In this document: piece after piece, positions 1 through 64,000 of the stretch
How the letters are laid out: each line of letters opens with the position of its first letter
Numbering within the stretch: the stretch's first letter is position 1
Source: a bacterium UBP15_UBA6099
Lineage (GTDB): Bacteria > UBP15 > UBA6099
Length of the DNA: 64,000 bases
Direction of reading: 5' to 3'
Assembly (NCBI GenBank): GCA_002435745.1
Contig: DIWT01000004.1
Coordinates: forward strand, 19,096 to 83,095
The notes under the pieces: generated by a model
The model's input: only the letters and a program-made list of their open reading frames with translations
Database searches by the model: none
What the model was told of the DNA's origin: nothing
Program-made: the position numbers and the translations under genes

Positions 1-84
1 TCTGAGCTATATAACGAAGATCGAAATAACGGCTCCGAGAAGAATATATAAAGGTTGCCCCTGATTTTGAACCCGAATCCGTCA

Positions 85-274
85 TTTCATCGTTACCAAG
101 GCCCCCTTGGTAACGCGATAACTGAAAGCTCCGCTTTCACCACTTTTCTTTCCAGTTCATTTTCTCAGGGTTCCCGACGTCCAGTCGTTATAATGATACG
201 CGCATGAGCGATAAAATACGGAAGCAGAGCTTCCTGAACTTTCCGTTACCAAGGGGACCTTGGTAACGATGAAA
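85..274. repeat. Inverted pair of ~54-nt repeat units, each centred on a palindrome CGTTACCAAGG-N3-CCTTGGTAACG (REP/MITE-like)
   Basis: Unit A is 85-138 and unit B is 221-274. The reverse complement of A aligns to B: the inner 31 nt (CGTTACCAAGGnnnCCTTGGTAACGATGAAA) differ at one loop position, and the outer flank is roughly 70% identical by eye. Each core (91-115 and 244-268) can form an 11-bp stem with a 3-nt loop. Confidence 0.6.
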
Positions 275-366
275 GAAATGCCTTTATTTCCATTGACAGC
301 TTATTCAGGTTTATCGGATTTCTTTTAATGTTTGAAGGCGGTTTTGTATGACTTTTCAAAAAGGGG

Positions 367-795
367 TCAGATGTATTTCGATATTTTCTGTTTCAGTTCT
401 GTAAAGTCCGATTTTTTGACTACGTATTCTTCTGCGGCCCAAGACTGGAAGTCCTGTTTGAAGGTGTGATAGGCGGTGAGGAGGATGACGGGGAGGTCTT
501 TCTTTTTCTGCTTGATGGCGCTGAGGACGGCAAGGCCGTCGATTTCCGGCATTTTGATGTCGAGCAGGACGATGTTGACGCCGTAAGACATCTCTTCGAG
601 GGTGTCTAGGGCTTCGCGCCCGCCCTCGCACACGATTACCTGATGTCCGTCGTCCTCAAGCTCAAGCTTGAGCAGGTCCCGTATCTGCGGCTTGTCGTCC
701 ACAATCATTATTTTTTTCACGGCAATCACCGCATATATTATACCCCGAAAACGCTTCAGAGCGCGACCGGACTCGAAAAAAACCGCCGCCGTCAC
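367..795 (-). CDS. Single-domain response regulator (CheY-like receiver)
   Basis: Receiver-domain pattern: MIVDDKPQIRDLL...VLLDIKMPEIDGL...PVILLTAY...KK. The GTG at 795 overlaps the upstream stop as GTGA. An alternative ATG at 708 sits directly before IVDD, so the start is uncertain. Confidence 0.85.
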   Translation of the reverse strand: MTAAVFFESGRALKRFRGIIYAVIAVKKIMIVDDKPQIRDLLKLELEDDGHQVIVCEGGREALDTLEEMSYGVNIVLLDIKMPEIDGLAVLSAIKQKKKDLPVILLTAYHTFKQDFQSWAAEEYVVKKSDFTELKQKISKYI

Positions 796-1034
796 ACGCA
801 GTAGCCGTTTGCCCCGTTCTCCGCGGCGGTGATGTCGTGAAGTATTTTTATGGTTTTTTCCTGAAGCCGGTAGAAATCTCCCGCGCTGAGTTTTTCGACT
901 TTACGCTCCATCCCCGGCGCGGTGACTTCGGCGACGAACGCCGCGATCGCTTTTATCTGCTCCGGCTTCAGTTTATTTTCGTCTTCCAACTGATTAAGGT
1001 GCCTGATGATGCTGGACAGAAGTTTTTCGGTCAT
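792..1034 (-). CDS. Hypothetical 80-aa protein
   Basis: I trimmed ORF 792-1127 to the ATG at 1034, which follows GGAGGATATCTCTC. It lies between the XRE regulator and the receiver gene on the same strand. No motif recognised. Confidence 0.5.
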   Translation of the reverse strand: MTEKLLSSIIRHLNQLEDENKLKPEQIKAIAAFVAEVTAPGMERKVEKLSAGDFYRLQEKTIKILHDITAAENGANGYCV

Positions 1035-1086
1035 GAGAGATATCCTCCGATATCGGGAATGTTCGGGCGATTGCGGGAGAAGGCGG

Positions 1087-1506
1087 TCAGGGTGTTTCCC
1101 GGCCCCTCGCGCGGTCAATTTCTTCAATCAACCTGCGCCTGCTTTCATCTCCCGATTTCGCGTCGCCGAGCATCCGAAGCCCTTTGGCGACTTCATCCAG
1201 AGTCCGTTGCCTTTTCCTGTTCAGTTCCCTGTATGTTTCGACCAGTTTTCGTTCGGTGGCCGAGGCGTCGAACGGCGGGCGGGACGGCTTGGCTTTCCTG
1301 TTCACCGCCATCTCGCAAAGTTCCTCCATGCCGATGTTGTATATCTGGGAAAAAAGGTAGGCCGCTTTGAGAGACAGGCCCCGCTCGTCCCGCTCGATGC
1401 GAGACAGGGTGGTTTTGTCGAGAACCCCGCCGGACGCGGCCACCACTTCTCTTATGGACAGTCCCTGATTTTCTCTCAGCTTCCTCAATGTCGCTCCTAT
1501 CGCCAT
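1087..1506 (-). CDS. XRE-family helix-turn-helix transcriptional regulator
   Basis: N-terminal HTH_3 pattern (LRKLRENQGLSIREVVAASGGVLDKTTLSRIERDERGLSL). An SD (GGAGAGGAG) precedes the ATG. Confidence 0.85.
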   Translation of the reverse strand: MAIGATLRKLRENQGLSIREVVAASGGVLDKTTLSRIERDERGLSLKAAYLFSQIYNIGMEELCEMAVNRKAKPSRPPFDASATERKLVETYRELNRKRQRTLDEVAKGLRMLGDAKSGDESRRRLIEEIDRARGRETP

Positions 1507-1830
1507 GTGTCTTCTCCTCTCCGCCCGGCGGATAAGCCGCCGTTTTTATCCCGGTTATTTGTCCCATTTTAGACCTTGTCACTGAACAGTGTTGTTAAGC
1601 GGCATCAAAGAAAAACAAACCTTAAAAATCGACAGAAGAGGTTTTTGCCTTTTCCCAAACATTTCGCATCTTTTGTTCGGTCAATGTTGAGAATACGCGG
1701 CGTTGTCGGCGAATTTTTACGAAGCCGTATTTCTTATCGACGAAGCCGGATTTATTCTTAAATAAAAATCTTTAATGAAAAGCGGATTCATAAGTTGTGT
1801 GAGCTAAGACTCGGCAATTTTTAGGCGAGG

Positions 1831-2655
1831 TTACTCGAACTGTCGAAACAGCCACGGGTTGATGTGTCCGAGCGCTGGCATTCGGGAGCGGATGGAGTCC
1901 TGAAAATCATAATCTATCTCCGCAATGATGACGCATTCGCGGTCGGCGGCGCGGGCTATTACCACGCCCCACGGATCCGCCACTAGGCTCCTGCCGTAGG
2001 TGTTGCGCTTGGGCGTGTTTTTTCCGAACTGTCCGGGAGCGACCACGTATGCGTAGTTCTCGATGGCGCGGGCGCGCAGGAGAGTTTCCCAGTGGTCTTT
2101 GCCGGTGAGCAGGGTGAAGGCCGCCGGAACGAACAACACTCGCGCCCCCTTTCGGGCCAGCAGCCGATATAACTCCGGAAACCTCAAATCGTAACAGACT
2201 GAAAGCCCGATGGGGCCGCAGGGTGTCTGCGCCACCACTGCTTCAGCTCCCGGATTTATATGTTTTGATTCATTATAAGACGCTCCGTCGCCGACCTCGA
2301 CGTCGAAGAGGTGAATCTTCCTGTACTTTGCGATGAATTCCCCGTCCGGGCCGATGACCGGGCAGCAGTTGTGAAGCCTGCCGTCCGGGGCCGCTTCCGG
2401 GACGGTTCCCGCGACCATAGTGACGCGCCGGGCGCGGCAGAAGGCTCGCAGGTCTTCCGCCGGGCCGTCTTCAAACAATGAAGGATCGGCGGGCGGTTCG
2501 CCGTCGTCTCTTATCAACAGCCAGTTCTCAGGCAGCGCGATAAGCGAAGCCCCTCTGTCCGCAGCCTCCGCCGCCAGTTCGAGGGCGCGCGCCGCGTTTC
2601 TTGCGGCGTCTCCGCCTGATGTCATTTGTATAGCCGCTACTGTGAACTTCCTCAT
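1831..2655 (-). CDS. Carbon-nitrogen hydrolase (nitrilase superfamily, omega-amidase/Nit-like)
   Basis: Glu-Lys-Cys triad contexts are present: ALPENW, YRKIHLFD and GLSVCYDLRFPE. Length is 274 aa. Confidence 0.85.
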   Translation of the reverse strand: MRKFTVAAIQMTSGGDAARNAARALELAAEAADRGASLIALPENWLLIRDDGEPPADPSLFEDGPAEDLRAFCRARRVTMVAGTVPEAAPDGRLHNCCPVIGPDGEFIAKYRKIHLFDVEVGDGASYNESKHINPGAEAVVAQTPCGPIGLSVCYDLRFPELYRLLARKGARVLFVPAAFTLLTGKDHWETLLRARAIENYAYVVAPGQFGKNTPKRNTYGRSLVADPWGVVIARAADRECVIIAEIDYDFQDSIRSRMPALGHINPWLFRQFE

Positions 2656-2864
2656 TCCTCAGAACCTTTCTCCGCAGTATGAGAGCGCGGAACGCGTCGA
2701 GGCGGAGACCGTAGAGATCGAATCATTAGAGCCGATTCTGTCGCGCCTATATGAATATCTTAATTTAACATCATTTAAAAGCCAACCGCCGCCGGGTTGG
2801 CGGGAGCGAACAGCGCAGAAAAACGCCAAAAGTGACAAAAAAAGAAACATTTTTCAATCGCCAC

Positions 2865-2892
2865 TAAAGCAAAACGCCGGGACAGCCGATGA
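2865..2892 (+). promoter_or_regulatory. Sigma-28 (FliA/SigD)-type promoter of flagellin 1
   Basis: TAAA (2865-2868), 16-nt spacer, GCCGATGA (2885-2892). This matches the known TAAA-N15-GCCGATAA consensus. It lies ~55 nt upstream of the ATG. Confidence 0.6.
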
Positions 2893-2900
2893 TATAACAC

Positions 2901-2916
2901 GGGTCACGGACGACCC
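2901..2916 (+). promoter_or_regulatory. 5'-leader hairpin presenting GGA in its loop (CsrA-type binding-site architecture)
   Basis: GGGTC-ACGGAC-GACCC: a 5-bp stem with a loop containing GGA. A second GGA lies in the SD AAGGAGGA (2931-2938). Confidence 0.5.
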
Positions 2917-2945
2917 GATGCGTTTCTTACAAGGAGGAAACCACA

Positions 2946-3773
2946 ATGTCTGTCGTAAACACCAACATTTCCGGTCTGATAGGACTGAACAATCTGAGGC
3001 TGACAAACCTCGGATTGCAGACGTCGCTTGAAAGGCTGTCGTCGGGGCTGAGAATCAATCACGCCTCGGACGACCCCAGCGGTCTTGCCATCGCCAAGGG
3101 GATGGAAGCGCAGATAGGCGGCATCCGCACCGCCGTGCAGAACGCCGAGGACGGGATCAACCTGATCCGCACCGCCGACGGCTCTCTGAGCGAGACGCAC
3201 GACATCCTGCTTAGGATGCGAGACCTCGCGGTGCGCGCGGCCAACGAAGCCACGCTCACTCCCGCGGATCTCAACAGGCTTCACAACGAGTTTGTAAGCC
3301 TGATCGCGGAGATCGACCGCAAGTCGGATGCCGTCACTTTCAACACGAAAGTTCTGTTCGACGGCACTTTCGCAGGAGGAGAGGTGCTTCAGGTCGGCCC
3401 GGACAACGGCGCTACTTTCCAACTAACCGTGTCCATTCCTGACCTTGATTCAACAGGGCTGGGGATCAACGCCGCGTCGCTGTCGCAGGTGGCAAACGCC
3501 CAAGCCGCCATCGACTCTGTCAACAGCGCCATCAACCAGATATCCGACGTGCGCGCGAACCTCGGCATACAGGAACGCCGCCTCGGCCACATCATCGACG
3601 ACCTGAAAGCGGCCGATATAAACATCTCCGCCGCCAAGAGCCGCATCTACGACGCGGACATGGCAGTCGAGATAAGCGAGTTCACCCGCCTGCAGATACT
3701 CCAGCAGAGCGGCACGGCGATACTCGCTCAGGCCAATGCGCAGCCTCAGAGCGTGCTGCAACTTCTGAAATAA
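2946..3773 (+). CDS. Flagellin (275 aa), paralogue 1
   Basis: Conserved flagellin N-terminus (LERLSSGLRINHASDDPSGLAIA) and C-terminus (DADMAVEISEFTRLQILQQSGTAILAQANAQPQSVLQLL). SD and ATG are present. Confidence 0.95.
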   Translation: MSVVNTNISGLIGLNNLRLTNLGLQTSLERLSSGLRINHASDDPSGLAIAKGMEAQIGGIRTAVQNAEDGINLIRTADGSLSETHDILLRMRDLAVRAANEATLTPADLNRLHNEFVSLIAEIDRKSDAVTFNTKVLFDGTFAGGEVLQVGPDNGATFQLTVSIPDLDSTGLGINAASLSQVANAQAAIDSVNSAINQISDVRANLGIQERRLGHIIDDLKAADINISAAKSRIYDADMAVEISEFTRLQILQQSGTAILAQANAQPQSVLQLLK

Positions 3774-3803
3774 AGATATAAGCATCTAATCGGAATTAAC
3801 TTC

Positions 3804-3838
3804 AAGCGCCTCCTTCGCAGGGGGCGCTTTTTTCTTTT
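3804..3838 (+). terminator. Rho-independent terminator after flagellin 1
   Basis: AGCGCCTCC-TTCGCA-GGGGGCGCT stem-loop followed by TTTTTTCTTTTT. Confidence 0.75.
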
Positions 3839-3901
3839 TACGCGCGCGGCAGGCCGGACGCGCATCTCTTTTTTGATCGATTGTTTATTTTGTCGCTTCG
3901 C

Positions 3902-3928
3902 TAAAGGCAGTGGCGATTTTGTCGATAT
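3902..3928 (+). promoter_or_regulatory. Sigma-28-type promoter of flagellin 2
   Basis: TAAA (3902-3905), 15-nt spacer, GTCGATAT (3921-3928). Confidence 0.6.
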
Positions 3929-3946
3929 ATAAAATGTTCGAAATGT

Positions 3947-3962
3947 CGATAATGGATTATCG
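3947..3962 (+). promoter_or_regulatory. 5'-leader hairpin with GGA loop
   Basis: CGATAA-TGGA-TTATCG: a 6-bp perfect stem with loop UGGA. The SD GGAGG is at 3974-3978. Confidence 0.5.
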
Positions 3963-3985
3963 GCGGAAAACATGGAGGTGTAATT

Positions 3986-4813
3986 ATGTCGGTAGTAAAC
4001 ACAAACATTTCCGGTCTGATAGGGCTGAACAACCTGAGGCTGACCAACCTCGGGTTGCAGACATCTTTGGAGAGGCTTTCGTCCGGGCTGAGGATAAATC
4101 ACGCGTCGGACGACCCCAGCGGACTTGCTATAGCAAAGGGCATGGAGGCGCAGATCGGCGGCATCCGCACCGCCGTGCAGAACGCCGAGGACGGGATTAA
4201 CCTGATCCGAACGGCAGACGGCTCGCTCAGCGAAACGCAGGACATCCTTTTCAGGATGCGCGACCTCGCGGTGCGAGCGGCAAACGAGGCCACGCTCACT
4301 TCGGCGGACCTGACGAGGCTCAACAACGAGTTCAACAGCCTCATGGACGAAATTGATCGCAAGTCGGACGCCGTTACGTTTAACACCAAGGGGCTGTTCG
4401 ACGGCACTTTCGCAGCAGGACAGGTCCTTCAGGTCGGCCCTGACAACGGAGCCACTTTCCAGTTGACTGTGTCCATCCCCGATCTCGACGCCGCCGGACT
4501 CGGAATCAATACGGCTTCTGTGGGAGTGGTGGCAAACGCTCAGTCGGCGATCGACTACATAAACAGCGCGATCAATCAAGTGTCCGACGTGCGCGCCAAT
4601 CTAGGCATTCAGGAACGCCGCCTCGGCCACATCATCGACGACCTGAAAGCCGCAGACATCAACATCTCCGCCGCCAAGAGCCGCATCTACGACGCGGACA
4701 TGGCAGTCGAGATAAGCGAGTTCACCCGCCTGCAGATACTGCAGCAGAGCGGCACGGCGATACTCGCTCAGGCAAACGCTCAGCCGCAGAGCGTGTTGCA
4801 ACTGCTTCAGTAG
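3986..4813 (+). CDS. Flagellin (275 aa), paralogue 2
   Basis: Same conserved termini as paralogue 1; ends LLQ instead of LLK. Confidence 0.95.
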   Translation: MSVVNTNISGLIGLNNLRLTNLGLQTSLERLSSGLRINHASDDPSGLAIAKGMEAQIGGIRTAVQNAEDGINLIRTADGSLSETQDILFRMRDLAVRAANEATLTSADLTRLNNEFNSLMDEIDRKSDAVTFNTKGLFDGTFAAGQVLQVGPDNGATFQLTVSIPDLDAAGLGINTASVGVVANAQSAIDYINSAINQVSDVRANLGIQERRLGHIIDDLKAADINISAAKSRIYDADMAVEISEFTRLQILQQSGTAILAQANAQPQSVLQLLQ

Positions 4814-4843
4814 CGCCGCCTTTCAATAAAAAGATATTTATTA

Positions 4844-4880
4844 AGCGCCTCCTTTTAAGGGGGCGCTTTTTTGCTTTTTT
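4844..4880 (+). terminator. Rho-independent terminator after flagellin 2
   Basis: AGCGCCTCC-TTTTAA-GGGGGCGCT stem-loop followed by TTTTTTGCTTTTTT. Confidence 0.75.
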
Positions 4881-4947
4881 CAAGGTTTTCTATCCGAGTC
4901 GGCGAGAAACGCGGGATGGCAGCGGCTCCTGATTTTTTCGCCGCGTA

Positions 4948-4974
4948 TAAAGTTATTTTTTTTTATGTCGATAA
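4948..4974 (+). promoter_or_regulatory. Sigma-28-type promoter of flagellin 3
   Basis: TAAA (4948-4951), 15-nt spacer, GTCGATAA (4967-4974). Confidence 0.6.
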
Positions 4975-4987
4975 AAAACATATAAAA

Positions 4988-5007
4988 GTCGATCACGGAT
5001 GATCGAC
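4988..5007 (+). promoter_or_regulatory. 5'-leader hairpin with GGA loop
   Basis: GTCGATC-ACGGAT-GATCGAC: a 7-bp perfect stem with a loop containing GGA. The SD GGAGG is at 5018-5022. Confidence 0.5.
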
Positions 5008-5029
5008 TCTACAACATGGAGGTGTAATT

Positions 5030-5857
5030 ATGTCGGTAGTAAACACAAACATTTCCGGTCTGATAGGACTGAACAATCTGAGGCTGACGAACCTCGGATT
5101 GCAGACGTCGCTTGAAAGGCTGTCGTCGGGGCTGAGAATCAATCACGCCTCAGACGACCCCAGCGGACTTGCCATCGCCAAAGGGATGGAGGCGCAGATC
5201 GGCGGCATCCGCACAGCAGTGCAGAACGCCGAGGACGGGATCAACCTGATCCGCACCGCCGACGGCTCTCTGAGCGAGACGCACGACATCCTGATGAGGA
5301 TGCGAGACCTCGCGGTGCGCGCGGCTAACGAGGCAACGCTCACATCCGCCGACCTGACGAGGCTCAACAACGAGTTCAACAGCCTCATGGCCGAGATCGA
5401 CCGCAAGTCGGACGCCGTCACGTTCAACACGAAAGTTCTGTTTGACGGCACGTTTTCCGCCGGACAGGTGCTTCAGATCGGTCCGGACAACGGAGCCACT
5501 TTCCAGTTGACCGTGCAGATTAACGACCTCGATTCCACAGGTCTCGGAATCAACACGGCTTCAGTGGGAGTGGTCGCAAACGCCCAGTCGGCGATCGACT
5601 ACATCAACAGCGCCATCAACCAGATATCCGACGTGCGCGCGAACCTCGGCATACAGGAACGCCGCCTCGGCCACATCATCGACGACCTGAAAGCGGCCGA
5701 TATAAACATCTCCGCCGCCAAGAGCCGCATCTACGACGCGGACATGGCAGTCGAGATAAGCGAGTTCACCCGCCTGCAGATACTCCAGCAGAGCGGCACG
5801 GCGATACTCGCTCAGGCAAACGCTCAGCCGCAGAGCGTGCTCCAGCTTCTTAAGTAA
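5030..5857 (+). CDS. Flagellin (275 aa), paralogue 3 (mosaic of 1 and 2)
   Basis: Same conserved termini. The central residues alternate between paralogue-1-like and paralogue-2-like blocks. Confidence 0.95.
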   Translation: MSVVNTNISGLIGLNNLRLTNLGLQTSLERLSSGLRINHASDDPSGLAIAKGMEAQIGGIRTAVQNAEDGINLIRTADGSLSETHDILMRMRDLAVRAANEATLTSADLTRLNNEFNSLMAEIDRKSDAVTFNTKVLFDGTFSAGQVLQIGPDNGATFQLTVQINDLDSTGLGINTASVGVVANAQSAIDYINSAINQISDVRANLGIQERRLGHIIDDLKAADINISAAKSRIYDADMAVEISEFTRLQILQQSGTAILAQANAQPQSVLQLLK

Positions 5858-5883
5858 CATCTCGCAAGACCTGAAATCCTGAC

Positions 5884-5920
5884 AAAAAAAAGAAACCCGC
5901 CACGGCGGGTTTCTTTTTTT
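5884..5920. terminator. Bidirectional rho-independent terminator between convergent flagellin 3 and the radical SAM gene
   Basis: AAAAAAAAGAAACCCGCC-ACGG-CGGGTTTCTTTTTTT: a GC-rich stem flanked by an A-run and a T-run. Confidence 0.8.
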
Positions 5921-5942
5921 ATGCTATGGATATTTCTCGCGG

Positions 5943-7898
5943 TTATCTTTCGTTCACTGCGAATTGAAGCCCTTTGAGACGTTTGCGGAGCGCCGCCATC
6001 TGGCGCGCGTGCGCCTCCGAACAGTTTATCTTTATGTCCGCGCCTTTGCGGGAAAGAGATTCGAGCATCCTGCCGAATGCCTCAGAATCCAGACGCGCCA
6101 AAGGCGCAAGGTTTATGTGAACAGCCTTGACGGCTATCTTCTTTTCGTTGAGCGTGTTAATCAGTCTGCGCATGGTTTTCTCTTTTACAGAGCCGCGAAG
6201 GTAAACCGAAAGCTCCGCCTCTCCGCCTCTGTTTTCGAGGAAAGCCCATGCTTTGCGGAGTTTAAGGAGGGCAGTGGCGCGGGCGGCGGAACACGCGGCG
6301 GCGGCGACCTCAGCCGGCTCCATCCTGAACCGGGTGACTATCGCTCGCGGGTTGTGGGGATGGAACTCCCTCTCGTATCTCATCCGCGCCGCGCTCGCCA
6401 TGAGCCAGACCGCCGAGTTGGCTATGAAATGCGCCGGGTTTCGCGCCCCGAACTTTTCGGCGAACATCGCCTCTATGCGTTCAGCTTTCTCTTTCATCTG
6501 TTTTTCCGGGGCGAGCCATTTAAGGGCGGTCAGCGCGTGACGGTATGCTTTGCATCTGCGAACGGCGGTTTCATATCTCGCCGCCATCATCGGGTCTCCG
6601 CTCTTGTAATGAGGGGAATTCAGCCCCTGAATCATGGCCTCGCCGACCCTGAGTATGGACGGGCCAAGCTCGCGGAACTCGCGGGCGAACGCTTCTTTAG
6701 TCGTCACCGCGCTTTCCTCCCGCGTGAAGTGCGGGTGCTTGAACCACAGCATGTGTTGCCCGTGCCATTCCTCATACGGCACGTCGTCCAGCAGTAGCCC
6801 TTGCTCCTTGTATTCGAGGTAGAGTCTAGTCTGCGGCAGGGGGCCGAGCTGCATGAACTGCGTGAAGTCCGGCTTCAGGCTTATCGCGAAATCGATGTCC
6901 TCGTTGATGCTCTCTTTGTCGTGATGTTCAAGGAAAAGGATGGACGATGCCAGCACGAATATCCCGTTCGCGCGGAGTTCGGCGATGAGCGCCTGAACGT
7001 CGATTCCTTTGGTTTTCTCGAACAGGTTCCGCTTGGACTCGACGCCTATCCACACGTAGTTGACGCCCAGCGCCATCATGTTGTCCACGCCGAACGCCGT
7101 TATCGCCTCTGCGGACGAGAAAACGCTGAAGTTGAACGGCCGGTTGTGCTCGCGCATGAGCGCCAGCAGTTCCATCGCTCTGTCTTTGTGAAGGAGAAAG
7201 TTCTCGTCCATCACGAAGAAGTCGTTTGTCTTAAGCTCGTCCGCGAGCCGCACGCACACGTCGAATATGTCTTTGCCCGTTTTCAGGAACGGGGTGTATT
7301 CCTTGTCGTAGAAGTGGGACGTGCAGCAGAACCGGCAGGCGTTCGGGCAGCCAACGCCGGGCACTAGCACCGCGCCCTGTTGCGTGAACGGAAGCCCGAG
7401 AATCCTTTTGTGGTCCGCGGCGGGCATCGCCGGGTGCTTTATCGGCGCGTTCATGTCCTCTCCCAGCAGATTCCTCAGCTTGCTGATTCCCTCTCCGGGC
7501 AGAACATGGTCGCAGTCGATCAAAGTCTCGATGTCGGGGATTCTCGAACCGTGGCCTCCGAGGATTATTTTCGTCTGCGGCGAAACCTCTCTGATTATCT
7601 CCGCCATCCTTCGCGCTTTCACGAAGTTCGGGGCGATGAAGGAAATGCCCACGTAGTCGTAGCCTTTGGCAAGCTCCTTGCGAAACTGTTTTATCGATGG
7701 GAAGTCGAGCACAGTGGTGGGAGTGGACAGGTTCTCCGCGATGAAATAGAGGCCGAAACTCCTGTGATTGTATCTGAGCGAGAAAATGCCTTGCTCGCGG
7801 GTCACCTGATTGTGGAACAGTTCGAGTTTATTTTCCTTGCGGCCATAGGCGTCGTCTACGCCGAACGGCCTGAATACCGATGTAAGCAGTAATTTCAT
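5943..7898 (-). CDS. B12-binding-domain radical SAM protein with a ~180-aa C-terminal extension (STAS-like?)
   Basis: The N-terminal region has a cobalamin-binding-like pattern (YDYVGISFIAPNF...KIILGGHG), followed by the radical SAM cluster motif GVGCPNACRFCC (CxxxCxxC). Total length is 651 aa. Confidence 0.8.
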   Translation of the reverse strand: MKLLLTSVFRPFGVDDAYGRKENKLELFHNQVTREQGIFSLRYNHRSFGLYFIAENLSTPTTVLDFPSIKQFRKELAKGYDYVGISFIAPNFVKARRMAEIIREVSPQTKIILGGHGSRIPDIETLIDCDHVLPGEGISKLRNLLGEDMNAPIKHPAMPAADHKRILGLPFTQQGAVLVPGVGCPNACRFCCTSHFYDKEYTPFLKTGKDIFDVCVRLADELKTNDFFVMDENFLLHKDRAMELLALMREHNRPFNFSVFSSAEAITAFGVDNMMALGVNYVWIGVESKRNLFEKTKGIDVQALIAELRANGIFVLASSILFLEHHDKESINEDIDFAISLKPDFTQFMQLGPLPQTRLYLEYKEQGLLLDDVPYEEWHGQHMLWFKHPHFTREESAVTTKEAFAREFRELGPSILRVGEAMIQGLNSPHYKSGDPMMAARYETAVRRCKAYRHALTALKWLAPEKQMKEKAERIEAMFAEKFGARNPAHFIANSAVWLMASAARMRYEREFHPHNPRAIVTRFRMEPAEVAAAACSAARATALLKLRKAWAFLENRGGEAELSVYLRGSVKEKTMRRLINTLNEKKIAVKAVHINLAPLARLDSEAFGRMLESLSRKGADIKINCSEAHARQMAALRKRLKGLQFAVNER

Positions 7899-8099
7899 TG
7901 TGTAACCTCATCTCCGCCGGGGACGCTGACTGCGGATGCGCGTCCGCCGAGTGTCATAATGATAGCGCCTGTGACACGAATGTCCATAGAAAAGAATAAT
8001 GGTTTATGGGCTTTGTAGCTTCTGAACAAAAAGACAATAGTGAAAATACAATTCTGCGTTATTAAGATGGGAACAACAGGAAAACAATATTTCTCACCA

Positions 8100-8128
8100 T
8101 TGACAATAAGTGAATTTGGCATTAATAT
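8100..8128 (+). promoter_or_regulatory. Candidate sigma-70-type promoter of the island cassette
   Basis: TTGACA (8100-8105), 17-nt spacer, TAATAT (8123-8128). It lies ~40 nt upstream of the first island ORF. Confidence 0.4.
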
Positions 8129-8168
8129 TGGCACCTAATCTGAATCAGGCTTTTCATACCCAGCCGCG

Positions 8169-8750
8169 ATGGGGAGTGTAGTTTTGAAAAAATATTCTAA
8201 AGAAAAATATGGCAATACGTTGCTTCAAATCGAAGTGTTTATACCAAAGAGATTGACAAATCTAGGTAAGCTTGTCGAACTTCTTGAAAACATGCTTGAT
8301 TTCAGAAGAGCGAAAGAAGATCTGATTTGTCGAGCAAATGAAATATTTGAGCAGACAGAATGGGGCAATGAAGGAATAAAGAATATAAAACAGGCTAAAA
8401 ATAGAATTAAACAGATAGAAAAATGCATTCATGGATATTCTATTTATGAGGTTGACGGGGCTTTCGAGACTTCATGCGACATGAAGACCAGCAAAATAAG
8501 AAAATCGGATGTGAGGATTTGTGAAGAAAGAACAATGGTTGTTAGAATGCTTGCATACGCCGATCCAACCGAGGAGGAAAAGAAGGATAACGTTGATTTT
8601 TTCAATACGAGAAGCGTTGTCGACGCGCTTTTAGTTGCAAATGAATATTTGGCATTTAAGATCGCAAGCGATGTTGCTGAGGAGGATGAGATTTGGGTAA
8701 CAGCAAGTAAAGTATGGTCAAGTATCTGGAAAAAACATAGCGATGACTAA
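8169..8750 (+). CDS. Hypothetical protein (193 aa), first gene of the AT-rich island
   Basis: This is the only long ORF in the interval, and its codon usage matches the island. No motif recognised. An alternative TTG start at 8184 lies 7 nt after GGGGAG. Confidence 0.55.
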   Translation: MGSVVLKKYSKEKYGNTLLQIEVFIPKRLTNLGKLVELLENMLDFRRAKEDLICRANEIFEQTEWGNEGIKNIKQAKNRIKQIEKCIHGYSIYEVDGAFETSCDMKTSKIRKSDVRICEERTMVVRMLAYADPTEEEKKDNVDFFNTRSVVDALLVANEYLAFKIASDVAEEDEIWVTASKVWSSIWKKHSDD

Positions 8751-8931
8751 AATACTGGAGATTGGAGAGTATGACATAAATTGAATAGTGGGCGGCGCAT
8801 GGCTGATTTCACAATGGATTTAGTATCATTCGGAATAATTTAAAGACATTGACAAAGAATCGATTAATGTCTTAAATTTTAAGACAGAATAAATGTATGA
8901 AAAATGAAATATAATATAATGGGGGGCTAAA

Positions 8932-9078
8932 ATGTTTGAGGACGATAAGGGATTGATTAACAATAATGAAATCGAAAATGATACACTGGAATTGGAATGG
9001 GAAGTTGCTGTTCCAGTTGATAGGTCAAGAGTAAGCCACATGTATTGTTTTAAAAACTGTTCCGTTAACTCTAATTAG
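8932..9078 (+). CDS. Candidate RiPP precursor peptide (48 aa), not in the supplied ORF track
   Basis: The ATG is preceded by GGGGGG with a 5-nt spacer. Translation: MFEDDKGLINNNEIENDTLELEWEVAVPVDRSRVSHMYCFKNCSVNSN. It has an acidic N-terminal half and a C-terminal CxxxC. It sits 111 nt upstream of the RRE-rSAM-SPASM gene on the same strand. Confidence 0.55.
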   Translation: MFEDDKGLINNNEIENDTLELEWEVAVPVDRSRVSHMYCFKNCSVNSN

Positions 9079-9189
9079 AATGGTTAGGGAGAACATCAAA
9101 CTGAAATCTTCTTGAAGGAGTGATATACTTTTTTCGAATTTAAATATGAAGGAAAAGAAGTAGCAAAACAGACAGTTAGAACAACTTTA

Positions 9190-10503
9190 TTGTTACATCA
9201 CTCTTATGCTGTTCCTCAAAATGTATCAGTTGTTAGAAAAGACGATGTTATTTTGGTAATTAATCCACAAACAGCTAATTGGCTGGTGCTAAACGATATT
9301 GAATTAGAAGTATATTTTTTGCTCGCAGAAGGAATAACAATAAAAAAGGTCATAGAGAAGATTTCTAAAAAAAGCAACTGTAATCAACATGCCTCTTCAA
9401 TTGTCAAAAGATTTCTTGCTCAATCGGAAGCTAAACAATTCAACAAAACTGTTGGGACTGTGTTCGCAGATTCATTTGGGATGTATGTTTTTCTAACATT
9501 TGACTGCAATCTGAAGTGTAGTCACTGTTTTCTATACGATAAACCACGACTCGGAGATCCTCTTGAAATTGAACAATGGAAAAGAATACTCATTGATTTT
9601 CAGCTTGCCGGAGGAGAAAAGATAACATTATCTGGAGGGGAACCGACACTTTTTGATTCCTTTGCAGATATCCTTGTTTTTGCACATGGCATTGGATTGA
9701 AAGTGACATTATTGACAAATGGCATGATTTTGCATTCGGAACTACTAGAATTATATTCTAACAATGTAGATGAACTCCAGATTAGCCTCGATGGACCGGA
9801 AGAGATTAGTCACGAGATGATAAGGGGAAAGGGAACTTACTTTAAGACATACTCAAACATAAAAAAAGCGTTAGACAAGGGCGTTATGGTTACTATTGCC
9901 ATGACGCCAACTTTTGAGACATTTCCATTTTTCGAAGAGCATTTTGTTCGATTTGCGAAATCTTTACTTAATGAATACTCAAATGTAAATGTTAAATTGA
10001 CACAAAAGCTTCTTCGATCAAAAATGTCGATTTATTCGGATACGGATATGAATAAATATTACGCAAAAGGAAATAGACTGATTAATAATCTTTATGAGGA
10101 TTATTCCATCAATGCGTTTTATTTAGACCACCCTGTGAATACAATACGACGCAATTGTGGTTATGGCGAGATATCAGTTATTCCAGACGGAACCGTGTAT
10201 TTATGTAGTAGGATTTGTGATTTGAAACCAGTTGCAAATTTAAAGGAATTAAAAATGGTAAACGTGATACAAATTGCACGAGAGGAGAAAGAGAGGGCTT
10301 CAGTGGAGAATATCATCCCATGTCAGCATTGTTGTTTAAGGTATATCTGTTCTGGTGGTTGCAGAATAGACGACATCCCTGATTTTTGTAATGGACAATT
10401 GACTGTAGATTGTCCTGAAGAAAGGAAGCAACAAATATTTGACATGATGATAGAATCAAACAATATGTATTTCAATATAGAGTATAAACCAAATAATGAA
10501 TGA
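9190..10503 (+). CDS. Radical SAM/SPASM peptide-maturase-like enzyme with a PqqD-like (RRE) N-terminal domain
   Basis: CxxxCxxC motif (FDCNLKCSHCF) and GGEPTL. C-terminal auxiliary-cluster cysteines are present (CGYGEISVIPDGTVYLC...PCQHCCLRYICSGGC). The N-terminal ~90 aa fit the PqqD/RRE pattern (VILVINPQTANWLVLNDIELEVYFLL..GITIKKVIEKI). The start is TTG; there is no in-frame ATG upstream. Confidence 0.8.
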   Translation: MLHHSYAVPQNVSVVRKDDVILVINPQTANWLVLNDIELEVYFLLAEGITIKKVIEKISKKSNCNQHASSIVKRFLAQSEAKQFNKTVGTVFADSFGMYVFLTFDCNLKCSHCFLYDKPRLGDPLEIEQWKRILIDFQLAGGEKITLSGGEPTLFDSFADILVFAHGIGLKVTLLTNGMILHSELLELYSNNVDELQISLDGPEEISHEMIRGKGTYFKTYSNIKKALDKGVMVTIAMTPTFETFPFFEEHFVRFAKSLLNEYSNVNVKLTQKLLRSKMSIYSDTDMNKYYAKGNRLINNLYEDYSINAFYLDHPVNTIRRNCGYGEISVIPDGTVYLCSRICDLKPVANLKELKMVNVIQIAREEKERASVENIIPCQHCCLRYICSGGCRIDDIPDFCNGQLTVDCPEERKQQIFDMMIESNNMYFNIEYKPNNE

Positions 10504-12898
10504 AGAACATAAACATAAAAGCATATTAATTATATTTATAAATTGGGCTCATCAGCCTAGGATCAGGATAGTCCAGCGAACATATGCTGCTAGAAACAGC
10601 CCCTCTCCCAATGCAATAAAAGATATTGATCATATCAATCCATCATTGATTGCGCAATTTCCTGACGATCTTGACAAAAAGTTGTTGGGTTGGCTGATGG
10701 TGCCTCACAAAGCATTGCTTCCAGACCCGGTCAGGGTCAATGATATACCTGTTGGAATAATCAATGAATACATAAAGCGCAAGCGTGCCTATTATTCTCC
10801 TTCAGGAAAAAACAAATCCTTAAAAAGAATATATTCTGTAGATATTGACATCCCTAATGTTGGTGTATATTCTTGGAGTATCAATGAACGAAATCTAATT
10901 TTGAGTAGTAGTTTTATTGGCGACGATATGGTTATCATTGAGAAACATCCTATTATGATAATCTCAAGAACAGAAAACAATAATTATGTTGGTATTCCAT
11001 ACGCAAGGGTAAAACACAACGATGGTTATGTGCCTTTGTTTTCTTTTAGTAAGGAAGCGACATTAACACTGCTAAGTCAATTAATTAAATGTGCAAGATC
11101 AGAAGATTATCTTTTGTGGTATTTTCCTGACAACATGTATGAATTGTCATTATCGATTGAAACACTTATAAACGATGGTTGGGATATCGAATATGATGAC
11201 AAGAAAAGAGTTGTAAAAACGACTCGATGGAATATGAAAGCAAATGATAAAACCGATTGGTTTGAAATTGATGGAGTTGCTCAATATAATGACAGCACAT
11301 TGTCTATATCAGAAATGCTTGCGGCATTGAGAAAGAGGTCGGCTTTTGTTGCGTTAGAATCAGGGGGTATAGCGGTTCTTCCTTCAGATTGGATAAAAAA
11401 TATTATTCCAATGGAACCATATCTCTCTGCAAATATGAGAATATCCAGATCATTCGTTGGATTAATAAGTGCGTCAACAAGCATCAATTCAGAGAATAGT
11501 ATTAGTTACAAAATAGCAAGAAAACTTATCTCAGCGCAAAACAATTATGAACCGGTATTATGGGATGGTAAATGTCTGAAACCATATCAGAATTGTGCTG
11601 TAAATTGGCTTAATGAAGCATATAAACAAAACATTGGATGTCTTCTTGCGGATGAAATGGGATTGGGTAAAACCATTGTTACTCTTGCTCACCTGTCTTT
11701 ATTTAAGGGAGATCATCTTATAGTAGCTCCAGCTTCAATCATATCTAATTGGATTCATGAAATTGAAGTAAATTTACCTAACGCAATGTGGTCTCTATGG
11801 GGATCAAAAGAAGAACAATCTGATTCTTCAAGAACCAGCATATATTTAATGAGCTATCAAACCATGCTTAGAAACATAGATGCGATAACTATGAAGCGTT
11901 ATATGGTAGCAGTATTCGACGAATCACAGTATTTAAAAAACTCATTTTCGATGACGGCGAATGCAGCAAGGAAAGTTAAATGCAATCAAGCTATCGCATT
12001 AACAGGAACACCAATTGAGAATAATGTATCGGAGTTGTGGAGTCATTTGAACCTTGTTGCGCCGAATTGGCACAATAATCGAAGGAATTTTGAGACTATT
12101 TGTAGCGAAGCAACCAAGAGTGATGCCTCGTTGATTCATCTTAGAAAAGCTTTGTCTCCATTTATATTGAGAAGAACTAGAAGTGATGTTTTAAAAGATT
12201 TACCTGATTTGAATATCGAGATAATAAGATGTGAGTTGAGTGAAGACCATCTAAAGCTCTACAAAAAATGGATGATATCAGCAAGAAAGGCTTTTTCTGA
12301 CCCTGAGCATAGAACAAGAAAAAAAGGTGCGGTGTTAGAAGTGTTGTTAAGATTGAGGCAAATCTGTTGTGACCCGCTTTTGATAACACAAGACTATGAT
12401 GGTGATGTTGTTGTGTCAGGAAAAACTGAAGCAATATTAAATGCTATTATTGTGATTTCTGAATATGACAAATTATTAGTGTTTTCACAGTTTTCATCAT
12501 ATTTGGAGTTATTAAAAACCTTACTAGATAAGCATTTTGTGAATAATTTACTATTGATCGGAACTACTGGCAACAGAGATGATGTGATAAAAGAATTTAA
12601 AGAATCAGAAAACACAAATGTATTATTAGCAAGTCTTAAAGTTGGAGGCGTCGGATTGAACTTAATAGAAGCTGCTAACGTAGTATTATGTGATCCATGG
12701 TGGAATCCTGCTGCAGAGATGCAAGCATGGTCAAGAGCATATAGAATGGGGCAAAAGAAAAATGTAAATGTTATAAAATTTGTGTGTAAAAACACTATAG
12801 AAGAACGCATATTGGAGCTTCAAGAAAAAAAAGCTACACTGAATCAATTTGTGCCAGAAAAAATATCAAGCAAAGAAATTATTGAATTATTGAAATAA
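10496..12898 (+). CDS. SNF2-family ATPase/helicase (800 aa) with an uncharacterised ~350-aa N-terminal region
   Basis: SNF2_N motifs (LKPYQ, LLADEMGLGKT, DESQYLKN, ALTGTPIENN) and helicase-C motifs (SLKVGGVGLNL, DPWWNPAAEMQAWSRAYRMGQ). The ATG overlaps the rSAM stop by 8 nt (ATGAATGA). Confidence 0.9.
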   Translation: MNEEHKHKSILIIFINWAHQPRIRIVQRTYAARNSPSPNAIKDIDHINPSLIAQFPDDLDKKLLGWLMVPHKALLPDPVRVNDIPVGIINEYIKRKRAYYSPSGKNKSLKRIYSVDIDIPNVGVYSWSINERNLILSSSFIGDDMVIIEKHPIMIISRTENNNYVGIPYARVKHNDGYVPLFSFSKEATLTLLSQLIKCARSEDYLLWYFPDNMYELSLSIETLINDGWDIEYDDKKRVVKTTRWNMKANDKTDWFEIDGVAQYNDSTLSISEMLAALRKRSAFVALESGGIAVLPSDWIKNIIPMEPYLSANMRISRSFVGLISASTSINSENSISYKIARKLISAQNNYEPVLWDGKCLKPYQNCAVNWLNEAYKQNIGCLLADEMGLGKTIVTLAHLSLFKGDHLIVAPASIISNWIHEIEVNLPNAMWSLWGSKEEQSDSSRTSIYLMSYQTMLRNIDAITMKRYMVAVFDESQYLKNSFSMTANAARKVKCNQAIALTGTPIENNVSELWSHLNLVAPNWHNNRRNFETICSEATKSDASLIHLRKALSPFILRRTRSDVLKDLPDLNIEIIRCELSEDHLKLYKKWMISARKAFSDPEHRTRKKGAVLEVLLRLRQICCDPLLITQDYDGDVVVSGKTEAILNAIIVISEYDKLLVFSQFSSYLELLKTLLDKHFVNNLLLIGTTGNRDDVIKEFKESENTNVLLASLKVGGVGLNLIEAANVVLCDPWWNPAAEMQAWSRAYRMGQKKNVNVIKFVCKNTIEERILELQEKKATLNQFVPEKISSKEIIELLK

Positions 12899-12899
12899 A

Positions 12900-13475
12900 T
12901 CATAGCGGTTTGTGCCAGTTTTTGTATATGCCGCCGTAAGCGCCGGTGTCGTAGAGGTGGGCGATGACGAGGGCGACGGCGTTTTTGAATCCGGCGTCGC
13001 CGGAGATTGCGAAAGCGAGCGGGCCTGTAGCAGCGGAATAGTAATAGACTACGGACGCATGGGCGTTGTTCGGGACGGATGGGGCGGATATGACCGCCGC
13101 CGGGTCGCCGGGGAGCACGATATTGATTTTTGCTCCGAGAGCTGACGCGATGAATTTTAGCAGGTCGGGTTCGAAGCCGCGCGCGACGCCGTATTCATCC
13201 CTGAAGCACATGGGAGGGCGTTCGCAGTCCACCGCCGCGGCGATGATGCCGGAAGCGCGAGCGGCGCGCAACGTCTCGGAGTCCCCTGCGGCCAGTTCGA
13301 CATCCGCTGCGAGAACGCTTTGCACGGGGTCTCTGGCGGTGGCGGCGGGAACGGTTTCCGAGGGGACGGCGGACGGATCTTGACCCCGGGGGCATCCGGA
13401 AATCAGGACGGCAACTGCCGCCATAACCGCCAGCGCCGACGCGCGTTTCAACCTGTTGTGTTTCGGTTCTATCAT
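12900..13475 (-). CDS. Lipoprotein with a short solute-binding-protein-like domain
   Basis: Signal peptide with lipobox (VLISGC). It resembles SBP_bac_3 (GFEPDLLKFIASALG), though the domain is short. Confidence 0.55.
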   Translation of the reverse strand: MIEPKHNRLKRASALAVMAAVAVLISGCPRGQDPSAVPSETVPAATARDPVQSVLAADVELAAGDSETLRAARASGIIAAAVDCERPPMCFRDEYGVARGFEPDLLKFIASALGAKINIVLPGDPAAVISAPSVPNNAHASVVYYYSAATGPLAFAISGDAGFKNAVALVIAHLYDTGAYGGIYKNWHKPL

Positions 13476-13481
13476 ATCTTT

Positions 13482-14696
13482 TTACGGTTTTAATCCGTCG
13501 ATGATTTCCCTGAACTCGCGCAAGGAGCGGAGCGAGGCGAAATCGGCGTCCGTGCGCGCGGGCAGGTGGAAGGTTGCTGCGTCAAGTTCGAGCGAGCGGC
13601 GCAGGGCCGCGAGGGCCTCGTCGCGCTTGCCGGACACCGCCGCCGCCGCAGCCAGCGAGTACCACACCGACGCCCTGTGCGGAGCCAGCGCCAGCGCCGC
13701 CCGGTAGTTCTTTATAGCCTGCTCGTAGTCCCCTTTTTCGTTGTAGAGCATTCCGAGCATCAGGAGCGTTTCGAGCGAGCCGGGGTCGAGGGATTTTGCC
13801 CGCTCGAACGATTTAAGCGCCGACTGCGAGTCCGCTTTCAGGTAGTATGTGAACCCCAGCCAGTATTGAGCGCCCGCGTCCCCGCCTCTGGCCGACGCCA
13901 CCTTTTCGAGCCGCTCGACCGCCCGGTTGAAGTCGAACTGCCGGGTGGTGAAGTACCTGCCGAGATAGTAGTGGATGTCGCGCGCGTCCGGCTCCACCTT
14001 CAAGGCCCTGTCGAAATCGGACAGACCGGCTTCGGTCTTCTGCGAGTTGATGTTCATTATGCCGCGCCCGAAGTGCCTGAACGCGTCTTTGTTTCGGATG
14101 ACGCGCTGTGCTGCCCAGAAACCCGCAGGGGCCTTGATGGGCAGTTCGGACATCACGCCGTCAAAGATTTTCTTCTGGTATTCCGAGACGTTGGCGATTG
14201 ATGATTTGAAGTTGATGCGGGAGGTTCGCGCGGAGTCGCCGGGGGGCATGTACAGCACTCTGAACTCCGAGTTCATCGGGCCGGAGGAGAGCCGCCAGTG
14301 ACGGCCCATGACTACTAGGTCGGCGTTGGACATCCTGCCGAACTCCTTCGCGGCGGGTTTGTCTTGGTTCCATAGTTTGCGGATGTCGGCGGCGCGCAGA
14401 TACGTTTCGATGTCCGATTCCGGAACGACGCCCGCGCCCGGCAACGATTCGATTCTATATGCCAGCGAGGTGTTTATCGCGCTCGTCAGGGCGGTGTCGT
14501 CTGCGGAGAGCTTTTCCGAATAGTCAATGACCGCCACAGTGCGGTAAGTTTCAGCAGCTTTCGTCGCGGCCCCGGCGAGCACAGCGGCCGCGAAGCACAG
14601 GCAGGCTACCCGCCTCCGGAACCGCGTCGCGCGGCTGCCCGGAGCGCGCGCTCCTCGCGCGGACATCTCTTTATCTATATGCTCAGCAAAGATCAT
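13482..14696 (-). CDS. TPR-repeat protein (secreted or membrane-anchored)
   Basis: N-terminal hydrophobic segment. The C-terminal half has repeated TPR-like units (YYLGRYF, YWLGFTYYLKADSQSALKSFERA, LGMLYNEKGDYEQAIKNYRAAL). Confidence 0.75.
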   Translation of the reverse strand: MIFAEHIDKEMSARGARAPGSRATRFRRRVACLCFAAAVLAGAATKAAETYRTVAVIDYSEKLSADDTALTSAINTSLAYRIESLPGAGVVPESDIETYLRAADIRKLWNQDKPAAKEFGRMSNADLVVMGRHWRLSSGPMNSEFRVLYMPPGDSARTSRINFKSSIANVSEYQKKIFDGVMSELPIKAPAGFWAAQRVIRNKDAFRHFGRGIMNINSQKTEAGLSDFDRALKVEPDARDIHYYLGRYFTTRQFDFNRAVERLEKVASARGGDAGAQYWLGFTYYLKADSQSALKSFERAKSLDPGSLETLLMLGMLYNEKGDYEQAIKNYRAALALAPHRASVWYSLAAAAAVSGKRDEALAALRRSLELDAATFHLPARTDADFASLRSLREFREIIDGLKP

Positions 14697-14812
14697 AGGC
14701 GACCGGCCGGGCGCCGCCCGGCGTTGGCAACATTATATAAATTATCGCGCCGTATCGGATAAATGGCAACCTGAGCGGAGCGGGGCTGCGCGCTGCCTTC
14801 GGTTCGCGGGCG

Positions 14813-15646
14813 TCACACAGCCGTTTTCTCAAGCCGCTTGATTCTCTCCGCTATCGGCGGGTGGGTGGAGAACAGCCCCGCCAGCGCGCCGCCTCCGAAC
14901 GGGTTGACTATGAACATGTGCGCCGTCGCGCTGTTGCCGCCTCTTATCGGATGCCGCTTTGAGACCGCTTCGAGCTTCGCCAGCGCGGTGGCCAGCCCGC
15001 GCGGATTTCTTGTCAACCGCGCCGCCGCGTCGTCCGCCATGTACTCCCTCGATCTGGATATCGCCATTTGAATAAGCATCGCGGCTATGGGCGCGAACAC
15101 TGCCGTCGCAATGAGCGTGACGACGTTGCCCCTGTTGTCCCTGCCGCCGAATATGGCGGCCCAGCGCGCCATCGAGGCCAGCATCATTATCGCCCCCGCC
15201 ATCGCCGCCGCCAGACATGATATCAGCGTGTCCCGATTCTTTATGTGGCCTATCTCGTGGGCGATGACCCCTTCGACCTCCGCCTCGTCCAGAATGTCCA
15301 GCAGTCCCTGAGTGACCGCCACCACTCCGTTCGCCGGATTCCGCCCTGTGGCGAACGCGTTCGGAACTGGCATCGGAACCAGATACACTCGGGGCGCGGG
15401 GATGCCCGCCGCCGCCGACAGCTTCGCCACCATCGCGTTGATGCGCGGCGCGGCCTCCGGCGGCAGTTCCTTCGCGCGATACATCGCCAACACTATCCTG
15501 TCGCTGAACCAGTACATCGAAAAATTCATCGCGAGAGCCGCCACGAAAGCGAACGCCATTCCTGCCTCTCCGCCCATCAGACCCCCGACAAGCAGAAAGA
15601 ATCCGAACAGCGCCCCCATTAGAAATGTTGTTTTCAACGTGTTCAT
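14813..15646 (-). CDS. htpX: Zinc metalloprotease HtpX
   Basis: HEIGH zinc motif, four hydrophobic segments, the conserved C-terminus STHPPIAERI, and a length of 277 aa. Confidence 0.9.
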   Translation of the reverse strand: MNTLKTTFLMGALFGFFLLVGGLMGGEAGMAFAFVAALAMNFSMYWFSDRIVLAMYRAKELPPEAAPRINAMVAKLSAAAGIPAPRVYLVPMPVPNAFATGRNPANGVVAVTQGLLDILDEAEVEGVIAHEIGHIKNRDTLISCLAAAMAGAIMMLASMARWAAIFGGRDNRGNVVTLIATAVFAPIAAMLIQMAISRSREYMADDAAARLTRNPRGLATALAKLEAVSKRHPIRGGNSATAHMFIVNPFGGGALAGLFSTHPPIAERIKRLEKTAV

Positions 15647-15913
15647 ATCTTCTTCTCCTTAACTAACAATCGCGCCGACCTGATTTCCGCGCGTTGCAAC
15701 CAAACGAGCGCGCTAATTAATACTAATGAAAAACTCTCCGGCCAACAACACGCGTCGCGGCAAACAACCGTCCGCGCCTCTCGCCTCGGCTCATCCAGCG
15801 TTTATGCTCAAACGTTTTTAATGGTATGCAGCAGTTTGTGTTGACGCGTGATTTAAGTGAAGAGCGGGAGAAACATTCAGTCAGGCATATCGAACGAAAG
15901 TTCTTATCTAAAC

Positions 15914-18484
15914 TCATTTATTAATTGACATGTTATAAAAAACACGACTGTCCTCGGCGCTTAGCACAGTATCGTAAAGGCCGATGTCTTCGCCTTCGTG
16001 CTTATTGACGCCTATATAAATTAGACTGGAATCTTCGTATCGTTTAAACTTATAGACAGCGTCATTCATCAATGCGCTATTGAATACTCCAAGGCTTACC
16101 AACAACTCGAACTCTTTCATAGTCAGGCCGGTTACTTTCTTGAACAAACCCGGCTCCAGTTGCGTGATGACATCCTTCAGACATCGCTCTCGATAATCGG
16201 TCAAATACATAAAGATTGGCAAACGCGTGGCGAACTTGATAAGTTTTTCCTGAATCTGCTTCCGCAAGCTTTTGTATTCCTTTTCCTCCTCGGTGAGCTT
16301 CTTCTTTTCCTTTGTGGAAAGCTCTTTGTCATTTGCTTCCTTTCTCGCCTTTTTCACGGCTTCCGACTTGTTGATAATAGTCTCGATGTCCTGATTGAGG
16401 TTGCGAAAGCCTTCAATTCTCATTAGCGCATCCATAGCGGCTTTGTTGCTCATGAGCCGTTTCAGGGCTTCGTTATCCACATTAACCAGCAAAGCGCTTT
16501 CCCAGCGCCTCGCCAAAAGAGTTGCTGTAGTTCCACTCATCGCCATATCCAGAATGCCTGCGGCATTGATCTCTTTCATTGAACTGCCGTCATAGGCTAA
16601 CACTGGAAGAAAGTTTATAAACTCCGCCACCTTCTTTTCGGGATTGGACTCATCGACATTCAGTCGGCAACTGTAATCGGCGATCTGCCGCAAAGCTCTG
16701 TCCGGCGCGAAATCAAAGACATAGCATTCCTCTTTAATGATTTGCTCCCGATTCGGCGCTGTGTTGTCGGGATTCCTGATTGACCAAGGTGATTGCACGC
16801 GGAAAGCAGCCTGAAAATAGGTCTCGGGACTGGACGAATTCCGCAACATGAGGATGCCGGTCCACGGCCTTACCGTGACTCCTGTGGTCAGTTTGCCGCA
16901 TGACAGGGTAATTGTTTTGGTTGCTAAGGGATCGTCCATGGCCTCCTGCACGGGCGGCAAAGCGGCAACGCCAATACCGGCGTCGCTTCCCGCCGCAACG
17001 ATTACTTCGTAATCGCGATAGAACTTATTCTGTTTCTTCGCCATAAGGTTGCGCATTGCGTGACACGAGGCAACACTGGGCAGAAACCAGAAGGTGTGCG
17101 ATAAAACATTCAGTAATCGCGCATCGGAAAACGGCATCGGCGGTTTTTGAGCGCCCAGTTTCAAGTTGTCAATATTTGTTGCCGAGAATGAGCCGCGTAT
17201 CAAATCAAGCCACTTCTGCACTTCATCCGTGTACGTAAATTTCGCCTTGTTTCCCGCCCCGGTAGCGGAAAAAAAAGTGTTAAGATCGAACTCATTGAAC
17301 TCGCCCTGCATGGCGATTTCGCGTATCGAATCGGGCAGTTGATAGGTCATTAACACCATTCGAGGAAGCGCCGCGTATGGATTGTCCCCGCCTGTCCATT
17401 CCTGCTTGGCCCGCTGCTCGTCCGAATACGTCCAGTTAAAAATCTGCTCCTCGATGAATTCGCCGGACGCAATGGCCCTAAACGGCGTGCCGGATAGATA
17501 GAGATATGCATTCGTGGTAATCGGCATAATCTCTTCGTCAAAATCCTCAATGCCGGCGCCTTCTCCAAACTCGATTTCTTTCTTGTCCTCCGCCGCAAAA
17601 AGCTCTCTGGCGTTTTCGCGCCACGCGCCGTAGTGATACTCGTCAAGGATGACACAATCCCAGTTGGTCTCATGCGCCCATTCATTCTTGGTCTTGAGCC
17701 CCCCGGTGCTTTTGTTCTTGCCAAGGTGATCCTGAAAAGAACCGAAACAGACGAAAGGCTTCTTCTTGTCCGCGTCTTCGTATGATAAACCGCCCGGCGA
17801 GATAAACTGCCACCCTTTGAAATCAATATGGCATTTCAAGTCTTCTTCCCATGCGTTCTGCACTGCGGGCTTGAAGGTCAGCACAAGAACCTTGCGCCAG
17901 TCCATTTTCTTAGCGAGCTGATAGGCGGCAAAGGTTTTGCCAAAGCGCATTTTAGCGTTCCATAGAAAGCGCGGCGACTTATCCTTGTTTTCCTTTCTGA
18001 AACTCTTGAAATAAGCGACGGTCTTTTCCACCGCCGCTTCCTGTTCCGGTCGCATCTTGAAATCAAGCGAACGGTTTTCCTCGTTCATTTCACCAGTTCT
18101 CAGAGCAATGACCGCCGCTTTTACCTGTTTTGCCGAACATTTGAACCATTCCCCTTTGGGATTTTTGACGCCGATGGCTCGTAAGCGACGGTGAACATCA
18201 TGGTCGGTGAAGACCGTGCCGTCATTGCGCATTGCGAATTCTTCAAGGACGATCCGATACGGCGGTTTTCCCGGCCTCAATGTCGGATATTGCTGTTCCA
18301 CGCGCGTCCGGGCGTCCGCTAATGTATAGCCGACTTTGAGCAATCCCGCGTATTGAGGATTTGTGTCCTCGTAGGCGTAGATGGTCGGTTTGGAATCCGG
18401 CCGCTGAGGGAAGAAATTATCAGGTTTCCTCGGCATTGTTTCCCAGCTTCTTTTTAGTTTTTGCGGGCGGAAGAAAGTTGTCAC
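15914..18484 (-). CDS. GIY-YIG (T5orf172-like) nuclease domain fused to an SF2 DEAD/DEAH-box helicase (putative restriction subunit)
   Basis: The N-terminus fits the GIY-YIG/T5orf172 pattern (TIYAYED...GLLKVGYT...R..Q...HDVHRRL...GEWFKC). Walker A is MRFGKTFAA and motif II is LDEYHYG. A more likely start is the ATG at 18436. Confidence 0.75.
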   Translation of the reverse strand: MTTFFRPQKLKRSWETMPRKPDNFFPQRPDSKPTIYAYEDTNPQYAGLLKVGYTLADARTRVEQQYPTLRPGKPPYRIVLEEFAMRNDGTVFTDHDVHRRLRAIGVKNPKGEWFKCSAKQVKAAVIALRTGEMNEENRSLDFKMRPEQEAAVEKTVAYFKSFRKENKDKSPRFLWNAKMRFGKTFAAYQLAKKMDWRKVLVLTFKPAVQNAWEEDLKCHIDFKGWQFISPGGLSYEDADKKKPFVCFGSFQDHLGKNKSTGGLKTKNEWAHETNWDCVILDEYHYGAWRENARELFAAEDKKEIEFGEGAGIEDFDEEIMPITTNAYLYLSGTPFRAIASGEFIEEQIFNWTYSDEQRAKQEWTGGDNPYAALPRMVLMTYQLPDSIREIAMQGEFNEFDLNTFFSATGAGNKAKFTYTDEVQKWLDLIRGSFSATNIDNLKLGAQKPPMPFSDARLLNVLSHTFWFLPSVASCHAMRNLMAKKQNKFYRDYEVIVAAGSDAGIGVAALPPVQEAMDDPLATKTITLSCGKLTTGVTVRPWTGILMLRNSSSPETYFQAAFRVQSPWSIRNPDNTAPNREQIIKEECYVFDFAPDRALRQIADYSCRLNVDESNPEKKVAEFINFLPVLAYDGSSMKEINAAGILDMAMSGTTATLLARRWESALLVNVDNEALKRLMSNKAAMDALMRIEGFRNLNQDIETIINKSEAVKKARKEANDKELSTKEKKKLTEEEKEYKSLRKQIQEKLIKFATRLPIFMYLTDYRERCLKDVITQLEPGLFKKVTGLTMKEFELLVSLGVFNSALMNDAVYKFKRYEDSSLIYIGVNKHEGEDIGLYDTVLSAEDSRVFYNMSINK

Positions 18485-19280
18485 CGGTCACCACGCCGCG
18501 TCCGGTTTTCCGCTCCAGTTCCAGCCTCGCCTTTTTTGCGATTCTTCCGCCTTTTCTGCCCGCCTGCGCATTTTCATCCATGCCGGTTGCTTCAACGCTC
18601 TCCGCAATCTGGCGGGTGGAAAGCTCCGCTAAAGCTGTAAAAATCAGTTCCGCCTCGCTCATGTGGTCGCGTAGGTTTTGAGTTTTGAGGTCCTTTATCT
18701 GCTTGTGTTTCTTGACCGAAACCCCGCTCCATTCTTTGTGAATTATATTGGTCAGAATGGCGTATTCGTCTTCGCCTTTAATCTCGTGGTCTTTCCAGTA
18801 ATCGGTGAGTTTATTGCGGGTTTCCTGCCCCATCATCCGCTGCTGAATCCATTTTTCGCTTCTGCCGCTCTGTTGCCAGTAGTCGCGCGCCCGGTCAAGG
18901 GATCGGGCCGGATCGCTCATGTCCTGAATGCGCTCGTAACCCGCTTTGGCAAGCCATAGCTTGATGGGTTCCGCTCTGGGACTGGGAACCGACTGTATGA
19001 TTCGCAGAAGAGCCTCCGGGCCGGCCGCGTCGGTCAGGTATTTTTTCCCGTCAGCGGCTTCCATTTTCAGTTGGTGACAATTTGTCACCGACTGATTTCC
19101 CTCTTTCTTGAGGCGTTCTTTCAACTTGTTCCAGTACTTCCGGGCAGTCTGATAATCCGGCTGCTGAATCAGCGCGGCGATGATATCCACAACGGAAAAC
19201 AACCATGTTTCTGTCTTTTCATCATAAATCCTGCGGATTTTAAAGTTTTCAAAAACCGCAAGCGCCTTTTCTTCATTCAT
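18420..19280 (-). CDS. Bro-N / DinD-like (DNA-damage-inducible protein D family) protein
   Basis: The N-terminal pattern FENFKIRRIYDEKTETWLFSVVDIIAAL and the overall 286-aa layout match my recollection of this family. It overlaps both neighbouring genes. Confidence 0.55.
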   Translation of the reverse strand: MNEEKALAVFENFKIRRIYDEKTETWLFSVVDIIAALIQQPDYQTARKYWNKLKERLKKEGNQSVTNCHQLKMEAADGKKYLTDAAGPEALLRIIQSVPSPRAEPIKLWLAKAGYERIQDMSDPARSLDRARDYWQQSGRSEKWIQQRMMGQETRNKLTDYWKDHEIKGEDEYAILTNIIHKEWSGVSVKKHKQIKDLKTQNLRDHMSEAELIFTALAELSTRQIAESVEATGMDENAQAGRKGGRIAKKARLELERKTGRGVVTGDNFLPPAKTKKKLGNNAEET

Positions 19281-20781
19281 TGTTAATCTCCATCGGTCGA
19301 ACTATTAAGTCAATAAAATCAATTTCGTCGTCTGACAAACCAAAATGAGCGAAGAGTTTTTCGTCTGTCCATATTTTTGACATAGGCAGAAGAGGCACAA
19401 ATGAAAATTTGTCCTTTGTGTTGTCCTGTGTGTTTTTGCGTAAGCCCACCAGAAACCGCAGAAACTTTGTTCTAAGATATTTGTCCAGATTTTTTGCGGC
19501 GCTTTCGGTTTCATAAGCTCCAACTACAATGTAGGTCTCGGTGCAAGCGCTGGATGGAGGCGCTATAATCGGCTTGCCCATTATCATTCGTGGATAATCG
19601 CGAGCTTCACCTCCTTCCCCGTATGCCTTAGAAATTAGAACCTTCCACAAATCCAGCAACTCCATTCCATTTTTGATGTCCGATTTTTCTATCCATCCGA
19701 CAGTTTTTGTTGCATACAATTTAATGTTGCCTTTTCCAGTAGGCCGGACAAATGTCGGGAGCCCAAATGGTTTTCGACTATAGATTTGTTCACTTATTGA
19801 TGTGTATTTCTTTTCTTTTACCTTTTCGAGAATCGAAATAGCCTTATTGAATCGAACAAATGAATCAAATTGATCCAAAGAGCGCTTCATCGTATCATCC
19901 ATGCCACTCATGCGTGTAGTTACTTCACATTGACCGCTGTAATCCCGCTCCCATAAAAAATAACATACACCGCCAATCACCTTGACGCCGGGGAAAACAT
20001 CAGATGCTATTGGATAGTCAACCAAATGAGAGATTCTGCGATCCTTTAGCATTGTATCGCGAAAAACATCCAGCCCTTTCCCACCGGCAAACCATCGGGA
20101 TGGGATAATCATTGACAAATATCTCGGTTCAAGTTTTTTAGCTTGTTCGACAAAATTGTGATAAATAGGAGATGAGCCTGTGCTATCTCCAGCATCACTC
20201 AACTGATACGGTGGATTACCTATAATTACATCAAATTTCATATTGAATATCGCCTCCGGATTTTCCGTGTGAATAAATTGATAGGCATGGGTTTCGAGTT
20301 CTTCGCCCCGCTCATAGCTTTCCTGACTGGCGCCGCAGAAAACGCAGCGCCCGTTTTCCCATGTGTGCTCCACTCGCTCAAAGCGAATATTCCCTTGCGG
20401 GTCGTCGAAAGTTTCACAGACGGAGTATTTTCCATTGGCCGTTTTGGAGCAGTAAACAGAACGGCGGGAAAGCAACGCGGTCAACTCAGTTATTGCCACG
20501 CCGAAGATCTGGTTCTTGAAGATGTGGTTGATTCGAGCCTGCCTGTCCGGGATTTTTTTTTCAAGCCCCGCATCCAACCGCCTTGCGATTTCGCGCGGAA
20601 ACACACCGGACTTACAGAACGGATCGAGAAACCGGGTGTTCTTATTGCCCCAGATTTCCGGAGGCAGCAAATCCAATATTTGATTAACCAATTGCGGCGG
20701 CGTGAACACTTCGTCGCTGCTCAGATTGGCCAGACAGGTCAGCACATCCGGGTTGTAGCTATTGCCTGTCAACATCGGCAA
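19273..20781 (-). CDS. Eco57I-type N6-adenine DNA methyltransferase
   Basis: AdoMet motif LDPFCKSGVF and catalytic motif IIGNPPYQ. The downstream pattern SPIYHNFVEQA...IIPSRWFAGGKGLD is typical of this family. Confidence 0.8.
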   Translation of the reverse strand: MPMLTGNSYNPDVLTCLANLSSDEVFTPPQLVNQILDLLPPEIWGNKNTRFLDPFCKSGVFPREIARRLDAGLEKKIPDRQARINHIFKNQIFGVAITELTALLSRRSVYCSKTANGKYSVCETFDDPQGNIRFERVEHTWENGRCVFCGASQESYERGEELETHAYQFIHTENPEAIFNMKFDVIIGNPPYQLSDAGDSTGSSPIYHNFVEQAKKLEPRYLSMIIPSRWFAGGKGLDVFRDTMLKDRRISHLVDYPIASDVFPGVKVIGGVCYFLWERDYSGQCEVTTRMSGMDDTMKRSLDQFDSFVRFNKAISILEKVKEKKYTSISEQIYSRKPFGLPTFVRPTGKGNIKLYATKTVGWIEKSDIKNGMELLDLWKVLISKAYGEGGEARDYPRMIMGKPIIAPPSSACTETYIVVGAYETESAAKNLDKYLRTKFLRFLVGLRKNTQDNTKDKFSFVPLLPMSKIWTDEKLFAHFGLSDDEIDFIDLIVRPMEINNE

Positions 20782-21409
20782 CCTCCAGAAAGTGCGTTAA
20801 CGGGTACTCTTTCACAGGCTCATTTAAGTATGCCTCGTTATTCTCATCGCTGAATATCATTAGTTGGTGTTGCTTGTCTACTAGAAACGAAAGCATGAAA
20901 TCGCGCCGCTTTAGCATGCTACCGTTGACCGGCGACCATTCAGAAAATATAATCGGTCGCGGATTGTTTCCCACGGTTTTCAGATCAAGCGCGTCTCCAT
21001 GAATAATATTGCGCTCAAGGATATATTTGACCGCATTCCGACATTCATTCCTTGCGCCGAATATAAAAAGGCGCGTGTAGTTCAGATCAAAGATGTCAAA
21101 AAGCCGGTTGCGACATTCCTGAACATTATCCTTAAGAATATCAATGCCGTATATGGAGGACACGGCAAGAACAGCATTCCTCTCGTACTCCAGTTGAATC
21201 TTTTCGTATCGGAATTCAACGACGCGCAATTTCCGTTCCAGAATTTCCGACAGAAAATTGCCCGTGCCGCATGCGGGTTCAAGAAACCGGGATTCGATCC
21301 TTTCTGTTTCCTGTTTCACCAGATCAAGCATGGCGTTGACTTCTCGTTTTCCAGTCAATACCTCGCCATGATCAGCGACCCTCTTCTTGGAGACAACTTG
21401 CTTTTCCAT
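20759..21409 (-). CDS. Short methyltransferase-like protein (AdoMet-binding motifs only, no NPPY)
   Basis: HGEVLTGKREVNAMLDLV (motif X-like), EPACGTGNFL (motif I), YGIDI and HGDAL are present. No (N/D)PP(Y/F) is found in the 216 aa. The gene overlaps the downstream MTase by 23 nt. Confidence 0.55.
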   Translation of the reverse strand: MEKQVVSKKRVADHGEVLTGKREVNAMLDLVKQETERIESRFLEPACGTGNFLSEILERKLRVVEFRYEKIQLEYERNAVLAVSSIYGIDILKDNVQECRNRLFDIFDLNYTRLFIFGARNECRNAVKYILERNIIHGDALDLKTVGNNPRPIIFSEWSPVNGSMLKRRDFMLSFLVDKQHQLMIFSDENNEAYLNEPVKEYPLTHFLEVADVDRQ

Positions 21410-21590
21410 GTTCTCGCAATCACTCTATAAAGCGAATAATTTTTCTTTATCCCTGTTCTGAATGTTTCGGATACCGCACCTTAATTTATCACGCCGCAAC
21501 CGGAGCGTCAATCTATGCAATCCATCACAGCTAAAAAACTGTGTGGAGAAGGCGGATGCACGACGGTTTTTTCAGAGGATGCGCGGGGCG

Positions 21591-23939
21591 TCAGCGGGGG
21601 GCGGGGGAGAGGGAGGCGACGCAAGCGGCAAGGCAGAGGATGGAGGCGGCGTAAAGGGCTCCGAACGCGCCGAGGGTTGGGATAAGGATGGAGCCTGATA
21701 GGAGGGCGGCGGCGCACGCGCCTGCTAGGTCGGCGAAATAGAGCGAGCCTGCGGCGGAGGTTTCGAGCGCGGCTCCGGCATGCCGTCGCGCGGGCCTGAC
21801 TCTTTCGACCGCAAGCGGGAATATTGCTCCTGAGCAAAAGCCGCAGACGATGGCGAAGCCGAAGAGGGTCATGGCGGCGAATGCGGGGGATGCGGAGGAG
21901 GCCGCAGTGTAAACAGCGGGGAGGGAGGCGGTGGCGCCGCACAAGCCGAGCGCCGCCGCGCCGAGCGCCGCAGGGCCTCTTCGCAGGTCTTCGCGCCTCG
22001 CGCGCGACATCGTTCCGGCTCCCGCCGCGCATCCCGCCAGATACGCCGCGTTCACAAGCCCGAGATACTGATAGACGACGCCAAAAGATATCTGAAAGAG
22101 AAAGACGACGACGAGGACGACGATGAGGGCTGCCGCTCCGGCGGCGGCGGTTGTGAAGTGGGCGGAGGCGGCGCGGGCTGCGGGGGATTTCGCCGAGGCC
22201 GCCGCGAGAAGGGCCGCAAACATCAGAATGACGAGCGCCGCCGTCCGTCGCGCGCGGGGCGTGTTCGCGTTGCCGACCGCGTCCAGAACCGCCGCGGCGG
22301 GCATGGACTTATACATTCCAGCCGACAGTCTGTTCTTTAGGAATACGGCGTTGGGAGACAGGTCGGAGTTAGTGGCCGCGCCGGGTCTGGACGCCAGCCA
22401 ACGCGCCGCCGCCGCCGTTTTGTCCGCCGCCATGAGATGTTCCATCGGGTCGTCGCTGAACTGCATGAGAGCGGCTTCCGCGCGTCGGGGGTCGAACAGG
22501 AACGAGGCTGCTGCTGCTGTGAAGCGCTCGGAAGACAAGCCGCGGGAGTGGAACCGGGCGGCGACTTCTTCGGGCGTCGGGGCGGGAGCTCCGTCGCGGC
22601 TCATTATCAACAGCGGCTTCTGTCCGATTATGAAGAAGAAGGGGGCGCGGGCGGGTTCGACCGGCGGAGTCGCGTTGCCTTGCCGCAACTCCGGAGCCGC
22701 CGCCATGAGCGTCCCGGCGAGCAGCGCCGCCTCGTGTTCGGACATGTAATTCTCCGTGAACGGGACGGTTATGGCGAGGACTCCGTTTTCGGTCAGGCGG
22801 GACTTCATCAGGTCAAACGCCTCGCGGGTGAACATCCTGTTGAGGACTATGGTTTCGGGGGGCGCGGAGGAGATGACGATGACGTCGAATTTTTCCCTTG
22901 AGCGGGAGAGCAGGCGGCGCGGGTCTACGGCGGCCGGGAAGACGCGCGGGTCGTCGAAAACGGGCGCAAGCTCAGGAGGGGCGTGTTTGCGCCGCAGGGC
23001 GAACATCGCCGGGTCAAGCTCCGCCCACACGACGCGGTCGAGGCCGTGGTTGATAGCTTCGCGGATCGCCGTCGCGTCCACTCCTGCGAACATGGCGGAG
23101 CGAGGGGCGGGGTGTGAGAGCAGGGGGACGTGGGCCATGTATTCGCCGACGGCGACGTCCGGGGTGACGCCCGCGACGCGACCGCCCGCGTAGAAAGCTT
23201 TCTGTCCGCCGTCGTCGAGGACGGTGATGTTGCCGTAGCCGGACTCTAGGCTGTCCGCCGCCGGGCGGCCCCACGAGAGAGCGCGGAGGAAGTTTTCCGA
23301 GGGAGCGGCCCACAGGGGCGAAAGCAGCGCTGCGGCGGCGAGCGCGGACCATGCCGCAAGGCGCGCGCGCCTCTGCAACCACGAGGCTCCGATGACGGCG
23401 GACATCCCGCCTGCCATAGCCGCGCACGTCACAGGGGTCGTCGCCTGCGCTAGGATGAAACAGAACGCCAGCCCGCCTGCGACCGCTCCGCCGGTGTCCC
23501 ATGCGAACATTCTGCCCGCCGCGCCTGACATCAGCGGTCGGTCTTCCAGCGCGCTGAGCGCGGGAAACAGGAATCCGTGAACGAAACAGAGAGGCCCCAG
23601 AGTGACGAGCGCCATGAGGGCGACGATTTCTACCGGGACGGCCTCGCCGCGAAGATATCCGAACAGAGGGCCTTGGGTGCGAGCAAGAGCGATTGACGCC
23701 GGAGCGAGAGCGCCTTGAAGGATGAGAAGGAATCCGGCGGAGGAAGGGGAGGGACGCCGAGAGCGGAAGAAGAGGCCGCCCGCCGCGCTGCCCGCCGCAG
23801 CCCACGCCATCCAAGCGAACAGCGCCAGCCCTACGCTCAGCTCGTCTCCGAGACTGACGACGATAAGCTCGCGGGTCAGGGCCAGTTGCGCGACCATCGC
23901 GCAGAAACCGCTTATAGCCGCAGACAGCCGGGTTTTCAC
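21591..23939 (-). CDS. Polytopic membrane protein with an embedded spermidine-synthase-like domain
   Basis: Many hydrophobic segments surround a soluble block resembling aminopropyltransferases (GYGNITVLDDGGQKAFYAGGRV...AELDPAMF...FDVIVISS). I chose the GTG at 23939, which overlaps the upstream stop as GTGA. The ORF track extends to 24179, and an ATG at 23897 is also possible. Confidence 0.65.
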   Translation of the reverse strand: MKTRLSAAISGFCAMVAQLALTRELIVVSLGDELSVGLALFAWMAWAAAGSAAGGLFFRSRRPSPSSAGFLLILQGALAPASIALARTQGPLFGYLRGEAVPVEIVALMALVTLGPLCFVHGFLFPALSALEDRPLMSGAAGRMFAWDTGGAVAGGLAFCFILAQATTPVTCAAMAGGMSAVIGASWLQRRARLAAWSALAAAALLSPLWAAPSENFLRALSWGRPAADSLESGYGNITVLDDGGQKAFYAGGRVAGVTPDVAVGEYMAHVPLLSHPAPRSAMFAGVDATAIREAINHGLDRVVWAELDPAMFALRRKHAPPELAPVFDDPRVFPAAVDPRRLLSRSREKFDVIVISSAPPETIVLNRMFTREAFDLMKSRLTENGVLAITVPFTENYMSEHEAALLAGTLMAAAPELRQGNATPPVEPARAPFFFIIGQKPLLIMSRDGAPAPTPEEVAARFHSRGLSSERFTAAAASFLFDPRRAEAALMQFSDDPMEHLMAADKTAAAARWLASRPGAATNSDLSPNAVFLKNRLSAGMYKSMPAAAVLDAVGNANTPRARRTAALVILMFAALLAAASAKSPAARAASAHFTTAAAGAAALIVVLVVVFLFQISFGVVYQYLGLVNAAYLAGCAAGAGTMSRARREDLRRGPAALGAAALGLCGATASLPAVYTAASSASPAFAAMTLFGFAIVCGFCSGAIFPLAVERVRPARRHAGAALETSAAGSLYFADLAGACAAALLSGSILIPTLGAFGALYAASILCLAACVASLSPAPR

Positions 23940-25315
23940 GCGCCCGCGCCTCCGGGCTTTCTGCCGGCAGCGTCCGCGGCGAGATCGATGTATATCCCTA
24001 TCAGCGCCGCCGTCTTGAGCGACGTCATGAATGCGGTCGAAACCTTGAACCCGTGTGTGAGCGCGTCGAAGTTCCACGGGAACAGCCACTGGGATGCGAA
24101 TCCCGCCGCCGCGAACAAAGCGAGCCGGGGGATTCCCCTTATCTGAGTCGCGAGGGCCGCCAGCGCGGGGGCCGTCCACGACAGGAATTGCGGAGACGAG
24201 ACTTTGAATCCGACTATCGCCGCCGTCAGAATGAGCGCCGACGCGACGAGGAGGCGGCGGACGCTCTGCGCGTCAGGTTCTGGCGCTCCGGGGGCGAGCG
24301 CGGGTCTGCGTTGCAGGGCCGTAGCGTACGCTCCGTACGCGCGCGCAACGAGGAGCGCCAGCGCGAACGTGGACAGCTTCATAGCGAGGTCTGTGGCCGC
24401 GCTCTCGCCGGGAGGCCATGAAAGGTTTCCCATCGCGGGCGGAACGTTCGCTCCGGCCAGCCCCAGCGTCAGAAGGACCGCCCCGTATGCGGAATGTTTT
24501 TCGACCCCTCTAGCGGCATGGAAAACGAACGAACCCGCCACTCCGTCCGGCGACAACAACGCCGGGATGCCGAATAGAAACGCCGAAACGGCTACGAACG
24601 CCGCCGCGCCTTCGAGCGCGCCCCGCTTGTCGGATTTCAACGCGGCTTCCGCCAGAAAAAGGGGTAGCAGAACGACAGGGTATCCCTTCGCGGCGGTTGC
24701 GGCGGCGAGCAGCGCGAAAGCCGGGACGCGTTTTCCCCGCGCAAGCTCGACCATCGCCCAAGCCGAAAGGGCCATCGGAATGTAGTCAAGGGAGACCATG
24801 CCCACCGGGCCTGCCGCGATTATGACAAACGTGTACGCCGCCGCGGCGGCAATCTTTGCGCCCGGCCTCGGCCCGGCTCCCGCCATCATCTCCGCAAGCT
24901 TGAGCGCGGCCAGAAGTCCCGCGACCGACACTGCGAACATGCCGACGGCAAACACGGCGTAATAGATGTAGAGGTCTTTTGAGAACGGGGCCATCGCCCA
25001 CAGCCACGCCGCGCCGAGCGGGGGGTATTCCACAGCCACATCCCGGTACGGCAACAGCCCAGCCGCCGCCGCTTCTCCTAACTTGCGGTAGTAGTTCAGG
25101 TTGACCGACACGTGCCCCGCGAACAGCCTGCCGCCGGCGGGCGTGAAAAACAGGACGCTTATGACCGCGCAGTATCCGGCGGCGAGCGCTGTCGTTAAAA
25201 AGTCGATTTTTTCAAAACGGGCCAGATTGATTTTCATATTGAGACGCCTGCGCGGTTGCTCGCGCGGGGCAAGTTCCTCTCGAAAAAGGATATACCTAAA
25301 CGCGGCAATCTTCAA
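23936..25315 (-). CDS. Integral membrane glycosyltransferase-like protein (GT87/DUF2029-like)
   Basis: About 10 or more hydrophobic segments, plus the N-terminal loop motif LLPYRDVAVEYPPLGA typical of DUF2029. An alternative start is the ATG at 25237. Confidence 0.55.
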   Translation of the reverse strand: MKIAAFRYILFREELAPREQPRRRLNMKINLARFEKIDFLTTALAAGYCAVISVLFFTPAGGRLFAGHVSVNLNYYRKLGEAAAAGLLPYRDVAVEYPPLGAAWLWAMAPFSKDLYIYYAVFAVGMFAVSVAGLLAALKLAEMMAGAGPRPGAKIAAAAAYTFVIIAAGPVGMVSLDYIPMALSAWAMVELARGKRVPAFALLAAATAAKGYPVVLLPLFLAEAALKSDKRGALEGAAAFVAVSAFLFGIPALLSPDGVAGSFVFHAARGVEKHSAYGAVLLTLGLAGANVPPAMGNLSWPPGESAATDLAMKLSTFALALLVARAYGAYATALQRRPALAPGAPEPDAQSVRRLLVASALILTAAIVGFKVSSPQFLSWTAPALAALATQIRGIPRLALFAAAGFASQWLFPWNFDALTHGFKVSTAFMTSLKTAALIGIYIDLAADAAGRKPGGAGA

Positions 25316-25343
25316 CGCGCGGGAGCGGGGAGCGGAGCGGCGT

Positions 25344-26723
25344 TCAGCCCGCCGGGGCGGTTTTGCTCAACTCGGCCAGAATGTCGCGGCAGAAGGAGGG
25401 CAGGGTGTCGTCTCGCGCGCCCATGACGACCACGATGTCTCCGGGCCGGGCGGCGGCGGCGATGGGAGCCGCGATGTCCGCGCGGGACTGGTAAAACTTG
25501 GCGGCGGCCCCTCGCGCCTCGACCTCGCCGATGATGTCCGCTGACGATATGGACTTGTCGGCGGAACCGCCCGCGTAGAAGATTTCAGGCATGTAAAGAA
25601 TGTCTGCGCCGGGGCGCAGCATCGCCGCGAACGTGTCGACCAGCTCGTCGCGCATAAATTTCGTCGGGCCGAATCCGTGAGGCTGAAACACGATGTGGCG
25701 CGCGCCGGGCAGAGCGTCGAGAGCATCGAGCGTCGCCCGGATTTTGTCGGGATTGTGGCCGAAGTCGTCGATGACTTTTATCCCGCGCGCCTCCCCGACA
25801 AGGTCGAACCTGCGCGCTATGCCGGAGAACCATTCGACGCCGTCTCTCACCGCTTCGGCGTCCAGTCCGAAATGCCTGCCGACGGCAATCGCGGCCAGCG
25901 CGTTCGACACGTTGTGCGCGCCGGGGACTTGCAGATTGTGTTCCAAGCCGTCCACTGTGAACGAAGCGGAGAAAGGCCGCAACGATACCTGTTCGGCGAC
26001 AATGTCCGCGCCGGGTTTCAGGCCGTATGTCACTGCGTTCGAGGCGAGGCCGCGCAACGCGGACGCTTTCGGGCAGTCAGCGTTTAGAACGGCTAGCTCG
26101 CGCGCGGCGGCGACGAATTTTCCGAATATCTCAACCAATTCGTCTATGGGCTTGTGATCTTTGGTGATGTTGGAGACGATGGAGACGGCGGGGGCGTAAT
26201 TGACGATTGAGCCGTCGCTTTCGTCGCTTTCGATGACGATAATATCGGAAGCGCCCGCGCGCGCGGAGCCGGACAACCCGTCGCCGACGAAGTTTTTCAT
26301 GATGCCGCCGTTGATGATGGAAGGGTCGAGTCCGGCGCGGGTCAGCAGAGCGCCGGTCATGCCGCAGATGGTGGTTTTGCCGGACGTGCCGCCGGCGGCC
26401 ACGCCGCGTTTTTCGTTAAAAATGCCGGCTAGCGCCTGCGACCTGTGCAACGTCCGAATGCCGAGCGCTCGCGCCCGCGCCATGTCAGGCACGGTGTCTT
26501 CTATCGCGGACGACGCCACTACGAAATCGCATCCCGCCACTCCGCTTCCGTCCTGAGGAAACAGTTTTATCCCGGAGGATTTCAGCCTGTCGAATGACGC
26601 TTGGTTCAAGCCCCTGTCGTTGTTTCTGTCGGAGCCGGAAACGCCGTGTCCCTGCGCCGCGAGAGTCTGCGCGATCGGGCTCATTCCGCTGCCGCCTATG
26701 CCTATGAAAAAGTAGTTTGCCAT
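25344..26723 (-). CDS. murC: Mur ligase, MurC-type (UDP-N-acetylmuramate--L-alanine ligase-like)
   Basis: N-terminal FFIGIGGSGMSPIA...GSD, P-loop GGTSGKTTICGM, and Mur ligase middle and C-terminal domains. Length is 459 aa. Confidence 0.7.
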   Translation of the reverse strand: MANYFFIGIGGSGMSPIAQTLAAQGHGVSGSDRNNDRGLNQASFDRLKSSGIKLFPQDGSGVAGCDFVVASSAIEDTVPDMARARALGIRTLHRSQALAGIFNEKRGVAAGGTSGKTTICGMTGALLTRAGLDPSIINGGIMKNFVGDGLSGSARAGASDIIVIESDESDGSIVNYAPAVSIVSNITKDHKPIDELVEIFGKFVAAARELAVLNADCPKASALRGLASNAVTYGLKPGADIVAEQVSLRPFSASFTVDGLEHNLQVPGAHNVSNALAAIAVGRHFGLDAEAVRDGVEWFSGIARRFDLVGEARGIKVIDDFGHNPDKIRATLDALDALPGARHIVFQPHGFGPTKFMRDELVDTFAAMLRPGADILYMPEIFYAGGSADKSISSADIIGEVEARGAAAKFYQSRADIAAPIAAAARPGDIVVVMGARDDTLPSFCRDILAELSKTAPAG

Positions 26724-26872
26724 GTCGTCTCCGGGCGAAGCCGTCGGCGCTCGCCGCCGTTTCTTTCGCCGATGGATTATAACACACCGCGCGGACTCCG
26801 GAAATCGCGCGTGGACAAAGCCTTCCGCGCCGCGTTATAATTGAAAAAAGAAATCCGAAAGAGGCGCGCGGT

Positions 26873-27175
26873 GTGAAAATCGACAGGACATCGAAAGACG
26901 GAACCGTTCTCGTCAGGGTGGACGGCGACATCGATTACGATTCGTCGCGGGAGTTCGCGGACGAGCTGATGTGTTGCGTGGCGGCAAAAGAGCCGCGCGT
27001 CGAGATCGATATGTCCGGCTGCCGGTTCATCAACAGCGCCGGGCTTGGGGCGGTCGCGGCGGCGGTCGCTGTGGCGCGCGCGCGCGGCGGCGACGTCGTC
27101 CTCGCCGGCGTTTCTCCCTCCATAAGAAAACTTTTCGCAATCACAGGTCTGGACAACATCATCGAGTTTAAATGA
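26873..27175 (+). CDS. STAS-domain anti-sigma-factor antagonist
   Basis: 100 aa with a typical SpoIIAA-like pattern (VDGDIDYDSSREFADEL...IDMSGCRFINSAGLGAV...LAGVSPSIRKLFAITGLD). The start is GTG. Confidence 0.85.
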   Translation: MKIDRTSKDGTVLVRVDGDIDYDSSREFADELMCCVAAKEPRVEIDMSGCRFINSAGLGAVAAAVAVARARGGDVVLAGVSPSIRKLFAITGLDNIIEFK

Positions 27176-27206
27176 AGCGCGCCGGGCTGTCGGCGAGCGC
27201 CCGGCT

Positions 27207-28175
27207 ATGGAATCCGAGCGCCGGGTTGGGTACAATATTCGGCGTATGCGCGAGCCTGTGTATGTCGAAACATATCGAAGCGGCCTGCTGAGAGAGCGGG
27301 TCGAGTCGGCGCGCGAGATTCTCAGGGAGTGCGCGCTGTGCCCGCGCGAATGCGGGGCGGATCGGCTTGCGGGCGAGACTGGGGTATGCCGCGCGGGGGC
27401 GGAGGCGCGCGTCGCAAGTTTTAATCTCCATCATGGCGAAGAGCCGCCCATCTCCGGCTCGAGAGGCAGCGGAACGATCTTTCTATCTCACTGCAATCTC
27501 AGATGCGTGTTCTGTCAGAACTATCCGATCAGCCACATGGGCAACGGGGTTCCAGCCCCGCCGCGCGAACTTGCGGACATGATGCTGAAGCTTCAGAAAC
27601 GCGGCGCGCACAACATTAACTTCGTCACGCCGACCCACTACATGCCGCAGATAATCGAGGCGTTGGAGATAGCCGTCGGGGACGGCCTGCGACTGCCCGT
27701 TGTTTACAACTGCGGCGGATACGAGTCGGTGGAAGCCGTGCGGATGCTGGAGGGGATAGTAGACGTGTATCTTCCGGATATAAAATACAGAAGCGCGGAG
27801 CCAGCCGAAGCGCTGTCGGGCGCGCCGGACTATTTCGAGCGTGCTTGCGCGGCAGTCAAGGAGATGTTCTCTCAGGTCGGCCTGCTGGAGACGGACGAAG
27901 AAGGCGTCGCCGTTCGCGGGCTGATAATCCGGCATCTTGTGTTGCCCGGCGGGCAGGCGGGCAGCAGGGAAGTATTTGAGTTCGTCGCTCGCGAGATTTC
28001 GCCGGATGTCAGCATGAGCGTAATGAGCCAGTATTTTCCGGCGCACGAGGCTCCGCTGAACTCGGCGGTGTCCCGGCGCGTGACGGTCGCCGAATATCAG
28101 GAAGCTCTGGACGCTCTGGAAGAAACAGGATTGACGAAGGGCTGGACGCAGAGCGATCCTGATTTGGAATACTAA
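27207..28175 (+). CDS. Radical SAM protein, PflX / pyruvate-formate-lyase-activase-related
   Basis: CNLRCVFCQN (CxxxCxxC). Length is 322 aa, with a conserved N-terminal Cys pair (CALCPRECG). Confidence 0.75.
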   Translation: MESERRVGYNIRRMREPVYVETYRSGLLRERVESAREILRECALCPRECGADRLAGETGVCRAGAEARVASFNLHHGEEPPISGSRGSGTIFLSHCNLRCVFCQNYPISHMGNGVPAPPRELADMMLKLQKRGAHNINFVTPTHYMPQIIEALEIAVGDGLRLPVVYNCGGYESVEAVRMLEGIVDVYLPDIKYRSAEPAEALSGAPDYFERACAAVKEMFSQVGLLETDEEGVAVRGLIIRHLVLPGGQAGSREVFEFVAREISPDVSMSVMSQYFPAHEAPLNSAVSRRVTVAEYQEALDALEETGLTKGWTQSDPDLEY

Positions 28176-28202
28176 AAGCGCGGGCAGCGCGGAAGGTTCG
28201 GC

Positions 28203-28763
28203 ATGGAAGACATTTCGCCTCTGGCGGTTGAAATCAGGGAGATGCGGCTGGACGATCTTGACCACGTCTACTGCATCGAGACGTCCGCGTATTCCAACCC
28301 ATGGCCGTTCCAGTCATTCGTAGACGAGCTGACCCGCAACCACTGGTCGCGCTATATCGTCGCCGAGTCGGAAGGGCAGATACGGGGATACGCGGGGATG
28401 TGGCTCATCGCAGGAGAGGCCCACATCACGAACATCGCCGTGGACTTCTCGTTCAGGCGGCGCATGGTAGGCGAACAGTTGCTGTTGCGCCTCATTGAAA
28501 TCGCCCTCGCGGAGGAGTGCTTTTCGATGTTCCTCGAAGTGAGGCGTTACAACCTTCCCGCGCAGCGGCTCTATTCGCGGTACAGGTTCAAGCCTATCCG
28601 CGTGCGAGAGAAATACTATCAGGACAATCTGGAAGACGCTATAGAGCTTAGGGTTGAGGACACTGCATCGTCGGATTTCGCCGATGCCTGCCGCGCGAGG
28701 CGTGCCGCGCTGACCGCCGCTCTTGGCAAGGAAGATTTTTACGACGGCGATTCCTCTTTCTGA
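28203..28763 (+). CDS. rimI: Ribosomal-protein-alanine N-acetyltransferase (GNAT)
   Basis: RimI-like pattern: IETSAYSNPWP...ITNIAVDFSFRRRMVGEQLL...LEVRRYNLPAQRLYSRYRFKPI. Confidence 0.8.
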   Translation: MEDISPLAVEIREMRLDDLDHVYCIETSAYSNPWPFQSFVDELTRNHWSRYIVAESEGQIRGYAGMWLIAGEAHITNIAVDFSFRRRMVGEQLLLRLIEIALAEECFSMFLEVRRYNLPAQRLYSRYRFKPIRVREKYYQDNLEDAIELRVEDTASSDFADACRARRAALTAALGKEDFYDGDSSF

Positions 28764-28899
28764 CTTTCGAATATAATATCCTTAAGCTGTCGAGCGTCGA
28801 AAAAATTCGTTTTCTTGGAACTTATCGCGGCGGCGGGAAGTTAAACATTTCGACGGGCGAACAAAATTAACGCGCGAAAGCGTTTCGGGAGGAATTAAA

Positions 28900-29424
28900 A
28901 TGGCGGCGGAACTTCAATCTTCAAACTTCGACCAAGAGGTTATCAAGTCCTCGACCCCGGTGGTAGTGGATTTCAGCGCGGTGTGGTGCGGGCCTTGCAA
29001 GATGCTTGCTCCGGTGATAGACAAGCTGGCTAATGCTTACGAAGGCAAGGCTAAGGTTTTCAAGATGGACGTGGACAACTCGCGCGATATCGCCACGAAA
29101 TTCGGAATTCGGGGCGTGCCGACAGTCATATTCTTCAAGGGCGGAGCGGAGAAAGACAGAGTTGTGGGGCTGGTGCCATACGAAATGCTCGACAAAAAGC
29201 TTTCGGCTATGATTGAGACACCTGTGCCAGAAGCAATTAAATGTCCACAATGTCAATCAACACAAATAACATCCCAAGAAAAAGGATTCAGCTTGGGAAA
29301 AGCAGCTGCTGGCGGTGTTTTACTTGGTCCCGTTGGCTTATTGGGTGGAGTATTAGGAAGCAAAAAAATCAATGTTGTATGCTTAAATTGTGGGCATTCT
29401 TGGAGTCCGGACGCAAAAGAATAA
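28900..29424 (+). CDS. trxA: Thioredoxin with a C-terminal zinc-ribbon/hydrophobic extension
   Basis: Residues 1-108 are a canonical thioredoxin (WCGPCK active site). Residues ~109-174 contain CPQC...G/L-rich hydrophobic stretch...CLNCGH and are encoded by AT-rich DNA. Confidence 0.85.
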   Translation: MAAELQSSNFDQEVIKSSTPVVVDFSAVWCGPCKMLAPVIDKLANAYEGKAKVFKMDVDNSRDIATKFGIRGVPTVIFFKGGAEKDRVVGLVPYEMLDKKLSAMIETPVPEAIKCPQCQSTQITSQEKGFSLGKAAAGGVLLGPVGLLGGVLGSKKINVVCLNCGHSWSPDAKE

Positions 29425-29546
29425 GAGGAAATGCCTATAGAAGACGCAAAAACGATCTGTTGAAAGCATCTTGATGCAATAATCAAACCAGATTCGTTAA
29501 GGCGATGGAAGACAATATAGTTGCGATATAGAGATAAAGTTGTCGT

Positions 29547-29840
29547 CTATATATCTTTCAGAGGTTTTGCGCTGTTGCATATAGCGGCAATTTCAACATA
29601 TCCGTCTTTGAGCCGATAGACGATTCTGTAATTTTTAAAAATTCTTTCCCTGATATTTTTATCTTCATATTCTGACAGAGCGCGGCCGGCCAAAGGGAAA
29701 TCCGGAATAGATTCAACGATTGCAATAATGCGTTTTGCGAAAAGAGCCGCATAATATTCGGAGTCTCTGGAAATGAATTCGCAGACGTCTTCAAGATCGG
29801 CAATGGCTCCCGGCGCCCATCTTATTCTTTTGATATCCAT
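29547..29840 (-). CDS. RelE/ParE-family type II toxin
   Basis: 97 aa with a typical pattern (...IFKNYRIVYRLKDGYVEIAAICNS). It overlaps the upstream antitoxin gene by 19 nt. Confidence 0.8.
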   Translation of the reverse strand: MDIKRIRWAPGAIADLEDVCEFISRDSEYYAALFAKRIIAIVESIPDFPLAGRALSEYEDKNIRERIFKNYRIVYRLKDGYVEIAAICNSAKPLKDI

Positions 29841-30013
29841 TTTGACATCCGTTTCTTGACATCATCATGAGCAATCCCTTTACCCTCTTCCAAGTCCTTC
29901 AAGCCGGAATCAACCTTTATCCTGAAATACAACTCAGCCATAACATCGTCCAATGTCGCGTCATCCGGCAGACGCTCAATGATACTTATCATCTGTTGTT
30001 TTATTCCGACCAT
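29822..30013 (-). CDS. Type II antitoxin (small addiction-module component)
   Basis: 63 aa starting from the ATG at 30013, 8 nt after GGGGTG (the ORF track starts at the GTG at 30022). It sits immediately upstream of the toxin and overlaps it. Confidence 0.7.
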   Translation of the reverse strand: MVGIKQQMISIIERLPDDATLDDVMAELYFRIKVDSGLKDLEEGKGIAHDDVKKRMSKWISKE

Positions 30014-30141
30014 TTCAATCACCCCTTTATAAAATTATATATTATCTCTGCCGCTTCTCAAAGTGAAGTCCCGTCATGTCAAACTCGTATCTTGGAGCGC
30101 GATCAGAACTGCGATTTCACCCATAGATGTTTAGCGTTATA

Positions 30142-30170
30142 AACCCGAATCCTAATGCCGGATTCGGGTT
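30142..30170 (-). terminator. Hairpin terminator candidate downstream of relA/spoT
   Basis: AACCCGAATCC-TAATGCC-GGATTCGGGTT: an 11-bp stem beginning 4 nt after the stop. Only a short U-tract follows. Confidence 0.45.
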
Positions 30171-30174
30171 GAGG

Positions 30175-32337
30175 TTAAAGTTTTCTGCGGGCGGAGATTA
30201 CGTCAACGATGGAGGAGATGCGGGGGAGGATGCGGGAGACATCTTCGATGTCGCCGACTTCAAGGCGGATGGTGGTGAGCGCGGTGGTATCTTTCATTAT
30301 CTTGGAGGTCATTTCGACGACGTTGAGTTTGGCTTCGCTGATGACAGCGAGGATTTCCTGAAGCACGCCGACTCTGTCGATGGAGTTGATCTCGATTTCG
30401 GCGATGTAGAGGTTGCCTGAGGTCTCGCCCCATTTGACGGGGACGATGCGGTCGCCGGACTCGACGAAGGAGCGGACATTCGGGCACTGGGAGCGATGAA
30501 TGGCGAGGCCGCGCCCACGCGTGACGAAACCGACGATGGGGTCTCCGGGGGCGGGAAAACAGCATTTGGGGAACGATACCATGACGTCGGGCAGTCCCTC
30601 GACGATTACGTCCTGTTTTCTGCTTTTGCGGATTGTGGTTCTGGCGCGAGCCGCGCCGCGCGCAGCAGGCTCCTCGACCGCCAGCAGTTCGCGGTAAGCG
30701 CGTCTGTATCTTTCCATCACCGCGCCGAGGGAGATGTCTCCGCAGCCGAGCGCGGCGTGAAAGTCGTCTTCCGATTTGAAGCTGAACGATTCGAGAAAAT
30801 CCTCGATGTCGATTTTTTCCAGCAGGTCTTCGCGTTTGAGGCCCGCGCGCTGAAGCTCCCGATGGAGCATCATTCTTCCCTGAACGATGTTTTCGTCGCG
30901 GTCCTGTTTTTTGAACCAAGCGCGGATTTTGTTTCTGGCCTGAGGGCTGACGGCGAAGCGGAGCCAGTCTCGGCTGGGCGAGCCTGTTTTGGATGTGAGG
31001 ATTTCGACGACGTCGCCGTTGCGGAGCTTCTGGTCTAGGGTGGAGATGCGCCCGTTGATTTTTGCGCCTCGGCAGGTGTGTCCGACCTGCGTGTGGATGT
31101 CATACGCGAAGTCGACTGGGGTGGCCCCGGCGGGCAGCGAGATCACTTTGCCCAGCGGGGTGACGGTGTAGACGGTGGTCCCGGCGTCGACGGAGATGTC
31201 TTCGGAGCGGTTGTGGGCGGCCTGAGCGGTCTCCGACGCGGACGCCATTTTGCGCACCCATCCGACAGTGTCATCGTCCGCCTCTCTTTTTCCCTGAGCT
31301 TTTTCCTTGTACTGGAAGTGGGCGGCGACGCCGTACTCGGCCAGCATGTGCATCTCCCACGTGCGGATCTGCACTTCGACCGGCTGGTTGTTCGGCGCTA
31401 TCACCACGGTGTGGATGCTCTTGTAGCCGTTCGGCTTCGGCTCTGCGATGTAGTTGTCGAACTCGTCAGGGATGGGCGTCCACAGCATGTGCAGCAGGGC
31501 GAGGACTCGGTAGCAGTCTTCGACGGTGTTGGCGATGATGCGGACGGCGGCCAGATCGAACAGTTGGTCGAAGTCCTTGTTCTGCCGGAGCATCTTCAGG
31601 TATGTGCTGTAGAGTCTTTTAGTGCGGCCTGTGATGTGCACTTTGAGGTCGTGCTCTTTGAATATGCCGCGAAGGAGGGAGACGACGCGGTTGATGGCTT
31701 CTTCGCGCTGGGCGGCGGACTCGTCGGCCTGCCGCTTCAGCCTATTGAACTCCGCCGGGAAAAGGAACTCGAAACAGAGGTCTTCCAGTTCGGATTTGAG
31801 CTGAGACATACCGAGCCTGTGGGCGAGAGGAGTGTAAATGTCGATGGATTCCTGAGCGAAGTTGTCGCGGCCCTCTGCGGGCGCGTTTTTGAGATGCCGC
31901 ATCAGGTCGAGCCGGGAGGCGAGCTTGATCAGAAGGAGCCTGACGTCCTGAGACATGGCGACCATAAGCTCGCTGAGTTGTGTGGCGCGGGCGCGTTCCT
32001 CGGCGGAGAAATGCAGCGAGCGCATCTGGGCGAGACCGCGCGCGAGCGCGGCGGCTTCCGGGCCGACTGCGGACTGGACGCGGGCGGCTGCTTTTTCGCC
32101 CCCGATGTCCGCCGTTCCCATCAGTATCGTCGCCGCGAGCGTGTTCGCGTCCATTGAAAGAGATGTGAGCGTGAGAGCCGCTTCAAGGCAGTGTTCGAGC
32201 AGGGGTCGCCCGTCGGGGGTCGCGCGTGACGCGTAGATGTCTGCCGCCGTCTCAAAGGCGCGGTCGAGAAGGGACGCATCCGCCGAGGGGTCGTATCCGG
32301 CGAGGTTCCGTTTGATTTTGTCCAGAAGCGTTTTCAT
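30175..32337 (-). CDS. relA: Bifunctional (p)ppGpp synthetase/hydrolase RelA/SpoT homologue
   Basis: 720 aa with HD, RelA_SpoT, TGS (VYTVTPLGKVISLPAGATPVDFAYDIH) and C-terminal ACT domains. Confidence 0.92.
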   Translation of the reverse strand: MKTLLDKIKRNLAGYDPSADASLLDRAFETAADIYASRATPDGRPLLEHCLEAALTLTSLSMDANTLAATILMGTADIGGEKAAARVQSAVGPEAAALARGLAQMRSLHFSAEERARATQLSELMVAMSQDVRLLLIKLASRLDLMRHLKNAPAEGRDNFAQESIDIYTPLAHRLGMSQLKSELEDLCFEFLFPAEFNRLKRQADESAAQREEAINRVVSLLRGIFKEHDLKVHITGRTKRLYSTYLKMLRQNKDFDQLFDLAAVRIIANTVEDCYRVLALLHMLWTPIPDEFDNYIAEPKPNGYKSIHTVVIAPNNQPVEVQIRTWEMHMLAEYGVAAHFQYKEKAQGKREADDDTVGWVRKMASASETAQAAHNRSEDISVDAGTTVYTVTPLGKVISLPAGATPVDFAYDIHTQVGHTCRGAKINGRISTLDQKLRNGDVVEILTSKTGSPSRDWLRFAVSPQARNKIRAWFKKQDRDENIVQGRMMLHRELQRAGLKREDLLEKIDIEDFLESFSFKSEDDFHAALGCGDISLGAVMERYRRAYRELLAVEEPAARGAARARTTIRKSRKQDVIVEGLPDVMVSFPKCCFPAPGDPIVGFVTRGRGLAIHRSQCPNVRSFVESGDRIVPVKWGETSGNLYIAEIEINSIDRVGVLQEILAVISEAKLNVVEMTSKIMKDTTALTTIRLEVGDIEDVSRILPRISSIVDVISARRKL

Positions 32338-32413
32338 AGGTTTATTTATTAGACATTATAAAGCCTTTGGCGTTCCCGCGTCCTTAATGAAAATAATTTC
32401 GGGTCGGCGCGGA

Positions 32414-32926
32414 TCAGAAGCAGAGCAGGGAGAACGCGTCGCAGTCGCCGAGGGCGGCGCGGCCGTTGAGAGATTCAAGCTCGATGACGAAGGCGCAAGA
32501 GGCTACGGTCGCGCCCAGTTCGCGGACGAGAGCTATGGCGGCCGCGGCTGTGCCTCCGGTGGCCAAAAGGTCGTCCACAATCAGAACCCGGTCTTCCGGC
32601 CCCAGCGCGTCCTTGTGAATCTCTATGCTGTCCGTCCCGTATTCGAGAGCATATTCCTTCTTTGCGGTTTCTGCGGGAAGTTTGCCGGGCTTGCGGGCGG
32701 GAACGAACCCGGCTCCGAGGGCGAGCGCCACTGGCGCTCCGAAGATGAATCCACGCGATTCTATGCCGACGACTTTGGTGATTTTTTCATTCTTGAATTC
32801 GTCGGACAGGAGATTGACGCATTCGGCGAACGCGGCTGAGTCTTTCAGCATCGTCGTGATGTCTCTGAACATAATCCCCGGTTTCGGGAAGTCCGGGATG
32901 GCTCGGATGACTTCGGAAAGATTCAT
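32414..32926 (-). CDS. apt: Adenine phosphoribosyltransferase
   Basis: 170 aa with the PRPP-binding motif VLIVDDLLATGGTA. Confidence 0.92.
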   Translation of the reverse strand: MNLSEVIRAIPDFPKPGIMFRDITTMLKDSAAFAECVNLLSDEFKNEKITKVVGIESRGFIFGAPVALALGAGFVPARKPGKLPAETAKKEYALEYGTDSIEIHKDALGPEDRVLIVDDLLATGGTAAAAIALVRELGATVASCAFVIELESLNGRAALGDCDAFSLLCF

Positions 32927-32949
32927 GTTGCGCTCCTTTCGGCGGAGTT

Positions 32950-34701
32950 TTATTTTCTTATGTCTTTAAGATGCAGTTTCGGTTTGGGCCTGCCCCCGAA
33001 CGCGTCTTCTTTCAGGACGTAGGCGATGTCGATGCTCTCGCCCATAAGCTGGTCGGGGGACCAGTTGTTGCAGAACCTGAACCCGATGCAATCCTGAACG
33101 GAGTTGCCTTTGCCGACGCGGATTTGCAGATGGCTGTTGTCTGCGCCGACGGCGCGGCACATCAGGACTGCGACGCCGATGGAGGCGAAGACAGGTTCCG
33201 GGTTGCCGACGCCGAAGGGTTTGAGCCTGCGGCACTGGCGGATGAGCTCGAGGTTGGCCGAATTGAGGGAGAGTTCGGCGTCGATGCGAAGGTCTGACGC
33301 GGCGGCCCGGCCTTCGGCGCTCTGCGCGGCCATGCGGTTCATTTCGGCCTTGAAGGCCGGGATGTTTTTCTCGTAAATTTTCATGCCCGCCGCAAGAGCG
33401 TGCCCGCCGAAAGTTATCAGCAGATCGGAGCAGGCGGACAGGGCCTGAAACACGTCGAATCCGGGGACGCTGCGCATTGTTGCTTGGCAGACGCGGCCCA
33501 GCTCCGGGTGGGGCGATTTCATGTCTAGCGGGTTTTTCGACAGGGTGGCCAGAGCGACGGGCCGACGTCGGGTCTCCATCAGTTTCGAGGCCACAACGCC
33601 CATGATGCCGATCTGCCATGACGGGTCGAACATGACGATAAACGAGCCGCCGCCGGCGTCGTCGGACGACTTGATGGCCGCCGCCGCGCTCTCGAAGACG
33701 CGGTTTTCCTGAACCATGCGGCGTTTGTTCTGGTCGTCGAGTTTGCGGGCGAGCAGCCGGGCGCGCTCAGGGGATTTCGCCAGCAAAAGCTCGACGCCCG
33801 CGCGCGGCCTCCACACGCGGCCCGCCGCGTTTATCCGGGGAGCCAGCCCGAAACTGATGTGGTCCGTCTCCATTTCCGTCCGCTCGCCTATGCCCGCCAC
33901 TTCCAGCAGGCTGTATATGCCGAGATGTCGGCTCTTGGGCATCTTTGCCAGCCCGTAGTTTGCGAAAAACCTGTTCTCATCGACAAGCGGAACCATGTCC
34001 GCCACAGTGCCGAGCGCCACGAACTCGCCATATCTTTCCAGCATGGTTTCCATCGGGACGCCGCGTGCCTCGCCGACGGCGGCGGCCAGCTTGAATGCCA
34101 CGCCGACCCCCGCAAGCTCTCTGAAGGGGTATTGCGAGTCGGCTCGTTTGGGATTTATCACAGCCACCGCGTCCGGCAGTTGCTCCGGCGGCTCGTGGTG
34201 GTCTGTGACTATGACGTCCACCCCAAGCTCTCTGGCGAGTTGGATTTCCTTGAAGGCGGTAACTCCGGTGTCTACGGTGATGACAAGGCCGTAGCCCGCC
34301 GTGCCGGTTTTCCTGACGACGTCGGAACTGATGCCGTAGCCTTCGATGTCGCGTTCGGGGATGTAGTAGCGGACGTGGCCGCCGAGGGATTCGAGGAAGG
34401 AGACGAGCAGGGCGGTCGAGGTGATGCCGTCCACGTCGTAGTCGCCGAAAATGAGGATGCGCTCGTGATTGTCGAGCGCGCGCAGGACCCGCTCCACCGC
34501 CGGGGCCATATCGTGAAAAAGGGCGGAGGCGTGCATGTCGTCCGCCGATGGGTTCATGAAAGCGAGAGCATTATCGACGGAAGAGATGCCCCGGTTGGCG
34601 AGAGCGCGCGCCGCCGGTTCGGGCATCTCGAGCTTATTGCTCAAGTTTTTCGCGACGGCTGTGTCGGGGTCGCGAAACTGCCAGTTGTATAAAGATTTCA
34701 T
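32950..34701 (-). CDS. recJ: Single-stranded-DNA-specific exonuclease RecJ
   Basis: DHH motifs (IFGDYDVDGITS, VTDHHEP) plus the DHHA1 region. Length is 583 aa. Confidence 0.92.
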   Translation of the reverse strand: MKSLYNWQFRDPDTAVAKNLSNKLEMPEPAARALANRGISSVDNALAFMNPSADDMHASALFHDMAPAVERVLRALDNHERILIFGDYDVDGITSTALLVSFLESLGGHVRYYIPERDIEGYGISSDVVRKTGTAGYGLVITVDTGVTAFKEIQLARELGVDVIVTDHHEPPEQLPDAVAVINPKRADSQYPFRELAGVGVAFKLAAAVGEARGVPMETMLERYGEFVALGTVADMVPLVDENRFFANYGLAKMPKSRHLGIYSLLEVAGIGERTEMETDHISFGLAPRINAAGRVWRPRAGVELLLAKSPERARLLARKLDDQNKRRMVQENRVFESAAAAIKSSDDAGGGSFIVMFDPSWQIGIMGVVASKLMETRRRPVALATLSKNPLDMKSPHPELGRVCQATMRSVPGFDVFQALSACSDLLITFGGHALAAGMKIYEKNIPAFKAEMNRMAAQSAEGRAAASDLRIDAELSLNSANLELIRQCRRLKPFGVGNPEPVFASIGVAVLMCRAVGADNSHLQIRVGKGNSVQDCIGFRFCNNWSPDQLMGESIDIAYVLKEDAFGGRPKPKLHLKDIRK

Positions 34702-34930
34702 TTTGCTGCGGCTGCGCCGGGCGCTCGGCTTGGAGGCGGAGCTTCTGACTGCGGCTTGCGGGTTTCAAAGGCGGAGTCGCTCATCGATGTTTAGATGCCT
34801 TGAGCGTCGGGGGCAAAGACTTTATCGAGAGTCGGAATTCGTCCCGGCGATGGTCGTCCTTTCGATTTATATAAAAACGAATTGTAAACTTATTCAGGAG
34901 ACGCGCCCCGGGGCGCGCCCGCGCCCGGCG

Positions 34931-36277
34931 TTACCGCCTGCGCTGTTTGCCGTGCTTCTTATTGTCTTTCTTCTTTTTGTCGTCTTCCGCCGAGTCCTGA
35001 GAAGCGGTCTGGGGCGCGCGCGGGGCGGACGCCGCCGGAGCGGCTTTCTCCCGCCTTGTTTCTCTTTCCTGAACCGGGGCCGGAGCGGAGGCTTTCTTCG
35101 ACTTGCTACCGGCCGTCTGCGGCGCGCTTGCCGCTCCCTTCTTCGACTCGAACGTCTTGAACAGATACACCAGCGGAGCGGCTAGGAATATCGACGAGTA
35201 TCCGCCCGCGAACACTCCCACGCACATGCCGAGCGCGAAGTCTTTTATGCTTTGTCCGCCGAGCAGCAGGATGGCCACTATAGCCATCTGCGTCGTCAAC
35301 ATGGTGTTTATCGAACGCGCCATGGTTTCCCAAAGACTCATGTTCACCACGGCGTCGAGCGACATCTTTTTGTTTTTCCTTATGTTTTCCCTCATCCGGT
35401 CGAAGATGACTATCGTGTCGTTTATGGAGTAACCGAAAACGGTGAGGATTATCGCAACGAACGCGCTGTTCACTTCAAGCTGGAAAATCGAGTAGAAGCC
35501 GATGGTGATGATGCAGTCGTGGAGCAGGGCGATGATGCCCGCTATGGCGTACCAGAACTCGAACCTGATGGAAATGTAGATAAGCATGCACACGATCGCG
35601 ATGATGAGAGCGGTCGCGGCGTTATTGCGAAGCTCAATCCCGAACACCGGGTCCACTTTGTCCTCGCGGGTGAACTGGCGGAATCCGCCAAGCCCGTCAT
35701 AGAGGGCGGTCGCGAGTTTCTTCTGATCCTCTTTTTTATCTATTCCGTTGAATCTGAAAGACATATTATAGCGGAGCGCGTCGCCTTCTTCAGTCGGCGG
35801 GATTTCTTCCATGTCGATCAAGGTGACAGCGTCTTCCGGAAAGCCGGCTTTTTTAAGTATGTCTTTGAGTTTGGAGGCTTTTATCTGGTCCTGCATCCGG
35901 AGGAGCTTGAAGGAGGCCGGGTCGATCTCGTGGAACTCGACGTTGAAAGCGATGAGCAGGGAGCGGATTTTCTCGCCGAATGCGATGGCTTTTTGGGGGT
36001 CGGCGAACTCTTCCGTCTTGACGGTGAACTCGTAGCCGCCGGCCATTATCTGCACAGGATTGTGTTTGATGTCGAAGGGAGCCATGACTTTTTCGACGTC
36101 GGCTGTTTTCACCGGGACGCCCGTCTGGAACCAAAGTATGCGCCCGCCGGTGAAGTCGATGCCGTAGTTGAGCTTGCGGATCCCTAGGGACGCCAGCCCG
36201 GTCGTCACCAATAAAATCGCGATGGCGAACCACACGTAGCGGGTTTTTATGAAGTCTAATCTGATTCTGGTCTGCAC
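34931..36277 (-). CDS. secF: Protein translocase subunit SecF (with a Lys/Ala/Pro-rich C-terminal tail)
   Basis: SecF membrane-domain pattern (INDTIVIFDRMREN). It lies directly downstream of secD. The 70-aa tail is low-complexity. Confidence 0.9.
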   Translation of the reverse strand: MQTRIRLDFIKTRYVWFAIAILLVTTGLASLGIRKLNYGIDFTGGRILWFQTGVPVKTADVEKVMAPFDIKHNPVQIMAGGYEFTVKTEEFADPQKAIAFGEKIRSLLIAFNVEFHEIDPASFKLLRMQDQIKASKLKDILKKAGFPEDAVTLIDMEEIPPTEEGDALRYNMSFRFNGIDKKEDQKKLATALYDGLGGFRQFTREDKVDPVFGIELRNNAATALIIAIVCMLIYISIRFEFWYAIAGIIALLHDCIITIGFYSIFQLEVNSAFVAIILTVFGYSINDTIVIFDRMRENIRKNKKMSLDAVVNMSLWETMARSINTMLTTQMAIVAILLLGGQSIKDFALGMCVGVFAGGYSSIFLAAPLVYLFKTFESKKGAASAPQTAGSKSKKASAPAPVQERETRREKAAPAASAPRAPQTASQDSAEDDKKKKDNKKHGKQRRR

Positions 36278-36308
36278 TTTTTAAAGCCTCCCGTCAATCT
36301 TCGAAATG

Positions 36309-37664
36309 TCAATGAGCAGCAGCCGACCGCTGATCCTGCTTTGAGGGGCGGACGCCGTATAACGAGAGCGGCTGCAACCCTTTAGAGTTCGATGCCAGCA
36401 TGAGAAGGACGCGCGTCACTATCAGCGCCGAGAACATGCCGACCACTATGCCTAAGCTGATGGTGACGGCGAAGCCCCGGATCGGGCCTGTGCCGAACGC
36501 GTACAGGACCGCCGTGGCGATGAGCGTGGTGACGTTGCCGTCGAGAATGGCCGTGAACGCGCGGGAGAACCCGGCGTCGAGGGCGGCCTTCAGAGTTTTG
36601 CCGATACGCAACTCTTCCTTGAGCCGCTCGAATATGATTATGTTCGCGTCCACCGCCATGCCGATGGAAAGTATGAGGCCGGCGATGCCGGGCAGGGTGA
36701 GCGTGGCGTTCACCAGCGAGAGCATCCCGAACGCCACGATGACGTAAAAAACAATCGCCACGTCTGCCAGAACGCCGGGCAGTTTGTAATATAGAGGCAT
36801 GAATAAGAAGATGAGGACGACGCCGAGGATGAGGGCGTAAGAACTCTGGCGAATAGAGGCAGCGCCGAGGGTCGGCCCGACCACCCGCTTCTCAAGAACT
36901 TCCACCATCACCGGCAGCCGACCCGCGTTCAACTGGTTGACCAGCTCGCGGACCTGTTTCTCGGTGAAGTTGCCCTCGATGATGCCGGTTCCGCCGAAGA
37001 TGGCGGTCTGAATAACCGGGCAGGAAATCATCACGCCGTCGAGCGCGATGCAGAGATATTTGTCGATGTTGCGGGCGGTGAACTTGCCGAACTCGTCAGC
37101 CGCCGCCTTTTTGAACTCAAACTCGACCACCGGGCGACCGTACTTGAAGCCGACGCGCGCCGACGCTAGGTCGTCTCCAGAGAACACCACTTTCGCGTCT
37201 TCTGGCTTCTCTGTTCCGGCTTCCCAGTACTTGCCTCGGCTGTCCAAGAACTCCAGCCAAGCCATGCTGACCAGATGCCTTTCGACCTGATCGGCGTCCT
37301 GTTCGCCCGATATCTCGACCAGCACCCGGTTCGTGCCCTGCTTCTGGATAGTGATTTCGCGGACGCCGTCCGGGTCGAGCCTGTTTCGCAGAACCTCGAT
37401 AAGCCCCTGAACCTTTTCGTCCGTCAGAAGCTCGTTTTTCGGCGGCAGGGCCTGCACCAAGAAGTGCACTCCGCCCTGCAGGTCCAGTCCGAGGTTCACT
37501 GGGAACTTCTTGGACTTGACTGTCCTTTCCACCATCTCGTCCCCGACCTTGACCTTCTCGACTTTCGTCTCGATGTCCGTCAGGAAGCGGACTGTGAGCA
37601 GTCCCGCGAAAAGAAGCGCGACCGCCGCAATCAGGATAACCTGCGGTAAAAGTTTTTTCTGCAT
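36309..37664 (-). CDS. secD: Protein translocase subunit SecD
   Basis: SecD pattern (LGLDLQGGVHF, GMAVDANIIIFERLKEE). I chose the ATG at 37664, which follows GGAGTGGAAGG; the ORF track extends to 37703. Confidence 0.9.
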   Translation of the reverse strand: MQKKLLPQVILIAAVALLFAGLLTVRFLTDIETKVEKVKVGDEMVERTVKSKKFPVNLGLDLQGGVHFLVQALPPKNELLTDEKVQGLIEVLRNRLDPDGVREITIQKQGTNRVLVEISGEQDADQVERHLVSMAWLEFLDSRGKYWEAGTEKPEDAKVVFSGDDLASARVGFKYGRPVVEFEFKKAAADEFGKFTARNIDKYLCIALDGVMISCPVIQTAIFGGTGIIEGNFTEKQVRELVNQLNAGRLPVMVEVLEKRVVGPTLGAASIRQSSYALILGVVLIFLFMPLYYKLPGVLADVAIVFYVIVAFGMLSLVNATLTLPGIAGLILSIGMAVDANIIIFERLKEELRIGKTLKAALDAGFSRAFTAILDGNVTTLIATAVLYAFGTGPIRGFAVTISLGIVVGMFSALIVTRVLLMLASNSKGLQPLSLYGVRPSKQDQRSAAAH

Positions 37665-37853
37665 GCCTTCCACTCCCGGGCGGCGAGAGCCGCCGCCGCG
37701 CAATTTTTAACCCGCATTCAAGCCGGAACCGACTCTCTCCGGTTCCGCAACATCAAAGTATTCTATTTGAATTCCATCCCTATATCAACAGGAGATTTAA
37801 ATTTTGCGCATAGCAAATAAAAAAGCGGTTTCCACTATTGCGGACGCATTCAA

Positions 37854-40355
37854 TTATATATCTCCGAAAGAAACGCGGTTGATGATGTCGTCTTGGAGCG
37901 GGCGGCCGAGGTCGGTGAAATAGGCGCTGTAGCCGCTGACGCGCACGAGAAGCCCTCTGTGCGAGTCAGGGTCGAGCTGAGCGGCGCGCAGGGTTTCGTC
38001 GTCCACGACGTTGAATTGGACGTGCATTCCGCCCAGCGAGAAGTACCCTCTCAGCATCGCCTCGAATTTCCGCCGGTTCTCTTCATTTTTAAATACGCCG
38101 GGCATCAGCTTCATGTTCAGGGAACTGCCGTTTGTTATTTTCGAGTGTTCTAAAGAAGCGACGGAGCGCATGACGGCGGTCGGTCCGAGAGATTCCGCGC
38201 CGTTCACGGGCGACAGGCTGTTCGAGACGGGTTGTCCGGCGAGGCGTCCGTCCGGAGTGGCGCCAAGAAGGGAGCCGTCCAGCACGTGCATCCCATAAGA
38301 GAAAAACCCCGGTCTGAACGCGCCGCCTTTGCGGATGGATTTGTGTTTTGCGACTTCTTCGCAGAACATGGCTGCGACCTCGCGGGCCATGGCGTCCGCT
38401 TCGGGGTTGTCGGAGCCGTAGCGCGGCGTTCGGCTCGACAGAAACGCTCTCATTTTCTCGCGGCCTCTGAAATTCGTTTTCAGCGCGGCGGAGAGTTCCT
38501 TCATAGTGTATTTTTTCTCGTCGAAAACGAATTTTTTAATCGCCGTCAGCGAATCGGCGACGGTTCCAAGGCCGCGCGCGCTGATGGAAGCGTAGTTGTA
38601 TTTCGCCCCGCCTTGAGTCATGTCTTCGGCGTTCCTTATGCAGCCTTCGAGGGTGGCGGATATGAATGGATTGTGGAACCCTGCGGCGTAAACTTCGTCT
38701 TTGGCGTTCACGCAGCGGGCGATGTGAGCGACGGTGAAGCTCAACTGCCGCCGAAACGCGTCTAGAAACTGCACGAAGGAGTTGAACTTCGCCGGGTCTC
38801 CCGTGCGCGGGCCGGCGCGGCGGCCCGCCATCCTTATTCTTCCCTGTGTGAAAACCATCTCAAGAACGCCCGCCAGCGAGATGTCGTTGCCGGAGGTGCA
38901 GCCGAAAGTGTTTCCCTGAGACGTCGGCTCCACGCACCCTATTATCGCGTAGTCCCTCGCGTCTTCCGTCGAGCAGCCCAGTTCTTCCAGCATCGGGATT
39001 ATGACATCGTCGTTGAACAGAGCGAGTCCCGACGTGGCCGCGTGGACTTCCGAAATCTTCGCGAGGAATTCCGGGGGCGTCTTAGAACTGACCCGGACGG
39101 AATATGAGTTGCTCATGCCTTCAATATTTTTTACCGCGTCGAGGAATAGGAGGGAGAGTTCGTTTGAGGCGTCCTCGCCGTCCGGGCCTGCGCCGCCGAA
39201 GGTGGGGGCCATGCTGTCCGCGCCCATTTCCGACCCGGAATTTTTTCCGAAAGAGGGCAGGGGAATGAGGTTGACGCTCAATTTGACGAGGAGTTCCTCG
39301 ACGAGTTCGAGCGCGCGGGTCTCGGAGATTGCGCCGGATTCGACATCTTTTTTGTAGAAGGGAAATAGTATTTGGTCTAGCCGTCCGACGGCGCAGATGC
39401 CCGCCAGACCGTAGCTGATTCCGCACATGACCTGAGCGAGCCACAAGGATTGGACGGCCTCGTGGAACGATTCGGGCGGCAGCCACGGCGCGCGGGATGT
39501 GTGCCGGGCGATAAGCCGCAGTTCTTCTCTACGCGCCGGGTCATTCTCGTTCTCCGCCATGCGCGCGGCCAAGTCGGAATATCTTTTTGCGAACATTCGC
39601 GCCGCGTCGCAACAGATTATCGTCGCTTCGAGGAATTTCCGGCCCTCTTCCGTTACGGGCTGTTCGAGTCTGCGCGCCGCCATGTCCCGCAGCCCCTTGA
39701 ACCCGCAACGCGCAACATTGTTGTGACCGATCACAAGATGTCCCTGAGTGTCGAACACGTTGTTCACCATGTTGGGATTGTTCACGGGAAGTTCCGCCGC
39801 CGAGCGGGGCAGAGCGCGCCAGCGCCCTTTTGCGAACACGGACAGGCTTTCCGCCAGCCGGGCCGCTCCGAAGCTTCTGACGAGATCGAACAGCGCGAAC
39901 GGCGTGAAACCCGGCTTGATGATAAGGCCGTCGCGCTCGAAGAGGCGGCGCTTGCCGTCCCGGACGGTCTTTCCTCTCCAATATGGCAGAATGTCGTTCA
40001 GCAACTCTTTTTTGTCGTCGGGGTCGATGCGGTACGGCCTGTCCGGGCGGTTCAGCAGGTTCTCAATGTCCATTTCGAGCACGAGGTTCATCTCCCCGCG
40101 TTCCACGGGAAGCAGCGTTCCGACAAGCGCGCTGTTGTGGTTGCCGGCTATAAGCTCCTCGTCGAGGATGAAAACGGTTTTCTTCCGGAGCGTGTTCTCA
40201 AACGCTTTCGCCGCGCGGATGGAAGGATGTTCCCCTTCCGTCCGGCGGTAGGACTCGGTAACATATCTTGCCCGCTCGACGCAGATAGCGTACTGTTCGT
40301 CGAGAATCCTTTTTCTCAGGCGCTGAGTCCGCGATTTCTCTTCAGCAACCGCCAT
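37854..40355 (-). CDS. Glycyl radical enzyme (PFL2/glycerol-dehydratase-type family), substrate unknown
   Basis: C-terminal glycine-radical motif VRVSGYSAYF (Gly808, codon 37932-37934). The active-site loop IIGCVEPT carries Cys and Glu two residues apart. Length is 833 aa. Confidence 0.9.
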   Translation of the reverse strand: MAVAEEKSRTQRLRKRILDEQYAICVERARYVTESYRRTEGEHPSIRAAKAFENTLRKKTVFILDEELIAGNHNSALVGTLLPVERGEMNLVLEMDIENLLNRPDRPYRIDPDDKKELLNDILPYWRGKTVRDGKRRLFERDGLIIKPGFTPFALFDLVRSFGAARLAESLSVFAKGRWRALPRSAAELPVNNPNMVNNVFDTQGHLVIGHNNVARCGFKGLRDMAARRLEQPVTEEGRKFLEATIICCDAARMFAKRYSDLAARMAENENDPARREELRLIARHTSRAPWLPPESFHEAVQSLWLAQVMCGISYGLAGICAVGRLDQILFPFYKKDVESGAISETRALELVEELLVKLSVNLIPLPSFGKNSGSEMGADSMAPTFGGAGPDGEDASNELSLLFLDAVKNIEGMSNSYSVRVSSKTPPEFLAKISEVHAATSGLALFNDDVIIPMLEELGCSTEDARDYAIIGCVEPTSQGNTFGCTSGNDISLAGVLEMVFTQGRIRMAGRRAGPRTGDPAKFNSFVQFLDAFRRQLSFTVAHIARCVNAKDEVYAAGFHNPFISATLEGCIRNAEDMTQGGAKYNYASISARGLGTVADSLTAIKKFVFDEKKYTMKELSAALKTNFRGREKMRAFLSSRTPRYGSDNPEADAMAREVAAMFCEEVAKHKSIRKGGAFRPGFFSYGMHVLDGSLLGATPDGRLAGQPVSNSLSPVNGAESLGPTAVMRSVASLEHSKITNGSSLNMKLMPGVFKNEENRRKFEAMLRGYFSLGGMHVQFNVVDDETLRAAQLDPDSHRGLLVRVSGYSAYFTDLGRPLQDDIINRVSFGDI

Positions 40356-40371
40356 GGCTATGCTCCCTTTG

Positions 40372-41958
40372 TCAACATCCCTTTTCGGGGTATCCGGTTA
40401 TCTGCTGCATTTCTCTAAAAATGGGAAGTAATTGCTTGTAAATTTTAGTGTAAACCCGGTCATAGAGGGCGGCATAGAGGGCGACGTTTTCCGGCACAGG
40501 CTCGAAGATGTCGCCGGGGCGGGTCATTGCGGCTACGGCGTCGTCGAAGCTTTTGAAAAAACCGAGGCCGACTGCGGCGACGATGGCGGCTCCGAGAGCT
40601 GAAGTCTCGTGAGTGTGAGGTCTCTGCGCGGGCATCCCGAAGACGTCCGCGCATATCTGCATGGCCGAAGAGCTTTGAGAGCCGCCGCCGGACACGCGCA
40701 ACCCCGTTATTGGAATTTTATTCTTCTTCTCGGTCAGTTGCGCGCCTTCTTTCAGCGCGAACACAAGCCCTTCGAGTATGGCGCGGTAAAGGTGGGCGCG
40801 TTTGTGGAAGTCGCAGAACCCGATGACGGAGCCGCGCGCGCATCGGGCCTTGTCCGGAGCCGGCGTCCAGTACGGCTGGAGCGTCAATCCCATCGACCCC
40901 GGCGGGATGTCCTTTATCAGAGCGTCGAGAAGTTGCTCGGGGGATACCCCTTTGTCGCTCGCTTCGAGGCGCTCCTGAAGCCCGAACTCCTCTTTGAACC
41001 ATGTTATCATCCATGCGCCGCGCAGCACGGCCACTTCGGTATAGTATCGTCCCGGGACCGCCGAAGGATACGGCGGCCAGAAAGGTTTTAATTCCACATA
41101 CCTGTCGTTCATCGTGTTGATGGTGGAAATGGTTCCGAAACTTATGCAGGCGTTTTCAGGGGACACGCAACCGGCGCCGAGAATTTCGCACGCTTTGTCG
41201 TTTGCCGCGGCGATTACCGGAAGTCCTGCGGGGATCCCGGTTTCTTCAGCCGCTTTCCGCGAGATATGGCCCAGCAACCCGGTCGGCGCGATCAGATCGG
41301 GCAGTTTTTCAAGCTCGATCGGGAACAACCTGTGCTTCGGATCGAACCGTCCTGCCCACCGGCCTTTTTTGATGCTGAACGGCACATAGCCGACTATGCT
41401 GCCGCTTGAATCCACGAACTCGCCTGTCAGCTTGAGCGCGAACCATCCTGACAGGTATATGTGTTTATGGACGCGCTTCCAGATTTCCGGCTGATTCTGG
41501 CGAATCCAGTTCGATTCGCAATCGCGGATCGCGCCCTCTATGAGCTCTTCGTATTTAACCGCTTTCAGCAACGGACGGAAGACTGAAGGGATGATGTTGC
41601 CGGAGTCGGATTTGCGCTCGTCCAGCCAGACGATTGCCGGACGGAGCGGAACTCCGTTCTTATCGACGTCGATAAGCGTGTTCCGTTGAGTGGCAACCGC
41701 GACGCCTTTGATCGCTTCTTTCGATTCAATGTTCCTTTCGAGAAGCTTTTCGCAAGAGCGGCACAACATTTCCCAGAAATATTCCGGCCGTTGTTCCGCC
41801 CACCCCGGTTGCGGAGAGCAACAAAGCTCGATGGGCGTCTTCACCATGTCGCGGATATTGCCGTCGAAGTCAATCAGCGCGGCCCGTATCGATTGCGTTC
41901 CCGCGTCGATTGCGAGCGCCAGTTCCGTTTTTCCAATCCCTTTTCCAGCCATGACCAC
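40372..41958 (-). CDS. FGGY-family carbohydrate kinase, copy 1
   Basis: FGGY N- and C-terminal domains (LAIDAGTQSIRAAL, GLRVSGGGSQSSSAMQICADVFG). Length is 528 aa. Confidence 0.85.
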   Translation of the reverse strand: MVMAGKGIGKTELALAIDAGTQSIRAALIDFDGNIRDMVKTPIELCCSPQPGWAEQRPEYFWEMLCRSCEKLLERNIESKEAIKGVAVATQRNTLIDVDKNGVPLRPAIVWLDERKSDSGNIIPSVFRPLLKAVKYEELIEGAIRDCESNWIRQNQPEIWKRVHKHIYLSGWFALKLTGEFVDSSGSIVGYVPFSIKKGRWAGRFDPKHRLFPIELEKLPDLIAPTGLLGHISRKAAEETGIPAGLPVIAAANDKACEILGAGCVSPENACISFGTISTINTMNDRYVELKPFWPPYPSAVPGRYYTEVAVLRGAWMITWFKEEFGLQERLEASDKGVSPEQLLDALIKDIPPGSMGLTLQPYWTPAPDKARCARGSVIGFCDFHKRAHLYRAILEGLVFALKEGAQLTEKKNKIPITGLRVSGGGSQSSSAMQICADVFGMPAQRPHTHETSALGAAIVAAVGLGFFKSFDDAVAAMTRPGDIFEPVPENVALYAALYDRVYTKIYKQLLPIFREMQQITGYPEKGC

Positions 41959-41990
41959 GCCTTTTAGGAATGACCGCGCATCCTGCCGGG

Positions 41991-43694
41991 TCAGGTTCCG
42001 CTCTTGCCTTTCAGCGCGAGTTGCCCGCCGGGGTTCATTATGTTGTTCGGGTCGAAATGCGTTTTAAGAGCGCGGAGCGCGTCCATCTGCGTTTTTCCCA
42101 GATGCTCTTCCATCCAAGGAGACAGCAGTTTTCCGACTCCGTGATGGTGGCTCAACGAGCCTCCGTTTTCAACAATTGCGCTAACGATTTTGCTGTGAAC
42201 TTCGTTGTATTCTTCCGGTCTTTCCGGTTTCAGCACGAAAATGAAATACAGGTTGGTTCCATTCGGATAGAAATGAGACGCGTGGGTCATGCAGATTGAG
42301 CCGGGCCTGCTTTTCACGACAGCCCGAACCTCTTTGTGAAGCCGCAGCAGGTTGTCCCATGTCACGGCTGATTCCAGCGTGTCCGTCACTATGCCGAAGT
42401 CCAGAAAATCCTCCCGCATCAGCGGCTCCTTGTAGCGGGTTTTCTCCCACGCCTTCACAACCACCGCCGGAAGCTTCATCGCTCCGTTCGCGCGACACAC
42501 TTTTCCTATGCTTTTCTTCACATGTTTCGCGTATCCCTTCTCTCCCTCCACCGTTCCCATGCACACGCACCTGCTCATCGGCTTCATTACCCGAGCCGAC
42601 ATGAACTTTTCGAAATATGCGTTGTCGAACCCGTACAATTTCAGCCCCCTGTCGGTTTCCTCAGGGTCGGAAATTCTGTAAACCGCAGGCAACCCGAACT
42701 CGGACTGCATGATCTCTCTCGAAGCGTTGACAGCCGACTCCCACGATGGGAACATGAAAGCGAAATACTGCCTGTTTTCCGGCATGAAGCGGAATATTTT
42801 CATCGTGATTTCCACAAGCGCTCCGAAAGCGCCCTCGCTGCCTTTCATGATGTCGTTCAGTTTCGGGCCTGTGGCGGTCGCGGGATATTCCAGCGTTTTG
42901 AAAGTCCCCGCCGGGGTGACGTATTCCTGCGAGATCGCTAGGTGGTAGGCGTCTCCATAATACGTGGAAGCCTGCCCGGATCCGAGCGCGGCTATCCAGC
43001 CGCCGACGGACGACATCTCGAACGATTGAGGAAAATGCCCGCATGTGTATCTTCGGGCGGTCTTGAACATCTGAGGCGCGTTGTTCAGCGCCGCCTCGAA
43101 ATCAGGCCCCATCATGCCCGGTTGAACCGTCGCCGTCTGGTTCGCCTCGTTGATGTTAAGCAGCTTGTTCATGTGGGTCTTCATAACAAGCGTCACGCCG
43201 CCCTTTTCCGGCGCGATTCCCATTACCACGGAGGATCCTCCGCCATAGACGCAAATCGGTATTCTATGCTTATCGCAGTATTCGACAATGCGGCGGACGT
43301 CGTTCTTGTCTCTAGGATGAACCACCGCATCGGCGACATTCCGGGGCCTGTTCATGCGCAGATCCATCACTTCTTTCATCGTCTGCCCGTGGCTGTATTT
43401 TACGCGGTCGTAGTCGTCAGCCGACACGTTTTCAGAGCCGACAATTGCTTTAAGCGCGTTTATATGCTCGTCGTTTAAACCCGGTTTTCCGCCCAACGAG
43501 ACCTTCTCGTTTCCTTCGTTCTGTTTACGAGAAAAATATTCTTCCGTGACGCCGAATTCGGACATCATCATCTCCACAAGCTCGGCGCGAGGATGCTTGA
43601 ACTCGTTCGGCTCGCCGAACTTAAAAATGGAACGGTACGATCCCGGTTCGGGAGCCCGCTCCGTCCAATCCGGCGTGAATTTTTTTCCAGACAT
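41991..43694 (-). CDS. FAD-linked oxidase (GlcD / alkylglycerone-phosphate-synthase-like)
   Basis: FAD_binding_4 pattern (RIPICVYGGGSSVV) and C-terminal HHHGVG. The long N-terminal extension resembles AGPS-like enzymes. Length is 567 aa. Confidence 0.8.
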   Translation of the reverse strand: MSGKKFTPDWTERAPEPGSYRSIFKFGEPNEFKHPRAELVEMMMSEFGVTEEYFSRKQNEGNEKVSLGGKPGLNDEHINALKAIVGSENVSADDYDRVKYSHGQTMKEVMDLRMNRPRNVADAVVHPRDKNDVRRIVEYCDKHRIPICVYGGGSSVVMGIAPEKGGVTLVMKTHMNKLLNINEANQTATVQPGMMGPDFEAALNNAPQMFKTARRYTCGHFPQSFEMSSVGGWIAALGSGQASTYYGDAYHLAISQEYVTPAGTFKTLEYPATATGPKLNDIMKGSEGAFGALVEITMKIFRFMPENRQYFAFMFPSWESAVNASREIMQSEFGLPAVYRISDPEETDRGLKLYGFDNAYFEKFMSARVMKPMSRCVCMGTVEGEKGYAKHVKKSIGKVCRANGAMKLPAVVVKAWEKTRYKEPLMREDFLDFGIVTDTLESAVTWDNLLRLHKEVRAVVKSRPGSICMTHASHFYPNGTNLYFIFVLKPERPEEYNEVHSKIVSAIVENGGSLSHHHGVGKLLSPWMEEHLGKTQMDALRALKTHFDPNNIMNPGGQLALKGKSGT

Positions 43695-43756
43695 ATTGTC
43701 CTCCCATTTTTATCGCGCGTTTTCTGTCTTGTGTCCGTCGCCATCAACCCGCGGGC

Positions 43757-45403
43757 TTACCGCGGGATCTCGAACATTTTTTTCGCGTCCGCGACTTCCT
43801 TCGATTTGCGCGAATCGTCCCAGCAGAGTTCCTTCGCCGCCACATCCGCCACGGCGTCGACGACCGCGTCGCCCGGATCCCCCATCGTGCCAAGTCCCGT
43901 CCTGCGGAATAGGATGTCCTTCAGCGTCAGCGCCATTTCCTCCCGGATCGCGTAAACAGCCTGCGCGGCGATTTCGCCATCCGCGTTCAATGGCGTCGCA
44001 AGAGCGTTGTTCTGACGTCCTATGCTCAGCAATTTGTCGATTTCCGTTCCATAGTATTTTCCTAGACATTCAATCGTTTCATTCTTGAAATCCGCGTTGG
44101 CCGTTTTCTTCTCAGCGAGAAAAGCGTTCATATCTTTTATTTCGCATCCGGCTAGATACTGTTTGTCCGTGACGCATTTCGTTTCCTTCAAATTTAATTT
44201 CCGCGAGACCATTTTCATCACGTTTTGCGCAAGGTTGCGGCTTGTCGTATATTTGCCGCCCTCGACGGTGATCAACCCGGAAAGGCTGTCATTAGCGTTG
44301 TCGTATATCTCGTACCGCCGGGACGACTCCCGAACGGATTTCTTTTTATCTTCAAGAAGAGGGCGCAGACCGCCGTAAGCGCGCTCCACATCATCGTAGC
44401 CGATCCGCTCCTCTCCGCGCATCGCGTCGTTCGCCATTCCGATTAATTCCATTATCGCTTCTCGCGTCACCATGTAGTCGTCGGGGTTTCCCTCGTAATC
44501 CTTGTCGGTGGGGCCAATCAACGTTCTTCCTCTCCACGGGGTCATCACGAACCCGCCGCCGGAGGAAGTCACCATCGCCAACATCCCATTCAGGACGGGC
44601 TTCTTCGTTATTATGTGAATTCCTTCCGATCTCCTGATGCGACGCGATCCGCTTTCGCCTCTCGCCGCGTCCAGTATCAGGTCCGCCCAAGGCCCGCCGC
44701 AGTTGATCGTCAACTTGCTCCTCAATTCCACGTTTCTTCCGGTTGTCAGGTCTTTTACGTTCACGCCCGCGATCCGTTTTCCGTCTCCGGCTGCGGAATA
44801 AATAAATCCTTCGACTTTGCTGTAATTGGAAACGCGCGCTCCGCTTTTAACCGCCGACTTCACGAACGCCAAGGTCAGCCGCTCCGGAAAAATGCTCGCG
44901 CAGTCGTAATAAGAAAAAGCTCCTTTGAATCCGTTCCGCGGAATCGACGGTTCCATCTCCAGCGCTTTCGCCGCCGGAACCGCCTTATGGAAACCTATGC
45001 TTTTGCTCTTGTCCCAAGTGCGCCCTTTGTCGAAAGAAAGAGAATCGTACAGCATCATCCCCAGCCTTATCGCCCATGTGTGTTTAGTTATTCCCTGCTT
45101 GTAGCACGGGACCATCACCCGAATAGGATAGACTAGGTTCGGAGCGATGTTCTCCAGAGTCCGACGTTCTTTCAGAGATTCCCGCACTATGCCGAACTCA
45201 AGGTTGGCAAGATATCTGAATCCGCCGTGGATCAGCTTTGAAGTGGCTGCGGAAGTGGCGCATCCGAAATCGTTTTTCTCCAAAAGAGCCACAGACAGTC
45301 CTCTCGATGCCGCGTCATAAGCCACCGCCGCTCCGGTGATTCCTCCGCCTATCACCGCAACGTCGAACTCTCCTGTGTTTGGGTCTTCAATGAACCTTTT
45401 CAT
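43757..45403 (-). CDS. FAD-dependent glycerol-3-phosphate-dehydrogenase-like oxidoreductase
   Basis: N-terminal dinucleotide fold DVAVIGGGITGAAVAYDAASRG. It has a GlpD/GlpA-like length (548 aa) and a C-terminal domain. Confidence 0.8.
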   Translation of the reverse strand: MKRFIEDPNTGEFDVAVIGGGITGAAVAYDAASRGLSVALLEKNDFGCATSAATSKLIHGGFRYLANLEFGIVRESLKERRTLENIAPNLVYPIRVMVPCYKQGITKHTWAIRLGMMLYDSLSFDKGRTWDKSKSIGFHKAVPAAKALEMEPSIPRNGFKGAFSYYDCASIFPERLTLAFVKSAVKSGARVSNYSKVEGFIYSAAGDGKRIAGVNVKDLTTGRNVELRSKLTINCGGPWADLILDAARGESGSRRIRRSEGIHIITKKPVLNGMLAMVTSSGGGFVMTPWRGRTLIGPTDKDYEGNPDDYMVTREAIMELIGMANDAMRGEERIGYDDVERAYGGLRPLLEDKKKSVRESSRRYEIYDNANDSLSGLITVEGGKYTTSRNLAQNVMKMVSRKLNLKETKCVTDKQYLAGCEIKDMNAFLAEKKTANADFKNETIECLGKYYGTEIDKLLSIGRQNNALATPLNADGEIAAQAVYAIREEMALTLKDILFRRTGLGTMGDPGDAVVDAVADVAAKELCWDDSRKSKEVADAKKMFEIPR

Positions 45404-45424
45404 GCGCTTCGCCTCAATTCGCGA

Positions 45425-46201
45425 TTATTCCGCTTGAATATTCGCGATCGTTTTGAATAGTTCCTGCTCGGCGCGTATATACATAGCCAGAGCTTTCTGT
45501 CGGGCTTGTTCGAAGTCCTTATTCTTTATCGCGTCGAACATTTCGCGATGATAGACTTCCGTATTTCGCGCGTTCTTCTCGACGTCGTAATACAGGTAGG
45601 CGTAATCCCTCAACAGCCCGGTGAACGCGTTGAGCAGGATGACGAAAAAGGCGTTTCCGCCGGCTCTCGCGATGATGTTGTGAAATCGCCAATCCTTTTC
45701 CGCCATAGGCATTTCGCCGCTTTCGAAGACTATTTTTTCGAGGGCTTGCAGGTCTTTCTCCGATCTGTTCCGCGCGGCGAGGCTTGCCATTTCAGGCATA
45801 AGGATTATTCTCAGTTCGGAGAGATTTCTTAATATGCCGACATCCGGAGTTCCGTCCCTGATCAACAACTGTTTTGCCAGTTCCAAGCTTCCGCTTTCGA
45901 GATAATCCCTGACGTAAACGCCGTCTCCATGCCTGATTTCCACAAGTTCCATGCTTTCTAATTTGTTAAGCGCCTCGCGCAATGTGGAACGGTTCACGTT
46001 CATAGCATCAGCAAGCTCGCGCTCGGGAGGAAGCTTGGCTCCGGCGGGAATCTGTCTGGAAATAATCTTGTTCTTGAGTTGTTCGGCGATTCCCTCGTGA
46101 AGTCTGACGCGTTGAGGCGGAACGAAGAGAGAGGAGTTATTATCGCGAGTCATGATGAGACATCCCCGGCGGGCGTTTAATTGGTACGGTGGCCCGACCA
46201 A
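45425..46201 (-). CDS. GntR/FadR-family transcriptional regulator
   Basis: GntR HTH (LPPERELADAMNVNRSTLREALNKLE) plus an FCD-like C-terminal domain. An alternative start is the ATG at 46153. Confidence 0.85.
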   Translation of the reverse strand: MVGPPYQLNARRGCLIMTRDNNSSLFVPPQRVRLHEGIAEQLKNKIISRQIPAGAKLPPERELADAMNVNRSTLREALNKLESMELVEIRHGDGVYVRDYLESGSLELAKQLLIRDGTPDVGILRNLSELRIILMPEMASLAARNRSEKDLQALEKIVFESGEMPMAEKDWRFHNIIARAGGNAFFVILLNAFTGLLRDYAYLYYDVEKNARNTEVYHREMFDAIKNKDFEQARQKALAMYIRAEQELFKTIANIQAE

Positions 46202-46329
46202 TTAATCATGCGCTTTTTCTGCGGCCTTGTCAACTTTTTTAATTTGTATATTCCCGTAGGGGCGCAAAAGCGCAAGAAAGGTATCTAGCAAGACGAGTTC
46301 TTCAAGAGCATCTCGCTCTAGTTTAATCC

Positions 46330-47910
46330 TCATCCGCCTTCTTCGGGGTATCCGGTTATCTGTTGCATTTCTTTGAAAATGGGAAGCAATTGTTTGTAGA
46401 TTTTCGTGTAAACACGGTCGTAGAGGGCGGAGTACAGGGAGACGTTTTCCGGCACAGGCTCGAAGATGTCGCCGGGGCGGGTCATGGCGGCTACGGCGTC
46501 GTCGAAGCCGTTGAAAAAGCCGAGACCGACTGCGGCGTCGATGGCGGCTCCGAGAGCTGAAGTCTCGTGAGTGTGGGGTCTCTGCGCAGGCATCCCGAAC
46601 ACGTCCGCGCATATCTGCATGGCCGAAGAGCTTTGAGAGCCGCCGCCGGACACTCGCAGCCCCGTTATTGGGATTTTGTTTTTTTTCTCCGTGAGTTGAG
46701 CGCCTTCTTTCAGCGCGAACACAAGCCCTTCGAGTATGGCGCGGTAAAGGTGGGCGCGTTTGTGGAAGTCGCAGAACCCGATGACGGAGCCGCGCGCGCT
46801 TCGGTCTTTGTCGGGGGTTGGCGTCCAGTACGGCTGGAGCGTCAGCCCCATCGACCCCGGCGGGATGTCCTTTATCAGAACGTCTAGGAGTTGCTCAGGA
46901 GCGACGCCTTTTTCGCTTGCTTCGAGGCGCTCCTGAAGCCCGAACTCTTCTTTGAACCACGTTATCATCCACGCGCCGCGCTGCACCGCCACTTCGGTGT
47001 AAAAGCGTCCGGGGACTGCGGACGGATACGGAGGCCACAGAGGCTTCAACTCCACATATTTATCGTTCATCGTGTTTATTGTTGATATGGTTCCGAAGCT
47101 GACGCAGGCGTTTTCGGGGGACACGCAACCCGCGCCGAGAATCTCGCAAGCCTTGTCATTAGCCGCCGCGATGACCGGAAGCCCGGCGGGAATGCCTGTT
47201 TCTTCAGCCGCTTTCCTCGTGATATGGCCCAACAGGCCCGTCGGCTTCACGAGGGTCGGGAGTTTTTCTCGCTCGATGGGGAACAGCAGAGATTTCGGGT
47301 CGAACTTTCCGGCCCACTCGCCTTTTTTAGCGCTGAACGGCGTGTAACCGACGATGCTGCCGCTTGAGTCCGAGAACTCGCCTGTCAGCTTGAGATTGAA
47401 CCATCCTGACAGGTAGATGTGTTTGTGGACGCGCGCCCAGATTTCCGGCTGATTCTGTCGGATCCAGTTCGATTCGCAGTCCCGGACGGCTCCGTCTATG
47501 AGAGTGTGGAGGCCGAGCATTTTGAGAGGGAGGCGGAGCGCGGCAGGGAGCGCGCCTCGGGAGTCCGCCTTGCGCTCGTCGAGCCAGACTATTGCCGGGC
47601 GGAGCGGCGCGCCGTTCATGTCCACGTCTATCACTGTGTTGCGTTGCGTCGTCACCGCCACGCCCCGGATGGCGTCCTTGCTCTCTGATGTTTTCGCGAA
47701 CAGCCCGGCGCACGCGGTCCGCAGAATGTCCCAGAAGTATTCCGGGTCCTGCTCGGCCCAACCGGGCTGCGGCGAATGGCACAGGCGCATCGGCGTCTTG
47801 ACGATGTCCCTGATTTCGCCGTCGAGATCGATTAGAGCCGCCCTTATCGACTGTGTCCCGGCGTCTATCGACAGTATGAGATCGGATTTGCTCTTTTCGC
47901 TCTTTCCCAT
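46330..47910 (-). CDS. FGGY-family carbohydrate kinase, copy 2 (paralogue of 40372-41958)
   Basis: Colinear with copy 1. My manual alignment finds about 20 differences in the last ~300 residues. The N-terminal third is much more divergent. Confidence 0.85.
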   Translation of the reverse strand: MGKSEKSKSDLILSIDAGTQSIRAALIDLDGEIRDIVKTPMRLCHSPQPGWAEQDPEYFWDILRTACAGLFAKTSESKDAIRGVAVTTQRNTVIDVDMNGAPLRPAIVWLDERKADSRGALPAALRLPLKMLGLHTLIDGAVRDCESNWIRQNQPEIWARVHKHIYLSGWFNLKLTGEFSDSSGSIVGYTPFSAKKGEWAGKFDPKSLLFPIEREKLPTLVKPTGLLGHITRKAAEETGIPAGLPVIAAANDKACEILGAGCVSPENACVSFGTISTINTMNDKYVELKPLWPPYPSAVPGRFYTEVAVQRGAWMITWFKEEFGLQERLEASEKGVAPEQLLDVLIKDIPPGSMGLTLQPYWTPTPDKDRSARGSVIGFCDFHKRAHLYRAILEGLVFALKEGAQLTEKKNKIPITGLRVSGGGSQSSSAMQICADVFGMPAQRPHTHETSALGAAIDAAVGLGFFNGFDDAVAAMTRPGDIFEPVPENVSLYSALYDRVYTKIYKQLLPIFKEMQQITGYPEEGG

Positions 47911-47943
47911 GATGTGTCCTCGGTTCCCAATGGCGGATTCGGA

Positions 47944-49077
47944 TTATTTTGAGACGGTGTATGACGAGGCGGCGAGCCGCGCGCGGGTCAGCCCTGTTAT
48001 GTCAACGAAACTGTAGTGGTCCAACTGCTTGTTCCTCAACACGCCGGTGTGGGCGAAGACGATAAACTCGGTCAACGGCTGTTTCCCCGGCCACAGTTTT
48101 CTTTTAACTTTAAATAGAGCGTGGGAATCTCTGATTTCGCAGACCACTGAAGAAACGTCCTCCGTCGGAATGCCGTCCCGGTTGATTATGACCGCGCACG
48201 GCTGAGCGATCCCCGAAACCGAATAGCCGAGGGGCAGCAGCCGGACGAGAGCGCCGTCGAGCGGCAGTCCCTGTTCGGGGTCGGGCGCGGAGGACGCTGG
48301 GTTCATCACAGTAACCGCGTACTGGTTGAGCGCGATGGGGGTCAGGCTTCCGGTCGAGATTTCACCTTGCACCGTGATGTCGAAATAAAGCCAGTTGGAG
48401 TCGTATCCCATGCGGAAGTCGAGGATGTCGAAGTCCTCGCCCGCTCTTGAAGGCGGGTCGTCCACCGGCGTCTCTTCTTCGCCAAGAGCGAACATGCAGC
48501 CTCTGGGCCGCCTGTTTTCGAGGCATTCGGCGAAGGGCCGCTTGGCAAACTCGTCGCAGTCCTGTTTGAAGTAGGCGGCGGAGGGCGGCCACGAGGACTG
48601 AGCGCACGCAAGGTCAGCCAGAGTTCCGCTCTTTTCATTCCGCGCCCGGAATGCGGTTAAGACTTTCGCGCCCGCGGACCTGCCGGGAAGGGACGCTAAC
48701 ATCCGCCCGCGTTCTTTCGCCGGGGCCAGTTCCGAAACGTCCCAAGTTTTGCCGCCGTTGGCGCTGTGAAAAACGCTCGCGGAATCCATCTTGAGCGGGA
48801 CGGCGGACACGTGGGCGAATGTCGCGCCGAGGATGGCGGGTTTCTTGGGAGCGGGCGGAGACGGGTCGAACTCAGGCGTCGTGGCGGAGGGCAGGGGGAT
48901 GTCTTTTAAAAACAATATGTGCCTGTGTTTCAACTGGGAGGGGATGAGAACGACCGCGTCTGGGTCAAAGTCGCCGGCAGCCGGGGGCGTCTGCGCGGTC
49001 AGGGGCGCGCATATAATAACGGACAGAATGAAGGAGGCTATCGCCACTGTCGATTTTTGGCGTTTTTTTTCAGGCAT
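47944..49077 (-). CDS. Secreted hypothetical protein (377 aa)
   Basis: N-terminal signal peptide (VAIASFILSVIICAPLTAQ). This is the only long ORF with non-shadow composition here. No motif recognised. Confidence 0.6.
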   Translation of the reverse strand: MPEKKRQKSTVAIASFILSVIICAPLTAQTPPAAGDFDPDAVVLIPSQLKHRHILFLKDIPLPSATTPEFDPSPPAPKKPAILGATFAHVSAVPLKMDSASVFHSANGGKTWDVSELAPAKERGRMLASLPGRSAGAKVLTAFRARNEKSGTLADLACAQSSWPPSAAYFKQDCDEFAKRPFAECLENRRPRGCMFALGEEETPVDDPPSRAGEDFDILDFRMGYDSNWLYFDITVQGEISTGSLTPIALNQYAVTVMNPASSAPDPEQGLPLDGALVRLLPLGYSVSGIAQPCAVIINRDGIPTEDVSSVVCEIRDSHALFKVKRKLWPGKQPLTEFIVFAHTGVLRNKQLDHYSFVDITGLTRARLAASSYTVSK

Positions 49078-49122
49078 GTTTGTTAAAGTCCTTTCTTTGC
49101 CGGCTTCCGCGCTGTCCCGGTC

Positions 49123-50556
49123 TCACAACAAGGATTTTCCATCAACGCCGGGCGTTTCAAACCCCATGATTTTGCCGATTGTCGGAACGATGTCCACGAT
49201 GCTCGCGCCGCGGACGGTGGAGTCCGGAATGCCGGGGCCTGAGACCGCGAACGGGACCGCGGAGTCCAATATATGAAGCCCGCCGTGCTCGCCCGCTTTC
49301 GGTTTGTCCCCGAAGTAATAACCTTTTCGGCAATCGAGAAGAACCATCATGTCGCCGCAACGGGAGCAGTTCACGCCTTTTAGTCGGCGGACTGCGTCGG
49401 GATACTCAGATTCCTTGCCGGAGAAGAAGTTTTCGAGGGAAACGAGGGAGCCGCCGGAGAATACTTCGTAGTCCGCGCCGAAGCCGCGTCTTACGAGAAC
49501 GATGTCGACGAATGGCATCTGACCATTTTTTAATTTCTCGAAAGCGGCGGCGGCGGGGAGCGTGTCGCGCTCGAAGTCCGGCTCGTCCGCCCAGCGCCCT
49601 GTTTGCCTGTTCTTAAGGTGAACCTGAGCCGTGAACGCCTCCGTGCATATCACCGCGGTGTCCGCGTCGCGCACCGTTTTTTTGTCGAACAGATCGAACC
49701 CGCCGCCGGGAACGCCCTTCATAACTTCCGCCAGCATTTCGTTGGTTGCGATGTGGGTCTTCTCTCGCACGGTCTTGGCTTGGCAGTGATCCGCCGCCAG
49801 CAGAAAATGGAATTCTTCGAGCGGCCGGTTTTTTTCAAGCTCGGCGATGAACAGCCCGAAAAGCGGATCCACGATTGAGCGGTAGTAGTCGTTCTGAGTG
49901 TCCGGGCCGTGTTCGTGGCTGCTGTTGTCGTGGCCGGAGATGTAGAACACCGTCAGGTCGGGCAGCGGGTTCTTCCGCATGTCCCGGAAGAGGTGTTTGA
50001 ACGTCGCCTTGTCCCAATGTTTGTTATGGACAAGCTCTTCGTGGCAGAGCGCGAAAAGAATCATCTCCGGCCGGGTCGGCTTAATCCATTTGCCAACGCC
50101 CCGGCTTATCTGATTGAACACCTGCCATGAATCCAGCCCGGCGGCGGCGGCGAACTGGTAAACTGTTTTGATGTCGGCGGCCATGTCGTTGTTCGCGTAT
50201 TGGAGCTGGGGCCGTTGCGGCAGGATTATTGTGGGCCAGCCGACAAGGCCGAACCCGTAGACCCCGGCGGCGGTGGCCGCCGTAGTGTACCTCCGGTACA
50301 TCAGCGGGTCGCTGTGGCGGTCAAACCAACTGTTGCCTATGATGCCGTGCCTGCCGGGGAACACGCCCGTGAACATCGAGGGCTGGCAGGAGAGGGTGAC
50401 GGCGGGGAAGACGGCGGACGCTGTTTCCGCCCTCAGCCCGGTCCCGGCTATCCGGGACGTGTTGGTCGTCTTGTCGTCGAGCGCCGCGTACAGCACATCG
50501 GGATGAATCCCGTCGATGTCTATCATTATTAATTGTTTGCGCGAGTTGTCTGTCAT
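49123..50556 (-). CDS. Alkaline-phosphatase-superfamily protein (nucleotide pyrophosphatase/phosphodiesterase-like)
   Basis: MIDIDGIHPDVL near the N-terminus, then GHDNSSHEHGP and GEHGG, as in type I phosphodiesterase/AlkP-core metal sites. Confidence 0.7.
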   Translation of the reverse strand: MTDNSRKQLIMIDIDGIHPDVLYAALDDKTTNTSRIAGTGLRAETASAVFPAVTLSCQPSMFTGVFPGRHGIIGNSWFDRHSDPLMYRRYTTAATAAGVYGFGLVGWPTIILPQRPQLQYANNDMAADIKTVYQFAAAAGLDSWQVFNQISRGVGKWIKPTRPEMILFALCHEELVHNKHWDKATFKHLFRDMRKNPLPDLTVFYISGHDNSSHEHGPDTQNDYYRSIVDPLFGLFIAELEKNRPLEEFHFLLAADHCQAKTVREKTHIATNEMLAEVMKGVPGGGFDLFDKKTVRDADTAVICTEAFTAQVHLKNRQTGRWADEPDFERDTLPAAAAFEKLKNGQMPFVDIVLVRRGFGADYEVFSGGSLVSLENFFSGKESEYPDAVRRLKGVNCSRCGDMMVLLDCRKGYYFGDKPKAGEHGGLHILDSAVPFAVSGPGIPDSTVRGASIVDIVPTIGKIMGFETPGVDGKSLL

Positions 50557-50596
50557 TGTTCCCCCGTTCGGCGTTGTGCGGCGAGCGCGCCGCCTA

Positions 50597-51166
50597 TTAG
50601 AACCCTCGTTTTATGGATGAATCAGGCATCGAACGCCTGACGGAATCCTCGGCGTTCTCTCCTGCGTTAGCCGGATGCAGGTCCCAGTATGCGACGGCTC
50701 CGCCTTTAAGATTGAATACGTAGTTGAAGCCCGCTTTCCTCATTCTGGCCGCCGGTTCAACGCTCTCGTCTCCCTTTTCAGACACCACGATGTAATCCGC
50801 GTTCGGGTCCATGTCGGAAAGAGCCTCGTCAAGCTCGTCGTCGGGAATGTTTATCGAGTCCGGGATGAGCGGCGCGCCGCTCCAGATATCATCCGGGTCC
50901 CTGATGTCGATGATCACCGCGCCTCTGGAGACCATGCCTTCCACTTCTTCGGCGCGCACTGAATACACCGCGCGACCGACGACCTCTTTAGGCTTCCTGT
51001 CGTCCGCGTCATCTTTGTAATCGCCGGAATCGCGCTCGGACTCCGAATTGGCGGAAGCTGGAGCCTGTGGTTTCGCGCCTCTGCTGCAACCCGGCGCGAA
51101 CGCCCCGGCGGTCAGAAGCAATGCCAACGCCAAAGCCGGCAATGCCATGCGCTTCTTTGTGTTCAT
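50597..51166 (-). CDS. Rhodanese-domain lipoprotein
   Basis: I trimmed the ORF to the ATG at 51166, which follows GGAGGTGGCCG. It has a lipobox (AFAPGC) and a C-terminal rhodanese-like block (AVIIDIRDPDDIW...IPD..L...YIVVSEKGDES...AGF.NVFNLKGG). Confidence 0.7.
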   Translation of the reverse strand: MNTKKRMALPALALALLLTAGAFAPGCSRGAKPQAPASANSESERDSGDYKDDADDRKPKEVVGRAVYSVRAEEVEGMVSRGAVIIDIRDPDDIWSGAPLIPDSINIPDDELDEALSDMDPNADYIVVSEKGDESVEPAARMRKAGFNYVFNLKGGAVAYWDLHPANAGENAEDSVRRSMPDSSIKRGF

Positions 51167-51582
51167 CGGCCACCTCCGGTTATTGACACATTGTAACTGT
51201 GCGGGGCCAAACAAGCAAAGGGGCGGAGACGGGAACCGAGCGAAAAAAGTCGACACTGAAGGCAATCTCGGACCGCACCAGCGCGTCGCGGGCAACCAAG
51301 CAATTATTCGACATAACAAAACAGACATAATCGGCGCGGTCGGCGCGCATGGTTTTTCATGCGGGCGCAACAAATGTTGCAGTCGGAGCGATGGGCGCGC
51401 AAACGCTAAATAACGCAACATAAAATATGTTTCTACAAATATCGGTTAAATCAAGGCGCTTTTTAGGATAGAAACCGCGCCCGGCGGAAGAGCCGATTTG
51501 TGGGCTGAAATCACTTTTGGTAAAAAATGTTGCAAATTGTCGGATGCTATATTAGATTAAAATACTATAGATAGAGAGGCTC

Positions 51583-52500
51583 ATGGATTTAGCGATAGTA
51601 GGAACAATGGCTCTGGACACAGTGGAGACGCCCTTCGGGAATGTGAAGGACGCGTTGGGCGGCTCCGGATCGTACGCGGGATGCGCGGCGAGTTTTTTCG
51701 CCCGTCCGGGGCTTGTGGGCGTGGTGGGGGAGGACTTCCCCGATGAGCATCTGGCGGCTCTGAGGTCTCGCGGAATAGACACATCCGGGGTCGAGCGCGC
51801 TCCCGGCGGCACTTTCAGATGGGGCGGACGCTATGAGACCGACGTCAACGTGAGAGCCACTCTCTTCACCGAGCTTAACGCTCTGGAGAAATTCGACCCC
51901 AAGTTGCCGGATGATTATAAAAAAACAAAATATCTTTTTCTGGCGAATATCGAGCCGGGACTTCAGAACAAAGTTCTGGACCAGTGCGGTTCGCTGGAAT
52001 TCACGATACTGGACACGATGAATTTCTGGATAGAAGGATACAGGGCGGAACTGGACAGGGCGCTGAAGAGGGTGGACGCGGTGATGCTCAACGACGAAGA
52101 GGCGAGGATGCTCACCGGGCGCGGAAACCTGAGGGCGGCGGCTGCCGCCGCTCTGGAGATGGGCCCCCGGATTGTGGTGGTGAAAAAAGGCGAGCACGGC
52201 GCGATGATGTTCACAAAAAGCAGCCACTTCGCGCTTCCGGGATACCCGCTGGAGACATTGAAGGACCCGACGGGAGCCGGGGACTCGTTCGCGGGCGGCT
52301 TCATAGGCTACGTGGCCTCGCGCGGCTCGGCGGACGAAGAGACGCTCCGGCAGGCGATGGTCGCCGGAACAGCAACTGCTTCCTACTGTTGCGAGGACTT
52401 CAGCATAGACAGATTCAGGACGTTGAACATATCGGATGTAGCCGCGAGAGCGGCGTCGGTGGGCGAAGCCGTGAGGTTTTCCCCGCTCGAATGGAAATGA
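51583..52500 (+). CDS. PfkB-family sugar/nucleoside kinase (possibly adenosine kinase, given the ahcY neighbour)
   Basis: PfkB signature DPTGAGDSFAGGF and N-terminal GGSGSYA. Length is 305 aa. Confidence 0.8.
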   Translation: MDLAIVGTMALDTVETPFGNVKDALGGSGSYAGCAASFFARPGLVGVVGEDFPDEHLAALRSRGIDTSGVERAPGGTFRWGGRYETDVNVRATLFTELNALEKFDPKLPDDYKKTKYLFLANIEPGLQNKVLDQCGSLEFTILDTMNFWIEGYRAELDRALKRVDAVMLNDEEARMLTGRGNLRAAAAAALEMGPRIVVVKKGEHGAMMFTKSSHFALPGYPLETLKDPTGAGDSFAGGFIGYVASRGSADEETLRQAMVAGTATASYCCEDFSIDRFRTLNISDVAARAASVGEAVRFSPLEWK

Positions 52501-52505
52501 AATAA

Positions 52506-53840
<1,335 letters not shown>

Positions 53841-53883
53841 GACATCCGCATAAGACAGCCCGAGAGACGGCGGGAGGAACGCT

Positions 53884-56049
53884 TTGGAGATAAGAGATTA
53901 TTGGGCGATTATATGGAAGCGGAAATTCATCGTCTTCCTGTGCGTCATCGGCGTGGCGTTGATCGGCTTCCTGTACACTTTCATTTACCTGAAACCCGTA
54001 TATAGCGCCACCGCCAGAATACTCGTCGACCAGCCTAGCAGGGTTCTTCTCATAACGTCTCCGACGCCCAACATGCAGTCCCCGATGAGCGTAGAGACGC
54101 AGCGAAAACTGCTCAAGAGCAGGGCGGTGGCCGAGCGCGCCGCCGAGAAGCTCAACTGGCCCCCGGAAAAAGCCATCGAGCTTGTCAACAGGGTGATGGA
54201 CAAGAGCGACGAGGACACCGGAATAATCTATGTGACGATAGAGGGCGGAAATCCCTCCGAATGCTCGAGCGTCGCCAACGCATACGCCCGCGCTTTCGAG
54301 GACTTCAGCAAGGACCTCTCCGAAAAGTCTTACCGCGAGACGCTCGAATTCATCAAACAGCAACTGGATCACGCGCGCGAAGGCTTAGAAGAGAAAGAAA
54401 AGAACATCTTCGATTTCAACCTGCAGAACGGCGTCGTCATGCTCGACGAAACGGCGATTCAGAAAAACAAGAATATAGCCGATTTCGAGACGGAGCGAAT
54501 CATGGCGGACATAGAGGTCAGGCTTCTCGAGACCCAGTCCGCAGGCGTGAGGTCCGCCTTGAGGGACAAGACTCTGCTGGTGGCGCAGAATGTGGAATCG
54601 CTCGCTGAAACGACCCAGTTCACTTCCGGCGACTCGACAAGCGTCACCTCAATGCTGATGAACCTCAAAATGGAGAAGGAATCGAAGCTCAAGAAGTATA
54701 AACCGGAGCATCCCGCCATAAAAGAGATTGACGACAGAATCTCGGTGCTCGAAAAACAACTGGACAAGCACGCGGCCGACCTTATAAACAACAGGGTCAT
54801 ATCGCCCTCGAAATACGTCAAGGAACAGGAAGCCCTAGAGGAGTTGAACTCCCGGATGCAGTTGGCGAGAGTTAGGTCCGCCAACCTCGAATCCAACATA
54901 AACAAGCTGAAAGCCGAGCAGCGTGACTACCCGCAGTTGCAGTATGAGCTGAGCCGGCTCATCAGGGAAAAGCAGATAGCCGAGGAGTTGTTCATGATGC
55001 TGTACGAGCAGCATCAGAGGATAATGATCGAGGAAGTCCGCAAAGACGTAAAAGTGAGAGTGTTCGACGAAGCTGAAACGCCCAACAGGCCGATTAGGCC
55101 GAACAGGGCCAAGAACATGGCGGTGGCTCTCATGTTCGGCCTGCTGTCAGGCATCGGGCTTGCCTTCATCCTCGAAGAGATGGAAGAGACCGTCCGCACC
55201 AGCGACGACGTCAAGACCTATCTGAACCTGCCCGTGCTAGGCTCGATACCTTACAGCGCTGAAACCATAAACAAGCTCATCACCGACGTGCCGTTGAAGT
55301 CGCCCATAGCCGAGGCATACAGGCGGCTTAGCTTCTTCACCCAGTTGTTCTGCTTGGATCCGCCTGTTAAAACCCTGCTGGTGACAAGCTCGAAATCGGA
55401 CGAGGGGAAATCCACGACTATGGCCAACTTGGCCATATCGATGGCGCAGGAAGGCACGAAAGTGCTTATGATCGACACCGACCTGCGCCGCCCCATGCTG
55501 CACAGAATGTTCGGGGTCGACAACTCGCTCGGATTAAGCTCGATACTCACAGGAGAACTGGAAGCCGAGATAGCCGTCAGCGACCTGTCCGTGAGCGGAA
55601 GGCTCCCCAAAGAGTCGTTCATGGACGTCGTGGTCGACCGCCTGATTCAGCCGGTGGGCATCAAAGGCCTGAGCATGATACCTTCCGGCCCGCTGCCCGC
55701 GAACTCGATTGAGCTGCTGCGCTCCGAGCGCATGCTTCAGTTCCTGCGGTGCGTCGAGAGAAAAGCCGACATCGTGCTGTTCGACAGCCCGCCCTCCATC
55801 CACGTCATCGACTCGGTGGTCATGGCGCAGATGCTAGACGGTGTGCTGCTTGTCATTAACTCCGGACGAATCAACCGGGACGAAGCGGTTCAGGTCAAAT
55901 ACATGATAGAGAGCACGAAGACACCCATAATCGGCGTGGCCCTCAACAACATCGAGGCCTCAAGCCCGGATTATTATTACTATTATTATTACGGCGGCTA
56001 CGGCTACGGAAGCCGGCAGAGGCAGAAGAGAGTGAAGCTCAAACGCTAG
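53884..56049 (+). CDS. Polysaccharide co-polymerase / bacterial tyrosine autokinase (Wzc/GumC-like)
   Basis: Wzz-like N-terminus with a TM segment, then a long coiled coil and a second TM. The P-loop kinase domain carries TSSKSDEGKST and DTDLRRP. The C-terminal Tyr cluster is DYYYYYYYGGYGYG. The start is TTG after GGGAGG. Confidence 0.88.
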   Translation: MEIRDYWAIIWKRKFIVFLCVIGVALIGFLYTFIYLKPVYSATARILVDQPSRVLLITSPTPNMQSPMSVETQRKLLKSRAVAERAAEKLNWPPEKAIELVNRVMDKSDEDTGIIYVTIEGGNPSECSSVANAYARAFEDFSKDLSEKSYRETLEFIKQQLDHAREGLEEKEKNIFDFNLQNGVVMLDETAIQKNKNIADFETERIMADIEVRLLETQSAGVRSALRDKTLLVAQNVESLAETTQFTSGDSTSVTSMLMNLKMEKESKLKKYKPEHPAIKEIDDRISVLEKQLDKHAADLINNRVISPSKYVKEQEALEELNSRMQLARVRSANLESNINKLKAEQRDYPQLQYELSRLIREKQIAEELFMMLYEQHQRIMIEEVRKDVKVRVFDEAETPNRPIRPNRAKNMAVALMFGLLSGIGLAFILEEMEETVRTSDDVKTYLNLPVLGSIPYSAETINKLITDVPLKSPIAEAYRRLSFFTQLFCLDPPVKTLLVTSSKSDEGKSTTMANLAISMAQEGTKVLMIDTDLRRPMLHRMFGVDNSLGLSSILTGELEAEIAVSDLSVSGRLPKESFMDVVVDRLIQPVGIKGLSMIPSGPLPANSIELLRSERMLQFLRCVERKADIVLFDSPPSIHVIDSVVMAQMLDGVLLVINSGRINRDEAVQVKYMIESTKTPIIGVALNNIEASSPDYYYYYYYGGYGYGSRQRQKRVKLKR

Positions 56050-56067
56050 AGGGAAAAGGCGGCGCCG

Positions 56068-56949
56068 ATGCTTGAGCGGTTCGTAAGAGGAATCATCGAA
56101 AAAGAGGGAAAGAAATCCGTCGTCGACTTGCCTGTCGACGAGATTTCGGTCAACCCGTATCAGCCCAGAAGAACGTTCGATCCCGACAAGCTCGACGAGC
56201 TTGCCAAGTCCATCCGGGAACAGGGCGTGTTGCAGCCGGTGATAGCGCGCAAGTTCGGCGGCGGATACGAGCTTGTCGCCGGAGAGCGCAGGCTTCGCGC
56301 CTGCAAGCTGATAGGCCTTAAAACCATCCCCGCGATTGTCAGGCAGCTCGACGATCAGGACATGATCGAGATTGCCTTCATAGAGAACCTCCAGCGCGAG
56401 CAGCTCGACGATGTCGAAACCGCCGAGGCGGTCGGCAAGATGGCCGCGGCGGGCGGCGATATAAAAGCCGTCGCCGAGCGCATAGGCCGCGACGTCGATT
56501 CGGTCAAAGCCAAGCTCTGGATGCTCAAGCTGCCCCAAGTCGTCAAAAAAGCGGTCGTCTCCAAGCTTATAACCGTCGAACACGCGAGGCTCCTTTCTGA
56601 GATAGTCGGAGAGAAAAAACAGATGGAGGCCCTCGAAAAAATTTACCGGGAAAAATTGACGGTGGAGCAGACGCGCGAACTGGTAAGCTCCCTGCCTGAA
56701 TATATGAAGGCAAAACGCGGCTTCGAGAAGCCGCGCGGAAAAACTTACAGGTACTCCAAGGAGAGTTTGGGCAGGGCCGCTGCCTGCGTCGACATGATAA
56801 GACAGTTGGTGGGCGAGTTCCGCGACGCGGGCGTGAGAGTGGAGGTCAGCGAGCTTGTAACAGGCAAATCCGTCAATGTTAGGCTGTCTTTTCCTCTGGA
56901 GCGCGAAGAGTCCGGCCCTCAGCCCCGCGCGGAGGCTACAGGCGAATAA
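56068..56949 (+). CDS. ParB/Spo0J-like nuclease-domain protein
   Basis: ParB N-terminal domain boxes (ISVNPYQPRR, LAKSIREQGVLQPVI, VAGERRLRACK, IENLQRE). Confidence 0.85.
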   Translation: MLERFVRGIIEKEGKKSVVDLPVDEISVNPYQPRRTFDPDKLDELAKSIREQGVLQPVIARKFGGGYELVAGERRLRACKLIGLKTIPAIVRQLDDQDMIEIAFIENLQREQLDDVETAEAVGKMAAAGGDIKAVAERIGRDVDSVKAKLWMLKLPQVVKKAVVSKLITVEHARLLSEIVGEKKQMEALEKIYREKLTVEQTRELVSSLPEYMKAKRGFEKPRGKTYRYSKESLGRAAACVDMIRQLVGEFRDAGVRVEVSELVTGKSVNVRLSFPLEREESGPQPRAEATGE

Positions 56950-56952
56950 TCG

Positions 56953-58383
56953 ATGAACGCTCAGTCGCGCGACATGGTTTCCCCTAGGCACGCGTTCATC
57001 TTGGCCGCGATTATCGTGGCTTCAGTCGTCCTTAATTCTTTATTCGGATTTATCGATCCGGAATCGAGCCTGAAAGTCTCAAAATTCGTCGTCGGCTCAT
57101 ATTACGCCGGCGGCGCTCTTCTAACCCTTATCGCCATCCTCAATTTCGAGCTGGCGGTCCTAATTCTGATTTTCTTATCCCCGCTTGCCGGCTACACCTT
57201 GCCGGGCTTGAAGTTCTTCTTCACTCTGTCCGATATGTATTTGGTGATTCTTGTTTTTCTTATGTTAGTCCGTTCAAACCTCCGGCGTGAGCGCGGCGTT
57301 CCTTCTACCCACCTGAACAGAATAATTTTCATTTTCGTAGCTATCACCGTGTTATCCATGATGAACAGCAGAGACATGTCGAGCGGGTTCGCAAATCTGG
57401 CGCAGACTCTGGAATTCTTCGTCTTTGCTTATTTCCTGATTGTCGTCGCGGTTTACAAACGGGGCGTGCTTGACGCGATTATTTACGCGATTGTGATTGT
57501 CAGCGCCCTCGTGTCGATACAAGGGATACTTCAGTATTTCCAACTCGGCGGCGGCGACACGAGGATATTCGGCGCTCTGGGGCATTTCAACGCCACCGGC
57601 TCATATCTGGCGATGAACTTGGTCTTCACTTTCAATCTGGCTTTGGCCCAGAAGGATCTCAAAACGAAATACTTCTACTATGCGATAATAATACTGAACA
57701 CCGCCGCTCTTCTTATGACATTCTCGCGCGGAGCGTGGATCGCCACAATATTAGGCATAGTGTTGTCTGCGCAGATTCGAGGAATGATACAGTTCATCAG
57801 GGCGTTCGCGCTCATAGTAGTGGCGATAACGGTTCTGGCCGTAGCCGCGCCTCCCCGCTACATAGGAAGGCTTTACTCGGCTCCCCGCGTGGCTGACGAG
57901 GCTTCTCTCAGTCGCCTCCGCCAGTATGAAATCGCCACGGACACTATCTCCACGTATCCTCTGCTCGGCGTCGGGCTTGGCAGCAATCTCGAATATGTCA
58001 CTCTGGTCTACAATGAGCCTCACAACAGCGAGATTCACAATCTTTTCCTTCATGTCGGCAGCGAGAGGGGCGTCCCGGCGATGATAGCGCTATGCGCGAT
58101 CTTCGTGTCTTTCTTCGTTAATATCGTCCGCCGCATCGGCCGCACGACAGACCCTTTCTTTTACTCTTTTTACATCGCCCTGTTCGCCGCCGTCGTGGCG
58201 TTTGCGACTGTGAATATGTTTGCCTATCAGCTTATCCGCGGGCTTGGCATTCCGTTCGCCATATTTCTGGCGCTTTTCCCGGCGGCGACCTATATAGAAG
58301 ACAACACGCCGGCGGAGACTGAATGGGCGGGAATGCTTTCGTCCCTCGACCTGAAGCGACACCATATAGAAATGGGAATCTGA
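56953..58383 (+). CDS. O-antigen ligase/polymerase-family membrane protein (Wzy_C-like)
   Basis: About 10-12 hydrophobic segments with a large loop containing SRGAW...; typical of the O-antigen ligase family. It lies in an EPS context. Confidence 0.75.
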   Translation: MNAQSRDMVSPRHAFILAAIIVASVVLNSLFGFIDPESSLKVSKFVVGSYYAGGALLTLIAILNFELAVLILIFLSPLAGYTLPGLKFFFTLSDMYLVILVFLMLVRSNLRRERGVPSTHLNRIIFIFVAITVLSMMNSRDMSSGFANLAQTLEFFVFAYFLIVVAVYKRGVLDAIIYAIVIVSALVSIQGILQYFQLGGGDTRIFGALGHFNATGSYLAMNLVFTFNLALAQKDLKTKYFYYAIIILNTAALLMTFSRGAWIATILGIVLSAQIRGMIQFIRAFALIVVAITVLAVAAPPRYIGRLYSAPRVADEASLSRLRQYEIATDTISTYPLLGVGLGSNLEYVTLVYNEPHNSEIHNLFLHVGSERGVPAMIALCAIFVSFFVNIVRRIGRTTDPFFYSFYIALFAAVVAFATVNMFAYQLIRGLGIPFAIFLALFPAATYIEDNTPAETEWAGMLSSLDLKRHHIEMGI

Positions 58384-58386
58384 CCC

Positions 58387-59547
58387 GTGGCCCCAGCCGC
58401 CGTTCTCTACGTCGTCTGCGATTCAGACCTTTACGGCACGCAGAGGAACATTCTCAGCGCGGCGCGACGTCTGGACCCCGCCCGCCACATGCCTCTGGTC
58501 GCCTCGCCTCCGCGAGGACGTTTCACCGACGCTCTCAGGGCCGAAAGAATACCCCACTTCCCCGTGCCTCTCGCCAACCTCAGAGACGCCTCGTCCGTCG
58601 CCGCCCTGAGAAACATCATTGCGACCGAAAACGTCGCCATCGTCCATGCCCATCTCGGAATAAGCGCGTTCCTGTCGCTTGCGGCAGCGCGGCTTTCCGG
58701 CAACCCTCCAGTCGTCGCCACCCGCCACTTCATCGAGGATAGATACGCGACAATATCCAACCCCGCCCTTAAACGGCTTTACACCCGGATATATGCCCGC
58801 ATGAACAAGCGGTTCGCGCGCGTCATATTCGTGTCGGAGGCCGTTCGCTCAGCCATCGAGCGGCGCGAAGGCGCGCTCGGAGAGCGAGGCGTAGTCATCC
58901 CGAACGGAATAGACATACTGCGAGGGCCTTTCAAAGAGGAGCTTCTGCCAGAAGACTCGGAGCGGATACGCGACAGGTTCGGCGTCCCTCCCGGAAGATT
59001 CCTTGTCTCCACGCTCTCGCGTCTGGCGCCGGAGAAAGGGCTGGACACACTTCTCGAAACCGCCGCCGTCCTCGAACGCGCGTTCCCGGGACGCTTCCAC
59101 TTCATAGTCGCGGGCGAAGGCCCGCTGAGAGAGTCTCTGCCGTCCGCCGCCGCCGCCCTGAACGTTTCAGCTAGCGTGACGCTCGCCGGATACGTCGACA
59201 ACCCCGGAGAACTGCTGGCCGCGTCGGACGCTTTCGTGTTGTGCTCCCGCGCCGAGCCGTTCGGAATAGCCCTGCTGGAGGCTATGGCTGCGGGGCTGCC
59301 TTGCGTCGCCGCCGGCGCGGGCGGCCCGCTCGAAATCATCTCCGACAACGACAGCGGCCTGTTCTTCGCGCCGGGCGATGCGCGGGGATTGGCCTCGCGA
59401 CTGCTCGATATCGAAGCCGACCTTTCGTTGCGCGAGCGTTTGGTGCGCGGCGCCCGCGCCCGCGTCGTCAACTTCGACGAACGCTCTCTCTCCTTGCTCC
59501 TCGCCTCCGTTTATGACGATGCGCTCGCCCTCGGCAAACGCCGGTAA
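58387..59547 (+). CDS. Glycosyltransferase family 4 (GT-B)
   Basis: C-terminal EX7E-type motif region (RAEPFGIALLEAMAAGLPCVA). The start is GTG, 3 nt after the upstream stop. Confidence 0.85.
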   Translation: MAPAAVLYVVCDSDLYGTQRNILSAARRLDPARHMPLVASPPRGRFTDALRAERIPHFPVPLANLRDASSVAALRNIIATENVAIVHAHLGISAFLSLAAARLSGNPPVVATRHFIEDRYATISNPALKRLYTRIYARMNKRFARVIFVSEAVRSAIERREGALGERGVVIPNGIDILRGPFKEELLPEDSERIRDRFGVPPGRFLVSTLSRLAPEKGLDTLLETAAVLERAFPGRFHFIVAGEGPLRESLPSAAAALNVSASVTLAGYVDNPGELLAASDAFVLCSRAEPFGIALLEAMAAGLPCVAAGAGGPLEIISDNDSGLFFAPGDARGLASRLLDIEADLSLRERLVRGARARVVNFDERSLSLLLASVYDDALALGKRR

Positions 59548-59717
59548 TCCATTATAAAACAGGCTTGATTGTCGTTTTTTTCTGCTAACGATTTATTTGT
59601 GTTGCCATAAAGCAATGGTTTTTGAATCTGCGCGCGCTATCGGCGAATCAGGCTTACAGCGTCATATATACGAAGAACTAAATGAAAGCTCCCATTTGCT
59701 ATTTTGGTGAAAAGCAT

Positions 59718-59746
59718 CATGCGCAAAAGAAAAAGTTTTGCGCATG
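59718..59746. terminator. Perfect 11-bp-stem hairpin between convergent genes (possible bidirectional terminator)
   Basis: CATGCGCAAAA-GAAAAAG-TTTTGCGCATG lies in a 289-nt AT-rich gap between the GT4 (+) and methyltransferase (-) genes. U-tracts are weak. Confidence 0.35.
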
Positions 59747-59836
59747 GCACACTTGGCAGTGGGTAGAATCATCTAATAGCATGTATAATATCATTTGTGA
59801 TTTTATACGGTAGTATTACTAAAGCAAGCAGATGTT

Positions 59837-60862
59837 CTAGCCCTTTTTCACAAAAACGATCTGGACGCCGTGCGCCCATGAGACAAGTCTGAACGTTCTG
59901 TGAAGCGCTTCGATGAACACGAGGCAGGCGAGCAGAATCGGATGCCTGTCGAAAAACATGCTGCCGCTGAAGACAGACGCCGGGATAATCTCTGCCGGAG
60001 CTAGGCCAGCTTCCGCGCCCGCCTTAAGGTATCCTTTCAGATTCATTTCGGATATGTGGCCGTAACCGTGTTCCGGCTTGTCGGTCTTGCCGATGCCCGG
60101 TTTTGTGCCGCCGTCGTAATACTTTTTCTCAAGTTTTCCGAACGAAACGGCGCTCAGGATTTTTGAGGCCGTCTTGAAAAGGCTGTTCTTGAGGGGAGAG
60201 GTGAACACGATTTTGCCGCCGGGCTTCAGCGTCCGCGCGGTCTCTCTCAAAGCGGCGGCGAGGTCTTGGCTGTGTTCGAGAACGTCAGAGCAGAGAATGA
60301 TGTGGAAAGAGCCGTCCTCGAATACAAGCCCGGCGTCGACATCGCCCTCTGAAAACTCGCAGTTGTCGTATCCCGGTATCGCGTCGCTGAAAGCCGTGGC
60401 GAACTCAAGGGCCTTAGGGTCTATGTCGATTCCGGCGAAGTGGATGTCGTTCCCGCCGCCGTGCCGGGCGTTGAGCATGAAGATATGGTTTCCATACGCG
60501 CAACCGACGTCCAGAACCCGGATTTCTTTTGTTCCTGCCGTCCTGAGCCTTTCAATCTCTTCTTTCACAATTCTGAATATGTTGGCGTTCCTTTCCCTGT
60601 CCATCCAGACGGTGAGCAGGGAGATTTCGCGCTCGTGCTGATGCGCCACCTTGTTTTCGAGCGAGGGCCGGAACTTCTCTCCCTCTCTTAATAACAGTTT
60701 TCTGTAAAGGCCGTCCATTAAGAATCTGTCCCGGACGCGGTATTGCGGCGAAAACGCGCCGCGAGCGTAGAATCCGCGAAAGTCTGATTCACTATCATAT
60801 TCTACAAAGAAAACCGGCGAAGGCAAATCCGGGGGTGGCGGCGGGGGGCGGTTGCTTATCAA
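59837..60862 (-). CDS. Class I SAM-dependent methyltransferase
   Basis: Motif I VLDVGCAYGNH and post-I/II acidic residues (AGIDID). Length is 341 aa. Confidence 0.8.
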   Translation of the reverse strand: MISNRPPPPPPDLPSPVFFVEYDSESDFRGFYARGAFSPQYRVRDRFLMDGLYRKLLLREGEKFRPSLENKVAHQHEREISLLTVWMDRERNANIFRIVKEEIERLRTAGTKEIRVLDVGCAYGNHIFMLNARHGGGNDIHFAGIDIDPKALEFATAFSDAIPGYDNCEFSEGDVDAGLVFEDGSFHIILCSDVLEHSQDLAAALRETARTLKPGGKIVFTSPLKNSLFKTASKILSAVSFGKLEKKYYDGGTKPGIGKTDKPEHGYGHISEMNLKGYLKAGAEAGLAPAEIIPASVFSGSMFFDRHPILLACLVFIEALHRTFRLVSWAHGVQIVFVKKG

Positions 60863-60976
60863 TCATTGCGTGTAAAAAAGGTTGCTTTTTTGCGTCTTGA
60901 TGCGCGCTCTCGGGGCGACGGATAATCAAGACGCGAAAGCTGAAAACACAAATCTTAACAACGGAGGACTCGAAGG

Positions 60977-62119
60977 ATGAAGATTGACGTGAGGGTTGCG
61001 CGCGTTTTTGCGACTGCGGCGCTCATTGCGGCGGTCGCGGCGCAGTTTGCCGGAGCGCAAAAGGCTCCGCAAGGAGCGAAGGGCGGCAAGGCCGAAGACG
61101 CGAACGTGATGATTGTTTATTCTGGAAAGCATTTTGCGTCCGCCGACCCGATGAGCGCCGTGTCAGGCTCGTCGTTGCCGACGAAAAGGCAGGTTGAAAG
61201 CGAAACGAAAGAGCCCTCGCTCGAAGATAGGATGTCCGGCCTCGAAAGCAGGATGGACGACATACAGAAGGATTTAAGAAAGATATCCATATTGATAAGC
61301 GGGTTCGCGGGCGACTACCCGGTGTTCAAGACGGAGACTGCCGGCAAGCTTGAAAGGATTTCCGCGCAGGTGGGCTCGTTCCAAAAAGACGTGTCGGACG
61401 TTGAAAAAGCAAAGGCGGCGGCTCTCGATGCCGCCGCGAAGATGGAGGCGATGCGAGGCGAGGCGCTTATTCTGGCGGAGGATATCAAGACGAGCCGGAA
61501 TTATTTGAGCGAGAGGTACGAGGAACTGCGCTTCGTGGAAGAGAACATAGGAAAGGTTGCGGAGGACGCTGGAAATAAAAAGCAACAAATAGACCAGAGA
61601 TACGACGCTTTTAAAGAGTATTCGGAAAAGCTTAACGACAGGACGTCGATGCTGGCGGACATGGCGATGCGCGCCGCCGGAAACGCTCAGAGCCAAGCCG
61701 TCGCCGCCGAGCGAAAAGCGGAAAACGCGCAGAAAACAATCGTGGATACCGCTAAGACTGCGGCAGGAGAAAAGTATTCGGAGGAATACCCCGATCTTTC
61801 CGATAGGATTCGAGAAATGGTCGACAAGCGCACCGATGTGGTTTTTGATGAATCAATGAAGACAGCCAAAGATGTGGTGGTATCCGGAATAGAGGCTGCT
61901 GTTAGTCATACGATGATGTGTCTCGGTATAGTAGCGATTATGGTAACCTTTGTCGCGACAGTAGTAACAGTGTATTTCAGCAAAAGGCTCAATTTTGAGA
62001 CCGAAATAAGCAAAAGCGACTCGAAAAAAAGACGCGACGCGGACGACGAGACCGCGCCGCTGCTGCCCGAAAAGGCGGCGACAAAGCCTCCTGAGCCAGA
62101 GGATAAAACGGCAAGCTGA
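60977..62119 (+). CDS. Hypothetical coiled-coil protein with an N-terminal signal peptide and a C-terminal TM anchor
   Basis: An SD (GGAGGA) precedes the ATG. It has a signal-like N-terminus, a long heptad-rich E/K/A region, a hydrophobic MMCLGIVAIMVTFVATVVTVYF segment and a charged tail. Confidence 0.6.
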   Translation: MKIDVRVARVFATAALIAAVAAQFAGAQKAPQGAKGGKAEDANVMIVYSGKHFASADPMSAVSGSSLPTKRQVESETKEPSLEDRMSGLESRMDDIQKDLRKISILISGFAGDYPVFKTETAGKLERISAQVGSFQKDVSDVEKAKAAALDAAAKMEAMRGEALILAEDIKTSRNYLSERYEELRFVEENIGKVAEDAGNKKQQIDQRYDAFKEYSEKLNDRTSMLADMAMRAAGNAQSQAVAAERKAENAQKTIVDTAKTAAGEKYSEEYPDLSDRIREMVDKRTDVVFDESMKTAKDVVVSGIEAAVSHTMMCLGIVAIMVTFVATVVTVYFSKRLNFETEISKSDSKKRRDADDETAPLLPEKAATKPPEPEDKTAS

Positions 62120-62229
62120 CAATCTGCGGAATGAACAAAGATGGAAGGGGAAGATTGTGTGAGCGGCATATGATTTGCTTTCAGTCGCCGCGAGGCGGGC
62201 GTTGAAAAAACAAAACGGGGAGGGCGATT

Positions 62230-62565
62230 ATGCAAGAACAGGGGTTTATGAGCGTGGATCAGGCAAAAAGCGTCGCAATTTCATTCCTAGGTCAGTTCGG
62301 AAGCTCGGTTTCGGAAAGCGACAGTATAGATTGGAACATTGTTTTTAAGAATAAACTGGCATCTTCGGGCTGGAACCGCGAACAGGTTCTCGGGTGGGCG
62401 TTGATGATTCTAAACGGGATTGTGAACACGGAGATGGGTTCCCAGCCGGGCATCTGGCACATGGAAGAGAATAAATGGTTCCGGTATTTTGCGACGTGGG
62501 TAAGTTCCGGAGAGCAGTCCAACAGCTTTGAAAACTTCGTCGCATTTTTGAGATGGGCGGTGTGA
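62230..62565 (+). CDS. Hypothetical protein (111 aa)
   Basis: An ORF with ordinary amino-acid composition, co-directional with and abutting the next gene. No motif recognised. Confidence 0.45.
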   Translation: MQEQGFMSVDQAKSVAISFLGQFGSSVSESDSIDWNIVFKNKLASSGWNREQVLGWALMILNGIVNTEMGSQPGIWHMEENKWFRYFATWVSSGEQSNSFENFVAFLRWAV

Positions 62566-62567
62566 CA

Positions 62568-63974
62568 ATGCAAAAATACAACGGAGCAGTCGCGGCGGCG
62601 GTTCTAGCATTGTCACTGGTCATGTCTTGCGCGGCGGCGGCGGGGCAAGAGGGCGGAAACCGGACGGCAAAAAGCGAAATAGCCGCATCGGCCAATGCGG
62701 AGGAAACCCGTCCTGTTTGCGATCCGGGAAAACTCGCGATATCTAAGACTCTGGAATACAGCTATACGATGAAAAAGTTTTTGGCGACCGTGGAGTTTGG
62801 CGAGAATTACGTGGATAAAGACAAGACGCCAAGCGATGTTCAACCTGTAGCGACGGAGAAAGACCCGATGCTTTGCGTGGGAGAAAAAGACAAGGAATGT
62901 GTGGAAATCACGCCACTTGAATGTAATTTCAGAATTGTAAAGGAGGGAAAAAAGGTCGAGGCAGCCGACGCGAACACCGGAATGGAGAAGTTTGAGATTC
63001 AATGCTCATACGATGCCCGAAAGGTGGAAGCGGCGAAGCGGCTATCCGCAGAAATAAAGCTGACCACTCCGCCCGGAACGTTCGTGTGCTCAGGCCAACC
63101 GATATCCGAAGAAATTGTTTTCACTCTGGAAGACAAGGGAAAGTTGCTTGAAAAACTTTTCAGGGCGGGGCCGAAGATTGGAGTTGAAAATCTCGAAGTG
63201 GCGCCATCCGCGAGTTCGGACGAGTCAGGCAAAGACGGTTTTTACATCAAGTTCGATTTCACGACGACTCCGGCGGGAATGAAGCATAAATATTCGGAAG
63301 ATGGGCAGGGCATGACAACGCAATATTGGTCCGCAAAGATGTCCGGCAAATTCGCCACGAACGAAGCCGACTATTTCGACGCCCTGAAGTTCGAGGGCGC
63401 GTGGGTGGCGGAGAGATCGAGCTGGGGCGAGGGGAACTTGCTCGCGGACCGCTCATTCTCGGTGTACGCGCGGCCTGAGACTACATCGGACGGGGACGAC
63501 ACGGATTTCAACTGCGGTTTGAGGTTGGCGGGAGTTCCCCGCGTCGCAATCCGAACCGGCAACAGAATGAACTTCCAGCCGTATCCCTACGCGCAACTGA
63601 GTTTCGAGTCGGTCAATCCCGTGAAGCGCAAGACAGGCGACGAGCCGGAGGCGTACGAACGCGTCACCGGCGCTCTGCGGTGGGATATTTATCTGACCAA
63701 CGATTCTCTTCTTTCGTTCGACGGCAGATTGGACCGGAACTTCGGCGCGGGCGAAGCGCCGCGTTGGACCCGTCTGGTTGATTTGAAAGTGATGATCGCG
63801 GATGACATCGCAGACGGCGCGGGAGGGACGAAGCGGAAGTGGACGCCTTTCATCAAGTACACAGTCGGCAAGGACGGCCCGAAGAGCGAATTCATTCAAA
63901 AAACCATGCTCGGAGTCTTGTTCGGCATTTCTGACACCGGCAAAACGACGCCCGCAAAACCCAAATCGGATTAG
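62568..63974 (+). CDS. Hypothetical secreted protein / lipoprotein (about 468 aa)
   Basis: The ATG at 62568 lies 2 nt after the upstream stop (the ORF track starts at 62553, in frame). The signal peptide has a lipobox-like LVMSC. No motif recognised. Confidence 0.6.
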   Translation: MQKYNGAVAAAVLALSLVMSCAAAAGQEGGNRTAKSEIAASANAEETRPVCDPGKLAISKTLEYSYTMKKFLATVEFGENYVDKDKTPSDVQPVATEKDPMLCVGEKDKECVEITPLECNFRIVKEGKKVEAADANTGMEKFEIQCSYDARKVEAAKRLSAEIKLTTPPGTFVCSGQPISEEIVFTLEDKGKLLEKLFRAGPKIGVENLEVAPSASSDESGKDGFYIKFDFTTTPAGMKHKYSEDGQGMTTQYWSAKMSGKFATNEADYFDALKFEGAWVAERSSWGEGNLLADRSFSVYARPETTSDGDDTDFNCGLRLAGVPRVAIRTGNRMNFQPYPYAQLSFESVNPVKRKTGDEPEAYERVTGALRWDIYLTNDSLLSFDGRLDRNFGAGEAPRWTRLVDLKVMIADDIADGAGGTKRKWTPFIKYTVGKDGPKSEFIQKTMLGVLFGISDTGKTTPAKPKSD

Positions 63975-64000
63975 AAGAAGAAGCGGTCGCGGCAAAGCAA

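Follow-up and report, generated by a model that had tools for sequence, protein, structure and literature searches.

The window analysed here, a stretch of 64,000 nucleotides of bacterial DNA, carries three tandem flagellin genes. Each lies in a transcription unit of its own, between a sigma-28-type promoter and a terminator (Table 1). Flagellin 2 shares 92% of its amino acids with flagellin 1 and 96% with flagellin 3 in pairwise comparison. Over their coding regions, the genes share 84-90% of their nucleotides, whereas the leaders, judged by eye, are far more divergent but have retained a hairpin. The three copies are paralogs and therefore do not count as independent samples. They sit among housekeeping genes.

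Table 1. Features of the three flagellin transcription units (positions in the window; negative numbers are relative to the start codon)
Feature	Position	Strand	Details	Basis
Flagellin 1 promoter, sigma-28-type	2865-2892	+	TAAA (2865-2868), N16, GCCGATGA (2885-2892)	pattern match
Leader 1 hairpin	2900-2917	+	6-bp stem CGGGUC/GACCCG, C2900-C2905 / G2912-G2917	
Leader 1 hexaloop ACGGAC	A2906-C2911	+	GGA 2908-2910, first G at -38	
Leader 1 SD AAGGAGGA	2931-2938	+	contains AAGGA; start codon 2946-2948; proposed second, SD-overlapping site	
Flagellin 1	2946-3773	+	275 aa	Pfam Flagellin_N 2e-35, Flagellin_C 6e-26
Intrinsic terminator 3' of flagellin 1	3804-3839	+		terminator scan
Flagellin 2 promoter, sigma-28-type	3902-3928	+	TAAA, N15, GTCGATAT	pattern match
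Leader 2 hairpin	3944-3965	+	8-bp stem UGUCGAUA/UAUCGGCG, U3944-A3951 / U3958-G3965	
Leader 2 hexaloop AUGGAU	3952-3957	+	GGA 3954-3956, first G at -32	
Leader 2 SD region AUGGAGGUG	3972-3988	+	GGA 3974-3976, ATG 3986; proposed second site	
Flagellin 2	3986-4813	+	275 aa	precomputed Pfam hits (Flagellin_N, Flagellin_C)
Intrinsic terminator 3' of flagellin 2	4843-4878	+		terminator scan
Flagellin 3 promoter, sigma-28-type	4948-4974	+	TAAA, N15, GTCGATAA	pattern match
Leader 3 hairpin	4987-5008	+	8-bp stem AGUCGAUC/GAUCGACU, A4987-C4994 / G5001-U5008	
Leader 3 hexaloop ACGGAU	4995-5000	+	GGA 4997-4999, first G at -33	
Leader 3 SD region AUGGAGGUG	5016-5032	+	GGA 5018-5020, ATG 5030; proposed second site	
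Flagellin 3	5030-5857	+	275 aa	Pfam hits, pairwise identities
Terminator-like hairpin 3' of flagellin 3	5893-5920	+	AAACCCGC-CACG-GCGGGUUU, then T run	read from sequence; missing from terminator scan list

The pattern TAAA-N15/16-GYCGATRW has exactly three matches in the 64 kb, compared with 0.1 expected, and all three lie upstream of the flagellin leaders. Elements resembling TAAA-N15/16-GCCGATAA are present at 3/3 leaders, and the pattern recurs in orthologous loci. An earlier, sequence-only reading of this DNA had written the promoter pattern with (G/T)CGAT, which holds for leaders 2 and 3 but not for leader 1, which reads GCCGATGA; its further claim that a hairpin lies downstream of each promoter agrees with the sequence in all coordinates. 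The stems start 7-15 nt 3' of the -10 box, near the predicted 5' end of the mRNA, and transcription probably starts 5' of each hairpin. In leader 1 the end of the -10 box is only 7 nt from the stem, and the real start might clip 1-2 bp of it.

Each flagellin leader contains a hairpin of 6-8 bp with an ANGGAN hexaloop, the first G of which lies 38, 32, and 33 nt 5' of the ATG. All three were recovered by RNAfold, with z-scores of -3.4, -1.7, and -3.3 against shuffled sequences, and sequence and folds together bear out the proposal that a GGA is exposed in every loop; in the minimum-free-energy fold of leader 2, an additional A-U pair is closed, leaving a UGGA tetraloop. The three stems had, however, been called unrelated, which we have to correct, since the 5' arms of leader 2 (UGUCGAUA) and leader 3 (AGUCGAUC) are related paralogs with GUCGAU (GTCGAT in DNA) in common. 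A U-A second pair is common to all three stems, and compensatory double changes are found among them at pairs 1, 3, and 5. The covariance model R1, which covers the hairpin only and is of low information (0.59 bits per position), scored leaders 2 and 3 at 24.6 and 24.9 bits and leader 1 at 24.3 bits, the last by construction, as an identical ortholog was in the training set. Neither the window nor 10 related loci gave a match at gathering score to the Rfam 15 covariance models, and sub-threshold matches were terminator-driven. An attenuator or terminator reading of the hairpins was rejected, as the + strand has no U tract 3' of them; the minus-strand "terminator" matches at 2917-2900 and 5010-4985 are the same hairpins reversed, beside A-rich leader sequence.

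GGA-loop hairpins with stems of 6 bp or more occur in the window at 0.52 per kb per strand, and 13 of its 501 ANGGA motifs are flanked by a hexaloop-register stem of at least 4 bp. Only in the three flagellin cases are these 13 followed by a Shine-Dalgarno (SD) sequence and an ATG. Within the window, flagellin genes are the only ones with such a hairpin in their leaders. The leader hairpin is far above chance.

A second GGA had been reported in the SD of each leader. It is indeed present in all three (at 2933-2938 in leader 1), as AAGGA or AUGGA within a GGAGG-type SD located 25, 20, and 21 nt 3' of the loop GGA in leaders 1, 2, and 3, but it adds little as independent evidence because any strong SD is expected to contain GGA. 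In the fold of leader 1, a second predicted hairpin (2922-2928 with 2935-2941) overlaps the SD, which is partly paired in it. The distance from loop GGA to SD in the clade has its mode at 21-27 nt. Site spacings of 10-63 nt, in work by Mercante from 2009, are reportedly functional, and the 20-25 nt found here fall inside this range.

For comparison, 74 distinct flagellin leaders were collected from metagenomes and from the genomes of uncultured relatives. Of these, 67/74 have a hairpin of at least 5 bp with GGA in its loop, and 55/74 a strict ANGGAN hexaloop, with C-G as closing pair in 33 of the 55. Of the ANGGA motifs at -75 to -22 in clade flagellin leaders, 35/52 are flanked by a hexaloop-register stem of at least 4 bp, compared with the 13/501 window-wide. 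A further leader form, "type B", has two hairpins and an invariant GGCU. Alignments were anchored on the ANGGA sequence motif only, not on pairing. Over 65 leader segments, 76.7% of the stem cells were paired, compared with 56.5% in shuffled alignments and 26-43% when the register was slid, and 0/500 shuffles reached the observed value; another ANGGA-anchored alignment gave 72.9% paired cells, and shuffles of the two lay at 52-56%. The related leaders use 29 different stem sequences (counted as 5' arms), and double compensatory changes occur at all 8 stem pairs of the 65 segments. The suggestion that structure is kept while the stems turn over is thus upheld by the covariation check that the sequence-only reading had proposed for related leaders, in which pairing exceeded that of shuffles. 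Outside the clade, only 1-2 of 18 distant flagellins with sigma-28 promoters have the hairpin. In Pelosinus-type loci, where fliW-csrA lies directly upstream of flagellin, GGC-AAGGAU-GCC is found at -35 with a stem of about 3 bp, which was not recovered by covariance model R1. Judged from sequence comparison, the view of the hairpin as a probable functional CsrA-type site, paired with a site in the SD and conserved in structure over stems that turn over, is supported.

We propose that, in these sigma-28 units, a CsrA-family dimer bound at hairpin and SD represses flagellin translation until it is relieved by FliW, a reading to which we assign a probability of roughly 0.8. The short 5' leader would offer two sites to one CsrA-family dimer: a first, high-affinity site made up of the ANGGAN hexaloop on its 6-8 bp stem near the predicted mRNA 5' end, and a second, weaker one at the A(A/U)GGA within the SD, 20-25 nt further 3'. 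The dimer, tethered at the hairpin, would bridge to the SD, and 30S binding would be blocked and flagellin translation repressed. As in B. subtilis and C. jejuni, the repression may be lifted by FliW after flagellin export.

The genes csrA, fliW, and fliA were sought by tblastn in the window and all loci, with CsrA, FliW, and SigD of B. subtilis and E. coli as queries, and matches came from Pelosinus-like loci only. HMMs built from those queries and the Pelosinus sequences, run on all six-frame ORFs from 40 aa upwards, likewise found CsrA and FliW in Pelosinus-like loci only and none in the accessible sequence of the clade. Altogether, a search that covered about 81 kb of the source contig (104 kb in all) and about 0.5 Mb around related flagellin loci gave no csrA, fliW, or fliA. 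None of the three was seen in flanks of 3-10 kb on about 60 flagellin loci of relatives, metagenomes included; these stretches come from many genomes and cover a small part of each, and are weak evidence for absence. A CsrA profile search of a large protein collection returned, as the best 120 of 8000, proteins of Pelosinus, Bacillus, or enteric bacteria throughout. The remainder of the source contig, as far as read, holds housekeeping genes only, the flanking ORFs of the related loci are unrelated housekeeping genes in a Pfam scan, and a poorly conserved FlaG, used as bait for flagellar clusters, gave 7 matches. On one distant, possibly related contig, the genes flgN-flgK-flgL precede a nucleotidyltransferase gene, which stands where fliW-csrA is usual.

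The failure to find CsrA and FliW in the clade's accessible sequence, together with this replacement at the usual flgL-fliW-csrA position, would suit an ANGGAN hairpin that is read in this lineage by an RNA-binding factor from outside the CsrA family. Only a small part of any single genome is visible, however, and to our knowledge, no protein family besides CsrA has been described with ANGGAN-hexaloop specificity. In addition, CsrA is encoded in about 75% of the bacterial genomes sequenced (PMC4894983), and the FliW-CsrA pair is regarded as an ancestral trait of bacteria with flagella (PMC13443453). We thus regard another reader of the hairpin as very improbable. Although neither CsrA nor FliW was seen around more than 60 flagellin loci, it is quite improbable that the two are missing from the lineage, through loss or from the outset, and that an unknown factor reads a CsrA-like hairpin kept under strong purifying and compensatory selection. 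Regarding the protein half of our interpretation, we infer by analogy that the control would be exerted by the organism's own CsrA and FliW.

The position of the stems so close to the -10 box and the predicted 5' end, as well as their stability (mean -8.2 kcal/mol in the related leaders), would also be expected of a mere 5'-terminal stabiliser that protects the mRNA from 5'-end-dependent decay and has no specific protein partner. Such a stabiliser needs no given loop, yet in clade hairpins found by requiring only the loop GGA, an A two nt 5' of it is nearly always present while 29 stems are tolerated, and loop and SD keep a fixed distance. This explanation is very unlikely to suffice, although mRNA stabilisation could be an extra effect of the hairpin. 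Another conceivable role of the loop is that of an SD-like ribosome standby or enhancer site recruiting the 30S subunit via the anti-SD of 16S rRNA, as GGA(G) belongs to the SD core and 14/55 loops read ANGGAG. Nevertheless, a perfect SD (AAGGAGG) would want an A 5' of GGA, where 39/55 loops have U or C; the base 3' of GGA is evenly distributed over the four nucleotides, and the loop format is that of the CsrA hexaloop rather than of an extended SD, which makes a standby site highly unlikely. Finally, at the DNA level each hairpin corresponds to an inverted repeat just 3' of a promoter, but an operator for a dimeric transcription factor would conserve sequence, whereas here the arms vary in 29 ways and only the asymmetric centre A-N-G-G-A is fixed, which fits an RNA loop, not a symmetric operator, and leaves that reading next to no probability.

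The CsrA control of flagellin is well understood, and the mechanism itself is textbook knowledge that will not surprise a specialist. What the CsrA-type reading would add is the extension of translational flagellin control to a deep-branching, uncultured anaerobic lineage, whose RelA shares at most 40% identity with its counterpart in any named organism, the nearest named ones being Firmicutes at about 39-40%. The lineage also provides an unusually rich natural covariation series of 29 stems around one invariant ANGGAN loop, which could seed an Rfam-style model of flagellin CsrA leaders, for which no family exists today. We predict that these metagenome-assembled genomes encode csrA, fliW, and fliA. 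Related genomes apparently carry at least seven flagellin paralogs each, every one with its own site, and every paralog is predicted to be under the same checkpoint.

The high-affinity site of CsrA/RsmE is known as an ANGGAN hexaloop hairpin, with the SELEX consensus RUACARGGAUGU and a 6-nt loop, and the CsrA dimer bridges such a hairpin to the SD (PMC7652899); the window loops ACGGAC, AUGGAU, and ACGGAU fit the ANGGAN definition given there, and the C-G pair that usually closes the loop in the related leaders is also that of the SELEX consensus. In B. subtilis, CsrA binds two GGA stem-loops of the hag leader, and the G-38A exchange abolishes repression (PMC13443453); the sites are BS1 in the hairpin loop and BS2 at the SD, under a FliW partner switch (PMC7652899 and PMC13443453, summarising Yakhnin 2007 and Mukherjee 2011). 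The leaders described here resemble hag in their sigma-28/SigD-type promoter, the upstream GGA stem-loop at about -32 to -38 (hag G-38), the second GGA in the SD, and the short flagellin of 275-304 aa. In contrast to B. subtilis and Pelosinus, where fliW-csrA adjoins flagellin, none was seen beside the genes studied here, whose neighbours are housekeeping genes, and unlike the hag locus, there are three tandem paralogs, each with its own site.

In C. jejuni, the stem-loops SL1 and SL2 of the flaA 5'UTR carry ANGGA in their loops and show compensatory changes across species (Dugar 2016, PMC4894983). Our leaders share with flaA the ANGGA loops, the compensatory support, and a sigma-28-dependent type of promoter, and fliW is not located beside csrA in C. 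jejuni either. The second ANGGA of flaA is, however, placed in the loop of a second stem-loop over the ribosome-binding site, whereas in leaders 2 and 3 the predicted fold leaves the SD largely unpaired, and a partial SD hairpin appears in leader 1 only. CsrA sites near the SD are also known from B. burgdorferi flaB and T. denticola flaB1/flaB2 (PMC9481697), and, as in spirochetes, several flagellin genes are predicted here to have CsrA-type sites near the SD in each. In T. denticola, csrA is part of a flgN-flgK-flgL-fliW-csrA cluster, which was not seen in the one possibly related contig here.

The proposed arrangement is also like that of E. coli glgC (PMC7652899), where a high-affinity hairpin tethers the dimer and a weaker SD site is bridged, and the spacing of our leaders is short, similar to that of the glgC sites. 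The target is a different one, and the antagonists in E. coli are the CsrB/C sRNAs, while FliW is presumed to take this role here. Judged from their sequences, these putative sites match the published CsrA sites of hag, flaA, and glgC in their loop and its closing C-G pair as well as in spacing and position.

Three tandem flagellin genes encode proteins of 275 aa each and are flanked by a CN-hydrolase gene and a radical-SAM gene, on a 103.7-kb contig (TOLCLC_10003310, JGI metagenome 3300002498) that includes the window. Flagellin 1 matches Pfam Flagellin_N (2e-35) and Flagellin_C (6e-26), and precomputed Pfam hits are present on all three genes, whose proteins are 92-96% identical and whose coding DNA is 84-90% identical. 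The remaining readable contig is of housekeeping character (SecDF, RecJ, RelA, Mur ligase, glycerol metabolism, polysaccharide synthesis, an MmeI-type restriction enzyme), and no flagellar genes were found elsewhere on its readable part. The pattern TAAA-N15/16-GYCGATRW precedes each flagellin gene; these are its only three matches in 64 kb, where 0.1 would be expected. As each gene has its own promoter-type match and its own terminator (see the table), we infer three separate units with sigma-28-type promoters. The promoter pattern (G/T)CGAT of the sequence-only reading fits leaders 2 and 3 but not leader 1, which reads GCCGATGA. Among the inferred transcription starts, that of leader 1 could clip the stem by 1-2 bp, as only 7 nt separate the end of the -10 box from the stem.

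Every leader carries a hairpin that, in six-base-loop notation, displays A-N-G-G-A-N. The positions agree with those first proposed, the stems reaching slightly further on re-examination, and RNAfold returns all three hairpins (z = -3.4, -1.7 and -3.3). In leaders 1, 2 and 3, the first G of the loop lies 38, 32 and 33 nt from the ATG, and the loop GGA lies 25, 20 and 21 nt from the first Shine-Dalgarno (SD) GGA downstream. This second GGA is present as had been claimed, but it does not count as independent evidence, because any strong SD with GGAGG contains GGA. GGA-loop hairpins of at least 6 bp occur in the window at 0.52 per kb per strand, and 13 of its 501 ANGGA motifs sit on a stem of at least 4 bp in the hexaloop register; of these 13, the three flagellin ones are alone in having an SD and a start codon after them. 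Chance does not explain the three leader hairpins. Their stems had been called unrelated, which is incorrect, as the arms of hairpins 2 and 3 both have GUCGAU and the second U-A pair is common to all three. The stems are paralogs that have diverged, and compensatory double changes are seen at pairs 1, 3 and 5.

Table. Positions of flagellin leader features and of other elements, in window coordinates unless a related locus retrieved from another genome or metagenome (L handle) is named
Feature	Position	Sequence or basis
Flagellin genes	2946-5857	
Hairpin 1	2900-2917	CGGGUC[ACGGAC]GACCCG
Hairpin 2	3944-3965	UGUCGAUA[AUGGAU]UAUCGGCG
Hairpin 3	4987-5008	AGUCGAUC[ACGGAU]GAUCGACU
5' arm of hairpin 2	3945-3952	GTCGATAA
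5' arm of hairpin 3	4988-4995	GTCGATCA
Predicted second hairpin, leader 1	2922-2941	GUUUCUU/AGGAAAC
Intrinsic terminator after flagellin 1	3804-3829	terminator scan
Intrinsic terminator after flagellin 2	4843-4868	terminator scan
Intrinsic terminator after flagellin 3	5893-5912	read directly from sequence
Type-B leaders	L005:4290-4402; L019:960-1069, 2060-2167; L020:2390-2496; L024:6690-6798; L066; L064; L070	
Inverted repeats	81-116, 243-278	
Palindromes in the repeats	92-114, 245-267	GTTACCAAGG-NNN-CCTTGGTAAC
Restriction/defence-like genes	15914-21409; L037:11526-14402 (~850 bp past the window's right end)	
ParE toxin gene	~29547-29840	
flgN-flgK-flgL contig	L045:571-3743	Logan SRR29396569_883

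Two further features of these leaders were observed. In hairpins 2 and 3 the 5' arm echoes, ~20 nt downstream, the sigma-28 -10 box (GTCGATAT in leader 2, GTCGATAA in leader 3); this repeat is absent from leader 1 and other clade leaders, and may be either a duplication relic or, in the early transcribed region, a -10-like element. Only in leader 1 is a second hairpin predicted, which would hide part of the SD; the orthologs of this leader are sequence-identical and hence give no covariation signal.

Leaders were collected from flagellin genes of uncultured relatives whose N-terminus shares 75% identity or more with the window protein. In this set of 74 distinct leaders, a strict ANGGAN hexaloop on a stem of 4 bp or more is found in 55, and a GGA-loop hairpin of any kind with 5 bp or more in 67. 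The 5' arms of the stems fall into 29 different sequences, C-G closes the loop in 33 of the 55 hexaloop leaders, and the loop GGA lies 32-39 nt from the ATG in the main cluster and 43-48 nt in a second one. Because the alignment must not be fitted to structure, it was anchored only on A.GGA in a fixed interval before the ATG, and stemless motifs were retained. For 45 segments, 72.9% of cells were paired compared with 52.2% after shuffling (0 of 500 shuffles reached this value), while sliding the partner by 1-3 columns left 26-42% paired (covariation score 0.49 vs 0.20). With the interval narrowed to -60 to -28, and with three segments whose ANGGA overlapped the main-hairpin stem dropped to keep the alignment ungapped, 65 segments yielded 76.7% paired cells against 56.5% shuffled and 26-43% slid (score 0.56 vs 0.23); each of the eight pairs had changed on both sides, and pairing at the inner six occurred in 78-97% of sequences. 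The earlier proposal that structure is kept despite turnover of the stem sequences is thus borne out, and the data strongly support an RNA helix that is conserved beneath an invariant loop.

Related loci numbered 35 when one genome per species was scanned, and a metagenome scan added 60. The close relatives are all MAGs, such as ADurb.Bin236, USMO_maxbin.112, USCA_metabat.19, DeMMO6_30 and MAG168, and originate in anaerobic digesters, groundwater and deep-subsurface sites. RelA identity among relatives runs from 98% down to 63% and then drops to 45% or less, with named Firmicutes at only ~39-40%, so that the lineage is deep-branching and uncharacterised. Clade genomes carry many flagellin paralogs over several loci amid housekeeping genes, with at least 7 flagellin N-termini in ADurb.Bin236 (L002, L005, L015) and a similar number or more in USMO_maxbin.112 (L003, L007, L008, L011). 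Neither csrA, fliW nor fliA was found in the window, in ~81 kb of the source contig or in the flanks of related loci (~0.5 Mb total), stretches that stem from many different genomes and are a small part of any one. A distant contig reached via FlaG (L045), of uncertain kinship to the window's lineage, has a Pol-beta nucleotidyltransferase gene after flgN-flgK-flgL in place of the usual fliW-csrA.

That a factor other than CsrA reads the loop would agree with csrA not being found in the sequence searched, yet this is unlikely, as no such factor is known and CsrA occurs in about 75% of sequenced genomes (PMC4894983). It is also unlikely that the hairpin is a pure 5' stabiliser, which would have no need for an invariant loop. 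The base before GGA is U in 29, A in 13, C in 10 and G in 3 of the 55 hexaloops, whereas an SD-like standby site would favour A, not U or C, at this place and G after GGA, making that explanation quite improbable. A DNA operator is highly improbable, since conserved arms would be expected rather than a conserved asymmetric centre.

Most of the less similar flagellins lack the hairpin, which is present in 3 of 17 that are 49-75% identical at the N-terminus and in 1-2 of 18 below 49%; many of them are of marine metagenome origin, with clear sigma-28 promoters. An informative exception is found in Pelosinus and Pelosinus-like loci, which have GGC[AAGGAU]GCC with the GGA at -35, and fliW and csrA directly upstream of the flagellin gene. 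Being only ~3 bp long, this stem falls under the counting thresholds and is missed by the hairpin covariance model, which is too weak to recover it. The window leaders rank 1-3 with this model by construction, as the training set contains them or orthologs identical to them, and the next window hit (16 bits) lies inside relA. No Rfam family covers the leaders.

Other elements were noticed as well. A second, longer "type-B" leader precedes other clade flagellin paralogs and runs from AGGAGG through an 8-bp hairpin (loop AWGCR), an ANGGAN hairpin and an invariant GGCU to AUGGA-N-GGAGG (SD). Of its 14 pairs, 11 carry compensatory changes (RNAalifold, 15 sequences), and it has no Rfam match; possible readings are a CsrA leader with several sites or a distinct structured RNA. 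Between convergent genes of the window, two ~33-nt inverted repeats, each holding a palindrome, surround ~128 nt (fold of 60-300, z = -8.4). The pair recurs in close relatives (L002, L049), L050 has one copy only, and there is no dispersal elsewhere; this may represent a MITE-like element or else a structured RNA. There are also a ParE toxin gene and restriction/defence-like genes (T5orf172/ResIII helicase, Bro-N protein, Eco57I/MmeI-type methyltransferase, MmeI-family enzyme).

Published high-affinity sites for CsrA/RsmE consist of a hairpin with an ANGGAN hexaloop; SELEX gave the consensus RUACARGGAUGU with a six-base, C-G closed loop, and a single CsrA dimer tethered at the hairpin bridges to a weaker SD site and keeps the ribosome out (PMC7652899). 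In B. subtilis, two GGA stem-loops of the hag leader are bound by CsrA, and a G-38 change in the upstream loop abolishes repression (PMC13443453). The ANGGA loops of C. jejuni flaA are supported by compensatory changes, fliW not being adjacent to csrA in this species (PMC4894983), and CsrA sites are known at two flagellin genes in T. denticola (PMC9481697). The loop, its closing pair, the position, the spacing and the target gene of the window leaders all match such published sites, and on this basis we read the leaders as most likely CsrA-type translational operators on sigma-28 transcripts, with FliW, by analogy, as the presumed antagonist. A testable prediction is that MAGs of this lineage encode csrA and fliW. 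While the lineage here is unstudied, the mechanism is already established in Firmicutes, Campylobacterota and spirochetes.

Follow-up and report, generated by a model that had tools for sequence, protein, structure and literature searches.

The third of three tandem flagellin genes in the stretch of bacterial DNA analysed here, a window of 64,000 nucleotides, is a recombined mosaic of its two neighbours, as the comparisons below confirm. The account that we consider probable is that of an old tandem triplication of flagellins reduced to the D0/D1 core, each copy with a late-type promoter, among which tracts have been exchanged by gene conversion.

The three genes lie on the plus strand with a direct-repeat period of about 1.04 kb, and their 275-residue open reading frames fall exactly where a sequence-only reading had placed them: gene 1 at 2946..3773, gene 2, the most distinct paralogue within its 5′ 300 nt, at 3986..4813, and gene 3, the mosaic, at 5030..5857. 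By family and end-to-end match the products are bacterial flagellins, predicted to be exported and assembled into a filament. Pfam Flagellin_N (PF00669; residues 4-142, E ~1e-35, 122-125 bits against a cut-off of 26.6) and Flagellin_C (PF00700; residues 189-274, E ~1e-26, 91-92 bits against a cut-off of 23) were detected in three of three, with a gap of only ~46 residues between them. The solved filament proteins 9oxj (272 aa), 6t17 (276 aa) and 9hpz (270 aa) align over residues 3-274, and the best-scoring solved flagellin is 5wjx (304 aa, E 5.6e-57). This short gap and the end-to-end matches to solved flagellins of 270-304 aa uphold the earlier description of core-only proteins without D2/D3 domains. 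An AF2 model of modest confidence (pLDDT 64) predicts helices at 2-40, 46-100, 106-132 and 185-274, a loop at 133-175 and no additional domain. The near-identity claimed for the first ~84 and last ~75 residues also holds: residues 1-84 are the same in all three proteins, and residues 201-275 differ at the final position alone (K, Q and K in genes 1, 2 and 3). The trio is neighboured by genes for a CN-hydrolase, an HTH protein, a response regulator and a radical-SAM enzyme, and no further flagellar genes were found in the 64-kb window. The bacterium has 7-8 or more flagellin genes, spread over several separate tandem clusters. Its lineage is listed as 'unclassified Bacteria' at NCBI, and the RelA of this lineage has at most 40% identity to any named taxon.

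At the DNA level, genes 1 and 2 are 84.1% identical, genes 1 and 3 89.6%, and genes 2 and 3 88.2%. Gene 3 agrees with gene 1 at 69 informative sites and with gene 2 at 57, while genes 1 and 2 agree against it at 23. The former two patterns are strongly clustered, forming 38 runs among 126 sites, as few as which were seen in none of 20,000 permutations. Recombination is likewise supported by PHI (z = -7.5; 0/2000 permutations) and by a maximum chi-square of 14.3 near nt 303 (p = 0.0055); a 3SEQ-like descent statistic is only marginal (p = 0.039) because the tracts are many and short instead of one long one. Segment trees are incongruent, the placement of gene 3 switching with bootstrap values of 79-100, and when the trees are anchored with orthologues, gene 3 of this window and of relative A nests, at high bootstrap, among either the gene-1 or the gene-2 sequences (the gene-2 clade reaches 100 in nt 1-300). 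Simple divergence, with region-specific rates or convergent selection and no recombination, would find some footing in the uneven constraint on the gene, with a dN of ~0 at its termini as against 0.06-0.2 towards the middle. Label permutation, however, keeps this rate heterogeneity and never reproduces the clustering; PHI is significant, the segment trees switch with high bootstrap, and the topology still switches when only synonymous sites are counted (12 vs 32 in nt 1-300; 9 vs 3 in 301-362). We therefore hold divergence without recombination to be extremely improbable.

Along gene 3, counted in nucleotides of the gene, the affinity is gene-2-like at 6-18, gene-1-like at 39-298, gene-2-like at 303-362, gene-1-like at 366-408, mixed at 420-510 (nearest to the gene-1 orthologues of relatives M and A), gene-2-like at 516-574, identical to gene 1 at 575-788 and gene-2-like again at 789-801. 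The protein blocks from which the mosaic had originally been read reappear in the alignment, with SETH, AEIDR, TKVLF, DSTGLG, NQISD and LLK following gene 1, and TSADLTRLNNEFNSLM, AGQVLQ and INTASVGVVANAQSAIDYINS following gene 2. Among the other flagellin clusters no better donor for gene 3 than the neighbouring paralogues was found. The sequence patterns leave most tracts without an assigned direction from donor to recipient.

The age of the mosaic can be judged from related genomes. Copy number at this locus is the same in five other assemblies (L001, L003, L002, L034 and L035), which carry the three-gene cluster in synteny. Genes 1-3 were compared among this window (W) and relatives A, K, J, M and C, all metagenome assemblies. 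Gene 3 has the 275-residue mosaic form in W, A, K and J, and a 287-residue form in M and C; this longer form (286-287 aa) is extended by an insertion of 12 residues, and its centre diverges by 23-30% in nucleotides. The flanks of these loci differ by 4-13%, and the positional gene-1 orthologues of A, K, J and M by 7-11%. Since the main mosaic is shared by four genomes whose single-copy flanks differ by 5-13%, it is older than their divergence: it is an old feature. Taken over the whole genes, distances between paralogues within a genome are barely below those across genomes, so concerted evolution is weak; over nt 1-600 the two kinds of distance are equal (12.5 vs 12.7%; 24.7 vs 24.9%). For genes 1 and 3 at nt 601-825 the values are 5.1% within and 7.4% across genomes, and homogenisation after divergence is confined to these 3′ ~225 nt. 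Conversion had been called ongoing, which needs correction: the main mosaic predates the split of W, A, K and J, and homogenisation after it is seen at the 3′ end only.

Two tracts are specific to this strain. The larger is a 214-nt stretch common to genes 1 and 3 at 100% identity (3520..3733 and 5604..5817, plus strand; gene nt 575-788), and it points to recent conversion. In this segment W_1 and W_3 show 0 differences, against 8 between W_1 and A_1 and 13 between W_3 and A_3, and they group with a bootstrap of 100. The run is the longest over all paralogue pairs (the next is 119 nt, the median ~50), and W_1 and W_3 have derived bases in common at 672, 675 and 729. At 448 and 488-494 of gene 1, some 'strain-specific' sites also occur in J_1 and may be ancestral. 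The near-identity noted earlier for the 3′ ~230 nt of genes 1 and 3 corresponds to these 214 nt without mismatch within a 253-nt end, whose 8 mismatches all lie in the final 40 nt. The second tract, at 3974..4003 (plus strand), comprises a gene-3-type Shine-Dalgarno sequence (GGAGG), the spacer and the first 18 coding nucleotides of gene 2. Here W_2 reads GGAGGTGTAATTATGTCGGTAGTA, as gene 3 does, while A_2, K_2, M_2, C_2 and J_2 carry GGAGGTGGA(A/G)(A/G)(A/G)ATGTCAGTCGTA. This ~30-nt conversion across the start codon appears to have made gene 2 resemble gene 3 in this strain only.

Assembly is difficult for tandem repeats with 84-100% identity, the window is itself part of a short-read metagenome contig (JGI 3300002498, TOLCLC_10003310), and a number of related contigs break off within flagellin genes; collapsed or chimerised copies, or a mixture of strains, could in principle imitate a mosaic. 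Such an artefact is opposed by five other assemblies, built from different samples with different pipelines, in which the order of the three genes, their spacing and the gene-3 mosaic are seen again. The synteny of the flanks is also preserved, and the intergenic spacers are orthologous one by one. Moreover, L040, an independent k141 contig, matches positions 1-3660 of the window at 100% identity, gene 1 included, and stops at 3660, where the first 141-mer wholly within the 214-nt tract is completed; its break is explained by an exact repeat of at least 141 nt, which would branch a k=141 graph. An artefact is accordingly very unlikely. L040 may come from the same culture or reads as the window.

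Exchange between lineages, which the sequence-only reading had missed, very likely contributes to the pattern of the locus alongside conversion. The genome nearest to W changes along it, from M to A, K, A/K/J and again M; the spacer between genes 2 and 3 lies 5-6% from K as against 14-24% from A and M; and the distance trees of the two flanking genes disagree. The W form of gene 3 occurs in the outgroup J, whereas M, although it stands as near to W as A and K do, carries the alternative form; both forms are common in metagenomes. One could thus suppose that the mosaic arose chiefly by allelic replacement after DNA uptake, with two old gene-3 allelic forms moving between lineages. The gene-3 blocks, however, match paralogues 1 and 2 and not any known gene-3 allele, and the 214-nt tract is shared without any difference by two paralogues of a single genome and bears bases unique to that genome. 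As the main source of the mosaic, allelic replacement is therefore a possible but unlikely alternative to conversion within the genome. A more speculative proposal, to which we give little weight, combines a trans-species polymorphism of the exposed filament surface, in which the two gene-3 forms cross the flank tree, shuffled by conversion as well as inter-lineage exchange and maintained by balancing selection, for instance through flagellotropic phages or predators, with titration of CsrA by the mRNAs of at least 7-8 flagellin genes, all with CsrA-type leaders, setting filament composition.

Selection on the proteins adds a further layer to this picture. Between genes 1 and 2, codons 1-84 have a dS of 0.72 and a dN of 0.005, and gene 2 differs from genes 1 and 3 there with a dS of 0.64-0.72. 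These values suggest that the identical protein termini result mostly from purifying selection on old copies and not from conversion. Variation is concentrated in residues 85-200, the exposed part of a D0/D1-only filament, as would suit programmed antigenic or phase variation from silent donor cassettes or an invertible switch. Yet dN/dS in this variable centre is 0.05-0.22, which gives no sign of diversifying or antigenic selection, and orthologues are stable across genomes differing by 5-13%. All three genes have a complete promoter, leader, start codon and terminator, which rules each of them out as a silent cassette. Apart from a terminator palindrome and short chance matches there are no inverted repeats, none flank the genes as those of an invertible promoter switch would, and no recombinase gene occurs among the neighbours. 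The antigenic or structural variation of the filament that had been suggested is thus not supported, given the low dN/dS and a layout with neither invertible element nor silent cassettes, and a programmed system of this kind is hardly credible.

The regulatory elements around the genes are consistent with monocistronic transcription. The sigma-28 (FliA/SigD) consensus is TAAA-N15/16-GCCGATAA-like, and each gene is preceded on the plus strand by a promoter-like box of this type: TAAAG-N15-GCCGATGA at 2865..2892 for gene 1, TAAAG-N14-GTCGATAT at 3902..3928 for gene 2 and TAAAG-N14-GTCGATAA at 4948..4974 for gene 3. The gene-1 box is kept in orthologues A, K, M, J and L017 while the adjoining spacer diverges, the gene-2 box is kept in A, K, M, C and J, and the gene-3 box is kept in orthologues as well. 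A strict sigma-28 pattern matches twice in 64 kb, both times 5′ of flagellins (0.06 expected), and no sigma-70-like site was seen upstream of the flagellin genes. Intrinsic terminators follow gene 1 (3804..3839, plus strand; an 11-bp GC-rich stem and T-run, homologous to the gene-2 terminator) and gene 2 (4843..4878, plus strand). A bidirectional one at 5885..5920, a 17-bp perfect palindrome with A-run and T-run (-23.1 and -27.9 kcal/mol, z ~-5), serves both gene 3 and the radical-SAM gene that converges on it (5943-7898, minus strand). The statement that each gene keeps its own promoter and terminator stands as to a box and a terminator at each, with the promoter type being sigma-28 and not sigma-70; dependence on FliA would follow from the boxes. 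Differential expression through different sigma factors, in the style of Campylobacter flaA/flaB, is not indicated by three boxes that are all sigma-28-type.

The leaders contain conserved GGA hairpins that the first reading had overlooked. In gene 1, RNA folding gives CGGGUC[ACGGAC]GACCCG at 2900..2917 (plus strand), with GGA in the loop as putative CsrA site 1, identical in all gene-1 orthologues; the Shine-Dalgarno AAGGAGG at 2931..2937 (plus strand) supplies a second GGA, 25 nt past that of the loop, as putative site 2. Gene 2 folds into UGUCGAUAA[UGGA]UUAUCGGCG at 3944..3965 and gene 3 into AGUCGAUCA[CGGA]UGAUCGACU at 4987..5008 (both plus strand), again with GGA in the loop, and the gene-3 Shine-Dalgarno GGAGG lies at 5018-5022 (plus strand). 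The GGA-GGA spacing is 25, 20 and 21 nt in genes 1, 2 and 3, within the ~18-25 nt looked for in a pair of sites under CsrA control. Stems differ among paralogue groups and the loop GGA is kept; a GGA hairpin together with a GGA Shine-Dalgarno occurs in 47 of 49 flagellin leaders of the lineage as against 13 of 50 controls (Fisher p ~1e-13). The CsrA-bound leader of C. jejuni flaA has the same layout and a GGA spacing like the 20-25 nt found here (PMC4894983). Read from cis-motifs alone, control by CsrA/FliW is putative. No csrA, fliW or fliA gene was detected in the window, in 20 kb of added contig or beside any flagellin cluster of the lineage, nor were PF02599 and PF02623 among the neighbours in L034-L041. 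A tblastn search with CsrA matched only Pelosinus loci, beside their flagellins, and 0 lineage loci, of whose genomes a small part was searchable.

Taken together, we picture late-flagellar genes that would each be transcribed alone, from a sigma-28-type promoter through a ~50-nt leader to an intrinsic terminator of their own. The near-invariant ends coding for D0/D1 would supply identical runs of tens of bases at which exchange, presumably RecA-type conversion, could start. Gene 3 here and in three relatives would have received five or more tracts, alternately from gene 1 and gene 2, in place of the divergent, 12-codon-longer centre present in two other relatives. Later, in this strain, the 214-nt tract may have equalised the 3′ ends of genes 1 and 3 and the ~30-nt tract may have given gene 2 its gene-3 look, with allelic exchange between related lineages probably adding a further mosaic layer. 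The three flagellins may co-assemble in one filament.

Copying of DNA between paralogues is an ordinary and well-known route of flagellin family evolution, and the finding leaves the understanding of flagellin evolution or regulation unchanged. It does document, for a deep-branching anaerobic lineage that is uncultured, clusters of several flagellin genes together with sigma-28-type promoters and CsrA-type leaders, at a locus where old and recent conversion tracts, and intragenomic and inter-lineage exchange, can be separated. It also cautions annotation and population genomics that flagellin paralogues are not independent markers and that contigs tend to break within them.

Multiple flagellin genes are present in roughly half of flagellated species (cited with PMC8998449, PMC6299084 and PMC6053082), and several known systems resemble the present one in part. 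Intragenomic recombination between flaA and flaB of Campylobacter jejuni/coli (Harrington et al. 1997) and concerted evolution of the Campylobacter fla genes (Meinersmann & Hiett 2000), both as related in PMC5126078, concern tandem same-orientation paralogues that have their own promoters and exchange segments by non-reciprocal recombination, as here. The likeness extends to a flagellin leader with CsrA sites in a GGA hairpin (PMC4894983), sites that are putative in our case. Unlike the two ~570-aa glycosylated Campylobacter flagellins, which have D2/D3 domains, sigma-28 and sigma-54 promoters and strong homogenisation, the present genes are three, core-only at 275 aa, all sigma-28-type and weakly homogenised, largely at the 3′ end. 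In B. subtilis, hag has a SigD/sigma-28-type promoter, and its leader holds two CsrA sites, the first within a hairpin and the second covering the Shine-Dalgarno sequence. The Hag-FliW-CsrA circuit of this species (PMC6529632; 5WJT, 6GOW) also provides the closest solved sequence (E ~6e-57), likewise D0/D1-only, and the general form of the CsrA-site motif in leaders is described in PMC4894983. B. subtilis differs in having a single hag adjoining fliW-csrA, as against at least three flagellin genes at this locus. The six flagellins of Caulobacter crescentus have ~273-276 aa each. Its filament draws on many clustered paralogues (PMC7591256), small and core-only like ours and presumably co-assembled in one filament; it belongs to another lineage, is governed by sigma-54/FlbD and FlbT/FlaF and not by sigma-28/CsrA, and is not defined by recombination mosaics. 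Similarly, Stenotrophomonas maltophilia has three tandem flagellin genes, fliC1-fliC2-fliC3, with 67-82% protein identity (PMC8998449), though these form one operon and encode larger proteins, whereas each gene here has its own terminator and promoter-like box. The Shewanella paralogues FlaA/FlaB (PMC6299084) offer a further comparison with larger flagellins, and in Alteromonadales the concerted evolution of fla genes has been long-lasting (PMC6053082).

Three open reading frames of exactly 275 codons lie in tandem on the forward strand of the window, at 2946-3773 (gene 1), 3986-4813 (gene 2) and 5030-5857 (gene 3). The products of all three exceed the curated Pfam cut-offs by a wide margin for both Flagellin_N (residues 4-142) and Flagellin_C (189-274), which confirms the tandem of 275-aa flagellins recognized in the sequence-only reading. 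The coding alignment is gap-free, with DNA identities of 84.1% (genes 1 and 2), 89.6% (1 and 3) and 88.2% (2 and 3), and contains every shared and variable block which that reading had listed. The proteins are the same over residues 1-84 and, apart from the last residue, over residues 201-275. The closest solved sequences, aligned end to end, are the 304-aa flagellin of B. subtilis and several flagellins of 270-282 aa. An AlphaFold (AF2) model contains long D0/D1 helices and a 133-175 loop, with no domain beyond these. As the confidence of the model is modest (pLDDT 64), we rely on the sequence matches to solved filaments, which support the earlier description of the proteins as core-only flagellins.

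Gene 3 had been proposed to be a mosaic of genes 1 and 2 that arose by recombination among the copies. At 69 sites it shares the base of gene 1 and not that of gene 2, at 57 sites the reverse is true, and at 23 sites genes 1 and 2 agree and gene 3 differs; given the split of 69 to 57 sites, one single tree is insufficient. Tests for recombination were significant both for clustering (38 runs in 126 informative sites, as few in none of 20,000 permutations; maximum chi-square 14.3 near nt 303, p=0.0055) and in the PHI test (z=-7.5, 0 of 2000 permutations, on 11 genes including orthologues). Neighbour-joining trees of consecutive segments were incongruent with high bootstrap values. A 3SEQ-like maximum-descent test was marginal (p=0.039), because the mosaic consists of many short blocks: in gene coordinates, gene 3 is like gene 2 at nt 6-18, 303-362, 516-574 and 789-801, like gene 1 at nt 39-298 and 366-408, mixed at nt 420-510 and identical to gene 1 at nt 575-788. 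At codons whose amino acid is common to the three genes, synonymous differences over nt 1-300 number 12 between genes 1 and 3 versus 32 between genes 2 and 3, and over nt 301-362 they number 9 versus 3. Since synonymous codons switch in the same way, protein-level selection is not the cause of the pattern, and the proposed recombination among the copies is upheld. The other flagellin clusters offered no better donor for the gene-3 segments than the neighbouring genes 1 and 2, and polarisation of synapomorphies with second-cluster flagellins left too few sites with agreeing outgroups to be informative.

The age of this mosaic can be approached through related genomes. The window sequence is part of contig TOLCLC_10003310 (103,713 bp) of the JGI metagenome 3300002498, and the closest named genome is 'bacterium ADurb.Bin236', unclassified at NCBI. 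The RelA/SpoT protein encoded in the window is 98% identical to one MAG protein, 63-44% to those of other MAGs and at most 40% to that of any named taxon (Dethiobacteria, Clostridia, others). The host lineage is deep-branching and uncultured, and we claim no phylum for it. As to copy number, the comparison with related genomes recovered the same three-gene cluster, flanked by the same CN-hydrolase and radical-SAM genes, in five other assemblies (loci L001, L034, L035, L003 and the partial L002; genomes A, K, J, M and C, with W for the present one). Positional orthologues cluster together, with between-genome differences of 7-11% for gene 1 and 8-12% for gene 2. Among W, A, K and J, gene 3 is always the 275-aa mosaic form and differs by 6-8%. 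In M (L003 10324-11187) and C (L002 1472-2335) gene 3 is longer, at 287 aa, with an insertion of 12 residues; its centre is 23-30% different, and no fetched locus yielded a donor for it. In the single-copy flanks W, A, K and M are 4-10% apart, and J is 9-14% from them. That W, A, K and J have the mosaic in common despite this divergence shows that its main part predates their split. The exchange had been called ongoing; for the main mosaic this does not hold, as it is older than the divergence of these genomes and gives no evidence of continuing exchange. Each genome of the lineage carries at least 7-8 flagellin genes, which are spread over three or more tandem clusters. These clusters of 2-6 genes are scattered among unrelated housekeeping genes (L004-L006, L010-L014, L016-L022, L037-L039), and no other flagellar gene was found next to any cluster fetched.

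Allelic recombination between lineages provides another source of mosaic structure, as the nearest relative of W changes along the locus. It is M upstream and at the 5-prime end of gene 1 (2-7% divergence), then A along gene 1 and the 5-prime half of gene 2, and K in the 3-prime half of gene 2 and the spacer between genes 2 and 3 (5-6%, where A and M are 14-24% away). In gene 3 it is A, K and J, and from about 5580 into the radical-SAM gene it is once more M. Distance trees of the two flanking genes disagree with each other, and the distribution of the two gene-3 forms follows neither: M is no farther from W than A and K, yet has the 287-aa gene 3. These switches and discordant trees indicate that exchange between lineages contributes. 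On its own it leaves unexplained the blocks that match neighbouring paralogues.

Without exchange since the genomes diverged, paralogues should be as distant within a genome as between genomes. This is what we observe over most of the gene, with 12.5% within versus 12.7% between genomes for genes 1 and 2 at nt 1-252, and 24.7% versus 24.9% at nt 253-600. At nt 601-825, genes 1 and 3 differ by 5.1% within versus 7.4% between genomes, and paralogue distances do not exceed orthologue distances. In W, genes 1 and 3 share a 214-nt stretch without a single difference (window 3520-3733 and 5604-5817), the longest identical run of all paralogue pairs (the next is 119 nt, the median about 50). Within this segment each copy is 8-13 sites off its own orthologue, the two group with a bootstrap of 100, and both carry bases found in no other genome. 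The claim of ongoing conversion thus stands for the 3-prime end only. A second, short tract lies at the start of gene 2, where the spacer from Shine-Dalgarno to ATG and the first 18 nt are of gene-3 type in W only. A third, at nt 448-494 of gene 1 and derived from gene 2, is possible; it is ambiguous because gene 1 of J has it too.

Metagenome assembly of tandem repeats is error-prone, a caveat that applies to this locus. Against an artefact, cluster, gene spacing and old mosaic alike recur in the five other assemblies. In addition, ENA contig k141_349324 (ERZ27315036) matches window 1-3660 at 100% identity and stops at 3660. At this base the first 141-mer wholly within the 214-nt tract is complete, and it is exactly here that a real repeat would force a k=141 graph to branch. 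This end at the predicted branch point lends unexpected support to the repeat being real. The contig is independent in method; sample, culture or reads are perhaps shared with the window assembly.

Between genes 1 and 2, codons 1-84 have a dS of 0.72 and a dN of 0.005, so that the identical protein termini mostly do not stem from homogenisation. In codons 201-275 the dS between genes 1 and 3 of W is 0.17, versus 0.36-0.46 for orthologues, owing to the recent tract. The variable centre (codons 85-200) has a dN/dS of 0.05-0.22, without a sign of diversifying selection, and an invertible switch or silent-cassette layout was rejected, no such element being present at the locus. Antigenic variation, which the sequence-only reading had entertained, is not supported.

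Elsewhere in the window, a low-GC island at 8005-12900 (35% versus about 57%) starts exactly where synteny with L002, L003 and L034 ends. It encodes a 193-aa ORF without a Pfam match and a radical-SAM/SPASM-like enzyme (9190-10503) overlapping a SNF2-family helicase (10496-12898), and is probably a horizontally acquired insertion, possibly related to defence. A second patch of lower GC (48-49%) spans 15914-21409 and encodes a T5orf172/ResIII protein (856 aa), a Bro-N protein, an Eco57I-type methylase and a short MmeI-methylase-like fragment. Its appearance is that of a restriction/defence or prophage-remnant region; some 13 kb past the window end (11526-14402 of L041, a further stretch of the source contig) there is a full MmeI-family enzyme. 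GC is unusually high (61-67%) at 22000-28000, with many overlapping ORFs on both strands; there a 459-aa ORF without a Pfam family (23936-25315) adjoins a Mur-ligase-family gene (25344-26723). A glycyl-radical enzyme (PFL-like plus Gly_radical, 833 aa), two FGGY sugar kinases, an FAD-linked oxidase, a GlpD-like dehydrogenase and a GntR regulator at 37854-47910 form a possible anaerobic polyol or sugar pathway.

Upstream of the flagellin genes a sigma-70 scan returned no site, and sigma-70 promoters were rejected in favour of boxes that we take to be sigma-28-type from established knowledge of FliA/SigD promoters: TAAAG-N15-GCCGATGA at 2865-2892 (gene 1), TAAAG-N14-GTCGATAT at 3902-3928 (gene 2) and TAAAG-N14-GTCGATAA at 4948-4974 (gene 3). 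With these -10 boxes, the strict GCCGATAA pattern has no match; a relaxed pattern has two in 64 kb, both upstream of flagellins, where 0.06 are expected. The boxes are kept among orthologues, the spacers having diverged. Terminators follow at 3804-3839, 4843-4878 and 5885-5920, and an Rfam search at gathering thresholds gave no match in the window. The last terminator is bidirectional, in common with a convergent gene on the reverse strand (5943-7898) for a 651-aa B12-binding/radical-SAM protein, kept beside the flagellin cluster in all relatives.

The leaders of about 50 nt fold into GGA-loop hairpins at 2900-2917, 3944-3965 and 4987-5008, each with a second GGA in the Shine-Dalgarno sequence 20-25 nt beyond. 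Such hairpins of at least 5 bp occur in 47 of 49 flagellin leaders of the lineage versus 13 of 50 controls (Fisher p about 1e-13) and in 9% of shuffled sequences; the stems are of many, unrelated sequences. CsrA binds this layout on C. jejuni flaA (PMC4894983), and the Hag-FliW-CsrA circuit of B. subtilis uses it (PMC6529632). Neither csrA nor fliW was found in the lineage DNA reached (tblastn on all loci, Pfam on window ORFs and flagellin neighbours on long contigs, and a further 20 kb or so of the source contig), so it is from the cis-elements that we infer CsrA control of the three leaders. In Pelosinus, whose flagellins are the nearest outgroup (about 45% identity), csrA adjoins the flagellins directly upstream (L023, L024, L026, L028). 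None of the clusters of the target lineage shows this arrangement, the classic one of Firmicutes.

Of the features of this locus, only the dimorphism of gene 3 and the CsrA-type leaders seen across the lineage might merit further work. Small flagellins make up the multi-flagellin sets of Caulobacter (PMC7591256). About half of flagellated species have more than one flagellin gene (PMC6299084), and three tandem genes are found in S. maltophilia (PMC8998449). Campylobacter is the classic case of recombination and concerted evolution among tandem fla genes (references in PMC5126078), and both are also described in Alteromonadales (PMC6053082). The locus belongs to this already documented type of tandem-flagellin recombination, here in an uncultured lineage.

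Follow-up and report, generated by a model that had tools for sequence, protein, structure and literature searches.

A conserved small peptide gene with a radical-SAM/SPASM enzyme and an SNF2 helicase: a three-gene module and its possible role in conflict with phages

The window analysed here is a 64,000-nucleotide stretch of contig DIWT01000004.1 from the bacterium UBP15_UBA6099, and it contains a low-GC island with four genes on the same strand (Table 1). Five independent assemblies, made from samples of toluene-degrading methanogenic enrichments, do not differ across the island. The first of its genes, orf193, has no match in Pfam, NCBIfam, PADLOC or PHROG, and no tblastn match in the other loci that carry the remaining three genes. 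It was considered as a fourth component and dropped, as no homologue is present in any other locus. The remaining three encode a small peptide, a radical-SAM (rSAM)/SPASM enzyme and an SNF2-family ATPase.

Table 1. Features of the low-GC island, in window coordinates; residues of the radical-SAM enzyme are counted from the opening of its frame at 9124.
Feature	Coordinates	Strand	Basis and remarks
Low-GC island (~35% vs ~57% for the host), ~4.8 kb	about 8140..12900	+ (genes)	Composition profile; holds orf193, peptide, rSAM and SNF2 genes
orf193, 193 aa	8169..8750	+	ORF list; outside the conserved module
Promoter-like TTGACA, 18 nt, TAAATT	8849..8878	+	Consensus scan; 5' of the peptide gene
GGGGGG, Shine-Dalgarno-like	8921..8926	+	Direct reading; followed by CTAAA (5-nt spacer) and ATG at 8932
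Peptide gene, 48 aa, precursor-type	8932..9078	+	Conserved family ending YCFKxCxxNxN-COOH
LELEW strand of the leader, of the type h-x-h-x-W, with W23 as the Trp at -26	8986..9000	+	C-terminally anchored alignment of 14 peptides
Core YCFKNCSVNSN, presumed modification site	9043..9075	+	14/14 rSAM-first loci; invariant C39, C43 and Asn46; C-terminal Asn48
Radical-SAM/SPASM peptide-maturase-like gene	9190..10503	+	Pfam Radical_SAM and Fer4_12
RRE-like N-terminal domain, residues 35-103	9226..9432	+	AF2: three strands, then three helices, pLDDT >90
CNLKCSHC (CxxxCxxC), radical-SAM [4Fe-4S] motif	9505..9528	+	Invariant C128, C132, C135
SPASM-type Cys-rich region, auxiliary Fe-S	10156..10413	+	Invariant C345, C361, C400, C403, C409, C413, C430
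SNF2-family ATPase, 800 aa	10496..12898	+	8-nt overlap between its start and the rSAM stop

The peptide gene, read directly and from the ORF list, translates as MFEDDKGLINNNEIENDTLELEWEVAVPVDRSRVSHMYCFKNCSVNSN, in which C39 and C43 form a CxxxC. It was first pointed out in an earlier note made from the window sequence alone, and the description given there, including the GGGGGG at a 5-nt spacing and the CxxxC, agrees with the sequence. The gap of 111 nt that was reported between its stop codon and the rSAM gene is also correct, measured to TTG 9190, the first canonical start of that gene. An AGGAGG is found at the equivalent Shine-Dalgarno position in two related loci (L001 and L081), and no such sequence is present there in the Bacteroidales homologues; members of the Bacteroidales seldom use Shine-Dalgarno sequences. 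Promoter-like sites number 31 in the AT-rich region against 21 expected, and the one at 8849-8878 is not significant by itself. The core motif of the peptide is matched by no model in Pfam, NCBIfam or PHROGs, nor in PADLOC. The ORF at 8932-9078 had been described as unannotated, but it has been called in other assemblies of the same locus. Annotators missed the peptide ORF in all four further loci that were checked among those found through the enzyme (4/4).

An ORF of this size could arise by chance. Among random 439-nt sequences simulated with a Markov-1 model of the island composition, about 14% contain an ATG-initiated ORF of 48 codons or more, and length was accordingly dismissed as proof of a gene (chance P ~0.14). 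If the ORF were such an accident, the real feature would be the antisense 71-aa ORF that is present in the window at 8826-9041, or there would be no gene at all. The comparison of related loci bears directly on this reading. Contexts of the rSAM gene were taken from species genomes, from contigs of the closest proteins and from four taxonomically distant members, giving 14 rSAM-first loci that were picked through enzyme homology alone. Their hosts are Bacteroidales (Bacteroides, Prevotella), Campylobacteraceae, Nitrospiraceae, Clostridia (Crassaminicella indica, Anaerosolibacter carboniphilus) and the archaeon Methanofastidiosum. A small ORF lies upstream of the rSAM gene on the same strand in every one (14/14), with its stop codon about 20-150 nt from the rSAM start, and all of these ORFs end in YCFKxCxxNxN-stop. 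A conserved small ORF upstream of homologous maturases is what the earlier note had proposed to look for, taking its absence as grounds to abandon the idea; it was found throughout, and the Cys spacing is kept.

The C-terminal 32 residues of the 14 peptides can be aligned without a gap and include W(-26) and R(-16), followed by the invariant core. Family members are 33-53 aa long and share the geometry h-x-h-x-W, nine residues, R, four residues and YCFKxCxxNxN-COOH, such that the conserved leader features are the h-x-h-x-W motif and Arg33 in the numbering of the window peptide. The acidic leader, which had been offered as an argument for a precursor, is not kept across the family; the net charge of the leader spans -9 to +8 among the 14 peptides, and acidity was dropped as a family trait. 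The codons of the invariant residues vary synonymously among the 14 loci (TAT/TAC, TGT/TGC, TTT/TTC, AAA/AAG and AAT/AAC), and variation of this kind at invariant residues is the signature of purifying selection on the protein. For the antisense ORF, by comparison, tblastn finds no counterpart in any of the homologous loci, and stops interrupt its frames in the homologues. Because the ORF at 8932-9078 is conserved across loci with synonymous variation, and not because of its length, the alignments identify it as a genuine conserved gene, presumably translated into a 48-aa precursor-type peptide. The comparative data refute the chance reading, to which we attach a negligible probability.

The association also holds when the search is started from the peptide. 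A degenerate DNA pattern for the core was run against public metagenome contigs and returned 120 matches, 111 of them genuine. In 75 of the 83 metagenome loci with at least 1.5 kb of downstream sequence, the peptide has an rSAM gene in the same orientation no more than 400 nt away; where at least 4 kb is available (n=57), rSAM is found in 52 loci and both rSAM and SNF2 in 51. The cassettes yield 68 unique peptides, most of which keep the h-x-h-x-W motif. One peptide of 34 aa occurs on at least 1000 contigs, including those of Phocaeicola vulgatus and Bacteroides ovatus, and a search of plasmids gave a single distant match, in Treponema.

The rSAM frame is open from 9124 and contains no ATG, GTG or TTG ahead of TTG 9190, a weak start without a Shine-Dalgarno sequence. 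Homologues in the family alignment start about 8 residues earlier than this TTG permits, and we treat TTG 9190 as a provisional start. The missing start was also considered as the result of a sequencing error or a frameshift at a T6 run, which was ruled out, as the five independent assemblies are identical. The enzyme belongs to a family of about 94 members at E<1e-43, beyond which there is a sharp fall. Its best NCBIfam model is that of the StsB sactipeptide maturase, which aligns over nearly the full length and scores 110.2 bits against a cut-off of 625; the enzyme falls below every cut-off of the curated NCBIfam maturase families (StsB, SkfB, AlbA, PapB, PqqE, MftC and others), and scores with models other than StsB are lower. 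Pfam SPASM matches are seen in seven homologues (P0002, P0003, P0005, P0007, P0019, P0040 and P0060). An AF2 model built on the family alignment (pLDDT 89.8, pTM 0.85) has SkfB, CteB, SuiB, anSME and ChlB as its top Foldseek matches in the PDB, with near full-length alignments, and SkfB and CteB are also the nearest solved relatives by sequence. The N-terminal domain contains W53, which is invariant in the rSAM family; at E<=1 Pfam gives no PqqD match there, and the alignment made by hhalign to a relative containing PqqD does not extend into it. We refer to it as RRE-like on the strength of its predicted topology.

The third gene encodes an SNF2 helicase with a core at residues 361-782 (11576-12841) in which the DEMGLGKT, DESQ, TGTP and QAWSRAYRMGQ motifs are intact. 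Its N-terminal domain (residues 1-360) is conserved within its own family alone and resembles no solved structure: a word-indexed homologue search with residues 1-355 was empty, a PDB profile search gave nothing at E<0.3, and the AF2 model of the domain is poor (pLDDT 63). SNF2 lies directly 3' of rSAM in every rSAM-first locus that extends far enough and in 51 of the 52 peptide-first loci that have rSAM and at least 4 kb of downstream sequence. The two genes commonly overlap by 1-17 nt, and overlap or near-abutment is seen in the window and in five further loci (L083, L084, L173, L203 and L138). Judged by gene order, the helicase is an obligate and often overlapping partner of the peptide-rSAM pair, and since the synteny holds in the peptide-first counts, the three genes form one conserved unit.

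No additional gene of this unit was found among 203 flanking ORFs from 61 loci. These fall into 153 clusters, of which only an M42 peptidase recurs, and this recurrent gene marks a shared insertion site in the Bacteroidales. Neither a transporter, nor a C39 peptidase or other protease, nor an immunity gene is conserved in the flanks, and the island in the window consists of orf193 and the peptide, rSAM and SNF2 genes. An integrase adjoins the cassette in two loci (L084 and L086). With its low-GC island and nearby integrases, the cassette behaves as a mobile three-gene unit.

That the product of ORF 8932-9078 is the substrate peptide of the adjacent RRE-like/rSAM/SPASM enzyme, as the earlier note inferred, is strongly supported by these comparisons, because the synteny holds in both directions (14/14 and 75/83), the enzyme has the architecture of a peptide maturase, and its nearest structures are SkfB, CteB and SuiB. 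The accompanying view of the pair as a sactipeptide or ranthipeptide natural-product system lacks support in that form: the score is 110 bits where StsB calls for 625, and neither the cassette nor its surroundings contain a gene for a protease, a transporter or immunity. It also overlooked the obligate SNF2 partner and the fact that the module sits in defence-gene neighbourhoods.

A secreted product of this type would be a sacti- or ranthipeptide bacteriocin or signal, matured by the rSAM enzyme and exported, with SNF2 as an unrelated neighbour. The arrangement of precursor and maturase, the resemblance of the enzyme to the SkfB, CteB and StsB family and the two Cys residues of the core are all expected of it, and a sister clade (L005) has an ordinary multi-enzyme RiPP layout. 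However, from Bacteroidota to an archaeon SNF2 comes after rSAM, often overlapping its stop; this is so in every rSAM-first locus of sufficient length and in 51 of those 52 peptide-first loci. Genes for an ABC transporter, a C39 peptidase or immunity are not conserved in the flanks, the peptides have no Gly-Gly-type cleavage motif, and the entire C-terminal 32 residues are invariant in length. We regard secretion as quite unlikely. A peptide-derived cofactor of the PqqA/PqqE or MftA/MftC kind, in which the C-terminus would be excised or decarboxylated to yield a small molecule for the helicase or for host metabolism, has in its favour that the NCBIfam and PDB matches include PqqE and the mycofactocin maturase and that strict conservation of the C-terminus runs right to the stop codon. 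The cassette holds no peptidase, oxidoreductase or other tailoring gene, however, and the PqqE and MftC scores are far under their cut-offs, which leaves this account highly improbable.

The neighbourhoods of the cassette are rich in defence genes. In Crassaminicella indica it lies directly after RdrA and RdrB of the RADAR system. RdrB is matched by 8 of 131 dereplicated flank proteins, and several others have their match among OLD/ABC-type defence ATPases and HEC-02A. The cassette adjoins an RdrB-like gene in 23 loci, representing 8 of the 31 SNF2 clusters (75% identity) or 8 of the roughly 19 for which the sequence is long enough. Several lineages of the Bacteroidales have the peptide, rSAM, SNF2 and RdrB-like genes and a small ORF tightly packed in that order, without RdrA; in two loci (L197 and L148) a PycC-like gene as well as RdrA and RdrB are found beside the cassette. 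In the window, a cluster with a type IIG-like restriction-modification (R-M) gene and PDC-S13 is located 3 kb from the cassette, and this copy has neither RdrB nor a recognisable effector domain. Among the systems in PADLOC-DB v2 (pVip, Zorya, Dpd, DISARM and RADAR), none is present with its full gene set, and the island lacks their partner genes; the DpdE and ZorD models match only the helicase core of SNF2, and the pVip models only the generic rSAM core of the enzyme. The recurrent location in defence islands and mobile elements (RdrB, OLD/ABC-type ATPases, HEC-02A, integrases, R-M and PDC-S13), which is expressed here in raw adjacency counts, is suggestive of an anti-phage role for the module.

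In the viral sequences of IMG/VR the same DNA pattern finds 16 matches. Fourteen of these are real peptide genes that keep the leader motif, and in the loci fetched neither rSAM nor SNF2 is present beside them. The rSAM gene is found in 0 of 11 viral loci against 75 of 83 metagenome loci (p=1e-9). Because the neighbours of the phage copies include portal, large terminase, tape-measure, tail sheath and DnaB-like helicase genes, the carriers are taken to be real phages. Some of the phage peptides are nearly identical to Bacteroides cassette peptides (...SSFDTERVGAMYCFKRCDVNQN). Among the sequenced phages of INPHARED, neither the peptide nor the rSAM enzyme was matched. We note that further orphan peptides are seen on phage-like metagenome contigs, and that six orphan copies adjoin a protein of 286-292 aa with weak similarity to Peptidase_U32. 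The orphan copies fit a role in which phages supply the peptide, or compete for it, and so interfere with the module, an idea that we draw by analogy; they could also serve some phage biology unrelated to the cassette.

Carriage of the peptide alone by phages is also compatible with a peptide that acts unmodified, as an antitoxin-like inhibitor or adaptor of SNF2, in which case the rSAM enzyme would act on the helicase, on a nucleotide (as viperins do) or on nucleic acid. The conservation extends beyond the Cys residues (W, R, Y, F, K and N), as would be expected of a binding interface, and the rSAM core also matches the PADLOC pVip models. Those matches are limited to the generic core, however, and the enzyme has an RRE-like and SPASM maturase layout whose closest structures modify peptides and are not viperins. 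The small ORF, moreover, is at the canonical position of a RiPP precursor; in sactipeptide and ranthipeptide loci the precursor ORF canonically lies directly upstream of the maturase. We think it unlikely that the peptide functions without modification.

The scenario that we favour begins with the leader strand of the peptide (LELEW in the window), which would dock on the N-terminal RRE-like domain of the rSAM enzyme. The enzyme would then crosslink the C-terminal core YCFKNCSVNSN, probably through the two Cys residues, and the likeliest chemistry is the formation of Cys-derived thioethers to the conserved Asn or to neighbouring residues, as by sactipeptide and ranthipeptide synthases. The modified peptide probably stays inside the cell, given that the three genes move together with nothing added for proteolysis, export or immunity. 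There it would probably act with the SNF2 ATPase, as a ligand, a regulator or a labile inhibitor, as part of a mobile conflict module, most probably one directed against phages; its action on the helicase is purely conjectural. A role in conflict is proposed because of the defence islands, the RdrB operons in many Bacteroidales and the phage orphans with intact leaders, and the orphan peptides may interfere by mimicry. Taken as a whole, the account of a precursor peptide crosslinked by the rSAM enzyme within an intracellular peptide-rSAM-SNF2 conflict module seems to us somewhat better than an even bet. We put forward more tentatively, as a possibility that is less likely than not, that this is an undescribed system against phages or other mobile DNA in which a crosslinked intracellular peptide controls an SNF2 motor; in many Bacteroidales this motor would take the place of RdrA as the partner of a RADAR-type RdrB deaminase, and phages would respond with orphan precursors, their leaders intact, that serve as mimics or decoys.

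The module can be compared with several known systems. Like SkfA/SkfB, the SCIFF pair CteA/CteB and StsA/StsB, it has a short Cys-containing precursor directly upstream of the enzyme on the same strand and shares their rSAM/SPASM architecture, but it differs from them in falling far below the family cut-offs (110 vs 625 bits), in a core motif that is unmatched, in having no export, protease or immunity genes, and in its obligate SNF2 partner. Secreted sactipeptide clusters usually hold a leader peptidase and/or an exporter, together with immunity genes. The module may work like a sacti- or ranthipeptide precursor-maturase pair, while by its scores it lies outside all of the curated maturase families searched.

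Peptides ending in FxSxx-COOH occur with FxsB-type rSAM/SPASM enzymes in predicted NTPase-centred conflict systems (Kaur, Burroughs, Iyer, Aravind 2020, PMC7159879). As in the module, the peptide is small, is conserved at its very C-terminus, has an rSAM/SPASM partner and belongs to a conflict setting with an NTPase, but the peptide motif of the module is another one and its NTPase is SNF2, in place of the vWA-MoxR/VMAP ternary systems. The taxa also differ, as the module is found in gut Bacteroidales, Clostridia, Campylobacteraceae, Nitrospiraceae and Methanofastidiosum. Lanthiphages, which are class I lanthipeptide clusters, are anti-phage and occur in defence islands (Shomar et al. 2024, bioRxiv 10.1101/2024.06.26.600839); they too combine a RiPP-type peptide and its maturase beside defence systems, and provide a precedent for RiPP chemistry in phage defence. 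They use the lanthipeptide chemistry of LanB/LanC, however, are found in Actinobacteria and have no helicase partner, and the anti-phage role of the module is proposed from its gene context.

SNF2 ATPases are also components of Zorya (ZorD), Dpd (DpdE) and DISARM (DrmD), and the helicase core of the module matches the models of the first two; the module repeatedly adjoins the RADAR gene RdrB or shares an operon with it. It differs from these systems in that the window has no ZorABC, DpdABC, DrmABC or RdrA and in that the N-terminal domain of its SNF2 protein is family-specific. Phages can escape ToxIN by means of pseudo-ToxI, a mimic of the labile component of that system. The orphan copies are similar, by analogy only, in that the small component, which keeps its recognition features, is all that phages carry of the module, but differ in that some of the phage peptides adjoin a U32-like protein of the phage itself. 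Within the library searched, no paper has the motif or makes a link between rSAM/SPASM enzymes and SNF2, between RdrB and radical SAM, or between RaS-RiPPs and helicases, and neither PADLOC nor the literature search yielded a known system that pairs SNF2 with an rSAM enzyme and a peptide. At the level of the system, there is a substantial chance that this is a new type of defence module.

If the favoured scenario is true, then RiPP chemistry, which is usually studied in secreted antibiotics, serves inside the cell in a helicase-based conflict module; on the more tentative reading, a RiPP-like molecule would be an internal immune regulator in organisms from the abundant Bacteroides of the human gut through to Archaea. 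The module is common in prevalent human-gut species and is also found in Clostridia, Campylobacteraceae, Nitrospiraceae and one archaeon. Its peptide genes can be recognised in annotation by the signature h-x-h-x-W, nine residues, R, four residues and YCFKxCxxNxN-stop. It offers a compact three-gene system in which to study a modified peptide and an SNF2 motor, suggests a possible RdrA-independent route to the RADAR deaminase, and makes the orphan precursors a candidate class of phage counter-measures.

Within window positions 9079-9189, the 66 nt of open frame upstream of the rSAM gene, a stretch that homologues use, contains no canonical start codon. A strong GAAGGAG lies in this region with no in-frame start downstream of it, and the first canonical rSAM start, a TTG, has no Shine-Dalgarno sequence. 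Because the region is identical in five assemblies, the missing start is a real feature of the locus. A further assembly of the same locus (L226, JGI 3300001567) has a differing island sequence and an rSAM gene broken into ORFs of 234 and 151 aa, which may represent either a disrupted population variant or an assembly error.

The peptide gene is missed by the NCBI and JGI gene calls at five loci (L230-L233 and L087; Methanofastidiosum, Anaerosolibacter, Nitrospiraceae, Prevotella communis and Crassaminicella indica). Its label in Phocaeicola vulgatus and Bacteroides ovatus is 'hypothetical protein', and the gene is present on at least 1000 contigs.

Elsewhere in the window are three near-identical tandem ORFs of 275 aa, differing mainly in a central variable region, which we take by eye to be putative flagellins. 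The island is abutted by a gene for a 651-aa B12-binding radical-SAM protein, which has host GC content and weak HpnJ/BchE-like matches, and is unrelated to the cassette. A leftwards-transcribed cluster of lower GC lies 3 kb from the cassette and includes restriction and candidate defence genes.

Coordinates of features in the window and in loci fetched for comparison (L-numbers)
Feature	Locus	Coordinates	Strand	E value
Three tandem 275-aa ORFs	window	2946-5857		
B12-binding radical-SAM protein gene	window	5943-7898	-	
GAAGGAG	window	9114-9120		
TTG, first canonical rSAM start	window	9190		
Type IIG-like restriction/helicase protein	window	within 15914-21409	-	
PDC-S13 candidate defence protein	window	within 15914-21409	-	4.5e-116
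Split type II/IIG methyltransferase genes	window	within 15914-21409	-	
RdrB-like gene after SNF2	L211	5091-7715		
RdrB-like gene after SNF2	L004	9603-12251		
286-292-aa protein gene	L096	9070-9930	-	
286-292-aa protein gene	L165	4976-5836	+	
Sister-clade locus	L011	5702-10255		
Sister-clade locus	L012	5812-9450		
rSAM relative, other Cys-rich peptide	L008	2691-5156		
rSAM relative, other Cys-rich peptide	L005	7287-9619		

In many Bacteroidales cassettes the SNF2 gene is followed directly by a gene for an adenosine deaminase resembling RdrB, the effector of RADAR (L211, L203, L113, L138, L173 and L004), and then by an ORF of 123-144 aa; RdrA is absent from these cassettes. At L197, L148 and L087 the cassette is neighboured by RdrA and RdrB, with or without a PycC-like gene. 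The SNF2-adjacent arrangement may be an RdrA-independent variant of RADAR.

Orphan YCFKxCxxNxN peptide genes with an intact leader motif are found at IMG/VR loci L088-L103 and metagenome loci L142, L165, L169, L185, L193, L194 and L202, none of which has an rSAM or SNF2 gene nearby. The neighbouring genes code for portal, tape-measure and sheath proteins, terminase and DnaB, and the contigs are genuine phage genomes. Several of the phage peptides are near-identical to Bacteroides cassette peptides. At six phage-like loci (L096, L090, L103, L165, L169 and L194) the orphan abuts a gene for a 286-292-aa protein with weak similarity to Peptidase_U32 (E about 1e-3) and no PHROG family, which could be an alternative peptide-modifying enzyme.

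Relatives of the rSAM are associated with other peptides and partners. At L005 and L007-L010 other Cys-rich peptides (GGGCYMKCEVN..., YCHGWCC..., GCFAQCC...) are encoded upstream and SNF2 is absent; L008 is adjoined by a TmtA-like defence protein, and L005 carries a second rSAM plus an APH-type kinase. A sister rSAM/SPASM clade (L011 and L012; Oribacterium, Veillonella) pairs with a different Cys peptide, MFK...VCQRSQCRTTHKRKDC, present in two tandem copies in L011, and the peptide and rSAM genes are followed by a UvrA-like ABC ATPase, with an additional methyltransferase in L011. This clade is a second example of a peptide and an rSAM combined with a DNA-binding NTPase.

Follow-up and report, generated by a model that had tools for sequence, protein, structure and literature searches.

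A SWIM-less variant of the SNF2_assoc accessory module on an SNF2 ATPase encoded beside a radical-SAM maturase and a short peptide

The SNF2-family ATPase encoded in the window, a 64,000-nucleotide stretch of contig DIWT01000004.1 from a bacterium UBP15_UBA6099, is the third gene of a rare, mobile three-gene module, and proteins of its short form make up a small clade of SNF2 ATPases, 768-813 aa in length. Its N-terminal region (residues 1-355) is very probably, judging from sequence comparison, a three-part, non-catalytic accessory module that represents a shortened, SWIM-less derivative of the N-terminal module of canonical SWIM/SNF2_assoc helicases, in which N1 would be the post-SWIM segment, N2 a trimmed spacer and N3 the C-terminal domain of SNF2_assoc. 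Our overall best explanation, to which we give roughly even odds (about 0.5), joins this identity of the module to a proposal that the SNF2 enzyme is switched by an intracellular modified peptide. What the protein carries is a variant form of an already known accessory module, and the system around it is apparently undescribed. The features of the locus are as follows.

8169-8750, + strand: 193-aa open reading frame on the same low-GC island, outside the conserved module
8932-9078, + strand: precursor peptide of 48 aa, with the invariant C-terminal core YCFKxCxxNxN-stop at 9043-9078
9190-10503, + strand: radical-SAM (rSAM)/SPASM peptide maturase of 437 aa, with CxxxCxxC at C106/C110/C113
10496-12898, + strand: SNF2-family ATPase gene, 800 aa, sharing its first 8 nt with the end of the rSAM gene
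10496-10825, + strand: N1, residues 1-110, a basic sub-domain (pI 9.9) in which helices accompany a three-strand beta meander
10826-11110, + strand: N2, residues 111-205, a variable, beta-rich middle and the least conserved part (mean identity 19%)
11111-11530, + strand: N3, residues 206-345, an alpha/beta domain of the PF08455-type C-terminal half, then a linker helix into ATPase lobe 1
11252-11392, + strand: the segment quoted in the original prediction, TDWFEIDGVAQYNDSTLSISEMLAALRKRSAFVALESGGIAVLPSDW, T253-W299, with the family core motif DWFE...G..LP..W
11576-12850, + strand: SNF2 motor, residues 361-785, with intact motifs GLGKT (389-393), DESQ (475-478), TGTPIEN and QAWSRAYRMGQ

The 800-aa protein has both lobes of an SNF2 motor, with motifs I, II, III and VI intact. 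Pfam SNF2-rel_dom (PF00176) covers residues 364-627 with 180.5 bits against a gathering score of 24.9, and Helicase_C (PF00271) covers residues 645-752 with 56 bits against 23.5. The core starts with LKPYQ at residues 361-365, ahead of GLGKT, in good agreement with the prediction that SNF2 motifs begin near residue 355. All four motifs listed above are kept in the window protein and its six orthologues (768-813 aa, at loci L007, L016, L017, L020, L021 and L027), and the nearest PDB sequence is the Sulfolobus Rad54-like protein 1z63 (E 2e-62).

Residues 1-350 had been described as carrying no nameable motif, and the searches bear this out: for residues 1-355, Pfam returned no credible match (Lipocalin_3 alone, E 0.064), NCBIfam and PHROGs returned nothing, and PDB sequences were at noise level at best. 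Models for SWIM, nuclease and methyltransferase domains matched neither the window protein nor any of its six orthologues, again as predicted; the SWIM finger PF04434 (CxCxnCxH) is absent from all seven proteins in Pfam, and residues 1-355 contain a single Cys, C199. PF08455, the SNF2_assoc model itself (gathering score 27 bits), left the window protein unmatched at E values up to 1 and the orthologues unmatched up to 0.01. Searches of PDB sequences and profiles with the N-terminus, the canonical N-terminus or a trimmed alignment produced nothing real, and Foldseek comparison with PDB and BFVD gave nothing at E 1e-3 or below. Modelling of the full-length protein by AF2 from its single sequence was uninformative (pLDDT 33).

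Relatives of the N-terminal region were recovered by exhaustive phmmer search, which also found the window protein; a word-prefiltered search with the N-terminus, or with a 2-sequence alignment, missed even the protein itself and is not proof of absence. Residues ~200-340 were matched by about 320 proteins, several of which have PF08455 at the aligned place; among them, P0004 and P0005 carry it (33.5 and 49.4 bits) where they align to query residues 195-326 and 221-309. A profile built from 75 phmmer matches found residues 213-328 at E 3e-30 (hmmsearch), and hhalign placed N3 on the canonical profile with a probability of 99.3% (E 1.5e-20). The homologous part is the region covered by PF08455 (profile positions about 254-367 of 373), directly before the SNF2 domain. 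The suggestion of a likeness between the quoted segment and the 'SNF2 helicase associated' domain is thus upheld by transitive homology, although PF08455 itself does not reach this protein. Genome contigs scanned with the N-terminal alignment yielded SNF2_assoc-level relatives only. W229, D254, W255, F256, L287 and G290 are invariant across a 24-sequence alignment with canonical proteins, W255 and F256 being invariant in all seven orthologues as well, and N3 is modelled with a pLDDT of 86-96 over residues 211-320. Trimmed sequences were used for alignment; MAFFT of the 360-aa query with full-length matches misaligned even P0002. One candidate homologue was discarded: P0003 (3,546 aa) is a tandem-repeat protein whose score was inflated by repetition, with 15 stretches matching residues 77-114 (E 4e-16).

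For the N-terminal 205 residues alone, hhalign against the canonical profile gave P values of 8.7e-5 (2 sequences) and 2.5e-6 (5 sequences, probability 89%), with probabilities of 60-89% from profiles that hold only 2-7 sequences; reversed controls gave P 0.43-0.58. The alignment begins at canonical profile position 143-166, past the SWIM finger, and residues 17-104 appear to run collinearly with the canonical post-SWIM segment (2-7-sequence profiles). The motif of N1 in the clade is RxY.ARNSPSP...FPD..D..LL...LPDP, the canonical post-SWIM pattern being ..Y.ld...l.l.l..r....G.wg..k.....i...pd..Dr.il.lL ... lLp.L..TGRl.., and N1 is modelled with a pLDDT of about 70-87. N2 is shorter than its counterpart stretch of roughly 300 residues in canonical proteins, and pLDDT falls below 50 for residues 119-149.

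Canonical SWIM/SNF2_assoc/SNF2 helicases such as P0004 and P0005 are about 1,050-1,130 aa long and supply the motor sequences closest to that of the window protein, with which they share N3 with its DWFE...LP..W core and the same linker into the motor. The window protein has no counterpart of profile positions 1 to about 150, which include their SWIM finger, and its middle region is about 110 residues shorter, so that 800 aa in all stand against about 1,060. Two named relatives in NCBIfam, the 'pilus expression-regulating Snf2 family helicase' (NF053675) and the 'SCO1167/SCO6262 family helicase' (NF058637), score 303 and 281 bits, both over residues 360-785, against cut-offs of 1100 and 1200. 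Canonical genes stand alone, without an rSAM neighbour at any of six loci, whereas the short-form gene always lies beside the rSAM and peptide genes.

Among the seven orthologues, mean pairwise identity is 19-27% for the N-terminal parts and 45% for the ATPase, so that the N-terminal region evolves about twice as fast. It is 15-52% identical between members, yet its length before the motor (318-365 residues) and its architecture are kept, and in a five-member core clade 39 N-terminal positions are invariant and no frameshifts occur. Nine N-terminal residues are invariant in all seven proteins, including W229, W255 and F256 of the canonical family core, and no clade-specific pocket was evident among these nine. 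The original prediction of an uncharacterised specificity or sensor module holds in part: the region is a fast-evolving, non-catalytic accessory whose SWIM-less form was seen only beside the rSAM/peptide pair (seven of seven loci), but it is not wholly novel, because two of its three parts appear homologous to the canonical SNF2_assoc N-terminal module.

The same gene order recurs in all seven distinct loci: a peptide of 35-67 aa, then the rSAM/SPASM maturase, then the SNF2 gene, which shares bases with the rSAM gene or is separated from it by at most 6 nt. These SNF2-linked loci are on low-GC or mobile, defence-type DNA. In the maturase, PF04055 scores 79 bits, and C106/C110/C113 together with C323, C339, C378, C381, C387, C391 and C408 are invariant in all seven copies. 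With its CxxxCxxC motif, C-terminal auxiliary-cluster Cys and adjacent short precursor, the partner gene has the attributes of an rSAM/SPASM RiPP maturase, and no maturase family cut-off in NCBIfam was reached (best match StsB-like, 110 bits against 625). An N-terminal stretch with P9, W31, V33 and L34 is kept in all seven orthologues; we take it to be a putative PqqD-like RiPP recognition element. Each SNF2-linked locus has a single copy of the motif YCFKxCxxNxN, immediately upstream of the rSAM gene, and none of the other loci has it; the invariant residues at the precursor C-terminus include two Cys and two Asn. A role of an acidic leader as a DNA mimic was considered and dropped, as the net charge of the peptides spans -8 to +4. 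No exporter, leader peptidase or immunity gene adjoins the module in the seven SNF2-linked loci.

The peptide gene is found alone on fourteen phage contigs. A viral scan with a 7-sequence rSAM profile gave one related rSAM (L045, E 1e-62), without peptide or SNF2 gene, and a metagenome scan with a 2-sequence rSAM alignment, for which poor patterns were picked, gave one unrelated rSAM only. E. coli genome and plasmid collections contained no match to the island. Neither direct repeats nor a tRNA were found flanking it, and promoter and terminator scans of the AT-rich stretch were close to shuffled expectation (promoter-like sites, 31 vs 21.0 +/- 4.9).

Defence SNF2 ATPases, namely DpdE (Dpd), ZorD (Zorya), DrmD (DISARM) and BrxHI/HII (BREX), are likewise SNF2 motors encoded on DNA of mobile or defence type. 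In PADLOC, the window protein matched DpdE (E 2e-89) and ZorD (E 6e-81) models best, and four DpdE models reach residues 228-350, that is, N3. However, the scores fall far below the NCBIfam cut-offs for DpdE (NF041062, 33.6 bits vs 500), ZorD (NF041790, 171 bits over the motor only vs 1500) and DrmD (NF038318 and NF038317, 61.8 and 31.9 bits vs 950 and 610). Unlike ZorD, the window protein has no Mrr-like or other nuclease domain, and it lacks dpd, zor, drm and brx partners, its neighbours being the rSAM and peptide genes instead; dpd or DISARM genes were found neither in the window nor at the other six loci. RapA resembles it in joining a bacterial SNF2 motor to a multi-domain N-terminal accessory region of comparable size, but NF003426 gave 29.2 bits against 576, over residues 382-482 only, RapA shows no similarity to residues 1-355, and the context in the window is not a housekeeping one. 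A match to a housekeeping SNF2 family such as RapA, which would have spoken against the original prediction, was therefore not found, the canonical SWIM/SNF2_assoc relatives that lack rSAM neighbours having a different, longer architecture.

Sactipeptide (StsB, SkfB, AlbA) and ranthipeptide (PapB) systems likewise pair an rSAM/SPASM enzyme with a short precursor that has a C-terminal Cys core, and NxxcB is an rSAM/SPASM system forming a Cys-Asn beta-thioether. In the present module, the rSAM enzyme may cross-link the two invariant Cys to the invariant Asn residues of the 11-residue tail, yielding thioether rings of the sactipeptide or ranthipeptide type. Since the module has no exporter or leader peptidase, we propose that the product stays inside the cell. 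In other SNF2 enzymes, such as ISWI (AutoN/NegC), Chd1 (chromodomains), RapA and Mfd (N-terminal domains), domains beside the motor control its activity and choose its substrate, and by analogy the N-terminal module could hold the motor off or target it, N1 contacting nucleic acid and N2/N3 receiving a signal. The modified peptide, either as a ligand or as a partner bound via the rSAM enzyme, would then switch the SNF2 translocase as part of a conflict system directed against phages or other mobile elements. That the peptide gates the motor is, taken by itself, a proposal that we regard as rather doubtful. A still more speculative version, which we think quite unlikely, makes the triad an undescribed defence system in which the cross-linked peptide would act on a DNA translocase as its allosteric ligand. 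The SWIM-less N-terminal module, perhaps via an ACT-like sub-domain, would sense this ligand, and the orphan peptide genes of phages would serve as decoys that counter or exploit the system. There is precedent for rSAM-SPASM enzymes with small peptides in prokaryotic conflict systems (Kaur, Burroughs, Iyer and Aravind 2020, PMC7159879); those modules go with VMAP/FtsH ternary systems and a peptide motif FxSxx, and no such SNF2 partner is described there. Literature searches for rSAM or SPASM with SNF2, for PF08455 and for the peptide motif found no description of a peptide-rSAM-SNF2 module.

The N-terminal module could instead act as it does in canonical helicases, in DNA or substrate recognition and autoregulation, and never touch the peptide, the peptide and rSAM having a separate role, for instance that of a toxin, a signal or a cofactor, or the SNF2 protein binding the rSAM enzyme via another surface. 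We consider this possible but somewhat unlikely, as it leaves unexplained both the strict coincidence of SWIM loss and middle shortening with the rSAM/peptide pair (7/7 loci, against 0/6 canonical loci) and the fast N-terminal divergence within the clade. Decay of a truncated canonical helicase, leaving an N-terminus without independent function, would fit the missing SWIM finger, the loss of about 110 middle residues and the poor conservation and modelling of N2; the constant length and architecture of seven orthologues at 15-52% identity, the 39 invariant positions without frameshifts in the core clade and the modelling of N3 at pLDDT above 90 make it very improbable.

The locus might also be an ordinary sactipeptide or ranthipeptide cluster in which the SNF2 protein is a transcriptional regulator or an immunity factor, its N-terminus targeting a promoter or RNA polymerase. 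The rSAM enzyme is indeed most similar to maturases such as StsB, SkfB and PapB, more distant rSAM relatives occur without SNF2, one of them (L025) in a setting typical of RiPPs that includes an MFS transporter and an M16 peptidase, and a related SNF2 family is named for pilus expression. Unlike such clusters, however, the module has no protease, exporter or immunity gene in any of its seven SNF2-linked loci and is obligately coupled to a DNA motor; its contexts are of the mobile-element or defence type, the peptide gene occurs alone in phage genomes, and the named NCBIfam families are matched only at scores far under their cut-offs. We therefore judge an ordinary RiPP cluster improbable, and prefer an SWIM-less accessory module on a motor that may be switched by an intracellular modified peptide.

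The bacterial SNF2_assoc helicases are a large family whose N-terminal module has no established function, and PDB searches found no solved structure for this module. The clade described here offers a minimal version of it, with no SWIM finger, a short middle and defined genetic partners, that makes its role testable. In the literature searched we found no DNA motor obligately paired with a RiPP-type maturase and its peptide. Regulation of the motor by the peptide would, if true, connect RiPP chemistry with phage defence in a new way and give a handle on the switching of bacterial SNF2 motors; should the allosteric-ligand version be true, it would give the first case of an SNF2 motor under internal regulation by a RiPP-type peptide.

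The 193-aa protein encoded upstream had been put forward as a candidate interaction partner of the N-terminal region. It has no family match, and it is not a plausible core partner, because it has no homologue in the other six loci and gene callers disagree on the reading frame. In different assemblies this frame is called as 71, 188 or 193 aa.

The SNF2 gene lies on an island (~8.0–12.9 kb in the window) of 35% G+C, set in DNA of ~57% G+C, which carries four ORFs, all co-directional. These ORFs and the landmarks of the SNF2 protein are:

8169–8750, + strand: 193-aa ORF
8932–9078, + strand: 48-aa ORF, the precursor peptide
9190–10503, + strand: 437-aa radical-SAM/SPASM protein (rSAM)
10496–12898, + strand: 800-aa SNF2 protein, its start overlapping the rSAM stop by 8 nt
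10496–11560: N-terminal region of the SNF2 protein, residues 1–355
Residues 361–365: LKPYQ
Residues 364–627: SNF2-rel_dom (Pfam)
Residues 389–393: GLGKT
Residues 645–752: Helicase_C (Pfam)

Across assemblies of identical DNA the 193-aa ORF was given a length of 71, 188 or 193 aa. It matches no family and had no homologue when one was sought in the six other SNF2-linked loci. Its membership in the system is thus doubtful, and its product, which the original prediction had put forward as a partner of the SNF2 N-terminus, is cargo or an accessory and not a core partner. The island's left neighbor, a 651-aa B12-binding radical-SAM protein of host-like G+C (5943–7898, − strand), is unrelated to the SPASM maturase, and three tandem 275-aa flagellin genes lie a little upstream of the island (2946–3773, 3986–4813 and 5030–5857, + strand). 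In JGI assembly 3300001567 the peptide ORF was left uncalled and this rSAM gene appears as two ORFs, of 234 and 151 aa (L003:3559–4778); either the assembly is in error or the copy is disrupted.

Database searches agreed with the first reading of residues 1–355 as a region without a nameable domain; the SNF2 motifs start at LKPYQ 361. Neither Pfam nor NCBIfam nor PHROGs gave a credible match to the region, PDB sequences gave nothing exceeding noise, and no SWIM, nuclease or methyltransferase model matched. An exhaustive phmmer search of 1.84 billion cluster representatives recovered, besides the query, a single full-length relative (P0002, 803 aa; E 4e-23, with 27% identity across residues 22–354) and ~320 proteins that match residues ~200–340 only. 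Another hit, the 3,546-aa protein P0003 (E 4e-16, residues 77–114), was a false lead whose score came from 15 tandem repeats. The partial matches sit directly before the SNF2 domain in proteins of ~1,050–1,130 aa, several of which have an N-terminal SWIM finger, and PF08455 (SNF2_assoc) where the match falls. A profile of 75 such N-termini matched residues 213–328 at E 3e-30, so that the likeness to the SNF2 helicase associated domain, suggested in the original prediction for the segment TDWFE...LPSDW (residues 253–299), proved right; Pfam's own PF08455 model does not reach the window protein.

In profile–profile comparison, the entire N-terminus was collinear with positions 143–623 of the canonical profile, which is all that comes after the SWIM finger, with a probability of 99.1%. 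Residues ~17–104 alone matched the post-SWIM segment in shallow alignments of two sequences (P 8.7e-5) and five sequences (P 2.5e-6, probability 89%), while reversed controls gave P 0.43–0.58. The SWIM finger itself is missing, with one Cys among 355 residues, and the span between the two matched parts is ~190 residues versus ~300 in canonical proteins. Because the matches are collinear, the SWIM finger is absent and the middle is shorter, we conclude at the level of sequence that residues 1–355 are a shortened SNF2_assoc-type accessory module lacking the SWIM finger, a new form of a known module and not a new domain. We divide it as follows:

N1: residues 1–110
N2: residues 111–205
N3: residues 206–345

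An AF2 model built on 24 sequences, canonical proteins included, had a pLDDT of 75 and a pTM of 0.61. N3 was modelled confidently (pLDDT 86–96, residues 211–320) as an alpha/beta domain, from which a linker helix (336–347) leads into the motor. From shallow alignments, N1 was predicted as a beta meander with helices (pLDDT ~70–87) and N2 as beta-rich, with residues 119–149 unmodelled. The SNF2 protein descends from the SWIM/SNF2_assoc helicases and probably works like them, but lacks their defining SWIM feature, and it falls short of the curated cut-offs (NF053675, 303 bits versus 1100; NF058637, 281 versus 1200). Scores also excluded RapA (29 bits, cut-off 576), ZorD (171, cut-off 1500), DpdE (34, cut-off 500) and, by its curated model, DrmD. 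PADLOC matches to DpdE and ZorD span the motor, and four DpdE models also span N3.

The 7.2-kb contig of P0002 encodes, in order, an integrase, a 67-aa ORF, a 445-aa rSAM 36% identical to that of the window, and the SNF2 protein, whose gene shares 4 nt with that of the rSAM. Homologues retrieved with these two rSAMs formed a graded series, and all seven contig-placed rSAMs with E ≤1e-83 showed the arrangement peptide (35–67 aa), rSAM, SNF2 (768–813 aa). The seven loci are the window, L007, L016, L017–19, L020, L021/22 and L027. Their rSAM and SNF2 genes overlap by as much as 17 nt or lie up to 6 nt apart. The peptides end in an invariant core, YCFKxCxxNxN-stop, behind a looser leader motif (W...D.SR..H/A-M); each SNF2-linked locus has the core once, directly before the rSAM, and the other loci lack it. 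CxxxCxxC and seven further C-terminal Cys are invariant in the rSAM, a bona fide rSAM/SPASM enzyme. The three more distant rSAMs examined (E 1e-66 to 1e-44) lack an SNF2 gene nearby; one adjoins an MFS transporter and M16 peptidase (L025), another a HEPN/nucleotidyltransferase pair (L028). Canonical SWIM-SNF2 genes had no rSAM nearby in the loci examined. At the seven loci, peptide, rSAM and SNF2 genes are strictly linked.

None of the seven SNF2 proteins has a SWIM or PF08455 Pfam match. Compared in pairs, their N1, N2 and N3 parts are on average 26%, 19% and 27% identical and their motors, whose motifs are all intact, 45%; N1 is basic in six of them (pI 9.2–10.5). The system is rare: at 50% identity the exhaustive N-terminus search recovered no more than two clusters, and at 90% identity the rSAM search yielded ~20 (E ≤1e-74). 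The literature searched gave no description of an rSAM/SPASM–peptide–SNF2 module or of the peptide motif, and the system appears undescribed; its closest precedent is the processing of peptides by rSAM-SPASM enzymes within other conflict systems (PMC7159879).

Module G+C is below that of its flanks in the window, L007, L017 and L021, and its neighbors include an integrase (L007), AbiEii and MqsR/MqsA (L017), and a T4SS coupling protein, NERD and an antitoxin (L021). In L027, an 897-aa RdrB-like (RADAR) adenosine deaminase, which may be an added effector, begins 2 nt past the SNF2 stop (11639–14332, + strand; PADLOC RdrB E 3e-32, partial) and is followed by MazE/PemK genes. In the window, 3 kb downstream of the island, lies:

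15914–21409, − strand: foreign-looking block, ~48–49% G+C

It encodes one protein that joins a T5orf172/GIY-YIG-like part to a ResIII helicase (type IIG REase_MTase model, E 3e-30), pieces of Eco57I/MmeI-type methyltransferases, and a Bro-N protein that PADLOC assigns to its candidate PDC-S13 (E 3.5e-115). The block has the look of a type IIG RM-like defence cluster that has been split.

SNF2 motors are gated, and their substrates selected, by the domains that flank them. By analogy, N1–N3 would keep the ATPase off or target it, with basic N1 contacting nucleic acid and N3 packing on lobe 1. The rSAM would, as in RiPP chemistry, join C39 and C43 to the invariant Asn N46 and N48 as thioethers, and since the core module comes without exporter, leader peptidase or immunity genes, the product would remain in the cell. 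We speculate, with a probability of about 0.25, that the N-terminal module takes its signal from the modified peptide, directly or via the rSAM enzyme; the triad would then be a conflict system, and orphan peptides in phage DNA would be decoys.

Nine N-terminal residues are invariant in all seven SNF2 proteins. Among them, W229, W255 and F256 do not vary in the peptide-less canonical relatives either, and this counts against direct peptide recognition. The main rival, itself less likely than not, is that the module keeps solely its ancestral role in DNA or substrate recognition. A RiPP cluster of the ordinary kind, regulated by the SNF2 protein, ranks below it and is improbable, and a decaying remnant is very improbable.

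A degenerate DNA pattern written for the peptide core matched 16 loci in IMG/VR; the complete module did not turn up in IMG/VR. At 14 of them the core lies in a short ORF that also has the leader motif, which the pattern did not include (..W..D..R[IV][GT]AMYCFKxCxxNxN-stop; 14 contigs, among L029–L044). They lie among phage genes (scaffold and capsid, DnaB, NUMOD3 endonuclease), and the phage-contig stretches read contain neither an rSAM nor an SNF2 gene. The L027 peptide gene (L027:7834–7941) is 75–89% identical in nucleotides to four phage copies, and the similarity stops at the limits of the 107-nt ORF. The orphan peptides could be decoys, an anti-defence device or the peptide's source. A short way upstream of one of them (L030:1644–2895, + strand) are a 302-aa CxxxCxxC protein (weak Radical_SAM match, E 0.008) and a 107-aa Cys-rich ORF, which together may form a small phage-borne maturase.
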